Assembly (NCBI GenBank): GCA_965199715.1
Contig: OZ241322.1
Coordinates: 480,001 to 544,000, forward strand
From: Vicinamibacteria bacterium
Lineage (GTDB): Bacteria; Acidobacteriota; Vicinamibacteria; Marinacidobacterales; Marinacidobacteraceae
Direction: 5' to 3'
DNA length: 64,000 bases
Part shown: positions 1-64,000 of the stretch, piece after piece
How positions within the stretch are numbered: position 1 is the stretch's first letter
How the letters are laid out: every line of letters begins with the position of its first letter
Position numbers and translations under genes: made by a program
Notes under the pieces: model-generated
Database searches by the model: none
What the model was told of the DNA's origin: nothing
The model's input: only the letters and a program-made list of their open reading frames with translations

Positions 1-28
1 GCGCAGCGCGAGCGAGGAGAGCGTTTCG

Positions 29-1285
29 GTGCGGACGCTGTGGACCTTCTACGTCGGCGAGGACACGGTCGAGGCCGAGGAGCTTCCGCCGCCCGGGGAC
101 AACTTCGAGATCGCCTTCCAGGGGGCCTTCGTCGCGCTCGAGGCGGTCTCCGCCCACCCCGAGCTCACCGGGGGGACGGTGCTCATCTCCTTCGCCTTCG
201 CTCCGTTCGAGCTGGCGCAGGGCGCCACCGGCGGACTTCCCGAGTCGCTGAACGACTTCGACGTGGGCGCCGGCCTCCTGATCGGCCTCGGGGGCCTGGG
301 GCTCGTGTTCGTCGCGCTTCAGGTGTTCGCGGTCTATGTCGGCGTGCGCCTCGCCCGGTCCATCACCCGCTCGGTAGAGGCGCTCAGCGACGGGACCCGC
401 ATGGTCCGCAGCGGCAACTTCGGCCACGCGCTCACGGTTCCCTCGCGCGACCAGCTCGGGGATCTGGCCCGGTCCTTCAACGTGATGACCGCGAAGATCC
501 GGGACGACATGGAGCGCCTCCGGCAAGCCGCCCACCTCGAGCAGGAGATGGACACCGCGCGCGACGCGCAGGCGCGCCTGCTCCCGCGCGACGGCGCGGT
601 GACGGTCCCGGGGTTCGAGGTCGCGGCGGTCTGCCGCCCCGCCGCCGCCGTGGGCGGGGACTACTACGACCTGATCCCGCTCGGGCCGAACCGTCTCGGC
701 GTGGTCATCGCCGACGTTTCCGGAACCGGCGCCCGCGCCGCGTTCACCATGGCGGAGCTGAAGGGACTCATCCTCGCTCTCAGCCGCGTGCACGAGTCGC
801 CCCGGAAGGTGCTCGTCGCGGCCAACCGCGCGCTGTACGAGACCCTCGACCGCCGAACCTTCATCACCATCACCTACGCGGTCTTCGACTCCGAAGCCGG
901 CTCCGTGACATTCGCCCGGGCGGGGCACAGCCCCCTGCTCCGGCTCCGTCGCGGGAACGGGGCGGCCGCCCGGTGCGAGCTGTCGGCCCCCCGGGGCCTT
1001 GGCCTCGCGCTGGACCCGGGGCCCATCTTCGAGCGCGTGCTCGAGGAGCGCACCGCCCCGCTCGCAGCCGGAGAAACGTGGGTGTTCTTTACCGACGGGG
1101 TTTCGGAGGCCATGAACGGCGACTCCGAGATGTTCGGCGAGGAACGCCTCGCCCGCCTTCTGGAAGACAGTTGGAGGCAGCCGCCCGAAGAAATGCAGCA
1201 GACCGTGGAGGACGCCGTGCTCGACTTTACCGGGGCCAAGACCCACAACGACGACCTGAGCATGGTCGTGGTCCGGGTGCTCTGA
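29..1285 (+). CDS. Membrane HAMP + SpoIIE/PP2C (RsbU-like) Ser/Thr phosphatase; probably 5'-truncated by the window edge
   Basis: TM helix, HAMP (RDQLGDLARSFNVM), PP2C motifs VGGDYYD, IADVSG, FTDGVSEA, HNDDLS. Confidence 0.9.
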   Translation: MRTLWTFYVGEDTVEAEELPPPGDNFEIAFQGAFVALEAVSAHPELTGGTVLISFAFAPFELAQGATGGLPESLNDFDVGAGLLIGLGGLGLVFVALQVFAVYVGVRLARSITRSVEALSDGTRMVRSGNFGHALTVPSRDQLGDLARSFNVMTAKIRDDMERLRQAAHLEQEMDTARDAQARLLPRDGAVTVPGFEVAAVCRPAAAVGGDYYDLIPLGPNRLGVVIADVSGTGARAAFTMAELKGLILALSRVHESPRKVLVAANRALYETLDRRTFITITYAVFDSEAGSVTFARAGHSPLLRLRRGNGAAARCELSAPRGLGLALDPGPIFERVLEERTAPLAAGETWVFFTDGVSEAMNGDSEMFGEERLARLLEDSWRQPPEEMQQTVEDAVLDFTGAKTHNDDLSMVVVRVL

Positions 1286-2787
1286 TGCGCCGACGACGCC
1301 GGACCCGGGCCGCGCCGCCGAAGGCGCGGCGCCCGCTCGCCTTCTTCCGGAGCCGCCTCGGCCACCGGTTCCGCAAGCTCGATCTCCTCGAACGGGCGCT
1401 GACCCACGGTTCCTACGCCCATGACCACGGCGTGGGGGACTACGAGCGGCTGGAGTTCGTCGGCGACGCCGCGCTCGGCCTCGCGGTGACCGAGATCTTC
1501 TACTTCGCCTGCCCCGACTGGACGCTGCATCGGCGCCAGGAGGCCAAGTCGGCGATCGTGAACAACGAGTCGCTCGCGGCCGCGGCGCGGACGCTCCAGC
1601 TTCCCGACGGATTGCGGGTCGGGGCCGGTCAGGGCGGCGAACAGGGGGCGCGTTCCTCGGACCGCATCCTCGCGAACGTCTTCGAGGCGGTGCTCGGGGC
1701 GGCGTGGCTGGACGGCGGCCTCGACGGGGTGCGCGGCGTCGTCCGGACCGCGTTCGACGACCGGTTCGAGTCCTTCGGTGCGGACCCCGACGCGGGTCCG
1801 GGCCGGCGCTCCCCGAGGCGCCTCTACTTCGCCGCGATCCGGATCGTGCGCCGCGTCCTCGGGCTCGCGACCCCGGTGGAGCGGGCGATGGGGCGCGCGT
1901 TCGGGGACCGGGAGCCGCTGCGCGCGGCGGAACACGCGAGCCCCCGCCGGTCGTGGCGGCGCCGGGGGCGACGGCCCCGCCGGCCCCGCGAGGAGCGCGG
2001 CGACGGCGGCGCGCAGCGGTTCCTCGGCCGCGACGTCCTGCACCTCGTGATCGCGGACGCGCTCCACGCGCGGTTCCCCGACTGGGACGAGGGACGCATG
2101 ACGCTCGCCCGGATGCGCCTCCTCGAACGCGACTTCCTCGTGCGGATCGGCGGCGCCTGGAACGTCGAGGCCGGGGAGTCCCGGGCGGCGGTCGTCGAGG
2201 GACTGCTCGGCGCGCTCTTGCTCGACGGCGGCCTCGCAGCGGCGAAGAAGGCGCTCGCCCCCGTCATGCGGCCCGCGCTCGACGATCTGGAGGATCCGAA
2301 CCTCGAGCTCCTCGACGCCAAGACGCTGCTCCAGAACCGCATCGCGAAGGCGGGCGGCGAGCCTCCGCGGTACCGGGAGGTGTCCCGTCCCGGCCGGGGC
2401 CACGCCGCGGTCGTGCTCCGGCTGGCGGACGGCAAGACCTTCCAGGGGACCGGCAGGGGCGTCAAGGACGCGGAGAAGGACGCCGCCGCCCAGGCGTTCC
2501 GGCGCCTCTACTCCGCCGCGCGCCCCGACAAGAAGGAACGCCCCTGCAAGCCGTCCGACGCAGCCCCGCGCTCCGAGAACCCCAAGGGCGCGCTCCAGGA
2601 GCTGGTGGCGAAGGAGCAGCGGGAGGTTCCGACCTACCGGGTGCTCGCCGAGGAAGGGCCCGAACACGACAAGACCTTCCACGTGGAGGTGCTCGTCGCC
2701 GGACGGGCGCTCGCCCGGGGCCGCGGGCCGAGCAAGCGGCGCGCCGAGGCCGAAGCCGCGGCGGCGGCCCTCGACGCGAGGCGCTGA
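1285..2787 (+). CDS. rnc: Ribonuclease III-family protein with two tandem RNase III domains (second degenerate) and two dsRBDs
   Basis: ATG at 1285 overlaps the upstream stop (TGATG); RALTHGS, ERLEFVGD, NVFEAVLGAAWLDGG; second copy QRFLGRDVL...VVEGLLGALLLDGG; dsRBDs DAKTLLQ...AEKDAA and NPKGALQE...GPEHDKTF...SKRRAEAEAA. Confidence 0.88.
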   Translation: MRRRRRTRAAPPKARRPLAFFRSRLGHRFRKLDLLERALTHGSYAHDHGVGDYERLEFVGDAALGLAVTEIFYFACPDWTLHRRQEAKSAIVNNESLAAAARTLQLPDGLRVGAGQGGEQGARSSDRILANVFEAVLGAAWLDGGLDGVRGVVRTAFDDRFESFGADPDAGPGRRSPRRLYFAAIRIVRRVLGLATPVERAMGRAFGDREPLRAAEHASPRRSWRRRGRRPRRPREERGDGGAQRFLGRDVLHLVIADALHARFPDWDEGRMTLARMRLLERDFLVRIGGAWNVEAGESRAAVVEGLLGALLLDGGLAAAKKALAPVMRPALDDLEDPNLELLDAKTLLQNRIAKAGGEPPRYREVSRPGRGHAAVVLRLADGKTFQGTGRGVKDAEKDAAAQAFRRLYSAARPDKKERPCKPSDAAPRSENPKGALQELVAKEQREVPTYRVLAEEGPEHDKTFHVEVLVAGRALARGRGPSKRRAEAEAAAAALDARR

Positions 2788-2836
2788 GGCCGCGCGCCGA
2801 GCCCTCTATACTCCCCGCCCGAACCGAACGAACGCC

Positions 2837-4045
2837 TTGGAATCCCTGAACTTCGAGCTGAACGAGGACCAGCGCGCCACCGAGGCGCTGGTCCGCGATT
2901 TCGCGTCGCGCGAGGTCGCCCCGCGCATCCGCGAGAACGACGCGGCCCGGCGCTTCGACCGGACCATCCTCGAGCGCATGGGCGCGCTCGGGATTCTCGG
3001 CCTCTCGATCCCCGAGCGGTACGGCGGCGCGGGGCTCGACTACGTCTGCCTCGGGCTCGCCTCCGAAGAGCTCGAATACGTGGACACCTCGCTCAGGGTC
3101 GTCATGTCGGTCCACGCCGGGCTCAACTCGCTGTCGCTGCTGACGTGGGGCGACGAGGAGCAGAAGGAGCGCTTCCTGAAGCCGCAGGCCGAAGGCCGGG
3201 CGATCGGGACCTACGGCCTCACCGAGCCCGACGCCGGGAGCGACGCCGTGGGCATCCGCTCGACGGCGGTGAAGGACGGGGACGGCTACGTCCTCAACGG
3301 GGAAAAGCACTGGATCTCGCTCGCCGAGATCGCCGACAACTTCCTCGTGATCGTCTGGACCGACGCCGACAAGCGCCGGAACCGGGACCACACCGGACTC
3401 TCCGCCTTCATCGTGGAGCGGTCCAGCGACGGCTTCGAATCGGGCGCCATGACCGGGAAGTGGGGCATCCGCGCCGGCAACACCGGCTGGTTCCGCATGC
3501 GCGACGTCCGGGTTCCGGAATCCTGCCGGCTGGGCGCCGAGGGCGAGGGGTTCCGGATCGCGATGTCCGCGCTGGACCAGGGCCGCTTCACCGTCGCCGC
3601 CGGAGCCACCGGGCTCATCCGCGCCTGCCGCGACGCGAGCGTCAAGTGGGCGCTCTCGCGGAAGTCCTTCGGCGAGGAGATCGCCCGGCACCAGCTCGTC
3701 AAGCAGATGATCGCCCACATGGAGCGCGACTACGAAGTCTCGCGGCTCCTGTGGCTGCGCGCCGGGGACCTCAAGAACCGCGGGAAGCGGGACACCCGGG
3801 AGACCTCGCTCGCCAAGTGGGTCGCCACGGTCGCGTCGGAACGCTCCGCCTCCGACGCGATCCAGATCCACGGCTGCTACGGATACTCGGACGAGTACCC
3901 GGTCGGCCGGTTCTGGCGCAACTCGAAGGGCGCGGTCATATACGAGGGCACCCGCGAGATCCACACGCTGGTGCAGGCCGACTACGCGCTCGGGTACCGG
4001 CGCGACCGGCCGGCGCGGGTCGCCCTGCCCCCGTTCGAGGGCTGA
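2837..4045 (+). CDS. Acyl-CoA dehydrogenase
   Basis: [35 protein letters not shown]. Confidence 0.95.
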
Positions 4046-4057
4046 GCGAACCCCCGG

Positions 4058-5038
4058 ATGCCCGGCGCGCTTCCCGAGTGGGTCGCCGGGCGCATGGTCC
4101 GGGTCGTGGAGGCCGGGGCGATCGAGTGCGCCCGCACCATCGGGCGCGGCGACCGCCGCCATTCGGACGCGGTCGCGGTCAAGGCGATGCGCGCCGCGCT
4201 GGACGACGTTCCCGTGCGCGGGACCGTGGTCATCGGCGAGGGGGAGCGCGACCGCGCCCCGATGCTCTGGTCGGGCGAGTCCTTCGGCCGGGGCGGGCCG
4301 GAGGATCCGGCCGTCGAGATCGCGGTGGATCCGCTCGAGGGCACGAACCTGTGCGCCACGGGCGGACCCGGCGCGATCGCGGTCCTCGCCGCGTCCGGGT
4401 CCGGCGGGCTGCTGCGCGCCCCCGACGTGTACATGGACAAGATCGTGGTGGGACCCGCCGCCGCGGGGCTCCTCGGCGGGCGCGTCCGGCTCGGCCAGCC
4501 TCCCGGCGACGCCGTGGCCGCGATCGCGGAAGCGGAGGGCCTGCCCCCCGAGGAGATCACGATCGCGGTCCTCGACCGGCCCCGGCACGCCGAGCTCGTC
4601 GCGGGGATCCGCGCCGCCGGCGCCCGGGTCCTGCTGATCGGCGACGGCGACCTGAGCGCCGGGATCCGCGCCGCGACGCCGGGGACTGGGATCCACGCGG
4701 CGATCGGTTCCGGCGGCGCCCCCGAGGGGGTGATCGCGGCGGCGGCGATCCGCTGTCTGGGCGGCGGGATGCTCGGCAGGCTGCTCACGCGCGGCCCGGA
4801 GGAACGGGAGCGGATCGAACGCGTCGGCGTGCGGGAGCCGTACGAGCCGAAGGACGCCGCGACGCTCGCGCCGGGGCCGGATCTCGTGGTCTGCGCGACC
4901 GGAGTCACCGACGGCGATCTCGTGGACGGCGTCCGGTTCTCGCGGGACGGGATCCGCACGACGACCTGGATCCTGACCGGCGATCCGCCGGAAACCTCGC
5001 GACTGACGCGCTCCCGGCGGCTCGGGACTCCGGTATGA
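4058..5038 (+). CDS. glpX: Class II fructose-1,6-bisphosphatase
   Basis: [48 protein letters not shown]. Confidence 0.95.
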
Positions 5039-5101
5039 TTGGGGCCGCGGCACGGGCCATTCGCAACGGGCCATCCAGTCTCGCCGCGTCAGTGCATCTT
5101 G

Positions 5102-5518
5102 GTGTTCGATCCCGCGGTCGTCAGGGCGGCCGTCGCCGCGTTTCTTGACGACGGCCCGGCGCGCACCTACTACTTCGATCGGGATTCGTCGCGGATCGTG
5201 AGCGTCTCGGAGGATCAGGAGGACTCCGCGACGCAACGGATCGTCTGGCAGCTCGAGTCGGACACCCGCGGCCGCTTTGTCCCGATCCCCAAGCCCAAGC
5301 TCGAGGAAACCCTCAGCGAACAGGACGAGTTCGTCGAGCGGCTCCCGGAAGGGGATCTCCGCCAGCGGCTGGAGAAGCTCATCGAGGACGACCCGGACGG
5401 GAGCAAGATGGCGGAGGTCGTGGTCCGCAACCGCGAGGCCCGCAACGCTTGGCGGCTGTTTCGCACCGGTCGCGCCGAGACCCGCGCCCGCGCGTTCCTA
5501 GGGAACCTCGACGCCTAG
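5102..5518 (+). CDS. UPF0158-like protein (start approximate)
   Basis: YYFDRDSSRI, RFVPIP, EFVERL, W..FR pattern typical of UPF0158. Confidence 0.6.
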   Translation: MFDPAVVRAAVAAFLDDGPARTYYFDRDSSRIVSVSEDQEDSATQRIVWQLESDTRGRFVPIPKPKLEETLSEQDEFVERLPEGDLRQRLEKLIEDDPDGSKMAEVVVRNREARNAWRLFRTGRAETRARAFLGNLDA

Positions 5519-5587
5519 CCGGTCGGGGCCGCTGGCGCCGGCCTTGCATTCCGCTAGGTCGTGCAGTCGTTTCCTGGAGGGAATCCA

Positions 5588-7558
5588 ATGCTCCGCCCCA
5601 ACGAGCCCGTCCCCATGCGATTTCGCTGGCTGTTCGCCGCGGTAGCGGCCCTGCTGGCCGTTCCCGCCGCCGGCGCCGCCCAGGATTCGACCCGGTCGTA
5701 CGCCTACGGCGCCCTGAGCGACGTCGAGGGAGACGTCTGGCTGCAGCGGGCCGACGACTTCGGCGCGAACGAGGCCGAGCCCAACAGCCCGTTCCTCCCG
5801 GGCGACCGGCTCTGGACCCGGGAGCCCGGGCAGGCGGAGGTGCGGTTCGCCGGCCGGGTGACCGCGTGGCTGCACGAGCGCACCAAGCTCGACTACGTGG
5901 AGGGCGACGAGCCGCACCGGCTGGGCTTCTGGACGGGGAGCCTCCTGCTCCGGGTCGGCGACGACGCTTCGGTCGTGGTCGAGAGCCCCGGAGGCTCGCT
6001 CGCTCCCCAAAGCGCCGGCCGGTTCCGCCTCGACGTGCTCGAGGAGGGACAGGGCGTCCGGTTCGTCGCCCTCGAGGGGATCGCGACGGTCCAGAGCGAC
6101 GCCGGCTCCGTCGTGCTGGCGACCGGCCAGCGGACCGTCTCCTCCGCCGACGGCGCGCCGAGCGCCCCGGAGAACATCGACGGAGTCGATCAGGACGCGC
6201 TGATGGAATGGGCGGACAGCCGCGACGCAAGCCGCGCCCTCAGCGAGAACGTCCCCTACGACGAGCTTCCGGACGAGGTCCAGGAGCACGTCCACGACCT
6301 GCAGGGCCACGGCCACTGGCGCCGCGACCCGCACCTCGGCTGGGCGTGGTACCCGACCGTCGCGGCGGGCTGGGCTCCCTACCACTACGGGCGCTGGGCC
6401 TACACCCCCTTCGGCCACACCTGGATCTCCTACGACCCGTGGGGTTGGGCGCCGTACCACTACGGACGCTGGGGCTACGGCTCCACCGGGTGGTACTGGC
6501 TCCCGGGCTCCCACTGGGGGCCGGCGTGGGTCTCGTGGGCGTGGGGGCCGGACTGGATCGGCTGGTCGCCGCTCGGCTACTACAACCGGCCGGTGTACGG
6601 GTTCCACGCGGTCCGGGGCGGGTTCTACGGCGGCGGCGCGCGGCCGGGGACGGTCGTCGGACGCGCCGTGGCGCGCGGCGAGGCCAACCGGCGCGCCCGC
6701 CCGCGCCACGGCTGGAGCTTCGCGGACCGGTCCGCCATGGGGCGGGCGGGCTCCCGGAACCGGCTCGACGTCTCGACCGCGCGAAACCTCCGGGACGCGC
6801 GCGTCTCGGGCCGGGGCGCGGTGCTCGACCGGAACCTCCGCGAGCGGGCCGTGGGCCGGACCGCGATCGCGACGTCCACGGCGTCGACCGTCCGCAACCT
6901 CTCGAACGCGCGGCGCGGCGCGATGGTCCGCGACCGGCGCGCCACCGCCGGCGCGCAGCGCCTCGCGGCCCCGGCGCGCAGCGCCCGCAGCCGGGCGACC
7001 GCGGGGCCCGCGCCCGGGACTGTCCCGTGGACTTCGGGCGCGGCGTCCCGAAGCGCTCCCCGTGCGGCGCCCCGCGCGACCGGAAACCGGCTGGGCGGAC
7101 GTCCCGGCGCCAGCCGCACGGCTCGCCCGCCGCGGCCGCGCGCGGCGCCGTCCGGCGGCGGCGCCCGCAGGCCCAGTTCGGTCCGGCCCAGCTCCCGCCC
7201 GAGCTCGGCGGCTCCCCGGTCCCGCCCATCCCGGCCCAGCTCCAGCCCGAGTTCGGCGGCCCCGCGCTCCCGCCCCTCCCGCCCGAGCTCGGCGGCCCCG
7301 CGCTCCCGCCCCTCCCGCCCGAGCTCGGCGGCCCCGCGCTCCCGCCCCTCCCGCCCGAGCTCGGCGGCTCCCCGGTCCCGCCCATCCCGGCCCAGCTCCA
7401 GCTCGCGCCCGAGTTCGGCGGCCCCGCGCTCCCGCCCTTCCCGCCCGAGTTCGGCGGCCCCGCGCTCCCGCCCTTCCCGCCCGAGCTCGGCGGCTCCCCG
7501 GTCCCGCCCATCCCGGCCCAGCTCCAGCTCGCGCCCCAGGTCCCGGCCGAACCGCTAG
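5588..7558 (+). CDS. Exported FecR-like + DUF6600-type protein with Ser/Arg/Pro repeat tail
   Basis: GGAGG RBS before ATG 5588; signal peptide; GDRLWT FecR-like start; W/Y/G-rich WAPYHYGRW repeats; low-complexity C-terminus. Confidence 0.75.
   Translation: MLRPNEPVPMRFRWLFAAVAALLAVPAAGAAQDSTRSYAYGALSDVEGDVWLQRADDFGANEAEPNSPFLPGDRLWTREPGQAEVRFAGRVTAWLHERTKLDYVEGDEPHRLGFWTGSLLLRVGDDASVVVESPGGSLAPQSAGRFRLDVLEEGQGVRFVALEGIATVQSDAGSVVLATGQRTVSSADGAPSAPENIDGVDQDALMEWADSRDASRALSENVPYDELPDEVQEHVHDLQGHGHWRRDPHLGWAWYPTVAAGWAPYHYGRWAYTPFGHTWISYDPWGWAPYHYGRWGYGSTGWYWLPGSHWGPAWVSWAWGPDWIGWSPLGYYNRPVYGFHAVRGGFYGGGARPGTVVGRAVARGEANRRARPRHGWSFADRSAMGRAGSRNRLDVSTARNLRDARVSGRGAVLDRNLRERAVGRTAIATSTASTVRNLSNARRGAMVRDRRATAGAQRLAAPARSARSRATAGPAPGTVPWTSGAASRSAPRAAPRATGNRLGGRPGASRTARPPRPRAAPSGGGARRPSSVRPSSRPSSAAPRSRPSRPSSSPSSAAPRSRPSRPSSAAPRSRPSRPSSAAPRSRPSRPSSAAPRSRPSRPSSSSRPSSAAPRSRPSRPSSAAPRSRPSRPSSAAPRSRPSRPSSSSRPRSRPNR
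7196..7536 (+). repeat. Coding tandem repeat, 36-bp unit, 8 copies (RPSSAAPRSRPS)
   Basis: Unit ccgagctcggcggccccgcgctcccgcccctcccgc and variants read directly. Confidence 0.9.
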
Positions 7559-7578
7559 AGCCGCCGCGAGGCCCGTAT

Positions 7579-7621
7579 CGGGCGCGTTCCCGCCGGTGGG
7601 AGCGCGCCCGCCTTTCGTGTT
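7579..7621 (+). terminator. Putative intrinsic terminator
   Basis: Stem cgggcgcgttccc / gggagcgcgcccg followed by cctttcgtgtt, just after the 7558 stop. Confidence 0.6.
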
Positions 7622-7738
7622 CCCGATCGCCGCGGCAACCGGAATCCCAACGGCGCGAAAGCGTTTCAAGACCCGGCCCGACACGGCCGAAATGGACGCT
7701 TGCGCCGCCCGCGCCCGGTTGGTAAAGAATTGGGGTTA

Positions 7739-7786
7739 CCCCAACATCTAGGGGTACGGGGTGGTTCGCACCACTACATCTTGTTG
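7739..7786 (+). promoter_or_regulatory. Tandem NrdR boxes (7739-7754 and 7771-7786)
   Basis: cccCAACATCTAGggg and ccaCTACATCTTGttg match the core C-W-A-n-A-T-n-T-W-G, are 32 bp apart, and lie upstream of a ribonucleotide reductase. Confidence 0.85.
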
Positions 7787-7834
7787 TTCGGCCCGCTTCG
7801 CCCCCTATCGAGCGACGGAGAGAGAAAGCGCCCC

Positions 7835-10540
7835 ATGCCCAACCTGGCGACCGAACCCGCGACGACCACCGGACTCGAGGAGGTTCCCCGGCGCGTCCCC
7901 GGCTCGGGAGCGGGCGAGGAAGGCGGACTACGGTTCGAGCGCTTCTTCACGACCCCCGCAACCTCCCCGTTCGACACGGTCGAATGGGAGCGGCGCGACG
8001 CCGTGATCACCGACGAGCACGGCAACGAGATCTTCGCCCAGCGCGGCGTGGAGTTCCCGAAAGCGTGGTCGCTCATGGCCACCTCGATCGTGGCCTCCAA
8101 GTACTTCCACGGATCGCTGGAGAAGGGTGAGCGCGAGTCGAGCGTGCGCCAGCTCGTGGGCCGGGTCGCCCGCCAGATCGCCCGGTGGGGCCGCGACGGC
8201 GGCTACTTCGCCGACGAAGAGTCGGCGACGACCTTCGAGGACGAACTGACCTGGCTGCTCCTCCACCAGCGGGCCGCGTTCAACTCCCCGGTCTGGTTCA
8301 ACTGCGGCGTCGAGGAAAGCCCGCAGTGCTCGGCGTGCTTCATCAACTCCGTCGAGGACACGATGGACTCCATCCTGACGCTCGCGCACACCGAGGGGAT
8401 GCTGTTCAAGTGGGGTTCGGGGACGGGCTCCAACCTCTCGGCGATCCGAAGCTCGCGGGAGTCGCTCTCGGGCGGCGGCATCGCGAGCGGCCCGGTGTCC
8501 TTCATGAAGGGCTTCGACTCGTTCGCCGGAGTGATCCGCAGCGGCGGCAAGACCCGCCGCGCCGCCAAGATGGTGATCCTGAACGTGGACCACCCGGACG
8601 TCCTCGACTTCATTGACTGCAAGTCGCGCGAGGAGCAGAAGGCCTGGGCGCTCATCGAGGCGGGCTACGACGGCTCCCTGAACGGCGCGGCCTACGCCTC
8701 CATCCAGTACCAGAACGCGAACCACAGCGTGCGCGTCAGCGACGCCTTCATGGAGGCCTGCGCCGCCGACGGCGCGTGGGAGACGCGGTCGATCACGAGC
8801 GGGGAGGTCATGGACCGGCTACGCGCCCGCGACGTGCTCCGCCGCATCGCCGAATCCACCCACGTGTGCGGGGATCCGGGGATGCAGTTCGACGACACGA
8901 TCAACCGCTGGCACACCTCGCCCAACAGCGGCCGCATCAACAGCTCGAACCCCTGCTCGGAGTACATGTACCTGGACGACTCCGCGTGCAATCTCGCGTC
9001 GCTGAACCTGATGCAGTTCCTCGACGACGTCGGGGAATTCGATACGCCAGCGTTCGAGAGCGCCGTGAACGTCCTGATCACCGGGATGGAGATCATCGTC
9101 GGGAACGCGAAGTACCCGACCGAGCGGATCCAGGCGAACTCGCACGCCTTCCGGCCGCTCGGACTCGGCTACGCGAACCTCGGCGCGCTCCTGATGCACT
9201 ACGGACTGCCCTACGACAGCGAGTCGGGGCGATCGCTCGCCGCGTCCATCACCTCGCTCATGACCGGCGCCGCGTACGGCCAGTCCGCGCGGATCGCGAC
9301 CGCAGTGGGCGTCTTCGACGGCTACCCCGAGAACCGCGAACCGTTCGGCGAGGTCATGCGGATGCACCGCAGCGCGGCGCACGACGTCCCCGAAGCCGGC
9401 GTGCCGCCGGACCTCCACCGCCGTAGCCGGGACGTATGGACCGAAACCATCGAGCTCGGCGACGCGGCCGGCTACCGGAACGGACAGGCCTCGGTCCTCG
9501 CGCCCACCGGCACCATCGGGCTGATGATGGACTGCGACACCACCGGCGTGGAGCCGGACCTCGCGCTCGTCAAGCACAAGAAGCTCATCGGCGGCGGCGT
9601 GATGCGCATCGTCAACCACACGGTCCCCGCCGCCCTCGCCCGCCTCGGCTACGGCCCGGCCGCCGCCGACGCGATCTGCCGCCACGTGGACGAACACGGG
9701 CACATCGAGGGGGCGCCCGGCCTCCGTCCGGACCACCTCGAGGTCTTCGACTGCGCCCTCAAGCCGACCGGCGGCTCCCGCTACATCCACCACATGGGCC
9801 ACGTGAAGATGATGGCCGCGGTCCAGCCGTTCCTCTCCGGCGCCATATCCAAGACGGTGAACATGCCGGAGGACAGCACCGTGGAGGAGATCGAGCGCGC
9901 CTACGACGCCGCCTGGAAGCTCGGCGTGAAGGCCATCGCCATCTACCGCGACGGCAGCAAGCGGGCGCAGCCGCTGAACCAGGGCAAGGAAGAGGCCGCT
10001 CCGACGACGGCGGCGGCTTTCGAGGGCGAAATCCTGCCCCCGGAGCGCGACGCCGTCATCCACAAATTCGACATCGGCGGGCACAAGGGATACCTCACCG
10101 TCGGCCTCCGGCCCGACGGCACGCCCTGCGAGATCTTCCTGCGCATGGCGAAGGAGGGCGCCTTCGTTTCCGGCATCATGGATTCGTTCGCCCGCTCGAT
10201 CTCGTACAACCTGCAGTACGGCGTCCCGCTGCGCGTTCTGGTGGAGAAGTTCTCCCACACCCGGTTCGAGCCCTCGGGATACACCGGCAACCCGGAGATC
10301 CCCCACGCGGACTCGATCACCGACTACATCTTCCGCTGGCTCGAGCTGCGCTTCCTCCAGGACGAGGACGAGGCGCCCGAGCCCGTCCGGGCGAAGCGGC
10401 CCCCCGGACGGGAGCGGATCCCCCAGCCGTCGGCCGTGTTCGCCGACGCTCCGCCGTGCTCGACCTGCGGCGCTCTCATGGTCCGCAGCGGCACCTGCTT
10501 CAAGTGCCTGAACTGCGGCGCGACTTCGGGCTGCTCCTGA
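7835..10540 (+). CDS. nrdJ: Vitamin B12-dependent (class II) ribonucleotide reductase with C-terminal TSCPD/zinc-ribbon domain
   Basis: FNSPVWFN, QCSACFI, GGKTRRAAKM, NPCSE, CNLASLN, APTGTI, GAISKT, terminal CSTC...CLNCGATSGCS. Confidence 0.95.
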   Translation: MPNLATEPATTTGLEEVPRRVPGSGAGEEGGLRFERFFTTPATSPFDTVEWERRDAVITDEHGNEIFAQRGVEFPKAWSLMATSIVASKYFHGSLEKGERESSVRQLVGRVARQIARWGRDGGYFADEESATTFEDELTWLLLHQRAAFNSPVWFNCGVEESPQCSACFINSVEDTMDSILTLAHTEGMLFKWGSGTGSNLSAIRSSRESLSGGGIASGPVSFMKGFDSFAGVIRSGGKTRRAAKMVILNVDHPDVLDFIDCKSREEQKAWALIEAGYDGSLNGAAYASIQYQNANHSVRVSDAFMEACAADGAWETRSITSGEVMDRLRARDVLRRIAESTHVCGDPGMQFDDTINRWHTSPNSGRINSSNPCSEYMYLDDSACNLASLNLMQFLDDVGEFDTPAFESAVNVLITGMEIIVGNAKYPTERIQANSHAFRPLGLGYANLGALLMHYGLPYDSESGRSLAASITSLMTGAAYGQSARIATAVGVFDGYPENREPFGEVMRMHRSAAHDVPEAGVPPDLHRRSRDVWTETIELGDAAGYRNGQASVLAPTGTIGLMMDCDTTGVEPDLALVKHKKLIGGGVMRIVNHTVPAALARLGYGPAAADAICRHVDEHGHIEGAPGLRPDHLEVFDCALKPTGGSRYIHHMGHVKMMAAVQPFLSGAISKTVNMPEDSTVEEIERAYDAAWKLGVKAIAIYRDGSKRAQPLNQGKEEAAPTTAAAFEGEILPPERDAVIHKFDIGGHKGYLTVGLRPDGTPCEIFLRMAKEGAFVSGIMDSFARSISYNLQYGVPLRVLVEKFSHTRFEPSGYTGNPEIPHADSITDYIFRWLELRFLQDEDEAPEPVRAKRPPGRERIPQPSAVFADAPPCSTCGALMVRSGTCFKCLNCGATSGCS

Positions 10541-10544
10541 TCGG

Positions 10545-11837
10545 TCAGGCGGCGAGCGTCCCGACCGCGACGCCGCCGCCGTCGGTCGCGTGGATCCGGA
10601 CCGACTCGATCCGGTTCTCGAGCGGCGCGTCCGCGACCGCCGCGACCCGAAGATAGGAGTCGGTCAGCCCGGTCCACCGGCCGGCCGCGTCCCGCTGCTC
10701 GAATAGAACCTCGACCGTCCGGCCGACGTGGGCTCCGGCGAAGGCCTCGCGCCGCCGGTCCGACAGTTCCCGAAGCCAGCGGCTCCTCGAGGCGATCTCC
10801 TCGGGAGGGACCTGCCCGGGCAATCCCGCCGCCCGGGTTCCGGCGCGCGGCGAGTAGCTAAAGACGTGGTAGTAGGCGAAGGGCATCTCCCCGAGCCAGT
10901 CGCAGGTCTCCTCGAAGTCGGCCCGGGTCTCGCCCGGATACCCCACGATCACGTCGGTGCCGAGCCCGAGTCCGGGGACCAGCGCCGCCGCGCGCTCCAC
11001 GAACCTGCGGTATTCGTCCGCCGCATACTTGCGCCCCATCGCGGCGAGGACCCGGTCCGAACCCGACTGAACCGGCAGGTGCAAGTAGCGGCACAGCTTC
11101 CCGCCCTCCCCCATGTGCTCGAGCAGGCGATCCTCCACCGTCGTCGGCTCGATCGACGTGATCCGGACCCGGTCGAGCGCGGGAATCTCCTCGAGCCGCC
11201 GGGCCACGTCGGCGAGCGTCCGGCCGCCGCTTCGGTAGCGCCCGATGTTCACTCCGGTGAGCACCAGTTCCCGGTGTCCGGCGACGGTCAGCTCGGCGGC
11301 CTCGCGGACGAGGTCGGGAAATCGGCGGCTCCGCTCCCGGCCCCGCGTGAAGGGAATGATGCAAAAGCCGCAGAAGAAGTCGCACCCGTCCTGCACCTTC
11401 AGGTTCGCCCGGGTGGAGTCGTAGCGCCCGGTGGAGGGAACCTCGAACTCCTCGCGCGAGATTCGGGCGGAGTGCAGCACGACCGGCTCGGACAGCTTCC
11501 GCGGCCGGTCGAGGTAGTCGGGAAACGCGTTCTTGAACTCGCTTCCGACGATCATGTCCACACCGGGAATCTCCCGCAGCGCGTCGAGGCCCGACTGCGC
11601 GTAGCACCCGGTCACGACCACGAACGCCTGCGGCGACTTCCGCAAGGCGCGACGCACCGTGTTGCGGCAATGCGCCTCGGCCCGGTGGGTCACCGAGCAG
11701 GTGTTGATGACGACGAGATCCGCCGCCGAGCCGAACGGCACGATGCGATAGCCCTTGGCCTCGAACTGCCCGGCCCACCCCGCCGCCTCCGTGTGGTTCA
11801 GTCGGCAACCGAGCGAGGCGAAGGCGGCGCGCGGCAC
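10545..11837 (-). CDS. mtaB: tRNA t6A methylthiotransferase (radical SAM, MiaB/MtaB family)
   Basis: LGCRLN, INTCSVT, VTGCYAQ, KVQDGCDFFCGFC, C-terminal TRAM-like region. Confidence 0.9.
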   Translation of the reverse strand: MPRAAFASLGCRLNHTEAAGWAGQFEAKGYRIVPFGSAADLVVINTCSVTHRAEAHCRNTVRRALRKSPQAFVVVTGCYAQSGLDALREIPGVDMIVGSEFKNAFPDYLDRPRKLSEPVVLHSARISREEFEVPSTGRYDSTRANLKVQDGCDFFCGFCIIPFTRGRERSRRFPDLVREAAELTVAGHRELVLTGVNIGRYRSGGRTLADVARRLEEIPALDRVRITSIEPTTVEDRLLEHMGEGGKLCRYLHLPVQSGSDRVLAAMGRKYAADEYRRFVERAAALVPGLGLGTDVIVGYPGETRADFEETCDWLGEMPFAYYHVFSYSPRAGTRAAGLPGQVPPEEIASRSRWLRELSDRRREAFAGAHVGRTVEVLFEQRDAAGRWTGLTDSYLRVAAVADAPLENRIESVRIHATDGGGVAVGTLAA

Positions 11838-11889
11838 CCGGATATTCTAGGAGCGTCATGCATCGACGCTCCGGAACCGGAATCTGACC

Positions 11890-13656
11890 ATGGACGAACT
11901 CGGTCTCGCGCTCGTCGCCCTCACGCCCATCGCCGTGGTGGCGTTCTTCCTGGTCCTGCTTCGCTGGCCGGCGTCGCGGGCGATGCCGCTCAGTTGGCTC
12001 GCCGCCGCCGCGCTCGCGCTCACCGTGTGGGGCGTGCCGGGGATGCGCATCGCCGCCGCCTCCATCAATGGCCTCATCGTCGCGCTGACGCTTCTGTACA
12101 TCATCTTCGGGGCGCTGCTGCTGCTCCACACGCTGCGAGAGAGCGGGGCCCTTCGGGTGATCCGGCAGGGCTTCGTGGGCATCAGCCCCGACCGCCGCGT
12201 CCAGGTGATCCTGATCGCGTGGCTCTTCGGGGCCTTCATCGAGGGTTCGGCCGGATTCGGGACCCCGGCGGCGGTCGCGGTGCCGCTGCTCGTGGGCCTC
12301 GGATTTCCGCCGCTCGCCGGGGTCGTCGCCGGGATGCTCATCCAGAGCACCCCGGTCTCGTTCGGCGCCGCCGGGACCCCGATCCTCGTGGGGGTTTCGA
12401 ACGGTCTCGCCGGGGACGCGGCGGTCGCGGCGTGGCAGTCCGGGCTGGGACTCGCCGAGTGGAGCGACCTCATGGCGTTCCTCGGGCTCCGGGTGGCCAT
12501 CCTCCACGCCGTCGCCGGGACGCTCGTGCCGCTGATCGTCGTGGCCACCATGACCCGCTTCTTCGGCGCGAACCGCAGCTTCCGCGAGGGGCTCGCCGTC
12601 TGGCGTTTCGCGCTCTTCGCCGCGGTCGCCATGACCGGGCCCTACCTGCTCACCGCGTGGCTGCTCGGTCCGGAATTCCCCTCGCTTTTCGGCGGGCTCG
12701 CCGGACTCGCGATCACCATCGCGGCGGCCCGGCGCGGGCTCTTCATGCCGCCGGTCTCCAGGCCGTGGGACTTCCCGGCGAAGTCCACCTGGGACAAGGA
12801 GTGGACCAGCGATCGGGCGACGGCCGAGGACGGCGGACCCGCCGAGACGCGGATGGGGCCGGTCCGGGCGTGGATTCCCTACGCGGTCGTCGGGCTGCTG
12901 CTTCTCGTCACGCGCCTTCCCGCGCTCCCGCTCAAGGACGCGCTCTCCGGGGTCGTGATCGCGTGGAGGGACATCCTCGGGAGCGGAATCGACGCGAGCT
13001 TCGCCCCGCTGTTCCTTCCCGGCGCGATGTTCATCGCCGCCGCCGCCGTCGCCTTCGTCGCGCACCGGATGAACTCGCGGCAGATGGGGCGGGCGCTCTC
13101 GCACTCGCTGCGGAGCACCGCGATGGCCTCGGTCGCGCTCGTGTTCACCGTGCCCATGGTGCAGGTGTTCCTGAACACCGCGGACGGTGCGGCCGGCCTC
13201 CCGCCGATGCCGATCGCGCTGGCCGAAGGAGCCGCGGCGCTCGCCGGCGGCGCCTGGCCGTTCTTCGCCCCGTTCATCGGGGGGATCGGGGCGTTCGTCG
13301 CCGGAAGCAACACGGTGAGCAACATGATGTTCTCGCTGTTCCAGTTCGGGGTCGGCGAGCGACTCGGGCTGGATCCGGGCTGGGTCGTCGCGCTCCAGGC
13401 CGTCGGGGGGGCCGCCGGGAACATGGTCTGCGTCCACAACGTGGTCGCGGCGTCCGCGGTGGTCGGCCTGATCGGGCGCGAGGGAGCGGTCATCCGCCGG
13501 ACGCTCGTCCCCTTCGCCTACTACGCGCTGCTGCCGGGCGCCCTCGGCTACTCGATCCTGTGGTCCGGAAGCAGCGGCCTCCTGAACGCCGGGACGGTGG
13601 TCGTCGCCCTGATCGCGGCGTTCGCCGCGTGGTTTGTGATCCGGGGAACGCGCTAG
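11890..13656 (+). CDS. lctP: L-lactate permease
   Basis: Many TM helices; [38 protein letters not shown]. Confidence 0.93.
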
Positions 13657-15710
13657 GGGAGCAGCGAACGGCCGTCCATCGATTCGGGAACGGCCACGCC
13701 CAGCAATTCGAGCGCCGTCGGGGCCACGTCCCGCAGGCGCGCTCCGCCCCTCAGCGCGAAGTTCGCGAGCACGACGCCGTCCACGTCCTCCATGGAGCAG
13801 TGGTCGCCGCTCCAGTCGTCGAGGTTCGGAGTGATCGGGTCGGCCGGCATCCCCCCGAGCGTGCTCTGCCAGCCGATGCGGTAGCCGGGCGCGAGGCCGA
13901 GGATCAGGTCGGGCGCCTCCTCGAGGAAATCCCCCTCGTATACGTCCTCGCGCCGATGGACGCTGCGCACGATGCGCTCGCCGGTCTCGGGATCCTCGAA
14001 CGCCAGCAGATCCGCGACGAGCCGCGAGACGAGCGCGTCCCGTTCCGCGCCGGGCGCGACGATCCCGGCGGGCTCCCTGCCCCGCTGGTTCAAGTAGATC
14101 CCCGAGAGCCCCAGCGCGAACGCCTCGGTCCGCGACCAGTCCACTCCCTCGAAGAAGAGCGAGCCGGGCCGGAAGAGGTCCTCCAGCCGCCGCTCCGCCC
14201 CGTCGCCGGCCGCGGCCATGTAGCCGTTTTGGGCCAGCCAGGTGTTCACGTTGAACTGCTTGCGGAACGAGTGGAAGCCGTGGTCGGACACGACGAGGAT
14301 CCGAGTCCCCGGCGGCGCGGCGGCGGTCGCCTCGCCCACGATCCGGTCCATGTCCCGGTACGCCCCGGCGATCCCCTCGCCGAGGAAGGCGCGCTCGGGA
14401 TCGTGGTTCGGATGGTCGGGATCGGCGAACCGGTAGAGCATGTGCTGGAGCCGGTCGGGGAACAGGAAGACCGAGACGAGCAGGCGCCAGTCGGTCCCGC
14501 CGAGCTGGTCCATGAGCAGCCGCTCGTTCGTCTCCCGAGCGAAGCGCGCGTCCTCGAGGAACGCCTCGATGGGCACGGCGCCGTCCCGCAGCGGATTCGT
14601 GACGATCTTCCAGCCGATCGTCTCGAAGACGCCGTTGCGCTCGGCGAGCTCGCCGGCGAAGGACCGGGGCCACGAGAGCGGGAGCAGCGATGGAATCCGC
14701 CGCGGGTCGAAGTTGATGGGCTCCATGTACACGGAAAGATTCGGCTCCGTCTCGAGCAGCCGGAACCGGACGGTCCCAAAGAGGCGCACCAGCGGGTTGA
14801 GCGCGAAGCGAACCGGAACGAAGTCGGACCACGCGTGCGGCTCGAGGCGGATCTCGTGGTCCTGCACCGAGATCGAGACGCCGCTTCCGCTGCGGGCGAA
14901 GCGAATCGGAATCTCGAGCTCCGGCTGGGCGGACTCGGTGAAGTCCCGCGGCCCCCGGATCACGCTGTCCGCGACCCCGTCCGCAAAACGCAGCGGGAAG
15001 CGGGTTCCCCCGGTCTCGGTGGTGGCCTCCTCGACGAGGTCCGAGGTGTAGAGCGACCACAGCCCGAACGAGCGCCGGACGTCGGGGACGCCGAACCCGG
15101 CGAGCACCTTCGACCCGTCCGACCGCTCCACCGGAAAGTCCATGGGCGCGGAAAGCGCCACCGTCGGAACGCCGGCCTCGCCGGCGAGCTTCCAGAAGGA
15201 GTGCCCCTCCCGGCTGCGCACCGCTTCGGGAACCCACCGCGGCGTCCACCACGAACCGCCGAACGCGACCGCCGCCAGCGCGAGCCCGACCAGGCCGGCC
15301 CAGCGCCGCCAGCGGAACGCGAGTCCGGCGAGGACGAGCAGGAGCGCGACCACGGCGATCCGAACGCCGAGGCCGGGCAGCGCGCGCTGCGACTCCCGCA
15401 CCAGCGCGATCCGGGGCGCGTAGCCGCCCGGGGTCTTCTCGAGGAAATCGAAAATGCGGGTCCGGCCCGGATTCATGCCCGTGGCGAAGGTGGCCCACGC
15501 CACCGGAGACTCGGAGGGCGTGGTGGTCCCGAGCGCGGCGAACGTCCCCTCCTCGGCGAGCCGCGCCAGATGCGGAAGCTCGCCCGCCTCGATCAGAGTC
15601 GCCACCACGTCCGGGTCGGCGCCGTCGAACCCAAGGACCAGCAGCCGCTCCTCCGCCCCCGCGCTCGCCGCCGCCAGGAGCCCCAGCGCGAAGCCGACCC
15701 GGTTGACCAT
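13653..15710 (-). CDS. Alkaline phosphatase superfamily phosphodiesterase/nucleotide pyrophosphatase
   Basis: Signal peptide, [33 protein letters not shown]. Confidence 0.85.
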
Positions 15711-15741
15711 CGCGGGGAATCTACCGCGGTAGAATTTCGTC
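15711..15741. promoter_or_regulatory. Back-to-back -10 hexamers (putative bidirectional leaderless promoter)
   Basis: TAGAAT 15730-15735 is 6 nt before GTG 15742; TAGATT (minus, 15718-15723) is 7 nt before ATG 15710; palindrome TCTACCGCGGTAGA. Confidence 0.6.
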
Positions 15742-17025
15742 GTGTACAAGTTCGGCCTTCTCGCGGCGTGCCTCCCCGCGCTCGCCTTCGCCCAGGAACC
15801 GGAGGTCGAACTTCGCTTCGCCGACGAATTGGAGGCCATCCGCGACGATCCGCGGGTGCGCGCCGCGCTCGACGAGGTGCTCGCGATGGATGCGGACAAC
15901 GAGTCGCTCCTCATCGAGTTGACCGAGATCCCGGCGCCCCCGTTCATGGAGGAGGTGCGGGCGGCGCACTACCTCGGACTCGTGCGCGAGGCCGGCTTCG
16001 AGGGCGAACTGGACGAGATCGGCAACGTCCTCGCCCGGATCGAGGGGACGGTCGGCGACCGGACGATCGCCGTGGTCGCCCACCTCGACACGGTGTTCCC
16101 CGAGGGCACCGACGTGACCGTCCGCCGCGACGGCGACAAGCTCATGGCCCCGGGAATCGCCGACGACACGCGGGGTCTCGTGACCATGCTCACGACCATG
16201 AAACTGCTCGACCGCCACGGCCTCAAGACCCGGGACGACGTCCTCTTCGTGGGTTCCGTGGGCGAGGAGGGGCTCGGCGACCTGCGCGGCGTGAAGCACC
16301 TCTTCCGGAAAGGCGGCCCGTCCATCGACGCATTCATCGCGATCGACGGGACGAGCAACACCCGGGTGCTGAACCACGCCATCGGCAGCCACCGCTACCG
16401 CGTGACCTTCCTCGGTCCCGGCGGCCACTCGTGGGGCGCGTTCGGCCTCGGCAACCCGGCGCACGCGCTTTCGCGCGCGGTGAAGCTGTTCGACGACCGC
16501 GCCGGCGAGTACGTCACCGCGGGCGACAAGACGACCTACAACATCGGGCGGATCGGCGGCGGCACCTCGGTGAACTCAATCCCGTTCGAGACGTGGATGG
16601 AGGTGGACATGCGGTCCATGGCGCCGGCCCGGCTTCAGGAGATCGACGCCATCTTCCAAGGCGCCATGAAGGACGCGCTCGAGGAGCAGAACGCGCTGCG
16701 GCGCGACGGCGAGGAGCTGACCGTCGATATCGACATGATCGGCAACCGTCCCTCGGGGATCGTGCCCGCGGACGCGCCGCTGATCCAGCGCGCGCTGGCG
16801 GCGACCCTCGCCGTCGGGGCAGAACCCGAGTTCAGCATGGGATCCACCGATTCGAACGTGCCCATCTCGCTTGGGATTCCGGCCACGACGATCGGCAGCG
16901 GCGGCGAGGGATTCGGGGCGCACTCGCTCCACGAGTGGTGGGCGAACCGGGACGGACACCTCGGCATCCAGAAGGCGATCCTGCTGGTGCTCGCCGAGGC
17001 CGGCTTCGAGCCCGAGTCCCGCTAG
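15742..17025 (+). CDS. Exported M20/M25/M40 metallopeptidase
   Basis: Signal peptide, AHLDTVFP, GIADD, GEEGLGDLRG, GGHSW, STDSN, AHSLHE. Confidence 0.9.
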   Translation: MYKFGLLAACLPALAFAQEPEVELRFADELEAIRDDPRVRAALDEVLAMDADNESLLIELTEIPAPPFMEEVRAAHYLGLVREAGFEGELDEIGNVLARIEGTVGDRTIAVVAHLDTVFPEGTDVTVRRDGDKLMAPGIADDTRGLVTMLTTMKLLDRHGLKTRDDVLFVGSVGEEGLGDLRGVKHLFRKGGPSIDAFIAIDGTSNTRVLNHAIGSHRYRVTFLGPGGHSWGAFGLGNPAHALSRAVKLFDDRAGEYVTAGDKTTYNIGRIGGGTSVNSIPFETWMEVDMRSMAPARLQEIDAIFQGAMKDALEEQNALRRDGEELTVDIDMIGNRPSGIVPADAPLIQRALAATLAVGAEPEFSMGSTDSNVPISLGIPATTIGSGGEGFGAHSLHEWWANRDGHLGIQKAILLVLAEAGFEPESR

Positions 17026-17027
17026 CG

Positions 17028-17324
17028 GTGTCCTCCTGCGAGTTCGATTTCCGGCTCGAGGTTCCGGCCGCGTCGCTGCTCGAGGCGATGCGTCGCGACT
17101 TCGCCCGGTTCGGCGGCGCCGTGACCGGGGCGACGGAGTCCGGCGGCTACGGCGAGTTCACCTTGCCGACGCCCATCGGGGAGTTCGCCGGGGTCTTCCA
17201 GGTCGCGGACCGGGACGGCGGCTGCGACGTGCGCATCGAGGTGGAGGGCAAGCCGCTCTTCGTCACCTGCGGCATGATCGGCGAGCACCTCAGGCGGCGG
17301 CTGCGCAAGGCGGCCGCCGCCTGA
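17028..17324 (+). CDS. Small hypothetical protein
   Basis: GTG 2 nt after the upstream stop; host-like codon usage; globular sequence ending KPLFVTCGMI. Confidence 0.65.
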   Translation: MSSCEFDFRLEVPAASLLEAMRRDFARFGGAVTGATESGGYGEFTLPTPIGEFAGVFQVADRDGGCDVRIEVEGKPLFVTCGMIGEHLRRRLRKAAAA

Positions 17325-17328
17325 GGAC

Positions 17329-18207
17329 TCAGCGGCGGGCGACCGGGTTCTCGAGAACTCCGACGGTCTCGACCTCGACCGAGACCATGTCGCCCTCGCT
17401 CATCGCCTGCGTGGTTCCCGGGGTGCCGGTGAAGATGACGTCTCCGGGCGCGAGCGTCACGTAGCGGCTCAGGTAGCTCACGATCGTCGCGCAGTCGAAG
17501 ATCAGGTCGCTCGTCCGCTGCTCCTGAACGACCTCGCCATTCAGACGGGTGGTCAGCAGCACGTCGTCGCAGTCCGCGCCCCGTGAAATGACCGGGCCAA
17601 TCGGCCCGTAGGTGTCCGACGCCTTCGCCCGGAACCACTGGAGGTCGGCCCCCTGCCAGTCCCGCTCGCTCACGTCGTTTCCGGCCGTGATGCCGAACAC
17701 GTGATCAAGCGCGTCGGCCTCGGACACGTCCCGGGCCTCCTTCCCGATCACGATGACCATCTCGCCCTCGTAGTGGACGTTCCCCGCGTCCCCAGTCATT
17801 TCGATCGCGTCGCCGGGCCCCACGATGCTGGTCGGGAGCTTCGCGAACACGCCGGGATACGCCGCCGGCTCGCGCCCGCCGAGATGCGAGGCGTAGTTCA
17901 GCCCGATGGCGATCACCTTGCCCGGCATCGCCGGGGCGAGCATCCGGGCCGAGGACCCAGCGAGCCGTTCGCCGGTGGGGGCTCCGCCCTCCCACGGGGC
18001 GGCGTGCAGCACGACGACCTCCTCGCCTTCCATGCGGCCCCACATCGCGTCGCTCGAAGCGCCGGCGACCCTGACGTAGTGGCCGTCAGGCTGATCGTCC
18101 ACGGCGACGGGCATGGGGCCCTGCATCTCCGGCCCTTCGGAATCCATGGGCGCGCCGCAGCCAAGGGCGCCGAGCGCGGCAATCAGGAACAGCGGGCGAA
18201 GACGCAT
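17329..18207 (-). CDS. Fumarylacetoacetate hydrolase family protein with lipoprotein-type signal
   Basis: GGAGG RBS; LGALGC lipobox; IGLNYASH, HYEGE, GNDVSERDWQ, GDVIFTGTP. Confidence 0.9.
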   Translation of the reverse strand: MRLRPLFLIAALGALGCGAPMDSEGPEMQGPMPVAVDDQPDGHYVRVAGASSDAMWGRMEGEEVVVLHAAPWEGGAPTGERLAGSSARMLAPAMPGKVIAIGLNYASHLGGREPAAYPGVFAKLPTSIVGPGDAIEMTGDAGNVHYEGEMVIVIGKEARDVSEADALDHVFGITAGNDVSERDWQGADLQWFRAKASDTYGPIGPVISRGADCDDVLLTTRLNGEVVQEQRTSDLIFDCATIVSYLSRYVTLAPGDVIFTGTPGTTQAMSEGDMVSVEVETVGVLENPVARR

Positions 18208-18235
18208 GCGGGAGACCTCCGAAAGGCCGAGGGTA

Positions 18236-18628
18236 TCAGCCGCCGGGCGCGCACTCGCGGGAACGATTCCGGGCCACCACCTCGTAGGCAAGCGCCTCCA
18301 GCGCGAGCAGCGGCGGAACCGCGAAGGCGAGGATCGCCCCCGCCCGCAACAGCCATCCGCCGACCCCGCCGGGGCGAGCGGCGAGCAGGAAGCGATTCAC
18401 CGCGAGCGCCCCGCCCCAGACCCGTCCTCCGGGGATCGCGAAACGAAGACGGCGTTCGCAGTCGGCGCGGCTCAGCCCGAGCGCCGCGAGCTCCGCGTCG
18501 GCGCACTCCTGAAACGCAGCGAAACGCACCCGACCTGAACCGTCAAGCCGGGCCGCCGTCCGCACGGCCCGATTGCAGAATCCGCAGCCGCCGTCGTAGA
18601 TGAGAAGTGGCTGACCGCCCGGCCTCAC
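18236..18628 (-). CDS. DCC family (DUF393) thiol-disulfide oxidoreductase-like protein
   Basis: IYDGGCGFC and C-terminal YEVVARNR; GTG overlaps the upstream TGA. Confidence 0.85.
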   Translation of the reverse strand: MRPGGQPLLIYDGGCGFCNRAVRTAARLDGSGRVRFAAFQECADAELAALGLSRADCERRLRFAIPGGRVWGGALAVNRFLLAARPGGVGGWLLRAGAILAFAVPPLLALEALAYEVVARNRSRECAPGG

Positions 18629-18894
18629 GGCCGGTCGAGATCCAGCCGGGGCACGTCCTGCCCGCTTCCGTTGAACGAGTTCGTCGGATGCCGTCGGAGC
18701 AGCCACGTCCGCAACAGGCCGAACCCGAAGCCGAGGACGATGGTCAGGCCGATGGCGGCTCCGACGAAGGCGAACGACTCGAGGATCACGAAGAGGATTC
18801 CCCGAGGCGGCTCGGGATCGGGAAGCGTGAAGTACTCAACCGGAACCGGTTGACCGATCGCGACGGCGAGTAGGCCGAGAATCAGGAAGGGCAT
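18625..18894 (-). CDS. Small membrane protein
   Basis: Signal-like N-terminus plus one TM helix; coupled to the DCC gene. Confidence 0.6.
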   Translation of the reverse strand: MPFLILGLLAVAIGQPVPVEYFTLPDPEPPRGILFVILESFAFVGAAIGLTIVLGFGFGLLRTWLLRRHPTNSFNGSGQDVPRLDLDRP

Positions 18895-18914
18895 GGAGGG
18901 CCTGCCGCTGGATT

Positions 18915-19646
18915 CTATCCGGCCCGGCCGGAAGCCACGAGATCGAGCGACCTGCGCATGGAGGATTCGATCCGGGTCACGAGCGGAGCCGTGTCGAAGC
19001 GGAAGGCGCGGGAGACTTCCTCCCGGATCTCGGCGGCGTCCTCGCGTCGCAGCCAGACCGGCGGGTACCCGCCCGACCGCATGAACCACGTCAGCAGGAC
19101 GTGCGCAACCCGGAAGTTCGCGTTCAGGAACGGTGCGATCTCAAGGAACCGTGCGAAGAACAGCGCGGCCCGGGGCGCGGGCACGAGGTCCTGACCGCTC
19201 GGTGCGTCGATCCACTCAAGGAGATCGCCGAGGCGCAAGCCGATCGTCTGCGGCGGCGAGAGCGCCCCGCCGGGGAACTGGGGCTCGATCTGGATCGTGC
19301 GGATGAGCGACGGCGGCGGATCGCCGACGGCGAGCGCGTGAGCGGCGGTGATGAGCTCGGCGTCAAGCTTCCCACCCTCACGGGCGGCCGCTTCCACGCG
19401 GCCCAGCGCGGCGAGGATAGGTACGAACGGTTGGACCGCTGCGCCAGTCCGAGCGCGGGCCCAATCGGCTGGAGCAGGCGGGCTGCCGGTGAGCGCGAGG
19501 CACTTCCCGGCGGCCTCCACCATGAGCGCCCGGCAGCGTTCCTCCCATGCATCGGCCCCGAGCCGATCCCGGACGGCGGCGCAGTGTTCCCGAAGATCCT
19601 GCCCCGGACCGCCCGGACCCGGATGCAGCGGCAGCGGCGACTCCAT
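18915..19646 (-). CDS. Fic/Doc-fold protein with degenerate motif
   Basis: AALFFARFLEIAPFLNANFRVA vs HPFxxGNGR; GYPP; TAGACT -10 7 nt before ATG 19646. Confidence 0.7.
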   Translation of the reverse strand: MESPLPLHPGPGGPGQDLREHCAAVRDRLGADAWEERCRALMVEAAGKCLALTGSPPAPADWARARTGAAVQPFVPILAALGRVEAAAREGGKLDAELITAAHALAVGDPPPSLIRTIQIEPQFPGGALSPPQTIGLRLGDLLEWIDAPSGQDLVPAPRAALFFARFLEIAPFLNANFRVAHVLLTWFMRSGGYPPVWLRREDAAEIREEVSRAFRFDTAPLVTRIESSMRRSLDLVASGRAG

Positions 19647-19704
19647 TGCCGGAAGTCTAGGGGGGGCAATCTCCAACGACGACGTAGCCGGAGACGCGGG
19701 ACCA

Positions 19705-20120
19705 TCAAGCCTCGGGAAGGGCGGCGAACCGGGCCTCCACCGACTCGGATTCGAGCCCGGCGGCGGCGACGCTGTAGCGACCCGGGCCCGCCTTGGTCAG
19801 AAGCCCCTCGTGGAGGAACCACGCCACGACCGCGAGCGCCTTGTATCTCGGTTCGGGCCTCAGGGCCTTGATGAACGCCTCGGTAGTGGTCACCGCCCCG
19901 GCGCTCCGACGAGCAGTCGCGGCGACATCGAGCACCACGGTTTCTTCTACGCGTTCTTCTACGCGCTGGTAATACTCACCATTCCGCACCGTCGATCCGG
20001 CAGTCTTCACGAGCCGAGTGTCCTCGCGCGTAAAGCGCGGATACTGCCCAGTAGACGCTAGCGTACCGCGCTGCTTGCTCCTTCTCCGAGGCCTCGTAGC
20101 AGATTCCGTGTCATCGGAAA
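19705..20120 (-). pseudogene. Hypothetical gene, apparently 5'-truncated (GTG at 20010 possible)
   Basis: Protein-like sequence YPRFTREDTRLVK... extends upstream of the only canonical start; atypical codon usage; internal 12-bp tandem duplication at 19942-19965. Confidence 0.45.
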
Positions 20121-20150
20121 CGCGGGCCGAAGAACCGATGCCTGCTGTCG

Positions 20151-20207
20151 GACCCAGCCCGGATCCAGCCCGAGTCGCTCGCAGACCCCTAACTGGAACA
20201 TAGAGAA
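20151..20207 (-). repeat. 57-bp inverted copy of an internal lctP segment (13330-13386)
   Basis: Reverse complement matches at 53/57 nt by manual alignment. Confidence 0.9.
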
Positions 20208-20328
20208 TGGCTTACGCTGAACAGGATCCGTATGCACGTGCTTGCCGGCCGCTCGCCGTACGACGAGTTCATCCACTTCCGCAACGCGCCCCGGGTGCTC
20301 TGGGCGGGCGCGGAGTACGATCCTTCCC

Positions 20329-21089
<761 letters not shown>

Positions 21090-21093
<4 letters not shown>

Positions 21094-21722
21094 TCGCTCG
21101 CGGCGACGTGCGCTGGAACGAGGCCGGCCTCGCCCCGGCCGTCATTCAGGACGCGGGCACCGGACGGGTGCTCATGCTGGGCTGGATGAACGCCGAGGCG
21201 CTCGTACGAACCCTAGAGACCGGTCGCGTCCATTTCTGGTCGCGCTCGCGCCGGACGCTCTGGAAGAAGGGCGAGACCTCGGGCAACGAGCTCCGCCTCC
21301 GCTCGCTCGCACTCGATTGCGACCGGGACGCGCTGCTCGTCCGCGCCGATCCCGCTGGCCCCACCTGCCACACCGGAGCGACCTCCTGCTTCTTCCGGGG
21401 CGAAGGGGCAGACGGATTCGGGGAAGTTCTCGGCGAACTCGCCCGCATCGTTGAGGAGCGGGCCAAGGAACGCCCGGAAGGTTCTTATACGGCCCGCCTG
21501 CTGGAAGCCGGGGTTCTTCGGACCGCCCAGAAGGTCGGCGAGGAGGGCGTAGAGACCGCGCTGGCCGGCGCGGCCGACGACGACGGGGCCCTCGTCAGCG
21601 AGGCCGCCGATCTCCTGTACCACCTGCTGGTCCTGCTCCGGGCGCGGGACGTCGCCCCCGAGCAGGTCAGCGAGGAGCTTCGCCGCCGGTTCCCAGCGCC
21701 TTCATCGCCTCCCGCAGCGTGA
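21090..21722 (+). CDS. hisIE: Bifunctional phosphoribosyl-AMP cyclohydrolase / phosphoribosyl-ATP pyrophosphatase
   Basis: [39 protein letters not shown]. Confidence 0.97.
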
Positions 21723-22410
21723 AGCGCCGCTCGTAGAGCGCCCGGCCGAGGATCACGCCGGCGATCGGCGTGCCCCGCGCCTCCTCCCGAATCAGAGCCA
21801 GATGGCCGAGCGTCCCGATCCCGCCCGCAACGATCGTCGGCCTTCCGGTCGCCCGCGCCACGTCGAGCGCTCCCCCGAGATCCGGCCCCGCCATCGTGCC
21901 GTCGCGTTCGACGCCGGTGTGGATGAACGCTCCGGCGGCCACAAACCGCCGGGCGAGAACGCCCGGAGCGCCGCCGTCCCGGACCCAGCCCCGGGTTCGC
22001 ACCCGGCCGTCCCGCACGTCAAGCGCCACCGCCACGGCCTCGGGCGCTTCCCGCATGGCCGCCTCCACAACCTCAGGAGCCTCGATCGCCGCCGTACCGA
22101 ACACCACCCGAGCGGCTCCAAGGTCGCGCCAGCGGCGGAAGTCCTCAAGGCTCCGCACGCCGCCCGCAACCTCCACCGAGAGCTCCGCCGACCGCACGAC
22201 GCTCAGGACGGCGTCCCGGTTCTCCCCGTCCCCGAACGCCCCGTCCAGATCCACGACGTGGAGCCAGCGGGCCCCGTCCCGGGCGAAGGCTTGGGCGAAC
22301 GCAACGGGATCCTCGCCATAGACGGTCTCCCGGTCGCGTTCGCCACGCATCAGCCGCACCACTCGTCCTTGGGCGAGGTCCAGCGCCGGGATGGGCTGGA
22401 TTTCGGTCAT
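21667..22410 (-). CDS. hisA: ProFAR isomerase
   Basis: [32 protein letters not shown]. Confidence 0.95.
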
Positions 22411-23015
22411 CGGCTGGCGAGGAAGTTGGCGAGGATGCGCTCGCCGACGCGTCCGCTCTTCTCGGGGTGGAACTGAATCCCGGCGATCCGGCCCCGGGCG
22501 ACCGCCGAGACGAACCGCCCGGCGTACTCGGTCTGGGCGACCCCGTCCCGGTCGTCCTCGAGATCGGCGTAGTAGGTATGCAGGAAGTACACCCACGAAC
22601 CCTCGGGAACTCCGGCGAAGAGCGGGTGCGGGCGCATCGCCTCCAACTGGTTCCAGCCGATGTGCGGGGCCCGCACGCCGGACGGGAACCGGCGCACCCG
22701 CCCCGGAAGGAGAGCAAGCCCCGCAACGTCCGGATCCTCGTCGCTCGCGTCCAAGAGGATCTGGAGCCCGACGCAGATGCCGAGCAGCCGGGCTCCCCGT
22801 TCCAGCGCATCGCGCAGCGGAGCCTCCAGTCCTCGCTCCCGGAGCCCCCGCATCGCCTCGCCGAAGCGCCCGTCACCGGGAAGCACGAGATCGTCGCCGC
22901 TTCGGACTTCCTCGGGATCCCGCGTGAGCGTGACCGGCGCTCCCCGCCGCCGGAACGCCCGGACCACGCTGCCGAGGTTTCCGGCCCCGTGATCGACGAC
23001 GACCACGTTCCCCAT
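22407..23015 (-). CDS. hisH: Imidazole glycerol phosphate synthase glutaminase subunit
   Basis: GNLGSV, GICVGLQ, PHIGWN, QFHPEKS. Confidence 0.96.
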   Translation of the reverse strand: MGNVVVVDHGAGNLGSVVRAFRRRGAPVTLTRDPEEVRSGDDLVLPGDGRFGEAMRGLRERGLEAPLRDALERGARLLGICVGLQILLDASDEDPDVAGLALLPGRVRRFPSGVRAPHIGWNQLEAMRPHPLFAGVPEGSWVYFLHTYYADLEDDRDGVAQTEYAGRFVSAVARGRIAGIQFHPEKSGRVGERILANFLASR

Positions 23016-23605
23016 CAGACGCTGAGCGAGCCCTTGGTGGAGAGAACCCGGTCCGAGACGACGCTGCGGGCATCCCGAAAGGCACGGCCGAACGCCTTGA
23101 ACACGGTCTCGGCGATGTGGTGGCTGTTGCGCCCGGTGAGGCCGTCCACGTGCACCGTCATGCGGCTCCGGTCGGTCAGCGCCCGGAAGAAATCCTCGAA
23201 GAGTTCCGTCGGCACCGCGCCCACGCGCTCGGCAGAGAACCGGACCCGCCACGCGAGAAACGGCCGCCCGCAGAGATCCACGACGACCCGGGAAAGCGCC
23301 TCGTCCAGCGGTACGTGCGCGGTTCCGAACCGCTCCACCCCGACGAGGTCCGAGAGCGCCTCGCGCAGGCAGTCGCCGAGCACGAGCCCCACGTCCTCGA
23401 TCGTGTGGTGCGGGTCCACGTGGAGGTCCCCCTTCGCCTCGATCGCAAGGGAGACTCCCGAGTGGCGGGCGAAGGCGTCGAGCATGTGATCAAAGAACCC
23501 GAGCCCAGTGGAAACCGAGATCCGGGGCTCGGGCGGATCAAGGTCCACCCGAGCCTTGACGCTGGTCTCGCGAGTGCTCCGGTCCGCAGCCGCCCGTCGG
23601 CTCAC
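23015..23605 (-). CDS. hisB: Imidazoleglycerol-phosphate dehydratase
   Basis: RSTRET, FFDHML, DPHHTIED, NSHHIAE.FKA. Confidence 0.97.
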   Translation of the reverse strand: MSRRAAADRSTRETSVKARVDLDPPEPRISVSTGLGFFDHMLDAFARHSGVSLAIEAKGDLHVDPHHTIEDVGLVLGDCLREALSDLVGVERFGTAHVPLDEALSRVVVDLCGRPFLAWRVRFSAERVGAVPTELFEDFFRALTDRSRMTVHVDGLTGRNSHHIAETVFKAFGRAFRDARSVVSDRVLSTKGSLSV

Positions 23606-24675
23606 TGGGCGGCGACCTCGCGCAGCGCGTGGAGGAACTCCCGGTTCTCTTCGGGAGTGCCGACGGTCACCCGAATCGCGTTCCGCAGCACGGCGCTGTC
23701 CGGGTAATGGCGGATACCGATGCCAAGCTGCTGAAGCTCCCGGGCGATCTCCGCGCCCGGGCGCGGCGTTTCCGCCAGCACGAAGTTGGTCCGGGAACGC
23801 CTCGGACGCACTCCCGGAATCGCTCCCATCCGGTCGGTCAGCGACTCCCGTTCGGCGGAGATCCGCTCCACGAGCCGCAGGAGCGCCGGCCGATGGTCCA
23901 GCACCGGCATAGCCGCCCGAGCGGTGAAGATGCCGACCGGAAACGGATGCTGGCAGCGGCGGATCATCGCGATCGCCTCGGGGTCGCCGAGCACGTAGCC
24001 GAGCCGCGCTCCCGCGAGCGCGAGCGCCTTCGAGAACGTCCGAAGCAGGAGAACGTTGCCGAACTCGTCCAGAAGCGCCCGGGCGCTGGTCCCGGCGAAC
24101 TCGTGATATGCCTCGTCCACGACCACGAAACCGGGCGTCGCTGCGGCCAGCTCGCGAAGCTCGGCGAGCGGGAACACCGCCCCCGAGGGGTTGTGCGGGC
24201 GATTCACGTAGATGAGCGCCGGCTTCTCGACCCGGGCGCGGCGGGCCAGCGCCTTCAGGGGATAGCCGAGGTCGTGATCAAGTTGGAACGGGCGGGCGTC
24301 GCCGCCGGCAAGCCCGATCGCCCACGGATACATCGAGAACCCGGGCGACGGGTACCAGCCAGCGGACCCCGGGCCGGTGAGCGCAAGCGCCGTCAGCGCG
24401 AGCATCTCGTCGCCGCCGCTGCCGAAGACCACTCCTTCGGGCTTCCAGTCGGCGACCGCCGCGAGTCGCCGCCGCACCGGCGGATAGGACTCGTCGGGAT
24501 ACGGCCGCGGATCGGCGGTCGCGACCGCCGCCGCGATGGCCTCCGGCAGTCCTTCCGGAAGGGGCCAGCGGCTTTCGTTCCAATCGAGCCGGATCCGCCC
24601 CGGCGGACGGCTCGGAATCTCGGGCGAGAGGTCGCGGACGGTGCGACGAATCGCGTCGAATGGGACGGGCTTCAT
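23602..24675 (-). CDS. hisC: Histidinol-phosphate aminotransferase
   Basis: LDWNE, PHNPSG, DEAY.EF, RTFSKA...G.RLGY. Confidence 0.93.
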   Translation of the reverse strand: MKPVPFDAIRRTVRDLSPEIPSRPPGRIRLDWNESRWPLPEGLPEAIAAAVATADPRPYPDESYPPVRRRLAAVADWKPEGVVFGSGGDEMLALTALALTGPGSAGWYPSPGFSMYPWAIGLAGGDARPFQLDHDLGYPLKALARRARVEKPALIYVNRPHNPSGAVFPLAELRELAAATPGFVVVDEAYHEFAGTSARALLDEFGNVLLLRTFSKALALAGARLGYVLGDPEAIAMIRRCQHPFPVGIFTARAAMPVLDHRPALLRLVERISAERESLTDRMGAIPGVRPRRSRTNFVLAETPRPGAEIARELQQLGIGIRHYPDSAVLRNAIRVTVGTPEENREFLHALREVAAQ

Positions 24676-24697
24676 GAAGCGGCGGGCGAATGCTAAG

Positions 24698-25978
24698 TCA
24701 CTCGTCGTCGAACCGGACCTCAAGCGAGCGGGCGTGCGCCTCGAATCCCTCCATCCGGGCGAACTGCGCGAGTTCGGCGGCGACGCCCAAGAGCGCCGGG
24801 CGGTCGAAGCGGATGAGCGCCTGCCGCTTCCGGAAGTCGGCCACCGACAGCGGCGAGGCGTACCGGGCCGCTCCGCCGGTGGGAAGAACGTGGTTGGGAC
24901 CGACTCCGTAGTCGCCGAGCGCAACCGGGGCATGGGCCCCGAGGAGGACCGCCCCCGCTCCGGGGAAGCGGTCGGCGAGCGCTTCGGGGTCTTCCACCAT
25001 GACCTCAAGGTGCTCGGGGGCGATCTCCTCGGCCACGGCGACTGCCTGTTCCAGATCGCGGACGAGGATCACCGCCCCTCGCGCCCGAAGCGCCTGGGAG
25101 ATCGTCTCGCGGCGGGGATGGGACGGCCCCTGTCGCTCCAGTTCGTCCACGGTTGCGGAAGCCAGCTCCCCGGACGTGGTGATGAGCACCGCGAGCTCCT
25201 CCCCGGAGCCGTGCTCCACCTGCGCCAGCAGGTCGGCGGCCACCCAGCGGGCATTGGCGCTCGCGTCGGCCACGACCACGACCTCGGACGGCCCGGCGAC
25301 CGAGTCGATCCCCACCCGAGCGGACAACTGGCGCTTGGCCTCCGCCACGAAGGCGTTGCCGGGCCCCACGACGAGCCTCACCCGGGGAATCGTCGCGGTT
25401 CCGAGCGCAAACGCGGCGATGGCCTGCGCTCCTCCGACCCGATACACCTCGGTGACTTCGGCCGCGAGGATCGCGGCCGCGAGCGCCGGATGGCGCTCCA
25501 GCGCGCCGGGCGGCGTGGCGAGCGCGATGCGGGGGACTCCGGCCACCCGCGCCGGCGCGACGTTCATCAGGACGGTGGAGGGATAGACCGCGGCTCCACC
25601 GGGGACATAGACCCCGACAGAGGGGATCGCCAGCACCCGCCATTCGAGCTCCGCGCCCAAGCGGAAGGACGGCTCCGACTGGCGCTCGTGAAAGGCGGTG
25701 ATCCGAGCGAGCGCCCGCTCCAGAACCGAACGCTGTGTCACCGGGAGCGGCTTCGCCGCGGCTTGAAGCTCGCTCGACGTGACCCGAAGCGAGTCCACGT
25801 CCACCCGGTCGAACCGCCGGGCGAAGCGGCGGAGCGCGTCATCGCCGTCGCGTTGGACTTCGTCGATGATCGCCCGGGTCGCGCCGGAAACGTCGGCGCT
25901 TTCGCCGGAACGGCCCGATCGGAACGCCTCACGCCACGCCTCCGGGTTCGGATACACCGGGATCCGAAACGCGCTCAC
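24698..25978 (-). CDS. hisD: Histidinol dehydrogenase
   Basis: GVYVPGG, GGAQAIAA, GPGNAFV, AGPSE, PEHLE, GPNHVLPT. Confidence 0.96.
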   Translation of the reverse strand: MSAFRIPVYPNPEAWREAFRSGRSGESADVSGATRAIIDEVQRDGDDALRRFARRFDRVDVDSLRVTSSELQAAAKPLPVTQRSVLERALARITAFHERQSEPSFRLGAELEWRVLAIPSVGVYVPGGAAVYPSTVLMNVAPARVAGVPRIALATPPGALERHPALAAAILAAEVTEVYRVGGAQAIAAFALGTATIPRVRLVVGPGNAFVAEAKRQLSARVGIDSVAGPSEVVVVADASANARWVAADLLAQVEHGSGEELAVLITTSGELASATVDELERQGPSHPRRETISQALRARGAVILVRDLEQAVAVAEEIAPEHLEVMVEDPEALADRFPGAGAVLLGAHAPVALGDYGVGPNHVLPTGGAARYASPLSVADFRKRQALIRFDRPALLGVAAELAQFARMEGFEAHARSLEVRFDDE

Positions 25979-26598
25979 GAGTCCGCCGCTTCGGCGAGCC
26001 GCCGCAACATGGGGCGGATCCGGTCGCCGCGGAGCCGGAACGCCGCCCGGTTGACGATGACCCGGGCCGAACTCGTAAAGAGCGTCTCGACCTCCACCAG
26101 ACCGTTCGCCCGCAGCGTGCTCCCGGTCTCCACGAGATCCACGATCGCGTCGGCGAGCCCCACGACCGGCGCCAGCTCGATCGAGCCGGAGAGCCGGATC
26201 AACTCGACCGGCACCCCCCGTCGCCCAAAATGGCGCTCCGCTACCCGCGGATACTTGGTGGCGACCCGGAACGATCCCGGGGGAAGCTCGCGCCCTTCCG
26301 GACGCGCCACGACCATCCGGCAACGCCCGAAACCGAGGTCCAGCGGCTCATACAGCGGCAGCGGTTGCTCCTCCAGCACGTCGCGCCCGGCGATCCCGAG
26401 GTCGGCCACCCCGTGCTCGACATAGATCGGGAGGTCGCGGTCCTTCGCGAACAGGGCCTCGACGCCGTCCCCCCGGAGTCGCAGCCGCCGCCCGGCTTCC
26501 CGCACCGGCGGCAGCGGGATCCCGGCGCGGGCGAGGCAATCCGCGACCGGCTCGAGGAGGCGTCCGGTCGGAAGGCCGAGGACGAGCGGCTCGCTCAT
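25975..26598 (-). CDS. hisG: ATP phosphoribosyltransferase (short form)
   Basis: ADLGIAG.D, VATKYP, GSIELAP, DLVETGSTL. Confidence 0.96.
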   Translation of the reverse strand: MSEPLVLGLPTGRLLEPVADCLARAGIPLPPVREAGRRLRLRGDGVEALFAKDRDLPIYVEHGVADLGIAGRDVLEEQPLPLYEPLDLGFGRCRMVVARPEGRELPPGSFRVATKYPRVAERHFGRRGVPVELIRLSGSIELAPVVGLADAIVDLVETGSTLRANGLVEVETLFTSSARVIVNRAAFRLRGDRIRPMLRRLAEAADS

Positions 26599-27665
26599 CG
26601 ATCGGGCTCCATCCGAACCGACCCGCCGCGGCCCCGGGCGGTGCGGGCGGCGCGAAACGCCTCGGCGAGCCGCTCGGGGTGCGCGGGCACGGGCTGCGAC
26701 GGCTCTTTCAGGGGATCGGGAATGAGATCCGCGAGCGCGCCCACCGAGAGCGAGAAGCCGACCGCAGGACGCGGCGCGCCGAAGCGGGCGAGCAGGTCGT
26801 CGTAGCGGCCGCCGCCGCCAAGCTCGCGTCCCGCACCCGGGGCGTGGACCTCAAGGATCATCCCGGTGTAGTAGTCGAACCCGCGCAGCTCGGCGAAGTC
26901 GAAGCGGAAGCGGTCGATCAGCCCGAGCCGGGTCAGGACGTCCGCGATGTCCGCCATCCGGTCCACGGCTTCCACGGCCCGCCGCGGCAGCCCCGGCCGC
27001 CGGGCGGCTTCAAGCGCCTCTACCCCGCCGAGGCAATCGAGCGCGCCCAGCAACGGAGCGGCGGTCTCCCCGAGCCCGGCGCGGATGCGCGAGCGATCCT
27101 TCTTCCAGAGGCCGCGCAGCGCCTCCTCGCGGGAGGAGGACGGACGCCTCGCGAGCGCCTCGTCCAGAAGGCCGAGCGGGTACCCCGCATGGCCGAGCGT
27201 GAACCGGGCGTCACGTATCCCGAGCCGGTCCAGCACCTCAAGCGCGACGATCAGGATCTCAAGGTCCGCCGCGAGTCCCCCCGCGTAATGCTCCACGCCG
27301 ACTTCGGAGAGCGCCGCCGGGCCGAGGCTCCGCTCAGGGCGACGCATGACCTCGCCCCGGTAAGAGAGCCGCCGGGTCTCCGGGGGCAGCCGGGTCGCCG
27401 CCGCCCGCGCCGCGAGCGCGGTGCAGTCGGTTCGGAGCGAGAGCAGCGCCCCGCCCTCGGTGAACCGGTAACTGGCCCGCTCGGACCACCGCCCCCCGCC
27501 CCGGGCGAACGCCTCGGCGTAGTCGAAGACCGGGAGCAGGATCTCCTCGTAGCCCCACCCGGCGAGCACGCTCGCCGCTACCGCCTCCACCCGCCGCCGA
27601 CGACGCGCCTCGTCCCCCACGAAGCACACCGCGCCGGGAAGCGTCCGCAGCAGCGAGTCCGACAT
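26595..27665 (-). CDS. hisZ: ATP phosphoribosyltransferase regulatory subunit
   Basis: HisRS-like LRTDCT, DYYTG, GGGRYDDL, AVGFS; adjacent to short hisG. Confidence 0.92.
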   Translation of the reverse strand: MSDSLLRTLPGAVCFVGDEARRRRRVEAVAASVLAGWGYEEILLPVFDYAEAFARGGGRWSERASYRFTEGGALLSLRTDCTALAARAAATRLPPETRRLSYRGEVMRRPERSLGPAALSEVGVEHYAGGLAADLEILIVALEVLDRLGIRDARFTLGHAGYPLGLLDEALARRPSSSREEALRGLWKKDRSRIRAGLGETAAPLLGALDCLGGVEALEAARRPGLPRRAVEAVDRMADIADVLTRLGLIDRFRFDFAELRGFDYYTGMILEVHAPGAGRELGGGGRYDDLLARFGAPRPAVGFSLSVGALADLIPDPLKEPSQPVPAHPERLAEAFRAARTARGRGGSVRMEPDR

Positions 27666-28702
27666 CACACCCCAACGTAGCGGGCGACGAGCGAGCGCGC
27701 CGCCGCCGGGTCGCTGGTTCCGTGGACGATCGCGCGTCCGTCGGGAAACACCACGAGCCGCCGGCCCTCGGCCTCGAAGGACAGGACCAGCGGGCTGGAC
27801 CGGATGGACTCCCGCACCGCGTCCAGCCGGCCGAGCCGCTCCCCGAGCGAGCGCAGCAGGTCCGGCTCCGCGCCGGTCCCCGAGGGCCGGACCTGAACCG
27901 CGTTCCGCCCGCACAGCGTCGCCGGCGACGATTCGGCGCGGCCGTCGAGAAACGGGAACTCGCGCTTGGAGCACGCCGGACAGTCGGGATCGGGGCCGCC
28001 GATCTCCATGCGGTAGGCGTCCCGCTCCCAGACGTCGAGATGCCAGATCCCGGTCGAGAGCGCCTCCATGCGCCCGGCGAGCGCCTTGAGCGCGTCGGCG
28101 ACCGCCCAGGCGGCGACGGCGTGCACCACGGGCGCGATCACGCCGGCGGTGTCGCAGGTCGGCGACGAGCCCGGCGGGGGAACGTCGGGAACGACGCACC
28201 GCAGGCAGCCGGTCCGGCCGGGCACGATGGTGCAGGTCATCCCGTAGCTGCCGACGCAGGCCGCGTAGATCCACGGAATCCCGAAGCGGACCGCGGCGTC
28301 GTTGATGAGGTAGCGCGTCCCGAAGTTATCGGTGGCGTCGAGGATCACGTCCGCGCCCTCGACCGCCGACGCGACGTTGCCCGCGTGGAGGTCCGCCGCG
28401 AGCGGCTCCAGCGCGATCTCCCGGTTCACTTCCTCGAGCCGCCGCCGGGCGCCTTCGGCCTTCGGCACTCCCTCGGCGGCGTCGCGCTCCCCGTAGAGGC
28501 ACTGGCGCTGCAGGTTGGAGAGCTCCACGGTGTCCCGGTCCACGAAGCGCACCCGCCCGACCCCGCCGCGCGCCAGCATGTCCAGCGCGACCGTGCCGAG
28601 CGCCCCGGCCCCCACCACGAGCGCGGTCGCCCGCCCGAGCCGCTCCTGGCCGTCGGCGCCGATACCCTCGAAAAGAACCTGGCGGGAATAGCGGTCGGAC
28701 AC
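27665..28702 (-). CDS. ThiF/MoeB family adenylyltransferase
   Basis: RYSRQ, GAGALG, SNLQRQ, ATDNF, CLRC, CPAC, LCGRNAVQ, FPDGRAI. Confidence 0.93.
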   Translation of the reverse strand: MSDRYSRQVLFEGIGADGQERLGRATALVVGAGALGTVALDMLARGGVGRVRFVDRDTVELSNLQRQCLYGERDAAEGVPKAEGARRRLEEVNREIALEPLAADLHAGNVASAVEGADVILDATDNFGTRYLINDAAVRFGIPWIYAACVGSYGMTCTIVPGRTGCLRCVVPDVPPPGSSPTCDTAGVIAPVVHAVAAWAVADALKALAGRMEALSTGIWHLDVWERDAYRMEIGGPDPDCPACSKREFPFLDGRAESSPATLCGRNAVQVRPSGTGAEPDLLRSLGERLGRLDAVRESIRSSPLVLSFEAEGRRLVVFPDGRAIVHGTSDPAAARSLVARYVGV

Positions 28703-28775
28703 GCGGAAGGGATCCCCCGCGGGGCTCGGGCCGCGGGGCCGGTATTCTGACCGAAGCCTTAGACTTCGGGACCCG

Positions 28776-30548
28776 ATGCGTTTCCTTGCGGCCGTCCCGC
28801 TGCTGGTTCTGGCCCTCGCGGCGCCGGCCGGCGCCCAGGCCCCCTTCCTGCCGTTCGACGAGGTGCGCGGCGGCATGACCGGCGAGGGCCGGACCTCGCT
28901 CGGCGGCGACCGGATGGAGACGTTCTCGGTCGAGGTCGTCGGCGTGCTCCGGGGCGCGCTCCCCGGCCGCAACATCATCCTCGCCAACCTCTCGGGCGCG
29001 AACCTCGAGCACACCGGCGTCATGCAGGGCATGAGCGGCAGCCCGGTGTACGTGGACGGGCGGCTCGTGGGCGCCGTCGCCTTCGCCTTCCCCTTCGCGA
29101 AGGACGCGATCTGCGGGATCACGCCTTTCGAGGAGATGGTCCGCTTCTCCAACTCGTCCGCGCCGCAGGCGGCGGGAGCCGCCAGCTTCCTCGACTTCTC
29201 CGGCGACGGCGCCCCCGTCGTCAACGCGCCGCCGACGCTGCGGGCGGACGCCGGGGACGCCGCGCTGGTCCCGATCCGGACCGCGGTCGCGGTGAGCGGC
29301 CTCGCCCCGGCGGCCGAATCGCTCCTCGCCCCGCTGTACGCAGGACTCGGCATGGCCATCGCGCCGGGCGGGCGGACGGCCCAGAACGGGGGCGAGGATC
29401 CGCCGCGGCTCGCGCCGGGAAGCGCGGTGGGCGCCACGCTCATCGGCGGCGACATGGTCTTCATGGCCAACGGCACCGTGACCCACGTGGACGAGGCCAC
29501 CGGCGAGGTGTACGCCTTCGGGCACCCGTTCCTTGGCCTCGGCGACATCTCGATCCCGATGCAGGCGGCGCGGGTGGAGGCGGTCGTCGCGTCGCTCTCC
29601 AACTCCTTCCTCATGGCGAGCGCCGGCGAGCGGATCGGGGCGTGGACCCACGACGGCTCCACCGGCATCCGGGGGCAGCTCGGCATGCGCCCGCAGACGA
29701 TCCCGCTGCGGATCCGGATGGGGACCAGCCGGGGCGTCCGCAGCGAGTACGCGCTCGAGCTCGCCAGCATCGACGCGCTCACGCCGCTGCTCGCGTTCTC
29801 GGGACTGGTCGCGATCCTCGGCGCCGAGGAGAGCCAGTCGGCGCCGCACACGCTGCGAGTGAGCGCCCGGATCGCGCTCGGCGACGGTCGGGTGCTGCCG
29901 GTGGAGGACGTCTTCGCCTCGACCGCCGGCGCGACGCTCCTCGCGGCGGGACAGCTCGTCGCCGCGCCGATCCAGTTGCTGCTCGCGAACCCGCTGGAGC
30001 GCATCCCGGTGCGGGAGATCGACGTGGAGGCGACGGCCGCGCCGGGCGCCCGCGCCGCCCGGGTCACGCGGGCGTGGTTCGAGTCGTCGCGCGTCCGACC
30101 GGGCGCGACCGCGCCGCTGCGCATCACGACCCGCGACTACCGGGGAACCGAGCGCACCCGCTCGCTCGACGTCCCGATCCCCGAGAGCGCCGCCGGGGCA
30201 CGGCTGCAGGTCGTGCTCGCCGACGCGAACGCGATGCTCACCTCGGCCGTGACCCGAGCCACCTCCGGCCCGCCGGTCCACGTCGAGCAGATCTTCCGCG
30301 CGATCAGCCGCCACCCACGCGCCAGCCGCCTCTACGCCCGGCTGATCCGCACCGACCGGGACGCGGTGGTCGTCCGGGGCGACTACCTGCCCTCGCTCCC
30401 GCCGAGCGTCCGCTCGGTCATCGCCCGCGACGCGTCGGGCACGTCGGGAGGGGCGCTCCGCTCGTCGGTGCTCTGGGAGGGACATCTCGACTTCGACGCC
30501 ACCGTCACCGGCTCGCGCCGCCTCGCGCTCGAGGTGGAGGCCCGGTGA
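28776..30548 (+). CDS. Exported SpoIVB-like peptidase S55 domain protein
   Basis: Signal peptide; QGMSGSPVY...LVGAV; AFGHPF. Confidence 0.85.
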   Translation: MRFLAAVPLLVLALAAPAGAQAPFLPFDEVRGGMTGEGRTSLGGDRMETFSVEVVGVLRGALPGRNIILANLSGANLEHTGVMQGMSGSPVYVDGRLVGAVAFAFPFAKDAICGITPFEEMVRFSNSSAPQAAGAASFLDFSGDGAPVVNAPPTLRADAGDAALVPIRTAVAVSGLAPAAESLLAPLYAGLGMAIAPGGRTAQNGGEDPPRLAPGSAVGATLIGGDMVFMANGTVTHVDEATGEVYAFGHPFLGLGDISIPMQAARVEAVVASLSNSFLMASAGERIGAWTHDGSTGIRGQLGMRPQTIPLRIRMGTSRGVRSEYALELASIDALTPLLAFSGLVAILGAEESQSAPHTLRVSARIALGDGRVLPVEDVFASTAGATLLAAGQLVAAPIQLLLANPLERIPVREIDVEATAAPGARAARVTRAWFESSRVRPGATAPLRITTRDYRGTERTRSLDVPIPESAAGARLQVVLADANAMLTSAVTRATSGPPVHVEQIFRAISRHPRASRLYARLIRTDRDAVVVRGDYLPSLPPSVRSVIARDASGTSGGALRSSVLWEGHLDFDATVTGSRRLALEVEAR

Positions 30549-32701
30549 GGCGACGCCTCGCGATCCTCCTGCTGGCCGGGGGTTCGCTGCTGGCGGCCAG
30601 CCGCGACTTCTGGCGGTTCGAGACCTCGGGCGACTTCCTCAGCGGCGAGAGCCGCGGGGTCAGCGTCGGCCCCGACGGCCAGGTCCGCCTCGCGCCGCTC
30701 GTTCGGGAACTCCACGCGCCCGAGCAGCCGTTCATCTGGCGCGTCGTCATGACCCAATCCGACACGCTCGTGGCGGGCGGCGACGGCATGCTGCTGCGCA
30801 TCCGGGGCGATGTCGTGGAGCCGCTCGCCGAGAGCCGCGAGGGCGGAATCCACGCGGTCGCGGCGGCGGACGACGGCGCGGTCTTCTACGCGGCCTCCCC
30901 GGGCGGGGCGATCCATCGCATCGGCCGCGACGGACGGCGAAGCATCCTCCACGATCCCGAGGTGGGCTACGTCTGGGGGCTCGCCGCCGAACCGGGCGGA
31001 AGCCTGCTCGCCGCGACCGGTTCCCCCGCCTCGCTCATCCGGATCCAACCGTCGGGACAGGCGACGCCGATCTTCCGCAGCCCCGAAGAGCACGTCACCG
31101 CGCTTCACCGCGCTCCGGACGGCGCGATCTTCCTCGGCACGGCCCCGTCGGGGATCGTCTTCCGGATCGACCCGGCGGGCGACGCGATGGCGCTCTTCGA
31201 CAGCGAGCAGACCGAGATCGGACGGATCGTGACCAACGCGGCGGGCGAAGTCTTCGCGACCGCGCTCGCCGAGTCCGCGGGTTCCGGACCGAGCGCCGCC
31301 GCGCCCGACCTTCCGGCGCCGCCGGGCGGTCCCGCGGGGGTCACGGCCACGGTCACGACGTTCAGCGCCTTCCGCGCGCCGACCTCGCTCGGCGTTCCCG
31401 CCGGCGCCGCGCCGTCGGGCGGGACCAACGCGCTCTATCGGATCGAGGCCAACGGGGCCGCCGAGGCCATCTGGGAGTCCACCGAGGAGCGGCCACTCGC
31501 GCTCGCGCTGCTTCGGGACGAACGGCTCCTTCTCGGGACCGGCGACCGCGGGCGGATTTACCGGATTTCCCGCGACGGCGACCGGACGCTGCTGCTGCGG
31601 ATCGAATCCGAACAGGTGACCGCCGCTGCCGCCGTGGGCGAACGCATCGTCCTCGGCGCCTCGAACCCGTCGCGGGTGCTCGCCGTCGGCCCGGGGGCGG
31701 GAACCGAGGGCAGCTATCAGTCGCGGGTGCTCGACGCCGGCGGCGCGGCCGCCTTCGGGCGGATCGCCTGGGACTCGCGCGCGCCCGCGGACACCACGAT
31801 CCTCGTCGAGACGAGGACCGGCAACTCCGAGGAGCCGGACGACACCTGGAGCGACTGGCGCTCCGCCGCGAACGGGAGCGCGGTCGAGAGCCCGCCGGCC
31901 CGGTTCTTCCAGTGGCGGGCGACGCTGCGGTCGGACGGAAGCGCTTCGCCGGAGCTCGTCTCGCTCACCGCCGCCTGGCTCGCCGCGAACCGCCGCCCGA
32001 GCGTGACCGGCGTGACGATCCATCCGCCGGGCGCCGGGTTCGAGCAGCTCCAGACTCCCCAGCCGGTGCGGGTCCAGGGCATGGCGGATCCGCTGGAGCC
32101 CACCGAGGCCGGCCGCCGGGCGACCTCGGACTCGCTCGGGTTCGTCGGGAGCGGGCGCCGGATCTACCATCCCGGACTCCAGACGATCACCTTTGAGTCC
32201 AGCGATCCCAACGACGACCGTCTCGTCCACGCGGTCGCGATCCGCCGGGTGGGCGAGGTCGCTTGGACTCCCCTCGCCGACCGGCTGCGCGAACGGGTCT
32301 TCGCGTGGGACACCTCCGGCCTTCCGGACGGGAGATTCGAGCTCCGGGTGACCGCGGACGACAGCCGCGACAACCCGCTCGGCGACGCGCTCGCCGGCGA
32401 ACGGGTGAGCCGCCCGTTCATGGTGGACAACACGCCGCCGGTCGTCTCGGATCTCGCCGTCGCCGCCGACGGGAGCCTCCGCTTCGCCGCTTCCGACGGG
32501 GCGAGCCCGATCCGCCGGGCCACGGCCGCGGTCGCGGGGGGCCCGCCGCAGGTGATCCGTCCCGCCGACGGCATCAGCGACTCCCTGAGCGAACGCTACG
32601 AAGCGCGGCTGGACGGATTCGCGGCCGGCTCCGCGGTGGTGGTCCGCGTGGAGGACGACCTCGGCAACTGGGTGACCGCGGAGGCGAGGGCCGAACCCTG
32701 A
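30545..32701 (+). CDS. Exported beta-propeller protein with C-terminal Ig/Fn3-like domains
   Basis: GTGA overlap; signal peptide; repeated beta blades; TRTGNS..PDDTWSDW; DNTPP. Confidence 0.75.
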   Translation: MRRRLAILLLAGGSLLAASRDFWRFETSGDFLSGESRGVSVGPDGQVRLAPLVRELHAPEQPFIWRVVMTQSDTLVAGGDGMLLRIRGDVVEPLAESREGGIHAVAAADDGAVFYAASPGGAIHRIGRDGRRSILHDPEVGYVWGLAAEPGGSLLAATGSPASLIRIQPSGQATPIFRSPEEHVTALHRAPDGAIFLGTAPSGIVFRIDPAGDAMALFDSEQTEIGRIVTNAAGEVFATALAESAGSGPSAAAPDLPAPPGGPAGVTATVTTFSAFRAPTSLGVPAGAAPSGGTNALYRIEANGAAEAIWESTEERPLALALLRDERLLLGTGDRGRIYRISRDGDRTLLLRIESEQVTAAAAVGERIVLGASNPSRVLAVGPGAGTEGSYQSRVLDAGGAAAFGRIAWDSRAPADTTILVETRTGNSEEPDDTWSDWRSAANGSAVESPPARFFQWRATLRSDGSASPELVSLTAAWLAANRRPSVTGVTIHPPGAGFEQLQTPQPVRVQGMADPLEPTEAGRRATSDSLGFVGSGRRIYHPGLQTITFESSDPNDDRLVHAVAIRRVGEVAWTPLADRLRERVFAWDTSGLPDGRFELRVTADDSRDNPLGDALAGERVSRPFMVDNTPPVVSDLAVAADGSLRFAASDGASPIRRATAAVAGGPPQVIRPADGISDSLSERYEARLDGFAAGSAVVVRVEDDLGNWVTAEARAEP

Positions 32702-33366
32702 CCCCGGGATCGTCCCGGATCACGGTCTTCACCCGCTCCCCCCGCCCCGGCGAAACCAAGACCCGCCTGATCCCGGCGCTGGGCGCGGACCAGGCGGCGG
32801 CGCTCCAGCATGCGATGGCGCTGGACCTGCTCGACGATCTCGGCCGCCGCGCTGCGGCGCGCGAGCGGGAGTTGCGGATCGCGGGCGCCCCGTTCCCGGT
32901 TCCCGGCGGGTGGTCCGTCCGCCCGCAGGGACCGGGAGATCTCGGGGCGCGCCTCGCACGGGTCGCGGAGGACGCGCGGCGGGAGGGGGCAGCGAGCCTC
33001 GTCGTCCTCGGGGCCGACGCTCCGCTCCTGCCGGACGGCCTCCTCGGGGCCGCCTTCGAGGCGCTCGAGGCGGACGACCTTGCGCTCGCGCCCGCCGAGG
33101 ACGGGGGCTACATCCTGATCGGCTTCGCCTGCGGCCGCCTCGAGCAGGACCGGATCCGCCGGCTGCTGTCGGGGATTCCGTGGGGGACCGACCGCGCCCT
33201 CGAGGAGACGCTGAAGGCGGCGCGCGGCCTGCGGCGGACGCTGCTGCCCGGGTTCTGGGACGTGGACCGCCCCGAGGACCTCGCACGGCTCCGGCGGCTC
33301 GCCGTCCGAAATCCGGAACGGCTGGCGCGGGTCGCTCAGGCCATGAGCTGGAGCACGACCGCCTGA
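32698..33366 (+). CDS. TIGR04282/DUF2064 family glycosyltransferase-like protein (start non-canonical, probably CTG)
   Basis: FTRSPRPGETKTRL, QGPGDLGARL, GADAP, PAEDGGY, WDVDRPEDL. Confidence 0.85.
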   Translation: MTPGSSRITVFTRSPRPGETKTRLIPALGADQAAALQHAMALDLLDDLGRRAAARERELRIAGAPFPVPGGWSVRPQGPGDLGARLARVAEDARREGAASLVVLGADAPLLPDGLLGAAFEALEADDLALAPAEDGGYILIGFACGRLEQDRIRRLLSGIPWGTDRALEETLKAARGLRRTLLPGFWDVDRPEDLARLRRLAVRNPERLARVAQAMSWSTTA

Positions 33367-33734
33367 CCGATGAGCGCGAACGAGTTGTAGGACACGTTCA
33401 TCGCGGCGAGCGCCCCCTTCCGGCCCTCGTAGGCGAACGACTGGTAGCCGATCGGGAGGAGGAATCCGACGGTCGCGGCGAGCGCGAGATGCACGCCGGC
33501 CAACGCTCCGTCCGCGCCGGCGAGAAGCTGCTGCAGGATGAACGCGGTGAGCAGCGCGAGCAGGAACGAGACGCCGTGGGTCTTCAGCGGGTTGAAGTCC
33601 CTGCGGATCTCCTCCTCGGTCTTCTCCACGAGCTCGAGCCACTTCTTCCCGAAGAGCGGCCCGTACCAGAGCATCCCGACGACCATCGGAACGAAGCCGG
33701 CGACGAGCACCGGCAGAAACTGAACTTCGTGCAT
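33336..33734 (-). CDS. DUF1761 family membrane protein
   Basis: GMLWYGPLFGKKW plus four TM helices. Confidence 0.8.
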   Translation of the reverse strand: MHEVQFLPVLVAGFVPMVVGMLWYGPLFGKKWLELVEKTEEEIRRDFNPLKTHGVSFLLALLTAFILQQLLAGADGALAGVHLALAATVGFLLPIGYQSFAYEGRKGALAAMNVSYNSFALIGQAVVLQLMA

Positions 33735-33746
33735 GGGGACCTCCCG

Positions 33747-35018
33747 TCAGTCGCGATCGGGCGCGCCGCCCACGTCCACGCCCGCCTTCTCCAGCTCCCA
33801 CAGGATGGCGTCGGCGAACTCGTTCAGGCTGGACAGCTTGCGCCCGTTGATGAAGATGCTCGGCGTGCTGGTGATGCGCAGGCGCATCGCCTCGCCGATA
33901 TCCCGCTGGAGCGCGGACTCGGTCTCGGCCGCGCCGAGACACGCGGCGAAGGCGGCGCCGTCGAGGCCCGCGCCCTCGGCGATCTCGGTCACGTCTTCCT
34001 CCGAGGGATTGAAGGGGGGAGTCGCGTACACGGCGTCGTGGTACGCCCAGAAGCCGCCGAGCGCCTCGGCGCAGATCGCCCCCCGCGCCACGTTGCAGGC
34101 GCCCGGATGCACCGGCGCCGGAATCTGGGGCACGCAGGTGTCCAGCGGGTAGTTGCGGTAGTAGAGCGCCACGTGCGGCCCGGTCGGCCCCTGCGCGTAC
34201 AGGTCGTACGCCCGCGCGAAGTTCTGGCACGAGGGACACAGGAAGTCCGAGAACGTGACGATCTTCACCGGCGCGTTCGCGGATCCCTTCACCGGCGCGC
34301 CCTCGAGCGAGACCTTCACCGGGCGCTGCTGGCGGAACGTCGGGTTCCGCCACTGCGGGGGCGCCGGGGCCAGCCCGGCGTGGGTCAGGGCGAGATCCTC
34401 CCGGGCGGGTTCCGCCGACGAGATTCCGAGGATCGAGAGATCGCCCGCCGCCGCCCGCTTGCTGAGGCCGTCGTTCACGACGAGCGTTCCGGAGATGATG
34501 AGGGCGGTGGTCAGGCCCCAGGCGCGAATCAAGAAACGTTCCACGGCAGTCTCCGATGGGTTACGAACCCTGCGGCGCGCCGGCCATACCGAGATCAGGA
34601 TCGCGGCGTTGGCGACATACGTCCACAGGCAAAGCGAACAGAGGGCCCCGATCGCGAGGGTCTGGACGCCGAGCAGGAAGGCGTCCACGACGAGGGCCAG
34701 AAGGACCAGCCGGAACGCCAGGCGTCCGACGACGCCCGAGATCGACATTCCGGCGAGCATCGAGAATCCGGCGAGCACGCCGAAGGAAAGAAAGTACGCG
34801 AGACCGGCGGCCGCGAGCGGCACGCCGCCGACGGCCGACCAGGCGCTGGCCGCGACGGTCGCGCAGCCCGCGTCCGCCGGATCGCAGAACGCGGCTCCGA
34901 GCGCGCTCTGGTCGAGCCCGTAGTGCCGGAGCAGCAGGATCCCGGAGAGAAGCGCGCCGGCGCCGGCGGCGAGAAATGCGCCCGCGAACCGGAGGGAAGC
35001 GAACCGGCTGCCGTACAT
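33747..35018 (-). CDS. VKOR-DsbA/thioredoxin fusion
   Basis: Loop cysteines C...C, TM CSLC, then DFLCPSC and STPSIFING. Confidence 0.88.
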   Translation of the reverse strand: MYGSRFASLRFAGAFLAAGAGALLSGILLLRHYGLDQSALGAAFCDPADAGCATVAASAWSAVGGVPLAAAGLAYFLSFGVLAGFSMLAGMSISGVVGRLAFRLVLLALVVDAFLLGVQTLAIGALCSLCLWTYVANAAILISVWPARRRVRNPSETAVERFLIRAWGLTTALIISGTLVVNDGLSKRAAAGDLSILGISSAEPAREDLALTHAGLAPAPPQWRNPTFRQQRPVKVSLEGAPVKGSANAPVKIVTFSDFLCPSCQNFARAYDLYAQGPTGPHVALYYRNYPLDTCVPQIPAPVHPGACNVARGAICAEALGGFWAYHDAVYATPPFNPSEEDVTEIAEGAGLDGAAFAACLGAAETESALQRDIGEAMRLRITSTPSIFINGRKLSSLNEFADAILWELEKAGVDVGGAPDRD

Positions 35019-35030
35019 GCGCCGGAGAGT

Positions 35031-35696
35031 CTAGTGTTCGCCCCTCGCGCGCCGGTATGCCGACGCGGAATCCGGCGTCGGCACGCCTGATTTCAGATCG
35101 GGCGCGGGCTCCGGCTCGCCGTACACGGTCCGCACCGGGACGAGTCCGGCCCACCACGGGAGCGCGAGGTCCTCGTCGTCGTCCGACGGCGGGCCGGAAC
35201 GCGCCTTCGCCGTCGCCTCCGTGATCGGGACCGCCGCGACGAGCGTCGCCTTCATCTCGGCCGGATTCGGGGGCCGGGTCTCGCCGAGGCGCCCCGGGAC
35301 CAGCTTCTCCAGCAGGACGTCGAGCACCCGCGCCTTGGCCTCGGGCTCCTCGACCGGCGCGGCCCGCCCGAGGACCACCGCCGACCGGTAGTTCATCGAG
35401 TGGTGGAACGCTGACCGGGCGAACACCAGCGCGTCGAGGAGCGTCACCGTGACCGCGACCTCCGCGCCTGACGCCAGAAGCCGCATGAGCCGGCTCGCCG
35501 ACGAGCCGTGCAGCAGGACGCGGTCCCCGTCCCGGGCGTATCCCATGGGAATCACGAACGGGGAGCCCTCGTCCACGAAACCGACGTGGGCGACCAGCCC
35601 CTCGTCGAGGATCCGGTCGATGAGCGCGCGGTCGTGGCTGCCGCGTCCGGGGATGCGGCGCACCCGGCTTCTGGCGGTCGGCGCGAGGTCGCTCAC
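35031..35696 (-). CDS. Pyridoxamine 5'-phosphate oxidase-like flavin-binding protein (NimA family)
   Basis: HGSSASR, RSAFHHSMNYRS, KARSGPP. Confidence 0.9.
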   Translation of the reverse strand: MSDLAPTARSRVRRIPGRGSHDRALIDRILDEGLVAHVGFVDEGSPFVIPMGYARDGDRVLLHGSSASRLMRLLASGAEVAVTVTLLDALVFARSAFHHSMNYRSAVVLGRAAPVEEPEAKARVLDVLLEKLVPGRLGETRPPNPAEMKATLVAAVPITEATAKARSGPPSDDDEDLALPWWAGLVPVRTVYGEPEPAPDLKSGVPTPDSASAYRRARGEH

Positions 35697-35700
35697 GTCC

Positions 35701-36816
35701 TCATCCCTCCTCGGAAAGGCGCAGGCGCAGCCTGCGGGTCACGGCGCCCATCGTCACGACGCCGACGAGCTCCCCCCGCTCCACGATCGCGATCGCCCGG
35801 AGCCCCGCGGACAGCAGCGCGCAGGCGCGCACCGCCGCGTCACCGGGCCGGAGCGTCCGCCGCAGGATCTCCGGCTTCATCACGTCGGCGGCGGTCGTCC
35901 GCTCGCGTCGGTCCTCCGGACAGCGGCGCACGTCCTCGAGGCGCAGCGAACCCACGAGCCGGCTCTCGTCCACGACCGGGATTTCGGGGAACTCGGCCTC
36001 CTGGTCCTCGACCTCGCGGAGCGAGGCGCCCCGCTGCACCGCCCGGATGCGGTAGTCCAGCACGTGACGGGCCTCGAGCCCGGCGAGCGCCTCCCCGAGC
36101 CACAACTGGTGGATGACCTGACGCGACACGCGCCGGAGGTGGACGCCGAGGAAGACGAACCAGACCCCGACCACGACCTGCGGGCCGCCGGCGCCTCCCG
36201 AGAGCAGGCCGAGCGCGCCCAGCCCGATCAGGAGCAGCGCGAACGCCCGCCCGCTGGCGGCGGCGGCGCGGCTCGCGGCCGCGGGTCGGCCCCAGATCTT
36301 CCACAGCGAGGCCCGCAGCAGACGGCCGCCGTCGAGCGGCAGCGCCGGGATCAGGTTGAAGGCCAGAAGAAGGCCGTTCATGAGCGCGAGGTGCTCGGCG
36401 ACGAGCGAGGCCGCCGCCGGAAGCCCCGCGATCGACCGGAGCCACAGCAGCGCCGCGAGAAGCGCCCCGGTCGCGAGCGGGCCCGCGACCGCGATCCGGA
36501 ACTCCTCGCCGGCGTCCGCCGGTCCCTCGCCCAGCACGGTGCGGCCACCGGCGAACTCCAGACTGACCCCGGCGACCTCGCGCCCTTGTCGGACGGCCGC
36601 GACGGCGTGCGCGAGCTCGTGCGCCATCACCGAGACCGCGAACAGGCTGGCGGTCACCACGCCGAGTCCGAAGGCCGCCGCCCCGCCGAGCCCGAGGCCG
36701 CTGCGAAAGTAGATGGCTCCGAGGCAGGCCGCCAGCACGACGCCAAGAAGCAGCCACGAGGCGTGGACGTCGATCGGGACGCCGAAGGCCCGGCCGAGCC
36801 GGAACCGGCTGGTCAC
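35701..36816 (-). CDS. Site-2 protease (M50) with CBS domains
   Basis: AHELAH, IAVAGP, FNLIPALPLDGGR, C-terminal CBS pair. Confidence 0.92.
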   Translation of the reverse strand: MTSRFRLGRAFGVPIDVHASWLLLGVVLAACLGAIYFRSGLGLGGAAAFGLGVVTASLFAVSVMAHELAHAVAAVRQGREVAGVSLEFAGGRTVLGEGPADAGEEFRIAVAGPLATGALLAALLWLRSIAGLPAAASLVAEHLALMNGLLLAFNLIPALPLDGGRLLRASLWKIWGRPAAASRAAAASGRAFALLLIGLGALGLLSGGAGGPQVVVGVWFVFLGVHLRRVSRQVIHQLWLGEALAGLEARHVLDYRIRAVQRGASLREVEDQEAEFPEIPVVDESRLVGSLRLEDVRRCPEDRRERTTAADVMKPEILRRTLRPGDAAVRACALLSAGLRAIAIVERGELVGVVTMGAVTRRLRLRLSEEG

Positions 36817-38045
36817 GGGAGCTTCTCCCGGCGCAGCAGCAGCAGCCGGTCGCCCGGCTCGAGGACGCGGTCGAGGAATCCCCGGTTGAGCGCGAGAAGG
36901 GCCTCCTCCGGCGCGTCGCTCGCGGACTCCGGCAGCCGCCCGAGGGCGTCGCGCACCGTGATGCCGCCCGGTCCCGGCGCGGCGCGGGCGACCACCCGGA
37001 GCGGCCCCGGCGCGTCCGCTCGGCCGATCCGGCGCAACGATTCGAGCGTCGCGACGAACTCGTCCTCGCAGCGCCGGAACTCCTCGCAGTCCATCCGGAG
37101 CGCGACCGCGCCGGGCGGAGCGGACACGAGGGCGACGAGCGCGCGCGCCTCCCCGTCCCGCATGACCCGGCCGCGCGCGCCGATCCAATTCCGGATCCGG
37201 ATCGCCTCGGCCATGCCGACCTCCTCCCCTTCCCCGGCGCCCGCCCGTTCGAGAAGACCGGCGAGGCGGTCGAGGAGCGCGCGCTCGGCGTGGAAGGCTT
37301 CGACCGGACTCTCCGCCGGAACGTCCGGCGGGGCCGGAGCGGCGACCCCGGGGCATTCCCCGGCGTTCTCCAGGCCGAACAGCGACGCGACTCGCGGCGA
37401 GCCGGGATCGGCCCCGAAGGCCACGCGGAACGAGCGGCCCGTATCCGAGGTCGCCCGGAGACACGGCCCCACGTGCGACCGGAAGGCGAAGCCGTCGGGC
37501 AGCCGAAGGCGGACGCCGGCGGCCGGCAGGAACACCGCGCCGTCCCGCTCGGAGCCGAGCCGCCCCGGTTCGCCGAACACGACGCCGTCGACGAGCTCGA
37601 ACCACTCCTCCGCGCCGGTCTCCTCGACATTCGCGCCGATGTCGAGCTCGAACGGTTGCGCCCGGAGCGCGCGCGTCTCCGGGTCGCGGAGGCCGGTCCC
37701 CCACGCCGCCTCGGCGCGTTCGAAGAACGCCCGCAACGCGGCCGGGCCGCCGAGCGCGACGAGCGCCCCCCGCGAGAGGTGCAGCGTCCGGTCGGCGAAG
37801 AGGCCCGCCTCGGGCGCCGGAACGTCGGTCACGACCACCCGCCACGGCTGCCCGATCGGAGCTCCCAGCGCCGCGATCCGGTCGCCGAGCGTCTCGTCGG
37901 GCCACAGCGGCGCGACGCTTTCGATTTCGGTCCGCGCCCGCAGCGCCTCGGCGACGGCCGCTGCGTCCGGCGGGGTCGGACCCCGGGTCGTCGCGCAGCC
38001 CGTCAAGGCCGCGACGAGCGCGAAACGAAAACGGATTCCAGAAAC
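36813..38045 (-). CDS. Lipoprotein resembling M48 peptidase + LysM proteins but lacking HExxH (start uncertain)
   Basis: LTGC lipobox; LHLSRGAL; VDGVVFGE; C-terminal LLALNRG...LEPGDRLLL. Confidence 0.6.
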   Translation of the reverse strand, partial: VSGIRFRFALVAALTGCATTRGPTPPDAAAVAEALRARTEIESVAPLWPDETLGDRIAALGAPIGQPWRVVVTDVPAPEAGLFADRTLHLSRGALVALGGPAALRAFFERAEAAWGTGLRDPETRALRAQPFELDIGANVEETGAEEWFELVDGVVFGEPGRLGSERDGAVFLPAAGVRLRLPDGFAFRSHVGPCLRATSDTGRSFRVAFGADPGSPRVASLFGLENAGECPGVAAPAPPDVPAESPVEAFHAERALLDRLAGLLERAGAGEGEEVGMAEAIRIRNWIGARGRVMRDGEARALVALVSAPPGAVALRMDCEEFRRCEDEFVATLESLRRIGRADAPGPLRVVARAAPGPGGITVRDALGRLPESASDAPEEALLALNRGFLDRVLEPGDRLLLLRREKLP

Positions 38046-38080
38046 AAGAAGGGCTCCGGCAGCAAAACTGCCCGGAGCCC
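38040..38080 (-). terminator. Intrinsic terminator after the nuo-ferredoxin genes
   Basis: Minus strand gggctccgggcag-ttttg-ctgccggagccc followed by ttcttgtttct. Confidence 0.7.
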
Positions 38081-38154
38081 GGTGGTGAAACGAATCGGCG
38101 CCAGCAACGCTCACCGGCCGGAGCTTTAGGCCGCCGGCCGGGAGAATCCGCCGA

Positions 38155-38412
38155 TCAGGCGTAGAAGGCGGTGTTCGTGTCCCGGTAGTCGGCCCACTTG
38201 TCCGGCAGATCCTCGTCCGGGAAGATGGCCGTGACGGGGCACGCCGGCTCGCAGGCTCCGCAATCGATGCACGTGTCGGGATCGATGAAAAGCTGCTCGG
38301 CCTCTTCGAAACCGTCCTCGTCACTGGTCGGGTGGATGCAGTCCACCGGACACACGTCCACGCAGGCGGTGTCCTTCGTCCCGATGCAGGGCTCGGCGAT
38401 CCAAAACGACAT
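38155..38412 (-). CDS. 7Fe (FdxA-type) ferredoxin
   Basis: CIGTKDTACVDVCPVDC and CIDCGACEPACP. Confidence 0.95.
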   Translation of the reverse strand: MSFWIAEPCIGTKDTACVDVCPVDCIHPTSDEDGFEEAEQLFIDPDTCIDCGACEPACPVTAIFPDEDLPDKWADYRDTNTAFYA

Positions 38413-38445
38413 TGAAGTCTCTCCTTCAGAAAATCGGCGTCCGGC

Positions 38446-39936
38446 CTATCCCATGGCCAAGAGTTGCTGGGAGTACTCGGTGACCCGATCCAGCGAGCCC
38501 CAGAGCACAAGCCCAATGATGTTAGGAACTACCAGTGCCAAAAGCAAGGCGGCGTCGAGCCGACTGAGCCCGAACGGAGCGGCTCCGGCAGCGGCCTCGT
38601 CCACGACCATGACGCGCAGGACGCGCATGTAGTAGAAGGCGGCGACGGCGGCGTTCAGCACGCCGATCACCGCCACCCACGCGAGCCCGGCGTCGATGAC
38701 CGCGGCGAAGACGTAGTACTTGGCGAGGAAGCCGGCGAAGGGCGGGATCCCCATCAGCGAGAACATCAGGACGCCCATCGCGAGCGTAAGCGTGGGCGAA
38801 CGGCGCCACAGGCCCCGGTAGGCGTCGAGCTCGAAGCTGCCCGTGTCCCTGTGGACGAGGATGACCACGAGGAACGCCCCGAGGTTCATGAACAGGTAGA
38901 TCACGAGATACGCCGCGATGGCCTGGACGCCCTCGACGTTGAACGCCGCCGCCGCCATCAGGATCGTCCCTGCGTGGGCGATCGACGAGTAGGCGAGCAG
39001 GCGCTTCAGGTTCGTCTGCCGCAGCGCCGCGACGTTCCCGAGCGTCATGGTCAGGACCGAGACTCCGATCAGAAGTCCCGCGGCGTTCACTCCGCCGACC
39101 GAAAGGAACGTCCCGTCGCCGCCCGGCGTGGCCAGCGCCGAATGGAACAGCCGGATCAGGACCGCGAACCCCGCCGCCTTGGGACCGACCGAAAGGAAGG
39201 CGGTCACCGGCGTCGGCGCTCCGGTGTACACGTCCGGACACCAGAAGTGGAACGGCGCGGCGGCGATCTTGAAGCCGACCCCCGCCATGACCAGCACCAG
39301 CACGAGGAGGATGGCCTCCGCGTTCGCGCCCTCTGCCAGCGCCGCCTGCACGCCGTACACGTCGAGCGTGCCGGTCAGCCCGTAGAGCAGCGACAGCCCG
39401 AAGAGCATGACCCCGGTGGATACCGCGCCGAACAGGATGTACTTGAGCGACGCCTCGTTCGAGAGCCGGTCGCGGCTCAGGTAGCCGACCATGACGTAGG
39501 ACGCGACCGACACCGTCTCGAGCGACAGGTAGATCATCGCGAGGTTCACGGCCCCCGCCATCCACATCAGCGCCACGGTCACGGTCACGAGCAGCGCGAC
39601 CATCTCGCCCATCCGGGCGCCTTCGAGCTCCCGGTTCCGCAGCGAGAAGAGCAGCACGAAGATCGCGGTCGCGACGAACACCGGACGCAGCACCCCGAGA
39701 AGCCCGTCGTCGGCCACCATCGAGGCGAACAGCGCGCCCCCGCTTCCCTCCATCGCGCCCAGCGCGAAGAACAGCGACGCGAACAGGCCGACGAGGGTGA
39801 TCCCGACGAGCAGGTTTCGGTTGCGCTCCGCCGACAGACGCTGGGTCCACAGGTCGGCGACGATCACGACGGCGAGCGTGCCGACGAGGATCAGCTCCGG
39901 GATGAAGTGGCGGATGCTCTCGAGGGCGTTCGACAC
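38446..39936 (-). CDS. nuoN: NADH-quinone oxidoreductase subunit N
   Basis: EASLKY, FKIAAAPFHFWCPDVY, KRLLAYSSIAH, GIPPFAGF.AK. Confidence 0.95.
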   Translation of the reverse strand: MSNALESIRHFIPELILVGTLAVVIVADLWTQRLSAERNRNLLVGITLVGLFASLFFALGAMEGSGGALFASMVADDGLLGVLRPVFVATAIFVLLFSLRNRELEGARMGEMVALLVTVTVALMWMAGAVNLAMIYLSLETVSVASYVMVGYLSRDRLSNEASLKYILFGAVSTGVMLFGLSLLYGLTGTLDVYGVQAALAEGANAEAILLVLVLVMAGVGFKIAAAPFHFWCPDVYTGAPTPVTAFLSVGPKAAGFAVLIRLFHSALATPGGDGTFLSVGGVNAAGLLIGVSVLTMTLGNVAALRQTNLKRLLAYSSIAHAGTILMAAAAFNVEGVQAIAAYLVIYLFMNLGAFLVVILVHRDTGSFELDAYRGLWRRSPTLTLAMGVLMFSLMGIPPFAGFLAKYYVFAAVIDAGLAWVAVIGVLNAAVAAFYYMRVLRVMVVDEAAAGAAPFGLSRLDAALLLALVVPNIIGLVLWGSLDRVTEYSQQLLAMG

Positions 39937-39939
39937 CGG

Positions 39940-40245
39940 CTATCCCTTCAGGTCCGCCGCCTCGTCCAGGTTCACGTTCTTCCGAATCCGGTAGAGGGAC
40001 ATCACGATGGCGAGGGCGACCGCGGCCTCGCACGCCGCGATCACGATCACGAGCAGCGCGAACACCTGCCCCCCGAGCGCCCCCTCGACGAAACGCGAGA
40101 ACGCGACCAGGTTCAGGTTCGCCGAGTTGAAGATCAACTCGATCGACATCAGCACGTTCACCGCGTTGCGCCGGGTCAGGACCCCGAACACCCCGATCGC
40201 GAACAGCGCGGCCGAGACGTAGAGGTAGTGCTCGAGCGGAATCAT
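39940..40245 (-). CDS. nuoK: NADH-quinone oxidoreductase subunit K
   Basis: RRN...MSIEL, AACEAAVALA. Confidence 0.95.
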   Translation of the reverse strand: MIPLEHYLYVSAALFAIGVFGVLTRRNAVNVLMSIELIFNSANLNLVAFSRFVEGALGGQVFALLVIVIAACEAAVALAIVMSLYRIRKNVNLDEAADLKG

Positions 40246-40751
40246 GAGCCGGACCTCCGCCGCCGCACCAGCATCGCCGCGCCCATGAGCGCGATCAGCA
40301 GCAGCACCGAGGCGACCTCGAAAGGAAGCAGGAAGTCGCCCATCAGCAATTCCCCGACGCCGACGCTCGTCGGGCCCGGGTCGCCGGTGTCCATGGCGTT
40401 CCAGTCCACCGACCCGATGATGCCCACCAGCAACGCAAAGACGACGCCAGCGGCGATCGCCCCGGGCAGCACCTGGACCGTTCCGGTCCGCAGGTTCATG
40501 TCGTAGATGCGGTTCGTGAGCATGACTCCGAACAGCAGCAGGGTCAGGATGCCGCCGACGTAGATCAGGATCTGAGCGCCGGCGAGGAAGTCGGCCCCGA
40601 GATAGACGTAAAAGACGGCGACTCCCGCGAGCGCCCCGACGAGCGCGAACGCCGAGTGCACCAGATTGGTGCCGAGGACGACGTAGAGCGACGCCCCGAG
40701 CACCAGCAAGGCGATCCCGTAGAAGATCGCCTGCGCCGCCAGGGTCTCCAT
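40242..40751 (-). CDS. nuoJ: NADH-quinone oxidoreductase subunit J
   Basis: QILIYVGGI, PFEVASVLLL. Confidence 0.95.
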   Translation of the reverse strand: METLAAQAIFYGIALLVLGASLYVVLGTNLVHSAFALVGALAGVAVFYVYLGADFLAGAQILIYVGGILTLLLFGVMLTNRIYDMNLRTGTVQVLPGAIAAGVVFALLVGIIGSVDWNAMDTGDPGPTSVGVGELLMGDFLLPFEVASVLLLIALMGAAMLVRRRRSGS

Positions 40752-40759
40752 CGCGCTTC

Positions 40760-41263
40760 TCAGGCCGCCGGCGGCGTGCGCGGTTCCTTCGCGAACCGGT
40801 AGAGCAGGTCGCCCTTGGTCGCACCCCCGAACTCGTAGTTGGGAGTCATGACGATGCAGTCGGTCGGGCACGGGAAGACGCAGAGCTGGCAGTAGCAGCA
40901 CAGCGACATGTCGATGTCGAACTGGACGACCGTCTGCTTGATGGCCATGCCGTCCGCCGCGAAGATCGGCGGCGCGTCCCGGGTGCGCCTCTCGTTCTCG
41001 ATGTGGATGCAGTCCACCGGGCAGGCGCGCTCGCACTGCTTGCAGCCGATGCAGTCCTCGATCTTGACGTGGAGCCGCATCCGGGAACGGTCCATGACCT
41101 CCTGCGCGGGCAGGTTCATGGGTGTCTTCCAACGCTCTTCGGGCCGCTCGTCGGCGACGTACTGCTGGGTCACCGCCCGGGTGAAGAGGTGGCGGAGGGT
41201 GATGGCCATTCCGGCGAGGATCGTCGAGACGGTCTCCCAGATGTCCAGAAAATAGCGCCGCAC
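40760..41263 (-). CDS. nuoI: NADH-quinone oxidoreductase subunit I
   Basis: [12 protein letters not shown] and [12 protein letters not shown]. Confidence 0.93.
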
Positions 41264-41276
41264 GTTCAGGCCTTCC

Positions 41277-42428
41277 TCAGGCGAGCCCCCGGATCAGCGT
41301 GACCGCGATCAGAAGGGAGAAGGAGATGGGAATGACGTACTTCCAGCACACGGTCATGAGCTGGTCCACCCGCAGCCGGGGCAGCGTCCACCGCAGCCAC
41401 ATCTGGACCACGACCAGGAAGAACGCCTTGCCGAAGAGCAGGATGGGACCGGAGCCGACCGGACCGCCCCAGCCGCCGAGGAACAGCAGCGCCGCCATCA
41501 TGGAGACCAGCAGCATGTTCCCGTACTCGGCGAGGAAGAAGAACGCGAACCGCATCCCGGTGTACTCGGTGTAGTACCCGGCCACCAGCTCGGACTCGGC
41601 CTCGGGAATGTCGAACGGGGTCCGGTTCGTCTCCGCGAGCCCGCAGATGAAGAACAGGACGAACGCGATCAGGTTGAGCGGGAAGAGCTGGAAGATCAGC
41701 CAGTCGCCGACTCCGAGGAAGCCGCCCGACTGGAAGGCGACGAAGTCCGGAAGACTGAGGCTGCCCACCTGCGCCACGGCCACCAGCACGAGGATCGCCG
41801 TCGGGATCTCGTAGCTGACCATCTGGGCGGCGGCGCGCATCCCGCCGTAGAGCGCGTACTTGTTGTTCGACCCCCAGCCCGCCATCAGCACCGAGAGCGC
41901 CCCGAGCGAGGTGATCGCGACGAAGTACAGGACGCCGATGTTCAGGTTCGCGACCGCGAGGATCGCGCCGTCGCCCGACACGCCCCACGGGATCACGACG
42001 AACGCCGCGAACGCGCTCGCCACCGCCACCATGGGCGCCGCCCGGAAGAGCACCCGGTCGGCGTCGCGGGGGACGATGTCCTCCTTGAACATCAGCTTCA
42101 CGCCGTCCGCGAAGCTCTGCAGGAGTCCGTGCCAACCGACCCGCATCGGACCCAGCCGGTCCTGCATGTGGGCCGCGACCTTCCGCTCCAGCCAGATCGC
42201 GTAGATTGGGTTGATCGCGACCACGGAGACGACGCCGCCGATTCCGAGCAGCACCACGGTGAGGCGCTGGAGCTCCGTCGGCACGAAGTCGGCGATCAGC
42301 TCGCCGACGATCGGCGCGATGATCGGGAGCGCGGCGATCGTCGCGAGCGCGCCGAGCGCCATCGCGATCGGGATCGCCGTCAGCGGCCCCATGAGCCGCA
42401 TCTCGATCTGCCGGAACCGGGTGATCAA
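41277..42428 (-). CDS. nuoH: NADH-quinone oxidoreductase subunit H (start TTG 42428 or ATG 42401)
   Basis: [36 protein letters not shown]. Confidence 0.95.
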
Positions 42429-43642
42429 CGATCGATCTCCCCTAGCACGATGTCCAGGCTGCCGATGATCGCGATGATGTCCGCGATCATCTCGCCGCGG
42501 GTGATCTCGTGGAAGAGCCCCATGGCGACGAAGCAGGGCGACCGCCCCTTGACCCGGTACGGAATCGGCTTCTTGTTCTCGGCGACGACGTAGAAGCCGA
42601 GCTCGCCCCTCGGAGCCTCGGTACGGCAGTACGCCTCGCCGGCCGGCGGGCGGATCGTCCGGGGCACCGCGGCATGGACATCGCCTTCGTCGGGAAGCCG
42701 CTCGAGCGCCTGCCGCGCGATCTTCACGCTCTCGTACATCTCCCGCACGCGCACCCAGTACCGGTCCCAGCAGGAGCCGACCGGGCCGTGCTCGCCCGAA
42801 GCGACGATCACGTCGAAGTCGTAGGTCTCGTAGCCGAGATACGGGTCGTCCCGGCGCAGGTCCCACGAAATGCCCGACCCCCGGAGGTTCGGTCCCGAGA
42901 GCGCGTAGTCGCGTGCCATCTCCGGAGTGATGACGCCGATGTCGGCGGTCCTCCGGACGAAGATCTTGTTGCCGGTGAGCAGCCGGTCCATCTCGTCGAG
43001 CACCGGCTTGAACTCGGTCAGGAACTCGCGGGCCTTGGCCTTCCATCCCTCGGGGAGATCGTGCGAGACCCCGCCCACCCAGTTGTAGTTGTACAGGAGC
43101 CGCGCCCCGCACAGCCACTCGAAGAGGTCGAGGATGCGCTCGCGCTGCTGGAAGGCCAGCAGGAAGGGCGTGTACGCCCCGATGTCCATCCCGTAGGTGC
43201 CCATGGCCAGCAGGTGGCTCGCGATACGCTGGAGTTCGGCGGTGATGACCCGGATGCCCTGGACCCGCTCCGAGACCTCGATCTCGAGCAGCTTCTCCAC
43301 CGTCATGGCGTAGCTGAGGCTGTTCGCCATCGAGCCGACGTAGTCCATGCGGTCGGTGAACGGGATCACCCCCTGGTAGTCGATGTTCTCCGCGTGCTTC
43401 TCGAAATTGCGGTGCAGGTAGCCGATGTGCGGCCGGGCGTCCTTGACGATCTCCCCGTCGGTCTTGAGCTCCACGCGCAGCACGCCGTGGGTCGAGGGGT
43501 GCTGCGGCCCCATGTTGAGGATCATCTCGTCTTCCTCGAGATCCTCGGGGGCGAAGGCGTAGGAGTCGTCGGGCGGAAGCTCCTCGTCGTAGAGCGTGAC
43601 GAGCGGCCCGCCGTCGGGGCCGCGCAGCGCCGGGCCGGACAT
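42425..43642 (-). CDS. nuoD: NADH-quinone oxidoreductase subunit D
   Basis: [36 protein letters not shown]. Confidence 0.97.
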   Translation of the reverse strand: MSGPALRGPDGGPLVTLYDEELPPDDSYAFAPEDLEEDEMILNMGPQHPSTHGVLRVELKTDGEIVKDARPHIGYLHRNFEKHAENIDYQGVIPFTDRMDYVGSMANSLSYAMTVEKLLEIEVSERVQGIRVITAELQRIASHLLAMGTYGMDIGAYTPFLLAFQQRERILDLFEWLCGARLLYNYNWVGGVSHDLPEGWKAKAREFLTEFKPVLDEMDRLLTGNKIFVRRTADIGVITPEMARDYALSGPNLRGSGISWDLRRDDPYLGYETYDFDVIVASGEHGPVGSCWDRYWVRVREMYESVKIARQALERLPDEGDVHAAVPRTIRPPAGEAYCRTEAPRGELGFYVVAENKKPIPYRVKGRSPCFVAMGLFHEITRGEMIADIIAIIGSLDIVLGEIDR

Positions 43643-44193
43643 CAGTCGAACGGCCCCACGCCGGTCATGTCCCCGCCCTCGGCGCGGTCGGTCATCTGCC
43701 GGCCCGGCTTCACCGGAATCTTGTGCCACGTCTCCGGCCACTCCCAGTCGCGCAGCAGCGGATGGCCCGGCCAGTCGGCGGGAAGGAGGATGCGGCGGTG
43801 GTCGCTGTGGCCCCGGAACCGGACTCCGAAGAGGTCGAACGCCTCCCGCTCGTGCCAGTTGGCCGCCTTCCAGACGTTCTCGAGCGTGGGCAGTTCCCCG
43901 CCCTCCCTCGGCGCGCGCACCTTGAGCACGATCCAGTGCTTCTTCCCCAGCGAGAACAGGTGATAGACCATCTCGATCGCCGGCGGATCGTCCTTGTCGT
44001 AGTCCACGCCGGAGACGCAGTGGAGCGTGTCGAAGTCGAGCTCGGCGTCGCTCTTGAGGAACCGCGCGGCGGACTCGAGCTGGTCGGACTCGATCCGCAT
44101 CCACGGGTCCTTCGCTTCGGCGTCCGCCGTCACCGCGTCCTCGTCCAGCCCGAGATGGGCGGACAGCCGCGCGATGACCTCAGCTCCAGTCAC
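43642..44193 (-). CDS. nuoC: NADH-quinone oxidoreductase subunit C
   Basis: [20 protein letters not shown]. Confidence 0.95.
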
Positions 44194-44714
44194 GCCCGCG
44201 CCTCTTCCGCCGGGGCCTGCCGTCCGGCGCGGGGATCCTCCAGCAGCGAGCGGTCGCGGATCAGATCCTGCAGCGCCATGATCCCGTAGAGCAGCGCCTC
44301 GGGGCGGGGCGGACACCCGGGCACGTAGACGTCCACCGGGATGATCTGGTCCACGCCCTTGACGACGTGGTAGCCGTGCTGCCAGTACGGGCCGCCGTTG
44401 TTCGCGCAGCTCCCCATGGAGATGACGTACTTGGGCTCGGGCATCTGGTCGTAGAGCCGCTTGACCCGCAGCGCCATCTTGTGGGTCACCGTGCCGGCCA
44501 CGACCATCACGTCCGACTGCCGGGGAGAGGCCCGGGGAATGAGGCCGAGGCGGTCCCAGTCGAACCGGCTGGCGCCGGTGGCCATCATCTCGATCGCGCA
44601 GCAGGCGAGGCCGAAGGTCATCGGCCAGAGCGCCGAGAGCCGCGCCCAGTTCACGATCGCCCCCACCGTGGTGAGCGCGACCTGGTTCTTCCCGAGAACG
44701 TTGATGAGATCCAC
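44190..44714 (-). CDS. nuoB: NADH-quinone oxidoreductase subunit B
   Basis: [30 protein letters not shown]. Confidence 0.97.
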
Positions 44715-44731
44715 TGAGCGCTGACGCCTCC

Positions 44732-45154
44732 TCAGGCGGCCATCCGATCCACGCCCTGGGCGGAGCGGCTCCGCTTCAGTTTCCGCCGGTCCTCCTCGCG
44801 CACCCACTCGAGGTCACCCTTGACCCACACGTCGGCGAGCCCGAGCACGAGCATCGCGATGAAGATCAGCCCGGCGACGAGCGCCCCGGTCCCGGCGTCG
44901 ACGTACGTGAGCGCCCACGGCACCAGCAGCACCGCCTCCACGTCGAAGATCAGGAACACGAGCGCGAAGACGTAGAACCGGATGTTGAACTGGACGCCCC
45001 ACGGCGTGCCGACCGGATTCTCCCCGCACTCGTAGGGCCGGACCTTGGCTTCGGAGGGCGCGGACGGGCGGACGAGCGACGAGACCAGCAGCGTCATGCC
45101 GACGAAAAGCGCGCCGGCGATGACCGCGATCAGCGCTCCGAGGAATTCACCCAT
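44732..45154 (-). CDS. nuoA: NADH-quinone oxidoreductase subunit A
   Basis: YECGE, FLIFDVE, PWA. Confidence 0.95.
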
Positions 45155-45214
45155 GAAAAAGGCCGACGAGAGGCCCGCCGGAGCGCGAATTCTATCCGCC
45201 GCGCCCCACGAGGT

Positions 45215-45694
45215 CTAGACGGAACCGGGCGGGACGCGCGCGAAGGCCATGGAATTCCCGCTCGGGAAGAAGAGCGTCATCCGGTCGCCCTCCACCCGGA
45301 CCTCGCAGGGCTCCCGGTGGTTGCGGTCCGCCTCGCCGGCGCTGCGAAGCGCCATCCGCAGCGGGGCGGCCTCGAGCGGCCCGATCGGTTCGCCCGCCGA
45401 CAGGTGGTGCATGTGGGTGAGCATGAGCGAGTCCCCGTCGCGCGACCAGCGGCCTCCCTCCGCCGAGCCGCGCGCCGGCTCGCCGCCCTCGCCGGTCACG
45501 AAGAAGAGGACGAACCACTCCCCCTGCCCCGGCGCGTCCTCCCGGAACGAAATCCGCCCGTCCACGGGCAGCTCGCCGCCGCCCGACATGACGTAGGCGC
45601 GGGGCCGCCACGCACCGGCGAGCGAGTCCGACGGCGGCGCCGGAGCGGTGCACGCGAACGCGAGCGTGAGGAGAAAGAACTTCCCGAACTTCAT
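45215..45694 (-). CDS. Lipoprotein, lipocalin-like beta-barrel
   Basis: LAFAC lipobox, LAGAW motif, beta-rich sequence. Confidence 0.6.
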
Positions 45695-45717
45695 GCCAAC
45701 AGCCGATCATACGCGCC

Positions 45718-46419
45718 GTGGCGCTTTCGGTCGTGATCCCCACCCTGAACGCGGCGACGACCATCGGGAGCGCGCTCGACTCGGTGCCCGGGAGCGCCGA
45801 AGTCGTGGTGGTGGACGGTGGGAGCGGCGACCGCACCCGGGAAGTCGCCGCCGCACGCGGGGTTCGAGTGCTGCGGGCCGAAGCCGGTCGCGCCCAGCAA
45901 ATGAACCGTGGCGCCGAGGCGGCTTCGGGCGACGCACTGCTCTTCCTTCACGCCGACTGTCGCCTTCCCGAGGATGCCGGGGCCGCAGTCGAGCGGGCGC
46001 TCCGGGACCCCGGCTGCGCCGGAGGCTGGTTCCCGCTGCGGGTGCTGCCGGAGACGTGGATCATGCGCCGCGCCGCGAACGGCTCGAACCGCCGCGCCCG
46101 GCTCCTCGCCCTGCCCTACGGGGATCAGGCGATCTTCGCCCGAGCGTCGGCCTTCCGGGCGGCCGGGGGCTTCCCGGAAGACCCGATCATGGAGGACGCC
46201 GGCCTCGCCCGCCGCCTGCGCCGCATCGGGCGGCTCGCCGAAGCGCCTTCGCCGGTAGTCACCGGCCCAGGTCACTGGTCGCGGCGCGGCCCCGTGCTTG
46301 CCGGGCTCATCGACCAGATGGTTCTGGCCGCCTGGCTCCTCGGCGTCCCGCCAAAGCGGATCGCCCCCGCGTACTACTCGCTGACGCGCCCGAAGAGCCG
46401 CGACCCGGCCATGCCCTGA
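45718..46419 (+). CDS. TIGR04283 family GT2 glycosyltransferase
   Basis: [37 protein letters not shown]. Confidence 0.9.
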
Positions 46420-48653
46420 GCCTCCACCGCGGCGATCGCGATGACGTGGACGATCTCGTCCACGTCCGAGCCTCGCTGGAGGACGTGCACCGGCCGCCGC
46501 AGCCCGGTGAGGATCGGCCCCACCGCCTCTGCACCGCCGAGGCGCTGGAGCAGCTTGTAGGCGACGTTCCCGGCTTCGAGACTCGGGAAGACGAGTACGT
46601 TGGCGGCCCGGTCAAGCTGCGAGAACGAGAACGTCCCGAGCAACTCGTCCACGACCGCAGTGTCCGCCTGCATCTCGCCGTCCACAATCAGATCCGGCTC
46701 GCGCTCATGGAGGATCTCGACCGCTCGCCGCACCTTGTTCGAGCGCGGATGGGGTGCGCTCCCGAAGTTCGAGAACGAGAGCATCGCCACCCGCGGCTCG
46801 ACGTGGAAACGCCGCGCCACCTCGGCCGCCTGAACGGCGATGTCGGCGAGCTCTTCCGCCGTCGGGTCGATGTTCACGGTGGCGTCGGCGATGAACTTGA
46901 TGTCGTGCTCGAAGACCAGCATGTACACGCCGGCGACCTTCCGCACGTCCTCGCGCTTGCCGACGATCTGGAGCGCGGGCCGGATCGTGTCCGGATAGGA
47001 CTGCGCCACTCCGGCCACCATGCTGTCGGCGTCGCCACGATGGACCATCATCGCGCCGAAGACGGTCGGATTGCGCATCAGCTCGTGCGCCTTGCCCGTG
47101 TCCACCCCGCGCCGCTCGCGCAGCTTCAGCAGGACGCCCGCGTACTGGTCAAGCCGGTCGGAGCGATCCACGTCCACGACTTCGGCACCGCTGAGATCGA
47201 CGCCCAGTTCCGCCGTCCGCCGGGCGATCACGTCGCTCCGGCCGAGCAGCATCGGGCGGGCAATCCGCTCGTCCAGCACCCGCTGCGCGGCGCGGAGGAT
47301 GCTCGGGTGCTCGCCTTCGGGAAGCACGACCGACCGGACCGACTCGCGGGCGCGCACGGCGACGCGCGACATGACCTCGCGCTCGAGTCCCAGCCGGGCC
47401 TCGAGGCTCGCCCGGTAGTCGTCGAGGTCGAAGTCGGGATTCCGGGCGACGCCGCTCTTGATGCCAGCCGCGGCGACCGCCGGAGCCTCCCACAGGAGCA
47501 CCCGGGAGTCGAAGGGCGACGGGATCAGGTACTCGGGTCCGAACTGCATCCGCTCCTTGCCGTGGGCGCGGATGACCGAGTCGGGCACGTCCTCCTTGGT
47601 GAGGGCGGCGAGCGCCCGGGCGGCGGCGAGCTTCATCTCCATGTTGATGGCGCGGGCCCGCACGTCGAGCGCGCCCCGGAAGATGAAGGGGAAGCCGAGG
47701 ACGTTGTTCACCTGGTTCGGGTAGTCGGACCGGCCGGTGGCCATGAAGACGTCCTGGCGGGCGTCCATGGCGTCCTCCCAGGTGATCTCCGGATCCGGAT
47801 TGGCCATCGCCATGACCAGCGGGCGGTCGTTCATGGAGACGACCATCTCCTTCGAGACCGCGTCCTTGACCGACAGCCCCATGAACACGTCGGCCCCGCG
47901 CATCGCGTCGTCCAGCGTGCGCATCGAGGTGTCGAGGGCGTACCGCTGCTTGAACTCGTTCATGCCCGACGAGCGGCCGGCGTAGATGACCCCTCTGGAG
48001 TCGCACATGACCACGTGCTCGTGGCGCACGCCCAGTTGCTCGGCGAGCTCGGCGCAGGCGATTCCGGCGGCCCCCGCCCCGTTGATGACGACGCGGACGT
48101 CGGCGGGATCCTTGCCGGTGAGCTCCAGCCAGCTCAGGAACGCCGCGCCGGAGATGATCGCGGTGCCGTGCTGGTCGTCGTGGAAGACCGGGATGTCCAT
48201 TTCGGCGCAGAGGCGCGATTCGACGTGGAAGCAGTCGGGGGCCTTGATGTCCTCCAGATTGATGCCGCCGAACGTCGGCTCGAGCGCCTTGACCACCTCG
48301 CAGACCTGATCGGGATTGGTGACGTTGAGCTCGATGTCGAACACGTCGATGTCGGCGAACCGCTTGAAGAGAACGCCCTTCCCCTCCATCACCGGCTTGG
48401 CGGCGAGCGGCCCGATGTTCCCGAGCCCGAGGACGGCCGACCCCGTGCTCACGACGGCGACGAGATTTCCCTTGGCGGTGTAGTCGAAGACCCGCTCGGG
48501 ATCCTTGTGGATCTCGCGGCACGGCTCGGCCACGCCGGGGCTGTAGGCGAGCGAGAGATCGCGCTGGGTGCTCGTGGGCTTGGTGGGCCGGACCTCCACC
48601 TTCCCCGGACGGCGGCCGAGGTGGTAATCGAGTGCGTCCTGCTTGCGGATCAA
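46374..48653 (-). CDS. maeB: NADP-dependent malic enzyme with phosphotransacetylase-like domain
   Basis: [47 protein letters not shown]. Confidence 0.97.
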
Positions 48654-48791
48654 GGGATTCCCTCCTCGGGACCGATCCGGCTGCGCTCCGCCAGAACGGG
48701 GCCGCGGCGAGCCGGTGAGGATCTGCCCGCCCCGCGGGGCCGGTCGAATGTGGCCGGAAGTCTAATGGCGCGGGCGTGGCATCATCGGGCG

Positions 48792-50309
48792 ATGGGCGAC
48801 GGCGGAGCGACGATCGGCTACGAGGCCGAGCTCTGGGCGATGGCGGAAGAGTTCCGCGTCTCCATGGAACCGGCCGAGTACAAGCACGTCGTCCTCGGGT
48901 TGATCTTCCTGAAGTACATCTCCGACGCGTTCGAGGAGCGCCGCGCCGCGTTGGCCGCCGAGCACGGCGACGTGGTGGCCGAGGATCGCGACGAGTATCT
49001 GGCCGACAACGTCTTGTGGGTCCCATCCGCGGCTCGGTGGGCGAAGCTCAAGGCCGCGGCGCGGCAGCCTGGGATCGGCGAGACCGTGGATCGAGCCATG
49101 GACGCGATCGAGCGGCAGAACCCGAAGCTCAAGGACGTGTTGCCAAAGGGTTACGCGCGCCCTGCCCTCAGCAAGAAGGACCTCGGAGGCCCTATCGACA
49201 TCGTCAGCAACATCCGGGTGGGGGACGGCGACGCCCGCTCCCGGGACGTGCTCGGCCGCATTTACGAGTACTTCCTTTCCCGCTTCGCGAGCGCCGAGGG
49301 AAAGAAGGGCGGCGAGTTCTACACGCCCCGTTGCATCGTCCGGCTGCTGGTCAAGATGCTGGAGCCCTACTCGGGGCGGGTTTACGACCCCTGCCGTGGC
49401 TCGGCGGGCATGTTCGTGCAGTCGGTTGAGTTCCTGCGGGCGCACTCCCGAGGCGACGGCGCCGCCATCAGCACCTATGGGCAGGAGTCCAAACACACGA
49501 CGTGGCGGCTCGCGAACATGAACCTCGCCATTCGGGGAATCGAAGGCCAGATCGCCCACGGCGACAGTTTCGGCAACGACCGACATCCCGACCTGAAGGC
49601 CGACTGCATCCTCGCCAACCCGCCGTTCAACCTCAAGAAATGGGGCGGCGACCAACTGACCGAGGACCAGCGGTGGCAGTGGGGAGTCCCGCCCAAGGGC
49701 AACGCCAACTTCGCGTGGGTCCAGCACATGGTCCACCATCTCGCCCCCGGCGGCACGGCGGGATTCGTGCTGGCGAACGGCTCCATGTCATCGGCGCAGT
49801 CGGGCGAGGGCGAGATCCGGAAAACGCTGATCGAGGCGGGTCTCGTGGAATGCATGGTGGCGCTGCCGGGGCAACTGTTCTACTCGACGCAGATCCCGGC
49901 GTGCCTCTGGTTCGTGGCGCGGGACCGCCCCCGATCCGGCGAGGTTCTCTTCATCGACGCCCGCAAGCTGGGCCGCATGGTGGACCGCACCCACCGGGAG
50001 TTGACCGACGACGAGATCGCCCGAATCGCAGCGACCTACCGAGCGTGGAGAAAGGGCGACAGCGCCTACGAGGACGAGCCGGGCTTCTGCCGCAGCGCCC
50101 CACTCGACGAGGTGCGCAAGCACGACCACGTGCTGACGCCCGGCCGGTACGTCGGGGCTCCGCCGCCAGAGGACGACGGCGAGCCGTTCGACGAGAAGAT
50201 GCGCCGGCTCGTCGGCGAGCTCAAGGAGCAGCGGGCCGAGGCGGCGAGGCTGGATCAGGCGATCGAGCGGAACCTCCGGGCGCTGGACTTCTGGGACGGC
50301 CCGGCGTGA
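48792..50309 (+). CDS. hsdM: Type I restriction-modification methyltransferase subunit (orphan, possibly decaying)
   Basis: [44 protein letters not shown]; no hsdS/hsdR nearby. Confidence 0.9.
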
Positions 50310-50335
50310 CGTTTGGATTGCGCTTTCGTCCCTAG

Positions 50336-50443
50336 AGTGCGACACAACGCTCGTTGCATGGCGCAAGTGCGAGACAATCCAGTTTGCGTCGCACTTATAC
50401 GCTCAAAACGCAATATAATCGCCGTTGCGTTGCAAGAGTGCGA
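50336..50443 (+). promoter_or_regulatory. Putative promoter/operator region upstream of fic
   Basis: TATAAT at 50414-50419; AGTGCGA at 50336, 50366 and 50437, inverted at 50389-50395. Confidence 0.45.
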
Positions 50444-50467
50444 GATAACGATCAGCCGCGCCCCCTG

Positions 50468-51580
50468 ATGGTGCCGGTCACCTACCAGACGGGCCGGTTC
50501 CCCCCTGACCACCGCCTCGATTGGCCGCGTCTGGTCCCGCTTCTCGGCCCTGCCGTCGCCGCCGTCGCCCGGTATGACGGCATCATCGCGGCCATCCCCA
50601 ATCCGGACGTGTTGCTCGCCCCGCTCGGGCTGCAGGAGGCCGTGCTGTCCTCCCGCATCGAGGGAACGCAGGCGACGCTCGGCGACGTGCTCGAGTACGA
50701 AGCCGGGCACGAGCCGGAATCCCCGACCCGAAAGCTGGACGTACAGGAGGTCCTGAACTACCACCTCGCGATGCAGCGGGCGGTGACCCTGCTGAAGGAC
50801 CTTCCGCTCTCCCAACGCGTCCTTCGCGAGACGCACCGAGTCCTGCTGGACGGAGTGCGCGGCGACGGCAAGGCGCCCGGGGAATACCGAGTCGTTCCGA
50901 ACTGGATCGGCCCACCGGGGCGCTCCATCGAGGAGGCGACGTTCGTGCCGATCGATGCCGGAGCGCTGCCGGACGCGATGAGCGCTTGGGAGGCTTACAT
51001 GCATTCGAACGCTCCCGATCGTTTGGTGCAGATGGCCATCCTGCACGCCGAGTTCGAGGCGCTCCACCCCTTCCTTGACGGCAATGGACGGCTCGGACGG
51101 ATGCTGATTCCCCTGTTCCTGTGGCGGCGCGGACTGATCGGCGCACCCTCGTTCTACATCAGCGCGTGGCTCGAGGCCCGCCGCAACGACTACTACGAGA
51201 GACTGCTGGCGGTGTCGCGAGACGACGACTGGACGGGCTGGTGCGAGTTTTTCCTGGAGGGAGTGCGGGCGCAGGCGGAGGACAACCTGGCTCGGGCCGA
51301 GAGCATCCTCACGCTCTACGAAGGGATGAAGCGCCGCATGGCCGAGCTGACCCGATCGCGCTACGCGATCCACGCGCTTGACTGGATCTTCCGCTACCCC
51401 ATCTTTCGGAGCACCCGCTTCGTCGCCGAAGCCGGCATCCCGTCGCACTCGGCCTGGCGCATCCTGAAGACCCTGCGTTCGGCGGGCGTCGTCCGCACGC
51501 TGGTCGCCGGAAGCGGACGGCGTTCGCCCATCCTGGATTTTCCAGAGCTCAGGCGGATCGCCGAGGGGAACCGACCATGA
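50468..51580 (+). CDS. Fic family protein (N-terminal inhibitory motif, Fic core, C-terminal wHTH-like region)
   Basis: SSRIEGT and intact HPFLDGNGRLGR. Confidence 0.93.
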   Translation: MVPVTYQTGRFPPDHRLDWPRLVPLLGPAVAAVARYDGIIAAIPNPDVLLAPLGLQEAVLSSRIEGTQATLGDVLEYEAGHEPESPTRKLDVQEVLNYHLAMQRAVTLLKDLPLSQRVLRETHRVLLDGVRGDGKAPGEYRVVPNWIGPPGRSIEEATFVPIDAGALPDAMSAWEAYMHSNAPDRLVQMAILHAEFEALHPFLDGNGRLGRMLIPLFLWRRGLIGAPSFYISAWLEARRNDYYERLLAVSRDDDWTGWCEFFLEGVRAQAEDNLARAESILTLYEGMKRRMAELTRSRYAIHALDWIFRYPIFRSTRFVAEAGIPSHSAWRILKTLRSAGVVRTLVAGSGRRSPILDFPELRRIAEGNRP

Positions 51581-52718
51581 GACCCACCGACGCCCACATC
51601 GAGCGCCAGTTGCGGCTGGGAGAGGGACAACCGTTGGGCGTTCCACCGCAGCGCATGCGCCAGCGATCGCCTCGCCGACGAGATCGGCGCGTTCGCCAAT
51701 GAGGACGGCGGCGTACTGCTGTGCGGCGTCACCGACTGCGGCGAGGTCGTCGGAATGTCCCGCGGGCAACTGGATTCCCTCGAGCGTCAAATGGTCGAGA
51801 TCGGCGAGAACTCGATCCGACCGCCGCTCCCGCTCTTCATCACGCGGCGGGAACTCCACCCCGGCAAGGCGTTCCTCGTGGTCGAGGTCCCACGGGGACG
51901 CACGCTCCACGAGAGCCCCGGCGGCGCGTTTCGGCGAACGGGTAGCTCGAAGCGGCGCATGGGCTCGGACGAACGGCTCCGCTTGGCGCAGCGCCGGGCT
52001 AAGGCGCGTTTCGCGTGGTTCGACCGTCAGCCCGTGCCCAGCACGGGGTTCCGCACGCTGGAGGAGGAGCTGTGGCGGCCCCTGATCGGCGATGAGGGAG
52101 CGACGAATCCCGAAGACGCCCTGCGGCAGTTAAACCTGGTGACCGAGGACGAAGCTGGAGCCTCGCGGGCCTCCGTCGCCGGAGTGTTGCTCTGCGCCGA
52201 GAAGCCCCACACATGGCTGACGCAAGCCCGGATCGTCGCCACCTGCTACGAAGGCGGCGATCGCGCCTCGCGCCAGTTGGACGCGTTTGAGATCACCGGC
52301 CCGCTGCCCTGTCAGATCAGTGACGGGATGCACTTCGTGCGCCGCAACGTGCGCATGGACCCGCCGCAGTACAGCCTGCGAGCCGTATTCGAGGCCGTCG
52401 TGAACGCGGTGGCGCACCGGGACTACTCCATCAAGGAGCGCCGCATTCGCCTCTCCATGTTTCGTGATCGTCTGGAGCTCAGTTCTCCGGGCGAAATGCC
52501 CGAACGGCCAGCGACGCGCAACGAGACTCTGACCTCGATCCTCCGTCGCACGGCGGTCGGCAGCGTCCACGGCGCGGGAGAGGCGTTCCTTCATGGGCGT
52601 CAGCGGCGACGGCATTCGCATCATCCAGCGGGAGACCGCCGATCTCTCCGGCCAGGAGGTGCGGTATCGCCTCGTGGACGGCAGGGAACTGCAAGTGACG
52701 CTGCCCGCCTCGACATGA
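51577..52718 (+). pseudogene. AlbA_2/Schlafen + HATPase_c_4 (RecG C-terminal-like) gene, frameshifted
   Basis: ATG 51577; frame change near 51624 (LRLGE/DNRW...AFANEDGGVLLCGVTD); EAVVNAVAHRDYS; second frame change near 52590 restoring GDGIRIIQRE...LPAST*. Confidence 0.8.
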
Positions 52719-52891
52719 CCGCACCCCTCCACTACCGCCCGGGCGCCTTCCCGCCGGATGACCGCATCGACTGGGGGCGCCTCGTTCCGCTGCTCGGCCC
52801 CACCGCCGCAGCCATCGGCCGCTACGACGGCTTCCTGAGTGCCTGTCCGAACCCTGAGGTACTCCGAGAAGCCGTCGCCGAGTCGGAGATC
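52715..52891 (+). pseudogene. Truncated N-terminal fragment of a second Fic gene
   Basis: FPPDDRIDWGRLVPLLGPTAAAIGRYDG aligns with the N-terminus of the 50468 Fic. Confidence 0.8.
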
Positions 52892-53029
52892 CACCGCTTC
52901 GGGACCTGGTACAAGTGCCTTTGGAAGGCGACGCGCACGAAAATCCGTAACGCTGGGGTACCAACCCGCCGACCGATCCACCTTGATCGACCTAATGGAT
53001 CGCAGCGCGTACGACTTGGTACGGGTTGG

Positions 53030-53713
53030 ATGACCGCCGCCACCCAGGCCCGCCCACGAGCATTCGAGGAAGTGGAGCGGCTCCCACGCTGCCCGGACGT
53101 CGTCCACGCCGCACGAAAGCGGGGCGTTCGCGAAGTCGTCCACTTCACGACCATCAGCGGCCTCATCGGGATTCTGGCGAAGGGCGCCGTGCTGAGCCGT
53201 GCACGGCTGGAGGGAGACAAGTACCTTGAGTACGTGTGTCGACCGAACGCACCCGTTCGGAAGGACGAGGCGTGGCTGGACTACGTGAGCCTTTCCGTCA
53301 GTCGCATCAACGACTGGATGTTCGAGCACTCCGAGCGCTGGCAGGTCAAGAATGACAACCCGTGGGTGGTCCTGGCCTTCGATCCGGCGCTCCTCGGCGA
53401 CCCCGGTGTGGTGTTTGCGACCACCAACAACATCTACCCGGCGTGCCGCCGGGCCGAAGGCCTCGTCGGATTCGAGGGCCTGTTCGCGGAGTCGGTCGCC
53501 GGGCGGTACGGAAAACTCCACGACCGCGAGGAGAAGCCCCGAAGCTGGCCGACGGACCGGCAGGCTGAGGTGCTCTATCCGGGTCAGGTATCGTGCCGGT
53601 ATCTCCTCCGCGTTGACGTGCAGCGGGAGGAGACGCTGGATGTCGTTGCTGGTCTCGAGGGCACTCTACGAGTGAGCGTGCCGGTTCGACATACACCGGC
53701 GGTATTCCAATGA
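53030..53713 (+). CDS. darT: DarT-family (DUF4433) DNA ADP-ribosyltransferase
   Basis: VVHFTT...IL..G.VLSR, R...LDYVSLS, VVFATTN, DRQAEVL with catalytic Glu. Confidence 0.82.
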   Translation: MTAATQARPRAFEEVERLPRCPDVVHAARKRGVREVVHFTTISGLIGILAKGAVLSRARLEGDKYLEYVCRPNAPVRKDEAWLDYVSLSVSRINDWMFEHSERWQVKNDNPWVVLAFDPALLGDPGVVFATTNNIYPACRRAEGLVGFEGLFAESVAGRYGKLHDREEKPRSWPTDRQAEVLYPGQVSCRYLLRVDVQREETLDVVAGLEGTLRVSVPVRHTPAVFQ

Positions 53714-55254
53714 CCAGCAAGGGTTTGTTCGTGAGACACAAAGCCCCGACACTTGCTGGACGCGACGTGGGCGGCGTGCTGGGCCGCGTCGAGCGGTCGG
53801 CCCTCTGGGCCGCCTACGGCGACGCCCTCGGTTGGATCAGCGAACTGACGAACGCCGCTGGCCTGCGGAAACGCACCGGCGGAGCGCCGCTCGACGAACC
53901 GATCGCTTGGGAGCGTCACATCGGCGGCCGATCGGGGGTCACCGTTCCCCTTCCCCGAGGCTGCTACTCGGACGACACGCAGTTGCGCCTCGCCACGGGG
54001 CGAGCGATCCGACCCGAGGGTTTCGACGTCGAGGCATTCGCGAAGGTCGAGCTTCCCGTGTGGCTTGGTTACGGACTCGGCGGTGGGAAATCCACAAGCG
54101 CGGCCGCCGCCCAGCTCACGAGACGCAATCCGGCGTGGTGGAGCAACCGCTTCCGGGGATGGACCCGCTCCGGCGGAAACGGCGCGGCCATGCGCATCCA
54201 GCCACACGTGTGGGCGTCACGCTCTCCGGAGGACCCGGAGTCCTATTTGCCGGATGTCGTACGGAATTCAGTGTGCACCCACTCCCATCCCACCGGGCTT
54301 ATGGGAGCCGTCCTGCATTCGCTTTGCGTGGCCTATTCCACAGCGACCGGCGAGGTACCGTCCCCGAAGCAACTACCGACTCTTCGTGAACAGACGGCGC
54401 GGGTGCCGGGACTCGTCGCCCGAGACGACGAACTGCGCTACTGGCGAGCGGCCTTCCAGCAAGAGGAAAGCCGCTTCGACTCGGCGTGGGCGCGAGCGTG
54501 GGACGAGGTTCAGCAGTCCGTCGAACACGTCGCCGCCTGCCGCAACGGCTCGCAGGGCGTGGACGGTTATGAGGCCATCGTGCAGGCTCTGGGACTGCGC
54601 GAACGAGAGCGCCGGGGCAGCGGAATCCTGACGGCGGTGGCCGCGCTCGGTTTGGCATGGTGCGAGGATCGGCCGGCGGAAGCCATGCGGATCGCGGCGA
54701 ACGCGGTCGGCACCGACACCGACACGATCGCGTCCATGGCGGGCGCGATTCTCGGGGCCACGGCGGACGCCGACCCGCCGTTGGAGGTGCTTGACGGCCC
54801 GCTGATCCGTTCCGAGGCGGTCCGTCTGGCAAGGATCGGGGAGGGTGAGAGTCCCGCGAGTCATCCCTACCCCGACCTCCTGCATTGGACGGCCCCCAAG
54901 CACCGAGCCGAGGCGTTGGAGCGGACGAAGGACGGAGGGCTCCGTGTGCTTGGCCTCGGTCCCGCCCGGCGGCTGGAGGGAAACCCGCCCTTCGTCAACG
55001 GCACGTTCCAGTGGCAGTGGATCCGGCTGGACTTCGGGCAGACGCTCCTCATCAAGACCCGTAAGGGGGAGCCCGAGGCCCCCCAAGAGAAGAGGGGCCT
55101 GCAGGAGACGATCGCCTACGTCTCGGAACATATTGACGACGATCGGATCGTCGGACAGGCGCTGCGCAAGGTCGCGCGCAAGGGCACCCACGGCGGGATT
55201 GCGGGCTTCAGCTCGGCGCTGATCGACCTGCTGCGCGCTCACAAACCGGACTGA
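53710..55254 (+). CDS. ADP-ribosylglycohydrolase (ARH/DraG family) with C-terminal extension
   Basis: ATGA overlap with darT; GDALG, SDDTQ, GNGAAMR, THSH, DTDTIASMAGAILGA. Confidence 0.9.
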   Translation: MTSKGLFVRHKAPTLAGRDVGGVLGRVERSALWAAYGDALGWISELTNAAGLRKRTGGAPLDEPIAWERHIGGRSGVTVPLPRGCYSDDTQLRLATGRAIRPEGFDVEAFAKVELPVWLGYGLGGGKSTSAAAAQLTRRNPAWWSNRFRGWTRSGGNGAAMRIQPHVWASRSPEDPESYLPDVVRNSVCTHSHPTGLMGAVLHSLCVAYSTATGEVPSPKQLPTLREQTARVPGLVARDDELRYWRAAFQQEESRFDSAWARAWDEVQQSVEHVAACRNGSQGVDGYEAIVQALGLRERERRGSGILTAVAALGLAWCEDRPAEAMRIAANAVGTDTDTIASMAGAILGATADADPPLEVLDGPLIRSEAVRLARIGEGESPASHPYPDLLHWTAPKHRAEALERTKDGGLRVLGLGPARRLEGNPPFVNGTFQWQWIRLDFGQTLLIKTRKGEPEAPQEKRGLQETIAYVSEHIDDDRIVGQALRKVARKGTHGGIAGFSSALIDLLRAHKPD

Positions 55255-55257
55255 CCC

Positions 55258-55869
55258 ATGAACCTCATCGTCTTCGGAGCCACCGGCAAGACCGGGAAAC
55301 ACGTCCTCAAGGCCGCGCTCGACCGGGGAGCCGAGGTGACCGCGTTCGCCCGCTCGCCGCAGAAGCTTGACGGATTCGAGGGTGTCCGTATCGCGGAAGG
55401 CGACGTGCTGGACCCGGAGTCGGTCGCGGCGGCGATTCCGGGACACGACGCCGTGATCGTCGCGCTCGGGAGCGTCAACCTGAAGGACGCGACGACGCTC
55501 TCCGCCGGAACCCGGAACGTGCTCGCCGCCATGAACCGCCACGGAGTGCGGCGTCTCGTCGCGCTCTCCGCCGTCGGCGTCGCCGAGAGCTGGGGTCAGC
55601 TTCCGCTGCTGCCCAAGCTGCTGTTCCGAACGATGCTGCGGAACGTCCTCGCCGACCACGAGGCGCAGGAGGCGCTCGTCAGGGACAGCTCGCTCGACTG
55701 GACGATCGTCCGCGCCGCCATCCTGAAGGACGGCCCGGCGACCGGCGAGGTCACCGCCTCGAACACCGGCAAGGTGGGCAATATCCAACGCGCCGACGTG
55801 GCCGCGTTCCTCGTCGCCGCGGCAACCGAGGGGACCTACCGGGGACAGACGATCTCGATCACTTCCTGA
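55258..55869 (+). CDS. NAD(P)H-binding atypical SDR (flavin reductase-like)
   Basis: GATGKTG, LDWTIVR, IQRADVA. Confidence 0.9.
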   Translation: MNLIVFGATGKTGKHVLKAALDRGAEVTAFARSPQKLDGFEGVRIAEGDVLDPESVAAAIPGHDAVIVALGSVNLKDATTLSAGTRNVLAAMNRHGVRRLVALSAVGVAESWGQLPLLPKLLFRTMLRNVLADHEAQEALVRDSSLDWTIVRAAILKDGPATGEVTASNTGKVGNIQRADVAAFLVAAATEGTYRGQTISITS

Positions 55870-56779
55870 CGCCGGGAACCCCGATTCGCTCAAGAATCGT
55901 CCGCAGTTCCTCCCGCTCCGAAGCATCGAGGCTGCGGGTGGGGAGCCGGCTCGGACCGCCTGTTCTTCCCGTGAGCTCCAGCGCCGCGTTCACGACCGGG
56001 CTCTCCGCCCCGGTGCGCCGCCACATCCGGATCCGAAAGGCGTACCACGGCCAGTTCACCCGGGTCAGCAGCTCCTGCGCCGCCCGGTACTCGCCCGCCT
56101 CCATCAGCCGAAAGACCTCCAGATCGTGCTCGGGCCAGATCATCGCGAGATGGGTGATGTATCCCCGGCCCCCGAGCATGTGCGTCAGCGCCTGCGCCCC
56201 GAAGTTGTCGATGACCGCGACGCGATCCCGGAAGCGCTCGATCCCGCGCTGGTACTCGAAGGCCCCCCGCGCCGTGGACCACTTGAGCGCAAGGCACCGG
56301 GGCAACGCGACCAGCCGCTCGACGTCGTCGAGCGTCATGTCGTAGCCCTCCCAGTGCGTGTTGTAGATCATGATCCCGAGAGTGCTCGTGGCCTCATGCA
56401 CCGCCTCGAACACTCGAAAGAGATCATCGGGCGACGGTTCGTAGTAGTAGCCGGGAGCGAGCTGGACGCCCCACGCGCCGATCTCCTCGGCGAAGCGCGC
56501 CATCTCGACCGAGACGCTCGGGTTCGTGTCCTGCGCGCCGACCACCACCGGGACGCGCCCGTCCGCCGCCCGGACGACGGTCTCACTGACCGCTTTCCGC
56601 TCGTCGAGCGAGAGCATCGGGAAGTCGCCTCCGGCGCCGGCGGCGAGCAGCGCCCCGCTTCCCGAGACGATTCCCCGGTCCACGACGTACCGCACGTTCT
56701 CGCGGATCGCGTCGTGGTCCACGCTCAGGTCGTCATGGTAGTGGGTGATGACCGGAATCAGGGGGCCGCAGATCGCCAT
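55859..56779 (-). CDS. DapA/NanA-family class I aldolase
   Basis: GDFPMLSLDERK, GRVPVVVG, IMIYN, Schiff-base Lys in ALKWS. Confidence 0.85.
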   Translation of the reverse strand: MAICGPLIPVITHYHDDLSVDHDAIRENVRYVVDRGIVSGSGALLAAGAGGDFPMLSLDERKAVSETVVRAADGRVPVVVGAQDTNPSVSVEMARFAEEIGAWGVQLAPGYYYEPSPDDLFRVFEAVHEATSTLGIMIYNTHWEGYDMTLDDVERLVALPRCLALKWSTARGAFEYQRGIERFRDRVAVIDNFGAQALTHMLGGRGYITHLAMIWPEHDLEVFRLMEAGEYRAAQELLTRVNWPWYAFRIRMWRRTGAESPVVNAALELTGRTGGPSRLPTRSLDASEREELRTILERIGVPGVRK

Positions 56780-56801
56780 CCCTGTGTTATACCCGAACCC
56801 C

Positions 56802-58283
56802 GTGGCGGCGGTTGACTGGATCGTTCTGGCGGTTTACGCCGGACTGACGCTCTGGCTCGGCTGGTTCTACGGGCGGCGGCAGACCTCGACCCGCGAGTAT
56901 TTCGTCGGGGGCGGGCGCCTCAACCCGCTCGCGGTCGGCGTCTCGCTCTTCGCGACGCTCGTGAGCACGGTCTCGTACCTCTCGGTGCCGGGCGAAATCA
57001 TCGCGAAGGGGCCAGTCACCCTCGCGCAGCTCGTCACGCTTCCCGTGGTGTACGTGGTCGTCGCCTACTGGCTGCTTCCGGCGTTCATGGGGCGCCGGGT
57101 CACGAGCGCCTACGAGCTCCTCGAGGTTCGTCTCGGCGCGGGGGCCCGCCTGCTCGGCGCGTCCATGTTCATCATCCTTAGGGTGGGATGGATGTCGCTC
57201 GTCGTGTACGCGGCGGCGGTGGCCCTGACGGTGATGATCGGCGCCGGCCCCGAAGCGGTGCCGGCGATCGTGCTCGTGACCGCGGCCGTCGCGGTCGCCT
57301 ATACGTCGCTCGGCGGACTTCGCGCCGTCGTCGTGACCGACTGCATCCAGTCCACGTTGCTTCTCAGCGGGGCCCTCGTCGTCATCGGCGTCGTAACCGT
57401 GGAAATGGGCGGTTTCGGGTGGTTCCCGACGACGTGGCAGGCGAACTGGGACACGCAGCCGCTCTTCAGTTGGAATCCGGCGACCCGCGTCACCGCCTTC
57501 GGCGCGGTGATTTCGACGCTCACGTGGTACGCGGCGACCGCCGGAGGCGATCAGGTGGCCATCCAGCGGTTCATGGCGACGACCGACCTGAAGGCCGCCC
57601 GACGCGCCTACGCGACGCAGCTCATCGCCATCACGGTCGTGACGGTGGCGCTCGCGCTCGTCGGGCTCGCGCTCCTCGGCTACTTCGAGGCGTTTCCCGG
57701 GGAGCTGGGCGCGGGCCTTTCGCTCAGTGACGACGGGGACCACGTGTTCCCGTACTTCATCGCCCAACGGCTACCGACCGGGATCGCCGGGCTGGTGGTC
57801 GCCGCCATGTTCGCCGCCGCCATGTCCAGCGTGGACTCGGGGGTGAACTCGATTTCCGCCGTGGTCTTGACCGACTTCGCGCCACGGCTCGGCAAGGGCG
57901 GCGGAGATGACGCGACCAGGCTGCGGCTGGCGCGCTGGATCGCGGTGGGAACCGGCGGCCTCATCGTTCTCGGCAGTTTCCTGATGGCCATCGTCCCCGG
58001 CAACATCACCGAGACGACCTCGAAGACCTCGAACCTGCTCACGACTCCCATCTTCGGGCTCTTCATCTTCGCGATGTTCGTGCGCCGCGTGCGCCCCGTC
58101 GGCGCCTTCGTCGGCACGGCGGCCGGCATCGTCGCGGCTGCGCTCGTCGCGTTCTCGGGTCCGATCTTCGGGTTCGATCCGGTCACCGGAGGCGACCCGG
58201 TGAGTTTCCAGTGGATCGCCCCGATTTCGTTACTGGTCCAGATCGCCGTGGGCTTCCTCGTGAGCCGGCTGTTCGAACGATGA
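56802..58283 (+). CDS. Sodium:solute symporter
   Basis: EYFVGGG, SAYELLEVR, GGLRAVVVTD, DQVAIQR, AAAMSSVDSG. Confidence 0.92.
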   Translation: MAAVDWIVLAVYAGLTLWLGWFYGRRQTSTREYFVGGGRLNPLAVGVSLFATLVSTVSYLSVPGEIIAKGPVTLAQLVTLPVVYVVVAYWLLPAFMGRRVTSAYELLEVRLGAGARLLGASMFIILRVGWMSLVVYAAAVALTVMIGAGPEAVPAIVLVTAAVAVAYTSLGGLRAVVVTDCIQSTLLLSGALVVIGVVTVEMGGFGWFPTTWQANWDTQPLFSWNPATRVTAFGAVISTLTWYAATAGGDQVAIQRFMATTDLKAARRAYATQLIAITVVTVALALVGLALLGYFEAFPGELGAGLSLSDDGDHVFPYFIAQRLPTGIAGLVVAAMFAAAMSSVDSGVNSISAVVLTDFAPRLGKGGGDDATRLRLARWIAVGTGGLIVLGSFLMAIVPGNITETTSKTSNLLTTPIFGLFIFAMFVRRVRPVGAFVGTAAGIVAAALVAFSGPIFGFDPVTGGDPVSFQWIAPISLLVQIAVGFLVSRLFER

Positions 58284-58618
58284 TCCGCACCCTCGCCGCC
58301 GCGCTGCTGCTCGGCTTCCAGCTCTTCATGATCGGGTACGCCCGTTTCGTGCCGTCGCGCTACTTCTGCTGGGCGCCGATGGACTCGCAGAACCTGTATT
58401 CGATCGCGGTCGAGATCGACGGGCACAGCCTCGGCCCGGACGAAATCGAGGCGCGGTACCGCCAGCCGGCCACCGGCGGGAACTGGCAGGCCATCCAGCA
58501 CGCGCTCGACAAGGTGCAGCAGTACGAGGAGACCTACGGAAAGGACGACGACGCCCGTGTCACCGTCACGTTCACCGTGAACGGCGGCCCCGAGGAGACG
58601 TGGTCGTGGCCGCCGTGA
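58280..58618 (+). CDS. Small membrane-anchored hypothetical protein
   Basis: ATGA and GTGA overlaps at both ends; N-terminal TM helix; RYFCWAP. Confidence 0.7.
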   Translation: MIRTLAAALLLGFQLFMIGYARFVPSRYFCWAPMDSQNLYSIAVEIDGHSLGPDEIEARYRQPATGGNWQAIQHALDKVQQYEETYGKDDDARVTVTFTVNGGPEETWSWPP

Positions 58619-59775
58619 CCGCCTCGTGGAACCCGTTCCGCTGCGGCGGCACTCCACTCCCGACGCCGCTCCTGCTCGCGGCCAAGCTGCTGGTCGTCAC
58701 GCTGCTCGCGACCGGGCACGTCGCCACGCTCCCCGATCCCTTCCTGCCCTTCCTCCGCGTGTTCGACCGGATCGGGCACCCCGAAGCGTTCCGGCTCGGG
58801 CTCCAAATCCTGTTCGTCGCCGGCTCGATCGCCGTGCTCTTCAATCGCCGGGTCCGGCTCGCCTCGCTCACGGTGGGCCTGACGATCCTCGTGGGCATCG
58901 CGTCCTCAAGGATCTACTGGGCCAACAACACCTTCTTCGCCGGCGCGGCGCTGACTCTGATCGGACTCCACGCGTCGGGGCGGTCGGTCTGGCTGCTGCG
59001 GGCGCAGGTCGCGCTCATCTACTTCGGGGCCGGGTTCAACAAGATCCTCGATCCCGACTGGCTCTCGGGACAGTTCTTCGAGCACTGGACCGAGAATCTC
59101 GGCCACGACCTCTACATCCGGGCGGCGGCGCTGCTCCCGCCGATGGCGCTCTCAAGGTTCATGTGCTGGGCGACCATCGCCACCGAGCTGAGCCTCTTCA
59201 TCGGGTTCGCGACGCCGCGGCTCCACCCGTATGCGATCTGGCTCGGCGTGCTCTTCCACGCGGCGATGACGCTGTTCACCGGCATCACGTTCGTGCTGTT
59301 CCTGTACGTGGCCCCCATCGCGTATCTGGCGTTCGCCCGGTGGCCGCGCCAGACGACCGAGGTCCTTTACGACGGCGACTGCGGAATCTGCGCGAGGACG
59401 AGGCGCTGGTTCGAGGCGCGGGATTTCGAGGGCGCGTTCCGCTGGACGACGTTCCAGAGCGGAGCCGGCGACCGGTTCGGCATCACACGGGAGGCGCTGC
59501 GGCGGCGGCTCCACATCGTCGTGGACGGAACGCGCATCCACGAAGGCTTCCGGGCGTTCAAGCTGATGCTGCTCTACAACCCGGTCACCTACTTCGTGAT
59601 GCTCGGGGCGTTGCTCGTCCTGCACGACGGACCGGCGGGGATGCGCAGCCTGCTGCTCGTCCTGATGATCGGGTTCTTCTTCCCGCTCTTCGACCCGATC
59701 GGGCAGTGGTTCTACGACCTCGTGGCGCGCAACCGGGGACGGCTCGGCTCGGAGCCGTCCTGCCCGGTGGACTGA
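58615..59775 (+). CDS. HTTM-like membrane domain fused to a DCC (DUF393) domain
   Basis: QVALIYFGAGFNK..DPDWLSG, GVLFH; LYDGDCGIC...YDLVARNR. Confidence 0.75.
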   Translation: MTASWNPFRCGGTPLPTPLLLAAKLLVVTLLATGHVATLPDPFLPFLRVFDRIGHPEAFRLGLQILFVAGSIAVLFNRRVRLASLTVGLTILVGIASSRIYWANNTFFAGAALTLIGLHASGRSVWLLRAQVALIYFGAGFNKILDPDWLSGQFFEHWTENLGHDLYIRAAALLPPMALSRFMCWATIATELSLFIGFATPRLHPYAIWLGVLFHAAMTLFTGITFVLFLYVAPIAYLAFARWPRQTTEVLYDGDCGICARTRRWFEARDFEGAFRWTTFQSGAGDRFGITREALRRRLHIVVDGTRIHEGFRAFKLMLLYNPVTYFVMLGALLVLHDGPAGMRSLLLVLMIGFFFPLFDPIGQWFYDLVARNRGRLGSEPSCPVD

Positions 59776-60152
59776 CCGCGCAGCACCTTCTCGAACACGC
59801 GGTATGCCTGCGCGAGCCAGTCGGCCAAGGCCTCCCAGTTGTCGGGGTTGCGCGTGTCGCACTCGTTGAAATAGTTCGCCCACTTGCTACTCGGCTCTTC
59901 GCCGAAGTGCCGCATGAGCGCCTCGCGATACATAGCGATCCGGCACGTCGCCTTCAAACCTTCCCCTGGCAAACCAATCAGGAAGCAGTTGACCCGATCT
60001 GAGGCCACGGAGTGGCCAATCCGCAGATCGGTACCGGCGACCTCAAAGTGCACGTAACTGCGGGCTGTCTGCTGCACGTCACCCGGGTGAAGCCGAGCGA
60101 TCCGGGTCCAGAACTCACGCCGGAAACCGCTCCAGTCGAATTCGGTAGCCAC
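59712..60152 (-). CDS. DUF4268-like protein
   Basis: REFWT start and NPDNWEALADWL...FE end; GTG 2 nt after the upstream stop. Confidence 0.6.
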   Translation of the reverse strand: MATEFDWSGFRREFWTRIARLHPGDVQQTARSYVHFEVAGTDLRIGHSVASDRVNCFLIGLPGEGLKATCRIAMYREALMRHFGEEPSSKWANYFNECDTRNPDNWEALADWLAQAYRVFEKVLRGQSTGQDGSEPSRPRLRATRS

Positions 60153-60154
60153 GC

Positions 60155-62170
60155 TCAGCGCCCGCCGTCGTCAGCCACCATCTCCCCGGAGTGCCGCCCG
60201 AACCACGCCAGAATCCGGTGCGTGACGTCCATCAGGAACTTCGGCTCCCGGGGGCCGTGCGGCGTGCGCGGGTACACGACCATCTCGGTCGGAACCCCGA
60301 GCCGGTCCAGCGCCCGGTAGAACTCCTGCCCTTGGGTGAACGGCACCCGCAGGTCCTCGGCGCCGTGGATCACCTGCGTCGGGGTCGTCACCTCGGCGAT
60401 CCGGTAGATCGCCGAGTGCGCCTCGTACACCTCGTAGTCCTCCCAGAACTCGCCGCCCATGTGCCCGGCGAGGTAGTCCTGGATGTCCGTGGTCGTGACC
60501 ATGCTGACCAGATTCGGAAGCCCGGCGCCCATGCTGGCCGCGACGAACCGGTCCGTCCGGGTCACCGCGAACGAGGTCATGTATCCCCCGTAGCTCCACC
60601 CCATGATGAACAGCCGCTTGGGATCGGCGATCCCCCGCTCGATCACGAGATCCACGCCCGCCATCAGGTCGTCCATGTCCTTGAAACCCCAGTCCATGAA
60701 GTTCGCGTAGCGGAAGTCCTTCCCGTATCCGGTGGAGCCTCTGGGGTTCGGCCGCAGGACCGCGTAGCCCTCCTGCGCGAACGTCTGCAGCATGTAGATG
60801 GACGGACCGCCGGTGAAGGTCTCCGAATAGACGCCGGCAGGCCCGCCGTGGACGTTGAGCACGAGCGGAACCCGCCGCCCCTCCTCGTAACCCACCGGGA
60901 GGGTCAGTAGCCCGTCGATCTCCAGTCCGTCGCCGGAGTCCCACGTGAGGACCGACGTCTCGCCCATCGCCGGGCGGGGCACGTCCCGGTGCAGGTCCGT
61001 CAGCCGCTGCGGTTCGAACGCCGCCGCCGGGCCGCCGCCATCCGCGACCGCCGCCGTGAACACGTCCCACGGCGTGTCCGGGGTCTGGTGGGTGAACGCC
61101 ATCACGTCCGCTCCCGCCGCGATCGAGTGCGCACCGAAGACGCCGGCTCCGGGAGTCATCTCCACGAGCGCGCCACCGTCCGCCGGGAGCGCGAAGAGCC
61201 CCCGACTGGTGCGGTCGGCCTCGCTGACGTACACGAACGACCCGTCCCGGGACCAGCCCACGATCCCGGGACTGCGGTCGCGGGTCTCCGCCAGCTTGAC
61301 CCGCTCGCCGCCCATGACCGGCATGACGTACACGTCGCCGAGCCCGATCGGCTCCGGCTGGTCACCCGTGGAGCGGAACGCGACCGTCGCGCCGTCGGGC
61401 GAAACACGCGGACTGCTCTCGACGCCGTCGCCGCCGTGGAGCGGCGTCACCCGCTCCTCGTACACATGGACCACCGAGAGATCGCCCGAGCGCCGGTTCG
61501 TGTTGATGCGTGGGTCGTCCTGATGCGCGAACACGATGCGGTCGCTGCTCGACCAGTCCCATCCGGTCACGTGGAAGTCGCCCTCGGTGAGCCGGCGGTC
61601 CTCCGCGTCGGGATCCGGACCGTCGGTCACGAGCGCGAGGTACAGATGCCCGTACTTGAAGTCCTGATCGACGAGCTCGACATCCCGCTTCTCCTTGCGG
61701 CGGGCCTCCTCGTCGTCGGTCTCCGGGTCGCGCATCACGTAGCCGACGCTGCCGCCGTCGGGCGAGAAGCGGAACGATCCCGCGCCGTTTTCGGCATGCG
61801 TCACCGGGAACGCCTCGCCGCCCGCGAGCGGGAGCAGCCAGACCTGCGGTTTCCCGTCGCTCGCCCGCAGAAAGCCGAGATACCGGCCGTCGGGCGAGAA
61901 CGCGGGCGACGTGGCGGAACTCTCGCCGGTCGTCCACGCCACCGGCTCGCCTCCCACTGCGGGAACCACGTGGATTTGCGTCCGGTACTCCGACTGCTCG
62001 CCTTCCATGAGGGGAACGGTCACCGTGAACGCGACCATCTCCCCGTCGGGCGAGATCGCCACCGACGAGATGCGGTGGTACTGCATCTGGAGTTCCGGCG
62101 TCCAGCGGTGGTCGTCAGCGAGCGCGAACGCCGACAGCAGCGTCAGAAGAATGAGGAATCGGGCGATCAT
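60155..62170 (-). CDS. S9 family peptidase (acylaminoacyl peptidase-like)
   Basis: Signal peptide, PD40 repeats, HGGP, NPRGSTGYG, GWSYGG, DLRVP, PH. Confidence 0.95.
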   Translation of the reverse strand: MIARFLILLTLLSAFALADDHRWTPELQMQYHRISSVAISPDGEMVAFTVTVPLMEGEQSEYRTQIHVVPAVGGEPVAWTTGESSATSPAFSPDGRYLGFLRASDGKPQVWLLPLAGGEAFPVTHAENGAGSFRFSPDGGSVGYVMRDPETDDEEARRKEKRDVELVDQDFKYGHLYLALVTDGPDPDAEDRRLTEGDFHVTGWDWSSSDRIVFAHQDDPRINTNRRSGDLSVVHVYEERVTPLHGGDGVESSPRVSPDGATVAFRSTGDQPEPIGLGDVYVMPVMGGERVKLAETRDRSPGIVGWSRDGSFVYVSEADRTSRGLFALPADGGALVEMTPGAGVFGAHSIAAGADVMAFTHQTPDTPWDVFTAAVADGGGPAAAFEPQRLTDLHRDVPRPAMGETSVLTWDSGDGLEIDGLLTLPVGYEEGRRVPLVLNVHGGPAGVYSETFTGGPSIYMLQTFAQEGYAVLRPNPRGSTGYGKDFRYANFMDWGFKDMDDLMAGVDLVIERGIADPKRLFIMGWSYGGYMTSFAVTRTDRFVAASMGAGLPNLVSMVTTTDIQDYLAGHMGGEFWEDYEVYEAHSAIYRIAEVTTPTQVIHGAEDLRVPFTQGQEFYRALDRLGVPTEMVVYPRTPHGPREPKFLMDVTHRILAWFGRHSGEMVADDGGR

Positions 62171-62219
62171 GGGTCAAGTATGGCAACTCCGGGCCGTCCG
62201 TTCCCGTAGTCTTTGACCG

Positions 62220-63380
62220 ATGACCGCGCCCGTCAGCACCGGCCTCGAGCGTCTCCCCGACCTCGGCGATCTGCTGCGCGGCCTCCGAGTCGGCCTGATC
62301 GCCAACCCGTCCGCGGTGACCGCCTCGTTCCGGCACGCACGGGAGGTCATCGCCGGGCTGCCGGGAGTGACGCTCGCCGCGCTGTTCGCCCCCGAGCATG
62401 GCTTCGACGCTACCGAACAGGACCTCATCGAGATCGAGGGCGCCGCGGATCGCATCCCGGTGCACAGCCTCTACGGCCCGGTGCGCCGACCGACCGAAAC
62501 GATGCTGGAAGGGCTCGACGCGCTGGTCTTCGACATACAGGACATCGGCTCCCGCTACTACACCTACATCTGGACGATGGCCCACGCCATGGAGGCGTGC
62601 GCGGCCAGCGGACGCCGGATCGTGGTGCTCGACCGCCCGAACCCGATCGGCGGCCGCATGGTCGAGGGGAACGTCATCCGCAAGGACCACCTCTCGTTCG
62701 TCGGGCTCTATCCCCTGCCCAACCGGCACGGCATGACCGTCGGCGAGATCGCGGCGCTGCTGAATCGGCATCACGGCATCGGCGCGGACCTCGTGGTTGT
62801 GGGGTGCGACGGCTGGAGCCGGGAGGCGTGGCTGGACGACGCCGGGCTCCCCTTCGTGCCGCCGTCGCCCAACATGCCGACCCTCGACACCGCTGCGGTG
62901 TATCCGGGCATGTGCCTCGTCGAGGGCACGAATCTCTCCGAGGGGCGGGGCACCACCCGGCCGTTCGAGATGGTCGGGGCCCCGTGGATCCGCGGCGGCG
63001 AGCTCGCCCGCGCCCTTGCTGCCGAGGAACTGCCGGGAGTGGGCTTCCGACCGATCCGGTTCCGCCCGACGTTCCACAAGCACGGAGGCGAGGAATGCGG
63101 CGGCGTCATGCAGCACGTCACCGACCGAGCGACGTACCGGCCGTGGCGGACTGGGATCGCGATGCTCGCCCACATCCGGCGGCTGTGGCCGGCCGAGTTC
63201 GCGTGGCGCCCGCCGCCGTACGAATACGAGCTGGAGCGGCTTCCGATCGACATCCTCGCCGGTTCGCCCCGACTGCGCGAGGGGATCGAGGCGGGCGCCG
63301 ACGTTGCGGAGCTGGCCGGGGACGATGAGGGTCGCGCCGCATTCGACCGGGTGCGCGAGCAGTTCCTGCTCTACCGCTGA
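62220..63380 (+). CDS. DUF1343 / NamZ-like exo-beta-N-acetylmuramidase
   Basis: FAPEHG, SLYG, DIQDIGSRYYTY, DRPNP, HGMTVGE, PSPNMP, SEGRGT. Confidence 0.92.
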   Translation: MTAPVSTGLERLPDLGDLLRGLRVGLIANPSAVTASFRHAREVIAGLPGVTLAALFAPEHGFDATEQDLIEIEGAADRIPVHSLYGPVRRPTETMLEGLDALVFDIQDIGSRYYTYIWTMAHAMEACAASGRRIVVLDRPNPIGGRMVEGNVIRKDHLSFVGLYPLPNRHGMTVGEIAALLNRHHGIGADLVVVGCDGWSREAWLDDAGLPFVPPSPNMPTLDTAAVYPGMCLVEGTNLSEGRGTTRPFEMVGAPWIRGGELARALAAEELPGVGFRPIRFRPTFHKHGGEECGGVMQHVTDRATYRPWRTGIAMLAHIRRLWPAEFAWRPPPYEYELERLPIDILAGSPRLREGIEAGADVAELAGDDEGRAAFDRVREQFLLYR

Positions 63381-63787
63381 CCGGCGATCCTCCAGCCCGG
63401 CAGCGCCGCGGCCTGACGGACCCACTCCTCCATTTCGGGTCGGTCGAGCGGCCCTTCCAGCACGTCGGCCCAGCGGGCGTCCGGGTCCTTGCCGGAACCC
63501 GGCGGCAGCGGCCGAAGCGCCGCGCCCCGGAAGAACGTCACCCGCACGAAGCGATTGAAGCAATGGACGTTCAGGAAGAACCCCCGGTCGCGCACTCCAT
63601 AGAACGGCGAGTTCCAGCGCACCGCCCGGACCACCCCGGGAACGACGCCGGCGATGAGCGCGTCCAGCTCGCGGGAGGTCTCGCCCTTCCACCCCGGAGC
63701 GGCAGCGATCCACGCCCGCACCGGAGCGTCGCCGTCTCCCTTGGGGATTTGGGGATTGCCACCGGAGAGCAACCTCGGCGCGGCCAT
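63371..63787 (-). CDS. DUF1801 domain protein
   Basis: LLSGGNPQIPKGDGD, VRWNSPFYG, WVRQAAALPG. Confidence 0.88.
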   Translation of the reverse strand: MAAPRLLSGGNPQIPKGDGDAPVRAWIAAAPGWKGETSRELDALIAGVVPGVVRAVRWNSPFYGVRDRGFFLNVHCFNRFVRVTFFRGAALRPLPPGSGKDPDARWADVLEGPLDRPEMEEWVRQAAALPGWRIAGQR

Positions 63788-63820
63788 GAGACGCGGAATT
63801 CTGGCCCGTAGAATCGCGGC

Positions 63821-64000
63821 ATGTCCATCGTCCTCCTGAGCGCGCTGCTGTTGGCCCCCGAGGAGGAGAAGGTCCTTCCGCTCGCCGCGACCGAGACGCT
63901 CGAGTTCACGGTGACAGAGGGCACGTGGATGTCCCTCGATGTCTCGCCCGACGGCGGCACGCTGGTCTTCGACCTGCTCGGCGACCTCTACACCCTGCCG
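63821..64000 (+). CDS. PD40-repeat exported protein (amidohydrolase-associated type), runs off the window
   Basis: EGTWMSLDVSPDG..LVFDLLGDLY; TAGAAT 6 nt before ATG. Confidence 0.75.
   Translation, partial: MSIVLLSALLLAPEEEKVLPLAATETLEFTVTEGTWMSLDVSPDGGTLVFDLLGDLYTLP

Follow-up and report, generated by a model that had tools for sequence, protein, structure and literature searches.

The window, the 64,000-nucleotide stretch of Vicinamibacteria contig OZ241322.1 that we analyzed, encodes a single-chain bacterial RNase III that carries a pair of RNase III domains (RIIIDs) ahead of two dsRBDs; the first RIIID (domain A) keeps its catalytic acids, and the second (domain B) has a dead active site. 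This pattern is invariant throughout a bacterial family that carries no other RNase III. We lean, if only by a modest measure, toward the view that in this sole RNase III of the family the live and dead domains pair intramolecularly, so that one strand would be cut per binding event.

Architecture of the tandem gene and its degenerate second domain

On translation, the open reading frame (ORF) at 1285-2787 (+) has no internal stops and yields a product of 500 aa, in which every motif quoted in the original prediction lies at the coordinates given for it (Table 1). ILANVFEA and RAAVVEG occupy residues 128-135 and 300-306; the post-signature helix reads PDWTLHRRQEA in domain A (residues 77-87) and PDWDEGRMTLA in domain B (residues 265-275). 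The ATG overlaps the TGA of the upstream HAMP-SpoIIE gene (TGATG), a pairing of genes that is kept throughout the order, and a promoter and terminator scan gave no signal exceeding shuffled expectation.

The RIII-RIII-dsRBD-dsRBD architecture that had been predicted was borne out by Pfam, NCBIfam, hhalign and matches to PDB sequences. Pfam and profile comparison give the chain order domain A, domain B, dsRBD1, dsRBD2; Pfam itself matched two RNase III domains and two dsrm domains, and no significant match fell outside these families. Domain A scored 87.6 bits against PF14622 and 65.5 bits against PF00636 (residues 33-155), and domain B scored 33.4 bits against PF00636 (cut-off, 27) in a partial match covering profile positions 5-53. 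The two dsrm matches scored 26.9 bits (about residues 358-408) and 54.9 bits (residues 433-496), and the whole protein reached 243.3 bits on the equivalog model TIGR02191, for which the curated cut-off is 166.25. A feature-based comparison in the protein Atlas linked the homologue P0018 to canonical RNase III clusters alone. dsRBD1 is joined to domain B through a short junction of the canonical type, and the longest inter-dsRBD linkers among relatives contain a third dsRBD.

Table 1. Features of the tandem RNase III gene and its upstream neighbor (window coordinates)
Feature	Residues	Position	Strand	Remarks
HAMP-SpoIIE (PP2C) phosphatase gene, upstream neighbor		29..1285	+	
Tandem RNase III gene	500 aa + stop	1285..2787	+	Genome's only RNase III locus
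Arg-rich N-terminal tail	1-19	1285..1341	+	9 R/K, no D/E
RNase III domain A	20-160	1342..1764	+	E54, E57, D61, N131, E134; competent by sequence
Domain A signature ERLEFVGD	54-61	1444..1467	+	
A-B linker	161-195	1765..1869	+	33-41 residues in 42 relatives
RNase III domain B	196-335	1870..2289	+	Full-length RIIID, dead by sequence
Arg-rich insert before domain B signature helix	219-241	1939..2007	+	17-72 residues in relatives
Degenerate domain B signature GAQRFLGR	242-249	2008..2031	+	R245 = E41, R249 = D45
Domain B PDWDEGRMTLAR		2077..2112	+	Keeps E269-G270 (E. coli E65-G66), T273 (E. coli S69)
dsRBD1	340-412	2302..2520	+	Diverged; alpha-1 Gln (Q350) kept, GPxH loop absent
Inter-dsRBD flexible linker	413-431	2521..2577	+	19-137 residues in relatives
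dsRBD2	432-498	2578..2778	+	Canonical: LQE, GPEH, KRRAE motifs

Alignment by hhalign of 42 domain B sequences with 66 canonical bacterial RIIIDs gave a probability of 99.7% (E 3.5e-25, 131 columns) and ran from the N-terminal helix through the C-terminal helix; judged by this profile match, domain B spans a complete RNase III domain and is no fragment. Its best phmmer match among PDB sequences was E. coli RNase III (7r97_A; E 1.5e-4), in an alignment that equates R245 with E41, R249 with D45, E269 with position 65, A302 with D114 and E305 with E117. The second site had been called dead, and it is so family-wide; in the protein of the window, Arg replaces both E41 and D45, and Ala takes the place of D114. 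In the 73 family proteins from which residue patterns were taken (70 full-length and 3 fragments), R245, R249 and E305 are each present in 73/73, as are F246 and G248 of the domain B motif; E269 is present in 72/73, and position 302 is acidic in none. The Arg-rich insert described for domain B is also real, with 11 R/K among its 23 residues. Mean pairwise identity is 0.71 in the domain B core, 0.78 in domain A and 0.26 to 0.47 in the linkers, and domain B appears to be under purifying selection.

The source is a metagenome-assembled genome and many frames stay open at high G+C, as might be expected of a misassembly, a sequencing-error fusion of adjacent genes or a decaying pseudogene. We give such an artefact virtually no credence: the gene is one uninterrupted ORF in 28/28 family genomes, several of them single-contig, 70 full-length proteins occur in a public protein collection, and mean identity in domain B is as high as stated above. 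Contigs of a second study, possibly from the same DNA source, cover positions 1000-3000 unbroken with 0 differences, and with the 28 family genomes they effectively refute misassembly. RNA-library contigs, from libraries that possibly contain DNA, leave short gaps (X6 at about 2177-2205, X7 in several bins). An apparent "joint" at 2662/2735 was disregarded, as it rests on 20- to 22-letter matches of unrelated contigs.

Distribution and origin of the tandem enzyme

The host family of the tandem enzyme is one of sponge-associated Acidobacteriota of the class Vicinamibacteria. Homologues of the same architecture were found in 28 family genomes and among 73 proteins, and the tandem form is present in 28/28 genomes of the family. 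In one sister family it gave a strong match in 0/8 genomes (the one weak match is a canonical rnc), and in another it occurs in 0/19 genomes. The sister families carry a canonical rnc of about 255 aa at the equivalent position, downstream of the HAMP-SpoIIE phosphatase gene; a homologue of this phosphatase gene lies directly upstream of rnc at 11/11 family loci and 5/5 sister-family loci.

PF00636 matches number exactly two per genome, both within one ORF, in 28/28 family genomes. A separate canonical rnc was sought and none was found, whether in the source genome of the window or across the 28 family genomes; a PF14622 scan of the source genome, which is 93% complete and could hold a second RNase III in its missing part, revealed no other locus. 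On this genomic evidence the tandem enzyme is the housekeeping and only RNase III of its family and has arisen in place, at the site of the canonical rnc, since the tandem form occurs in all 28 genomes of this family and was found in neither sister family while the HAMP-SpoIIE gene lies upstream in both settings.

By tblastn, domain B together with dsRBD1 (residues 198-429) is colinear with an entire canonical rnc. In a tree, domains A form one clade and domains B another, the latter on a long branch. The tree was made by a quick method from 63 rows that included 20 of the 42 aligned tandem proteins, and the join of the B branch is unreliable, so the tree does not show whether domain B was copied from domain A or has some other source.

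A second, small metagenomic family (P0123, P0128, P0153 and relatives) has RIII-RIII-dsRBD chains of 435 to 444 aa, with the live domain first and the dead domain second, as in the Marinacidobacteraceae enzyme. A search of genome contigs with P0153 gave no match, and no member of this family occurs among 401 sampled genomes of the phylum. This second family suggests that the tandem form represents a recurrent evolutionary route.

Catalytic residues of domain A and a proposed asymmetric pairing

At the positions of the E. coli tetrad E41/D45/D114/E117, domain A carries E57, D61, N131 and E134, matching three of the four. Among family proteins E57 is invariant (71/71), as are D61, N131 and E134 (72/72 each), and E54 is nearly so. 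The Asn at the D114 position, raised as a caveat in the original prediction, is indeed present; it is shared by 12/12 canonical sister-family enzymes and by 13/92 parsed canonical matches and, by this distribution, is ancestral in the order. Mutational data in PMC10037077 indicate that E. coli E41, D45 and E117 tolerate no mutation and that D114 is a tolerant position, D114G and D114R being near-neutral (fitness 0.99 and 0.97). According to PMC9291653, E41 and E117 are ligands of MgA and D45 and E117 of MgB, and only D114 makes no direct Mg2+ contact. Because the Asn is ancestral in the order and D114 is mutation tolerant and not a direct Mg2+ ligand, the caveat is resolved, and domain A is predicted to be catalytically competent.

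Domain A has lost the equivalents of both E65 and S69 (RBM3), residues on which canonical enzymes vary little. The E65 position holds Leu here and is acidic in 0/72 family proteins; E stands there in 103/107 parsed canonical enzymes. In Aquifex RNase III, E37 and E64 are contributed by different subunits, a point that we do not use as evidence. In the E. coli data of PMC10037077 the majority of substitutions at E65 are deleterious, so the activity of domain A may be lower than supposed. Complementary losses in the two domains had been proposed; the pattern itself stands, with EG kept in B and lost in A family-wide, but the argument drawn from it is weaker, as PMC9291653 describes E65 as a noncatalytic charge on the surface where the catalytic valley ends.

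The lack of Asp at the D114 position and of the E65 and S69 equivalents would also suit a noncatalytic dsRNA-binding protein in which both sites are dead, an RNA chaperone or binding factor like plant RNC1, whose RIIIDs PMC8708148 depicts as inactive. The protein is, moreover, strongly basic (pI 10.7) and evolves faster than both of its neighbors (47 to 63% identity among relatives versus 64 to 81% and 80 to 88% for the two adjacent genes). We nevertheless judge this explanation highly improbable: it offers no reason for one intact acidic cluster to persist through the whole family history, with E57, D61 and E134 invariant and E54 nearly so, the Asn also occurs in canonical enzymes encoded by the sole rnc of the respective genome, and the near-neutrality of D114G and D114R in E. 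coli (PMC10037077) speaks against a dead site.

In the intramolecular pairing that we favor, duplication of the canonical rnc within itself and in place would have set RIIID-A, RIIID-B, dsRBD1 and dsRBD2 in one chain, whose domain count (two RIIIDs and two dsRBDs) equals that of the canonical homodimer. Domain A would pack on domain B via their retained signature helices and form one catalytic valley. By homology, half-site A (E57, D61 and E134, with N131 in the second shell, as in the canonical sister-family enzymes) would bind Mg2+ and hydrolyze one strand, and half-site B, through its invariant Arg pair and the neighboring Arg-rich loop, would hold the other strand and leave it uncut. dsRBD1 would sit on B by the canonical short junction, and dsRBD2, on its long flexible tether, would replace the dsRBD of A. 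With one live half-site, one strand would be cut per binding event and a double cut would require a second, oppositely oriented binding; "nickase" may thus misdescribe the cellular outcome, since a single-site enzyme can double-cut by rebinding. Because the protein is asymmetric, strand choice could be dictated by the substrate.

The genome has one rRNA operon, in which 16S and 23S are flanked by long processing stems. Canonical RNase III cuts both strands of such stems, and their ordinary form here would agree with a chain-swapped homodimer, in which A:A' would make a normal two-site valley and staggered double cuts and B:B' a dead, Arg-lined valley, leaving B and dsRBD1 as a mere extra dsRNA-binding platform between the catalytic domain and the dsRBD; the stems fit a one-site and a two-site enzyme alike and so do not discriminate between them. 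Domain A retains the interface-helix Phe and Gly, which makes A:A' pairing chemically possible, and every residue reported as intolerant of change in E. coli (PMC10037077), and the colinearity of B plus dsRBD1 with canonical rnc would allow an inserted module. We still rate the swapped homodimer as rather unlikely. An internal duplication favors intramolecular pairing by effective concentration, as in Drosha and Dicer (PMC3867540), and the single chain already has the RIIIDs and dsRBDs of a full dimer; domain A lies about 270 residues from dsRBD2, only B keeping the short RIIID-dsRBD junction, and swapping does not explain why E269 and T273 are so strictly kept in a domain that is dead. The sequence facts fit a swapped A:A' plus B:B' assembly too, and the 35-residue A-B linker is compatible with an intramolecular or a swapped arrangement.

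A bolder proposal, which we hold tentatively and would not count on, is that throughout the family the homodimer has given way to a natural RNase III with a single chain and a single active site, as an independent bacterial reinvention of the Drosha/Dicer pseudo-dimer and of kinetoplastid live/dead pairing. The dead half-site would then be a metal-independent clamp, with two invariant Arg residues in place of Mg2+ ligands and an added Arg-rich loop holding the uncut strand, and the enzyme would be a strand-selective dsRNA nickase oriented by its two unequal dsRBDs.

Significance and comparison with known RNase III systems

Reviews portray bacterial RNase III as having one RIIID per chain and as obliged to homodimerize, and tandem RIIIDs as a eukaryotic hallmark (PMC8708148; PMC5303251). 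Our literature searches, which reached few subscription journals, listed no paper describing two RNase III domains in one bacterial protein. A live and a permanently disabled RIIID in one chain have so far been described only for eukaryotic enzymes. In this bacterial lineage the only RNase III is the tandem one, which is inherited vertically, and canonical sister lineages stand alongside. The lineage thereby offers a present-day instance of the transition from homodimer to fused pseudo-dimer, which Drosha and Dicer are assumed to have passed through at their origin, with the subsequent step, in which one site is silenced and rebuilt, also on view. Should the enzyme prove monomeric and cut a single strand, nature would have supplied a compact dsRNA nickase, useful as a tool and well suited to clean studies of how RNase III selects a strand, and the question would arise of how these bacteria process rRNA precursors.

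The tandem enzyme resembles canonical Rnc in its genomic place (the sister-family rnc position, sole RNase III, 243 bits on TIGR02191), in the signature ExLEFLGD, present in domain A as ERLEFVGD, and in the best PDB-sequence matches of domain A and dsRBD2, which are the RNase III enzymes of T. maritima and M. tuberculosis. It differs in having two RIIIDs and two dsRBDs per chain, whereas Rnc has one of each and homodimerizes, in a B site killed by Arg substitution and in a domain A without E65/S69 (RBM3). Mini-III, which has an RIIID without a dsRBD, is ruled out by the two dsrm domains.

Like Drosha and Dicer, the protein has two RIIIDs in one polypeptide followed by dsRBDs, and for both domains Drosha chains rank among the better matches in the PDB sequences. 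The tandem RIIIDs of Drosha and Dicer form intramolecular pseudo-dimers (PMC3867540), an arrangement that we only propose for the bacterial enzyme. Both of their sites are catalytic, whereas the bacterial B site is dead (Arg, Arg, Ala); enzymes of the Drosha/Dicer type also bear accessory features (PAZ, helicase and platform domains, a P-rich/RS region, a DGCR8 partner), whereas by Pfam the bacterial chain lacks PAZ, helicase, platform or other extra domains, and its origin is bacterial and in place, so it is not a Dicer orthologue.

The live/dead RIIID sequence pattern recalls kinetoplastid KREN1-3 with KREPB4/5, for which PMC3867540 relates the proposal that a live RIIID pairs with a degenerate one and cuts one strand per binding. 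There the partners are distinct chains that bear ZnF and PUF domains and work in a large editosome; the bacterial domains are fused in one dsRBD-bearing housekeeping gene product, in which Pfam detects neither ZnF nor PUF. Engineered E. coli RNase III heterodimers that combine a wild-type with an inactive subunit are active and nick dsRNA (Meng & Nicholson 2008 and Conrad et al. 2002, as cited in PMC3867540); they likewise have one functional site in an RIIID dimer, but they are laboratory constructs with a single point mutation, whereas the asymmetry of the tandem enzyme is natural and family-fixed and comes with Arg substitutions and remodeled RNA-binding motifs. Plant RNC1 and RTL3 also have two RIIIDs per chain with dsRBD-type partners: AtRTL3 bears a second RNase III motif (PMC2275086), and RNC1, whose RIIIDs are given as inactive in PMC8708148, works as a chloroplast splicing factor according to PMC11241334. 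These proteins are eukaryotic and, unlike the RIIIDs of RNC1, bacterial domain A keeps its catalytic acids.

Domain architecture and conservation of the tandem RNase III

The tandem rnc gene is a 500-codon ORF without interruption, and its ATG start overlaps the upstream gene's TGA (TGATG). Translation places every motif cited in the original prediction where it had been located, and a Pfam scan recovers the predicted architecture, with two RNase III domains (RIIIDs) and two dsRBDs in one chain (see the table). The whole protein also scores 243 bits against the NCBIfam equivalog model for ribonuclease III (cut-off, 166). Because the Pfam match to domain B is only partial, we excised this domain from the aligned sequences of 42 family members and used hhalign to compare the resulting profile with one built on 66 canonical bacterial RIIIDs. 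The match (probability, 99.7%; E = 3.5e-25) spans 131 columns, beginning at the N-terminal helix and ending at the last one, which shows that domain B is a whole RNase III domain. It differs from canonical domains by an Arg-rich insertion ahead of the signature helix and, further on, by the loss of approximately 12 residues. The first dsRBD keeps the short canonical junction to domain B and the alpha-1 Gln and is missing the GPxH loop; the second, attached through a flexible tether, is canonical throughout. A single chain thus has exactly the same set of parts as one canonical homodimer (two RIIIDs plus two dsRBDs), with the acidic cluster of A intact and arginines in place of that of B.

Features of the window and residue equivalences of the tandem protein (residues numbered as in the window's protein)
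Feature	Position	Strand	Match or E. coli RNase III equivalent	Basis
HAMP-SpoIIE (PP2C-type) phosphatase gene	window 29-1285	+	stop overlaps rnc start
Tandem rnc	window 1285-2787	+		translation
Domain A	residues 33-155		PF14622, 87.6 bits; PF00636, 65.5 bits	Pfam
Domain B			PF00636, 33.4 bits (cut-off 27); profile positions 5-53 only	Pfam
Two dsRBDs			26.9 bits and 54.9 bits	Pfam
Domain A	E54		E38	alignment with sister enzymes
Domain A	E57		E41	alignment with sister enzymes
Domain A	D61		D45	alignment with sister enzymes
Domain A	L81		E65	alignment with sister enzymes
Domain A	Q85		S69	alignment with sister enzymes
Domain A	N131		D114	alignment with sister enzymes
Domain A	E134		E117	alignment with sister enzymes
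Domain B	R245		E41	phmmer alignment with 7r97_A
Domain B	R249		D45	phmmer alignment with 7r97_A
Domain B	E269		position 65	phmmer alignment with 7r97_A
Domain B	A302		D114	phmmer alignment with 7r97_A
Domain B	E305		E117	phmmer alignment with 7r97_A
Array of 36/72/126/162-bp tandem repeats (G+C, ~82%)	window 7187-7536, within ORF 5561-7558	+
Class II (B12-dependent) ribonucleotide reductase	window 7835-10540	+	C-terminal TSCPD domain

All 73 family proteins from the homology search (70 full-length proteins of 480 to 674 amino acids and three fragments) were aligned with MAFFT; the 42-sequence alignment was hand-picked down the match list from the full-length set. Domain B is under purifying selection and shows no decay. 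Among the 42 sequences, mean pairwise identity is 0.78 for domain A, 0.71 for the domain B core, 0.67 for dsRBD1, and 0.79 for dsRBD2, with 0.47 for the A-B linker, 0.41 for the insert, and 0.26 for the inter-dsRBD linker. The A-B linker is confined to 33 to 41 residues in length, while the Arg-rich insert spans 17 to 72 and the inter-dsRBD linker 19 to 137; the longest forms (P0006) have a third dsRBD. Family members P0018, P0048, and P0052 are publicly named 'hypothetical protein [Acidobacteria bacterium]', and the window's own protein passes the TIGR02191 cut-off. Elsewhere in the window, the tabulated repeat array encodes a repetitive tail rich in Pro, Ser, and Arg; the protein that bears this tail has DUF6600 and matches FecR weakly.

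Distribution and origin of the tandem gene

PF00636 and PF14622 matches in the window's genome (2.66 Mb in two contigs, 93% complete) are confined to the tandem ORF, and in each of the family's 28 genomes there are exactly two matches to PF00636, which share a single ORF; a separate canonical rnc, which the original prediction had proposed looking for, is found in none of them. Using the linker-plus-B segment as the query against 55 genomes of the order, we detected the tandem form in 28/28 genomes of this family and in 0/19 of one sister family. The 8 genomes of the other sister family, a count that includes the unpublished G033, gave no strong match and one weak match (E = 8.8e-7), which lies on a canonical 255-amino-acid rnc. 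The single ORF kept throughout the family bears on misassembly, which had been named as a possible refutation and is not borne out: an artefact is effectively excluded, and this family-wide conservation is a stronger argument than the contigs of a second study (X3 and X4; 12.5 kb), which contain window positions 1000 to 3000 in one piece with no differences and possibly derive from the same DNA source. Two metatranscriptomic libraries yield contigs that together tile most of the gene, including a piece (1752-2176) that crosses the A-B linker; since DNA can occur in such libraries, these contigs are only a hint of expression. The window's stretch is also present in sponge-metagenome runs. Among 1.84 billion representative proteins, a profile search returned only three representatives of the family, which is thus a narrow lineage.

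At all 11 loci examined in this family, rnc is preceded by the HAMP-SpoIIE phosphatase gene and followed by that for acyl-CoA dehydrogenase, and a phosphatase homologue (45 to 51% identity) lies directly upstream of canonical rnc at 5/5 sister-family loci (L036 to L040). Given this shared upstream neighbor, the tandem gene is the positional orthologue of canonical rnc and arose in place. The pairing is therefore order-wide and may indicate co-expression with, or regulation of, RNase III. Between relatives, the tandem gene product shows 47 to 63% identity, compared with 64 to 81% and 80 to 88% for those of the flanking genes. Domain B together with dsRBD1 (residues 198 to 429) is colinear with an entire canonical rnc, the short EDPKT-type junction included; of the copies, A and dsRBD2 are the more conservative. 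Either insertion of a whole copy at the RIIID-dsRBD junction or stepwise duplication of the RIIID and then the dsRBD would give this domain order. A domain tree resolves the A sequences as one clade and the B sequences as another, and the internal groupings of the two resemble each other; the branch leading to B is long and its attachment unreliable.

Catalytic residues and a candidate mechanism

The best match of domain B among all PDB sequences (phmmer) is E. coli RNase III (7r97_A; E = 1.5e-4); equivalences for domain A come from an alignment of A and B with three canonical sister enzymes. In the E. coli enzyme, E41 and E117 are reported to hold MgA, and D45 and E117 to hold MgB (PMC9291653); a deep mutational scan reports that E41, D45, and E117 tolerate zero substitutions, and that D114 is tolerant (fitness of 0.99 for D114G and 0.97 for D114R) (PMC10037077). 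Judged by these metal ligands and tolerances, domain B is a dead site and domain A a plausibly active one. The original prediction had raised the Asn at the D114 position of domain A as a caveat, which is now settled. In canonical rnc genes from 12 genomes of the two sister families, the NES[LM]EFLGD signature is intact without exception, and the EG motif and ANA[LF]EAV, with Asn at this position, are likewise present in all 12. A rough motif parse of 127 canonical-length proteins from a representative search gave D in 65, N in 13, G in 6, S in 4, A in 2, H in 1, and R in 1, with 35 unparsed. The Asn is thus ancestral in this lineage and common elsewhere, and does not signal inactivation.

These assignments hold across the family. 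In domain A, E57 is conserved in 71/71 proteins and D61, N131, E134, and Q85 each in 72/72; such an invariant acidic triad makes a purely RNA-binding role for the tandem protein very improbable. In domain B, R245, R249, F246, G248, and E305 are each present in 73/73, E269 and T273 each in 72/73, and position 302 is A, G, P, or S. Position 81 of domain A is never acidic (G in 52, A in 9, R in 5, S in 4, and L in 2), so that the predicted pattern of a dead second site, with the EG motif kept in B and lost from A, is family-wide. Because the E65 position is Glu in 103/107 proteins parsed by the same rough method, its loss from domain A is a truly derived feature. E38 and E65 are described as negative surface charges at the valley ends whose removal stabilizes the RNA complex (PMC9291653); domain A keeps the E38 equivalent and lacks that of E65, and in domain B the pattern is reversed. 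Summed over the two domains, the valley would have some six side chains that are acidic and two that are basic, versus twelve acidic ones in the canonical dimer.

We lean towards a reading in which A and B pair inside one chain. Both domains keep the Gly and the Phe of the interface-forming signature helix, the latter presumably the 'ball' of the RIIID interface, and intramolecular pairing would be favored after an internal duplication. The same arrangement is reported for Drosha and Dicer, and the interface has been termed 'ball-and-socket' (PMC3867540). Half-site A would hydrolyze one strand by the usual two-metal mechanism, while R245 and R249 in place of the metal ligands of half-site B, together with the neighboring Arg-rich loop, would hold the other strand uncut; the dsRBD2 tether would be long enough to reach the A side. 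Each binding event would then yield one cut, the outcome demonstrated with engineered one-site heterodimers and suggested for KREN/KREPB pairs (PMC3867540), and the protein's asymmetry may let the substrate dictate which strand is cut. This scheme rests on sequence logic and precedent. A chain-swapped homodimer (A:A' and B:B') that would cut both strands and use B-dsRBD1 as an extra binding platform agrees with the catalytic residues, but it would leave A far from any dsRBD and the invariance of E269 and T273 in a dead domain unexplained, and we consider it rather unlikely.

Outside the window, the single rRNA operon of the same genome (contig C1, 1264003-1269107, minus strand) has long, nearly perfect flanking stems: approximately 27 bp around 16S, some 130 to 150 nt from its ends, and approximately 45 bp adjoining the ends of 23S. 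Both stems are expected substrates of the tandem RNase III.

Comparison with other tandem RNase III proteins

In the literature searched, whose incomplete coverage leaves absence from print unproven, we found no description of a bacterial tandem-RIIID enzyme. A second small metagenomic family (P0123, P0128, P0153, P0275 to P0279, and P0310; 435 to 444 amino acids; RIII-RIII-dsRBD) has an intact or near-intact domain A signature and the domain B signatures ARLKFLGH, GRLAFLGD, and GRLAFVGA, with Lys at E117 in two of the three sequences read, and follows the same live-first, dead-second logic. Neither a sample of 401 Acidobacteriota genomes nor a scan of genome contigs turned up this family. The representative library also includes P0121 (480 amino acids), P0159 (544 amino acids), and P0125 (605 amino acids), multi-RIIID proteins that may be bacterial, eukaryotic, or products of chimeric contigs; both signatures are intact in two of them, which are RIII-dsRBD-RIII-dsRBD, and the remaining one contains three RIIIDs.

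By its NCBIfam score, the tandem protein would be named ribonuclease III, yet it fails the definition of the bacterial class as one RIIID plus one dsRBD, as worded in PMC8708148. The tandem layout is common to Drosha and Dicer; however, their two live sites and accessory domains have no counterpart here, and there is no orthology. Plant RNC1 and RTL3 are the remaining known tandem-RIIID proteins. The kinetoplastid enzymes are alike in their live/dead logic, whereas the tandem protein differs from them in being a single chain and in carrying dsRBDs.

Follow-up and report, generated by a model that had tools for sequence, protein, structure and literature searches.

The 64,000-nt stretch of DNA analysed here (the window; C1:480001–544000 in genome coordinates) carries two intact, overlapping genes on an island of about 11.4 kb. 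The first, darT, codes for a predicted DarT-family ADP-ribosyltransferase of 227 aa, and its stop codon shares an ATGA with the start of the second, a darG3-like gene coding for a 514-aa protein with a predicted ARH (ADP-ribosylglycohydrolase) fold and a C-terminal extension (Table 1). Coordinates, lengths and overlap of the two ORFs agreed with the first-pass annotation, as did the identity that it had assigned to both products once they were compared with profiles (PF14487, E 1.1e-21; PF03747, E 3e-35), and the DarT and ARH motifs that it had quoted were present at family-invariant or near-invariant columns.

Table 1 Features of the darT–ARH locus and its island (window coordinates)
Feature	Coordinates	Strand	Basis
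Island, ~11.4 kb, holding all the genes below	48672..60160		tblastx
Orphan hsdM (type I methylase); frame translated from base 48702 on, start codon putative	48702..50309	+	Pfam N6_Mtase E 6e-106, HsdM_N
Fic/DOC gene, intact	50354..51580	+	Pfam Fic_N E 2.2e-25, Fic E 1.2e-16
HATPase_c_4-type ("RecG C-terminal-like") gene fragment	51755..52600	+	Pfam HATPase_c_4, E 1.1e-5, just below cut-off
Fic_N-like fragment (pseudogene), abutting the helicase remnant	52715..52891	+	tblastn
darH (UvrD-like helicase) remnant, last 37 codons and stop	52917..53033	+	tblastn
darT, intact, 227-aa DarT-family ADP-ribosyltransferase	53030..53713	+	Pfam PF14487
darG3-like gene, intact, 514-aa ARH-fold protein with C-terminal extension (P0002)	53710..55254	+	Pfam PF03747
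ARH domain, residues 34–351	53809..54762	+	Pfam PF03747
Conserved middle domain, residues 356–455	54775..55074	+	alignment, 75 sequences
C-terminal domain of ~55 aa, residues about 460–514	55087..55251	+	alignment blocks

The darT product matched the Pfam DarT family with 77.9 bits (cut-off 22.5) over residues 38–226, spanning profile positions 2–200 of 201, and was also detected by the PADLOC DarT model (E 2e-7); the NCBIfam toxin_DarT model gave 13.1 bits (cut-off 150). Its nearest solved relative was E. coli C7 DarT1 E152A (8baq, E 8.5e-8), and DarT2 was not matched in the PDB sequence search at E up to 1. In the 8baq alignment, E180, N133 and M97-F98 of the window DarT fell opposite E152, N104 and M71-F72 of DarT1; R57 and R77-x-D79 likewise aligned with R35 and R52-x-D54. 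Mutation of E152, N104, M71 or R52 abolishes the toxicity of DarT1, according to PMC11543638. Across 38 DarT sequences, E180 and N133 were invariant, R77 was near-invariant and M97 was retained solely in the closer subgroup; H38 F39 T40, S56 R57, L88 S89 and A179 E180 likewise occupied invariant or near-invariant family columns. At columns conserved in ≥90% of sequences, the window DarT deviated at 0 of 45, the median of other family members being 1, and at least 120 homologues among those listed shared 59–70% identity with it. As judged from these alignments, ORF 53030–53713 codes for a DarT-family enzyme that retains the predicted catalytic Glu. The clade of the window DarT retains the Asn that in DarT1 coordinates the guanine base (PMC11543638).

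The partner matched the ADP_ribosyl_GH family with 122.7 bits (cut-off 26.2), and its best PDB sequence matches were MJ1187, ARH3, ARH1 and DraG. Residues D38, G41, E45, S87 D88 D89, G155–G158 and D336 T337 D338 were invariant across 75 ARH sequences; E45 and the SDD and DTD motifs, which we take to be metal-binding, aligned with the corresponding motifs of MJ1187 and ARH3. Deviations from the conserved columns numbered 2 of 89 (median of other family members, 3). An extra C-terminal region of about 130 aa had been described; such a region is present, but it extends about 160 aa (352–514) beyond the Pfam domain. Its middle domain carries the conserved residues Y387 P388, W393, G415–G417, W437 and G443 Q444 (75 sequences). 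A Pfam search of the C-terminal half returned no family at E up to 5, and a 28-sequence profile of the same half produced nothing credible against PDB sequences; a match to yeast alpha-factor was repeat-like, with per-stretch E of 25–86, and was taken as chance. With 514 aa, the protein was the shortest of the 75 sequences (the others 526–626 aa) and lacked the variable linker that precedes the C-terminal domain in relatives. The gene was matched by none of the PADLOC models, and the two NCBIfam matches were both weak: DraG (E 1.1e-5, 24.8 bits, cut-off 337) and the immunity protein Tri1 (E 0.0062, 15.3 bits, cut-off 490). The partner of DarT is thus predicted to be an ARH-fold enzyme that retains the metal-binding motifs.

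Canonical DarTG systems (types 1 and 2) call for an adjacent NADAR or macrodomain antitoxin, and here the neighbour was a PF03747 protein instead. As the first-pass annotation had noted, neither a macrodomain nor a NADAR gene lies nearby. The sole Macro match in the genome was stand-alone (C1:1743904–1744225, 1.2 Mb from darT), and the sole NADAR match lay 0.28 Mb away (C1:249158–249486). The existence of this one macrodomain and one NADAR gene leaves room for a reading in which the real antitoxin is one of these distant proteins and the ARH has another role. We give that reading almost no weight, because both distant genes are split over reading frames in the assembly, whereas the ARH is joined to DarT by the ATGA overlap and accompanies it at every judgeable locus. 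Support for a toxin–antitoxin pairing of the predicted DarT and ARH comes from this overlap and from their strict co-occurrence.

A survey of related loci revised the two-gene architecture proposed earlier. A gene for a UvrD-like helicase of ~470 aa lay directly upstream of DarT at all 54 loci that could be judged, comprising every one of the 32 genome loci (with the helicase in a single frame at 27 and with frame changes at 5), three of three viral contigs, an E. coli locus, a Salmonella plasmid locus and 17 of 17 metagenome loci, this last count taking in only loci with a near-complete DarT and including four that were ended by a contig edge. The ARH gene followed DarT directly at 31 of the 32 genome loci, the 32nd being ended by a contig edge, which bore out the proposed conservation of the pairing; it also followed DarT at all five viral and annotated loci and at 15 of the 17 metagenome loci, with a contig edge ending the remaining two. 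The full triad was present in the same-family relatives G010 and G020. Comparison with one of 21 E. coli matches (locus L040) gave 41% identity for DarT (E 6e-50) and 38% for the ARH (E 4e-104), and the helicases of this E. coli triad and of locus L007 were 40% identical (E 5e-118). By this gene order, the conserved unit is helicase–DarT–ARH, a set of three genes. Solitary DarT fragments occurred in other organisms (L076–L079).

The window retains a trace of the third gene. Directly upstream of darT, a 64-aa ORF (52839–53033) contains the 37 codons at the 3′ end of the helicase gene, a remnant that the earlier reading had overlooked. The match (52917–53027) covered residues 448–484 of the 485-residue helicase P0123 from L007 at 65% identity (E 1.65e-9), and the stop codon of the remnant overlaps the darT start by an ATGA of its own. 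When P0123 was used as a tblastn query, the rest of the helicase was not found within the window and no second copy was found genome-wide; relocation of the helicase elsewhere in the genome was rejected, the other match being of 61 residues only, in a 677-aa frame. About 92% of the gene has thus been deleted from the 5′ end, with the junction between 52891 and 52917. Two contigs from two other studies, one of 21 kb (run X1) and one of 5.8 kb (run X6), spanned this junction with 0 differences, so the truncation cannot be put down to an assembly error. A repeat search of 48000–56500 gave short imperfect matches only and no flanking repeats that would explain the deletion.

The surroundings of the locus also bear signs of decay. 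The two genes had been described as intact amid pseudogenes, and this held, with the HATPase_c_4 fragment, the Fic_N fragment and the helicase remnant all lying upstream. The HATPase_c_4-type fragment is without its usual N-terminal part and continues into other frames, and the Fic_N-like fragment is 54% identical to residues 38–102 of the window's own Fic protein (tblastn, E 1.2e-16). The darT–ARH locus is, as comparison with relatives indicates, on an acquired island: two same-genus genomes, G002 (L056) and G003 (L058), have the flanking genes but no island between them, and in both maeB (window 46374–48653) is followed by homologues of window 60161–63317 (tblastx). The host has ~70% G+C, its DNA occurs in runs labelled sponge metagenome, and the truncated form of the locus is present in several public runs.

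Ongoing decay of the island, as reflected in the helicase remnant and adjacent pseudogenes, raises the question of whether the surviving genes are an inert relic, in which the deletion would have removed a promoter or translational coupling, DarT would not be made and the genes would be intact through recency. The hsdM gene, left without HsdS (PF01420) or HsdR (TIGR00348) in a whole-genome search, and the solitary fragments L076–L079, which show that such systems decay, point the same way, as does a sigma-70-like promoter scan of 51500–55500 that returned 0 sites with a model that may not suit the host; a terminator scan of the same interval gave two terminator-like sites against 1.9 expected. 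The deletion is undated, so intact genes could simply reflect a recent event. However, we consider the relic unlikely in view of the conserved-column counts (0/45 for DarT and 2/89 for the ARH), of the same intact sequence in contigs from other studies' runs, and of RNA-library contigs (X7, X8), which covered 52734–53207, 53624–54067, 53667–54217 and most of the ARH gene. These contigs weakly support transcription of both genes; the pseudogene stretch was covered at similar depth, so they may include DNA carry-over, and neither depth values nor the stretches left uncovered in X7 and X8 were given any weight. On the alignments, both surviving genes are free of decay at conserved positions.

The first-pass annotation knew of no experimental description of the DarT–ARH pairing, a view that did not hold: Liu et al. 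(NAR, Apr 2026, PMC13069673) describe DarHTG, consisting of the helicase DarH, DarT and an ARH-like DarG3, and a preprint of that study (bioRxiv, Dec 2025, 10.64898/2025.12.08.692795) calls the helicase TgaH. DarHTG protects E. coli from phage; the defence is lost with DarT active-site mutants and also with helicase ATP-site mutants, and no DarG3 mutant could be obtained (PMC13069673). Our E. coli comparison locus, L040, has the DarHTG architecture described there and may be the Liu-DS3 operon of that study. The strings "DarG3" and "DarT3" in a Vibrio cholerae preprint proved to be reference-superscript artefacts. The conserved three-gene order, together with the homology of the window DarT and ARH, matches the DarHTG architecture; since an intact DarH is missing, the locus is classed as a DarHTG remnant and not as a complete member, a degraded example and not a prototype.

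Taken together, we favour, with a probability of roughly 0.7, the reading that the locus is a decayed DarHTG system on the 11.4-kb island, kept as a DarT/DarG3 toxin–antitoxin pair with its defence probably impaired. By analogy with DarT1, DarT would be a toxin that uses NAD+ to ADP-ribosylate single-stranded DNA, and DarG3 would neutralise it by hydrolysing the adduct at a binuclear-metal ARH site, perhaps also by binding DarT through the domains of its C-terminal extension. The helicase of intact systems would be required to make phage defence of the DarT/DarG3 pair; once it was lost, the pair may have persisted through toxin–antitoxin addiction, because a cell that lost DarG3 ahead of DarT would die, with its anti-phage function probably weakened or gone. 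A working two-gene defence, in which the two proteins would detect phage and abort infection by themselves and the helicase is dispensable in this lineage, has a precedent in canonical DarTG1 and DarTG2, whose two genes suffice for defence (LeRoux et al. 2022, cited in PMC13069673 and PMC11543638), and would fit both the intactness of the genes and the occurrence of the truncated form in several runs. Yet, the window aside, the helicase was missing from 0 of the 54 judgeable loci, and the loss of defence in the ATP-site mutants also argues against dispensability; we regard this reading as improbable.

The chemistry of the pair admits another alternative, a DraT/DraG-like switch in which the DarT-like enzyme ADP-ribosylates a side chain of a protein, such as that of Arg or Ser, and the ARH takes the ADP-ribose off again. 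The characterised ARH enzymes in Table 1 of PMC12945103 act on protein-linked or phosphate-linked ADP-ribose, none being given for base-linked adducts, the ARH-like SCO5809 is inactive on guanosine-linked ADP-ribose on RNA (PMC11833690), and the weak NCBIfam hits, DraG at E 1.1e-5 and Tri1 at E 0.0062, fall in line with these. In contrast, the nearest solved relative of the toxin is the DNA-specific DarT1, the base-coordinating Asn and the catalytic residues are kept, and at other loci a UvrD-like DNA helicase always accompanies the pair, which together make such a switch very unlikely. It is conceivable, and we offer it only tentatively, that the helicase-less pair is still active, with the ARH alone restraining DarT, DarH serving only in phage sensing or substrate presentation, and DarG3 being the first ARH-fold remover of base-linked DNA ADP-ribose. 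If so, the locus would be a natural experiment on whether an ARH antitoxin is sufficient. The family poses a testable question, namely which atom this DarT clade modifies and whether an ARH hydrolyses a base-linked DNA adduct.

Among known systems, DraT/DraG and Tre1/Tri1 resemble the window pair in joining an ARH-fold enzyme with a cognate ADP-ribosyltransferase whose modification is reversed, but there the transferases come from different ART families and act on arginine in proteins. DarTG2 (DarT2 with macrodomain DarG) shares the toxin Pfam family and the arrangement of two overlapping genes, toxin first; it differs in its macrodomain partner, missing from the window, and in the His that DarT2 has where DarT1 and the window DarT have Asn (PMC11543638). 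DarTG1 (DarT1 with NADAR; Schuller et al. 2023, PMC11543638) is closer on the toxin side, with Glu, Asn, Met-Phe and Arg-x-Asp all kept, but its antitoxin is a NADAR protein and not of ARH fold, and the ancestral operon of the window pair includes a helicase. With DarHTG the locus shares the succession of a DarT-family toxin gene and an ARH-like antitoxin gene, a remnant of the same helicase occupies the same position, and the best PDB matches of the partner, archaeal MJ1187 and eukaryotic ARH3, fit the description of DarG3 in PMC13069673; the differences are the reduction of the helicase to 37 codons and the missing variable linker in the window DarG3. The pairing has thus already been published as DarHTG with phage data, and the window copy is broken; its value lies in a natural dissection of DarHTG, in which toxin and ARH outlived the helicase. 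Their survival in apparently undecayed form, common to several runs, suggests that DarT and DarG3 form a self-sustaining core to which the DarHTG helicase is a defence-specific addition.

The overlapping genes at 53030-55254 of the window had been read in the first-pass annotation as a 227-aa DarT-family protein (P0001) and a 514-aa ARH-fold protein (P0002). Translation and profile searches showed this reading to be correct: Pfam placed P0001 in the DarT family (E 1.1e-21) and recognised an ADP_ribosyl_GH domain at residues 34-351 of P0002 (E 3e-35), PADLOC matched P0001 weakly to DarT (E 2e-7) and returned no match for P0002, and the NCBIfam matches of the two proteins to toxin_DarT, DraG and Tri1 were all far below threshold. 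The frame containing darT is open from 51755, open frames being long because of the ~70% G+C of the window; the gene proper begins at the ATG at 53030, which agrees with the aligned start of its relatives and overlaps the stop codon of a short ORF just before it.

Features of the island and distant antitoxin-type genes of the same genome
Feature	Position	Strand	Observation
Island, ~11.4 kb	48672-60160		G002 and G003 (same genus) lack it between the same flanking genes
hsdM	48702-50309		intact; N6_Mtase E 6e-106
Fic/DOC gene	50354-51580		intact
HATPase_c_4 fragment			before the Fic fragment
Fic N-terminal domain fragment	52715-52891		directly upstream of the helicase stub
Helicase stub	52917-53027		residues 448-484 of 485, 65% identity (tblastn, two helicase queries)
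darT (P0001)	53030-53713	+	227 aa
ARH gene (P0002)	53710-55254	+	514 aa; starts four bases before darT end
Macrodomain gene (L002)	C1:1743904-1744225		only one in the genome; stand-alone, about 150 aa
NADAR gene (L004)	C1:249158-249486		only one in the genome

A survey of one genome per species yielded 32 loci with a P0001 relative, in many phyla. A P0002 relative lay directly downstream of DarT at 31 of them, the last (L037) being cut by the contig end, which bore out the proposed pairing. Clustering of all ORFs revealed a third gene of ~470 aa directly upstream of DarT at 32/32 loci, encoding a UvrD-like helicase (Pfam UvrD_C, UvrD-helicase and AAA_19 in the relatives' proteins P0123 and P0124). 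The helicase match was full length at every locus, in one frame at 27 and with frame changes at 5 (L009, L019, L025, L033 and L037). The same helicase-DarT-ARH order was found in all three viral contigs, an E. coli chromosome, a Salmonella plasmid and 17/17 metagenome loci with near-complete DarT, where contig ends cut the helicase in 4 and the ARH side in 2. Judged from this gene order, the window pair makes up two of the three genes of a triad, and the earlier notion of a two-gene system did not hold, the conserved unit elsewhere including the helicase.

Four further metagenome loci (L076-L079) carried only a DarT fragment (family residues about 50-156) with neither neighbour, that of L076 being a 132-aa ORF without the HFT and QAE parts; these solitary fragments are another decay route of the system. 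At L019 the DarT match was split (residues 6-51 at 5020-5157, residues 71-227 at 6001-6477), which suggests a ~0.8-kb insertion inside darT (5157-6001), with helicase and ARH remaining. The E. coli (L040) and Salmonella plasmid (L041) triads were flanked by IS21/IS30/IS2-type elements, with a 1300-aa P-loop NTPase gene just downstream on the opposite strand, and the triad appears to travel as a block at these loci.

The window retains only a stub of the helicase gene, and no other copy was found in the whole genome (93% complete). An assembly error at the truncation junction was ruled out, because a 21-kb contig from run X1 (51700-55900) and a 5.8-kb contig from run X6 (51700-54157), both from studies other than that of the possible source, span it without a single difference. 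Runs of several studies (X1-X8) contained 98-100% of the words sampled from 52300-54300, two such runs being labelled sponge metagenome and flagged as possible source, and two metatranscriptomic libraries contained about 70%. Contigs from the RNA libraries span the start of darT, its overlap with the ARH gene and most of the latter; they are no proof of transcription, since the pseudogene stretch is covered too. At columns at least 90% conserved among the other sequences, P0001 deviated at 0/45 (alignment of 38 relatives; others: median 1, range 0-9) and P0002 at 2/89, G to S at 192 and W to F at 249 (75 relatives; others: median 3, range 0-9). By this measure both genes show no decay, as the first-pass annotation had held in calling them intact amid pseudogenes, with the Fic and HATPase_c_4 fragments lying upstream. 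That the pair is an unexpressed relic is a minority reading, though the likeliest of the alternatives.

The closest solved relative of P0001 by sequence was E. coli C7 DarT1 E152A (E 8.5e-8), and no DarT2 chain among PDB sequences matched at E up to 1. P0001 E180 aligns with DarT1 position 152, N133 with the base-coordinating N104, M97-F98 with M71-F72, R57 with R35 and, given a shifted gap, R77-x-D79 with R52-x-D54; DarT1 toxicity requires each of E152, N104, M71 and R52 (PMC11543638). DarT2 has His at the N104 position, whereas P0001 has Asn like DarT1, and conservation of this residue in one alignment suggests guanine as the target base. P0002 keeps E45, S87-D88-D89 and D336-T337-D338, which are invariant across the 75-sequence ARH alignment and line up with the equivalent motifs in MJ1187 and ARH3. 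It is shorter than all others of the 75, since it has no variable, low-complexity linker. Past the ARH domain, residues 356-455 form a conserved domain, and a small domain follows at the C-terminus; for neither was a Pfam or PDB sequence relative found. Given the homology with DarT1 and the obligatory DNA-helicase partner elsewhere, DarT would most likely move ADP-ribose from NAD+ onto a base of single-stranded DNA; the ARH protein (DarG3) would most likely use its binuclear metal site to remove the adduct, and its extra domains may also hold DarT. The helicase of intact systems may detect phage, present single-stranded DNA or set DarT free. A protein-directed DraT/DraG-like switch is improbable.

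In G002 and G003, homologues of window 60161-63317 come after the malic-enzyme gene (window 46374-48653), which makes ~11.4 kb of the window an island. A P0002 homologue occurred in 0/3 same-genus genomes and 2/60 relatives overall, both with the complete triad. The best P0001 matches (up to 69-70% identity, among the matches listed) lie in other phyla, which points to horizontal acquisition. The whole genome (93% complete) gave no HsdS (PF01420) or HsdR (TIGR00348) match, and hsdM is by this search an orphan type I methylase, which the deletion that removed the helicase may also have left behind. The Fic fragment (59 codons, 1.1 kb downstream of the intact Fic gene, 54% identity to its residues 38-102) is, from this similarity, what is left of a second Fic gene, directly next to the helicase stub. 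The island also has an NAD_binding_10 gene, one of the DHDPS family and a sodium:solute symporter, and it looks like a decaying defence island. As noted earlier, no macrodomain or NADAR gene is nearby: the genome's only copies lie far from darT, and each is spread over at least two reading frames, through either pseudogenization or assembly indel errors. It is very hard to credit the distant macrodomain as the true antitoxin.

We favour, at a probability of about 0.7, a surviving toxin-antitoxin module whose defence is weakened or lost, the pair being retained since the cell would die if the antitoxin were lost before the toxin. A two-gene system that still gives defence would fit the intact genes, but it is unlikely, as Liu et al. 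(NAR April 2026; preprint December 2025; PMC13069673) report that intact DarHTG requires the helicase for defence.

That report describes E. coli DarHTG as a UvrD-like helicase without the 2B domain (DarH), the ADP-ribosyltransferase DarT, and DarG3, whose predicted structure resembles archaeal/eukaryotic ADP-ribosylglycohydrolases, not macrodomain or NADAR antitoxins, and whose mutant was not obtainable. The first-pass annotation, which allowed that comparative genomics might have noted the pairing, knew of no experimental description of it, and Liu et al. give one; our literature search found no DarT-ARH pairing described beyond Liu et al., and reviews and the DarT1 paper (PMC11543638) name macrodomain and NADAR antitoxins only. 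A DNA search gave matches in 21/5426 complete E. coli genomes, and in the one inspected three consecutive genes encode the helicase (465 aa, named "3'-5' exonuclease"), a DarT-family protein of 221 aa and an ADP-ribosylglycohydrolase-family protein of 561 aa. To this triad, which may differ from the operon of Liu et al., P0001 is 41% identical (E 6e-50), P0002 38% (E 4e-104) and the L007 helicase 40%. The DarT with an ARH partner is real, but not a new system: the window locus is a degenerate DarHTG member, the known triad minus its helicase. The biochemical question of ARH/DarT chemistry is posed by the family rather than by this locus.
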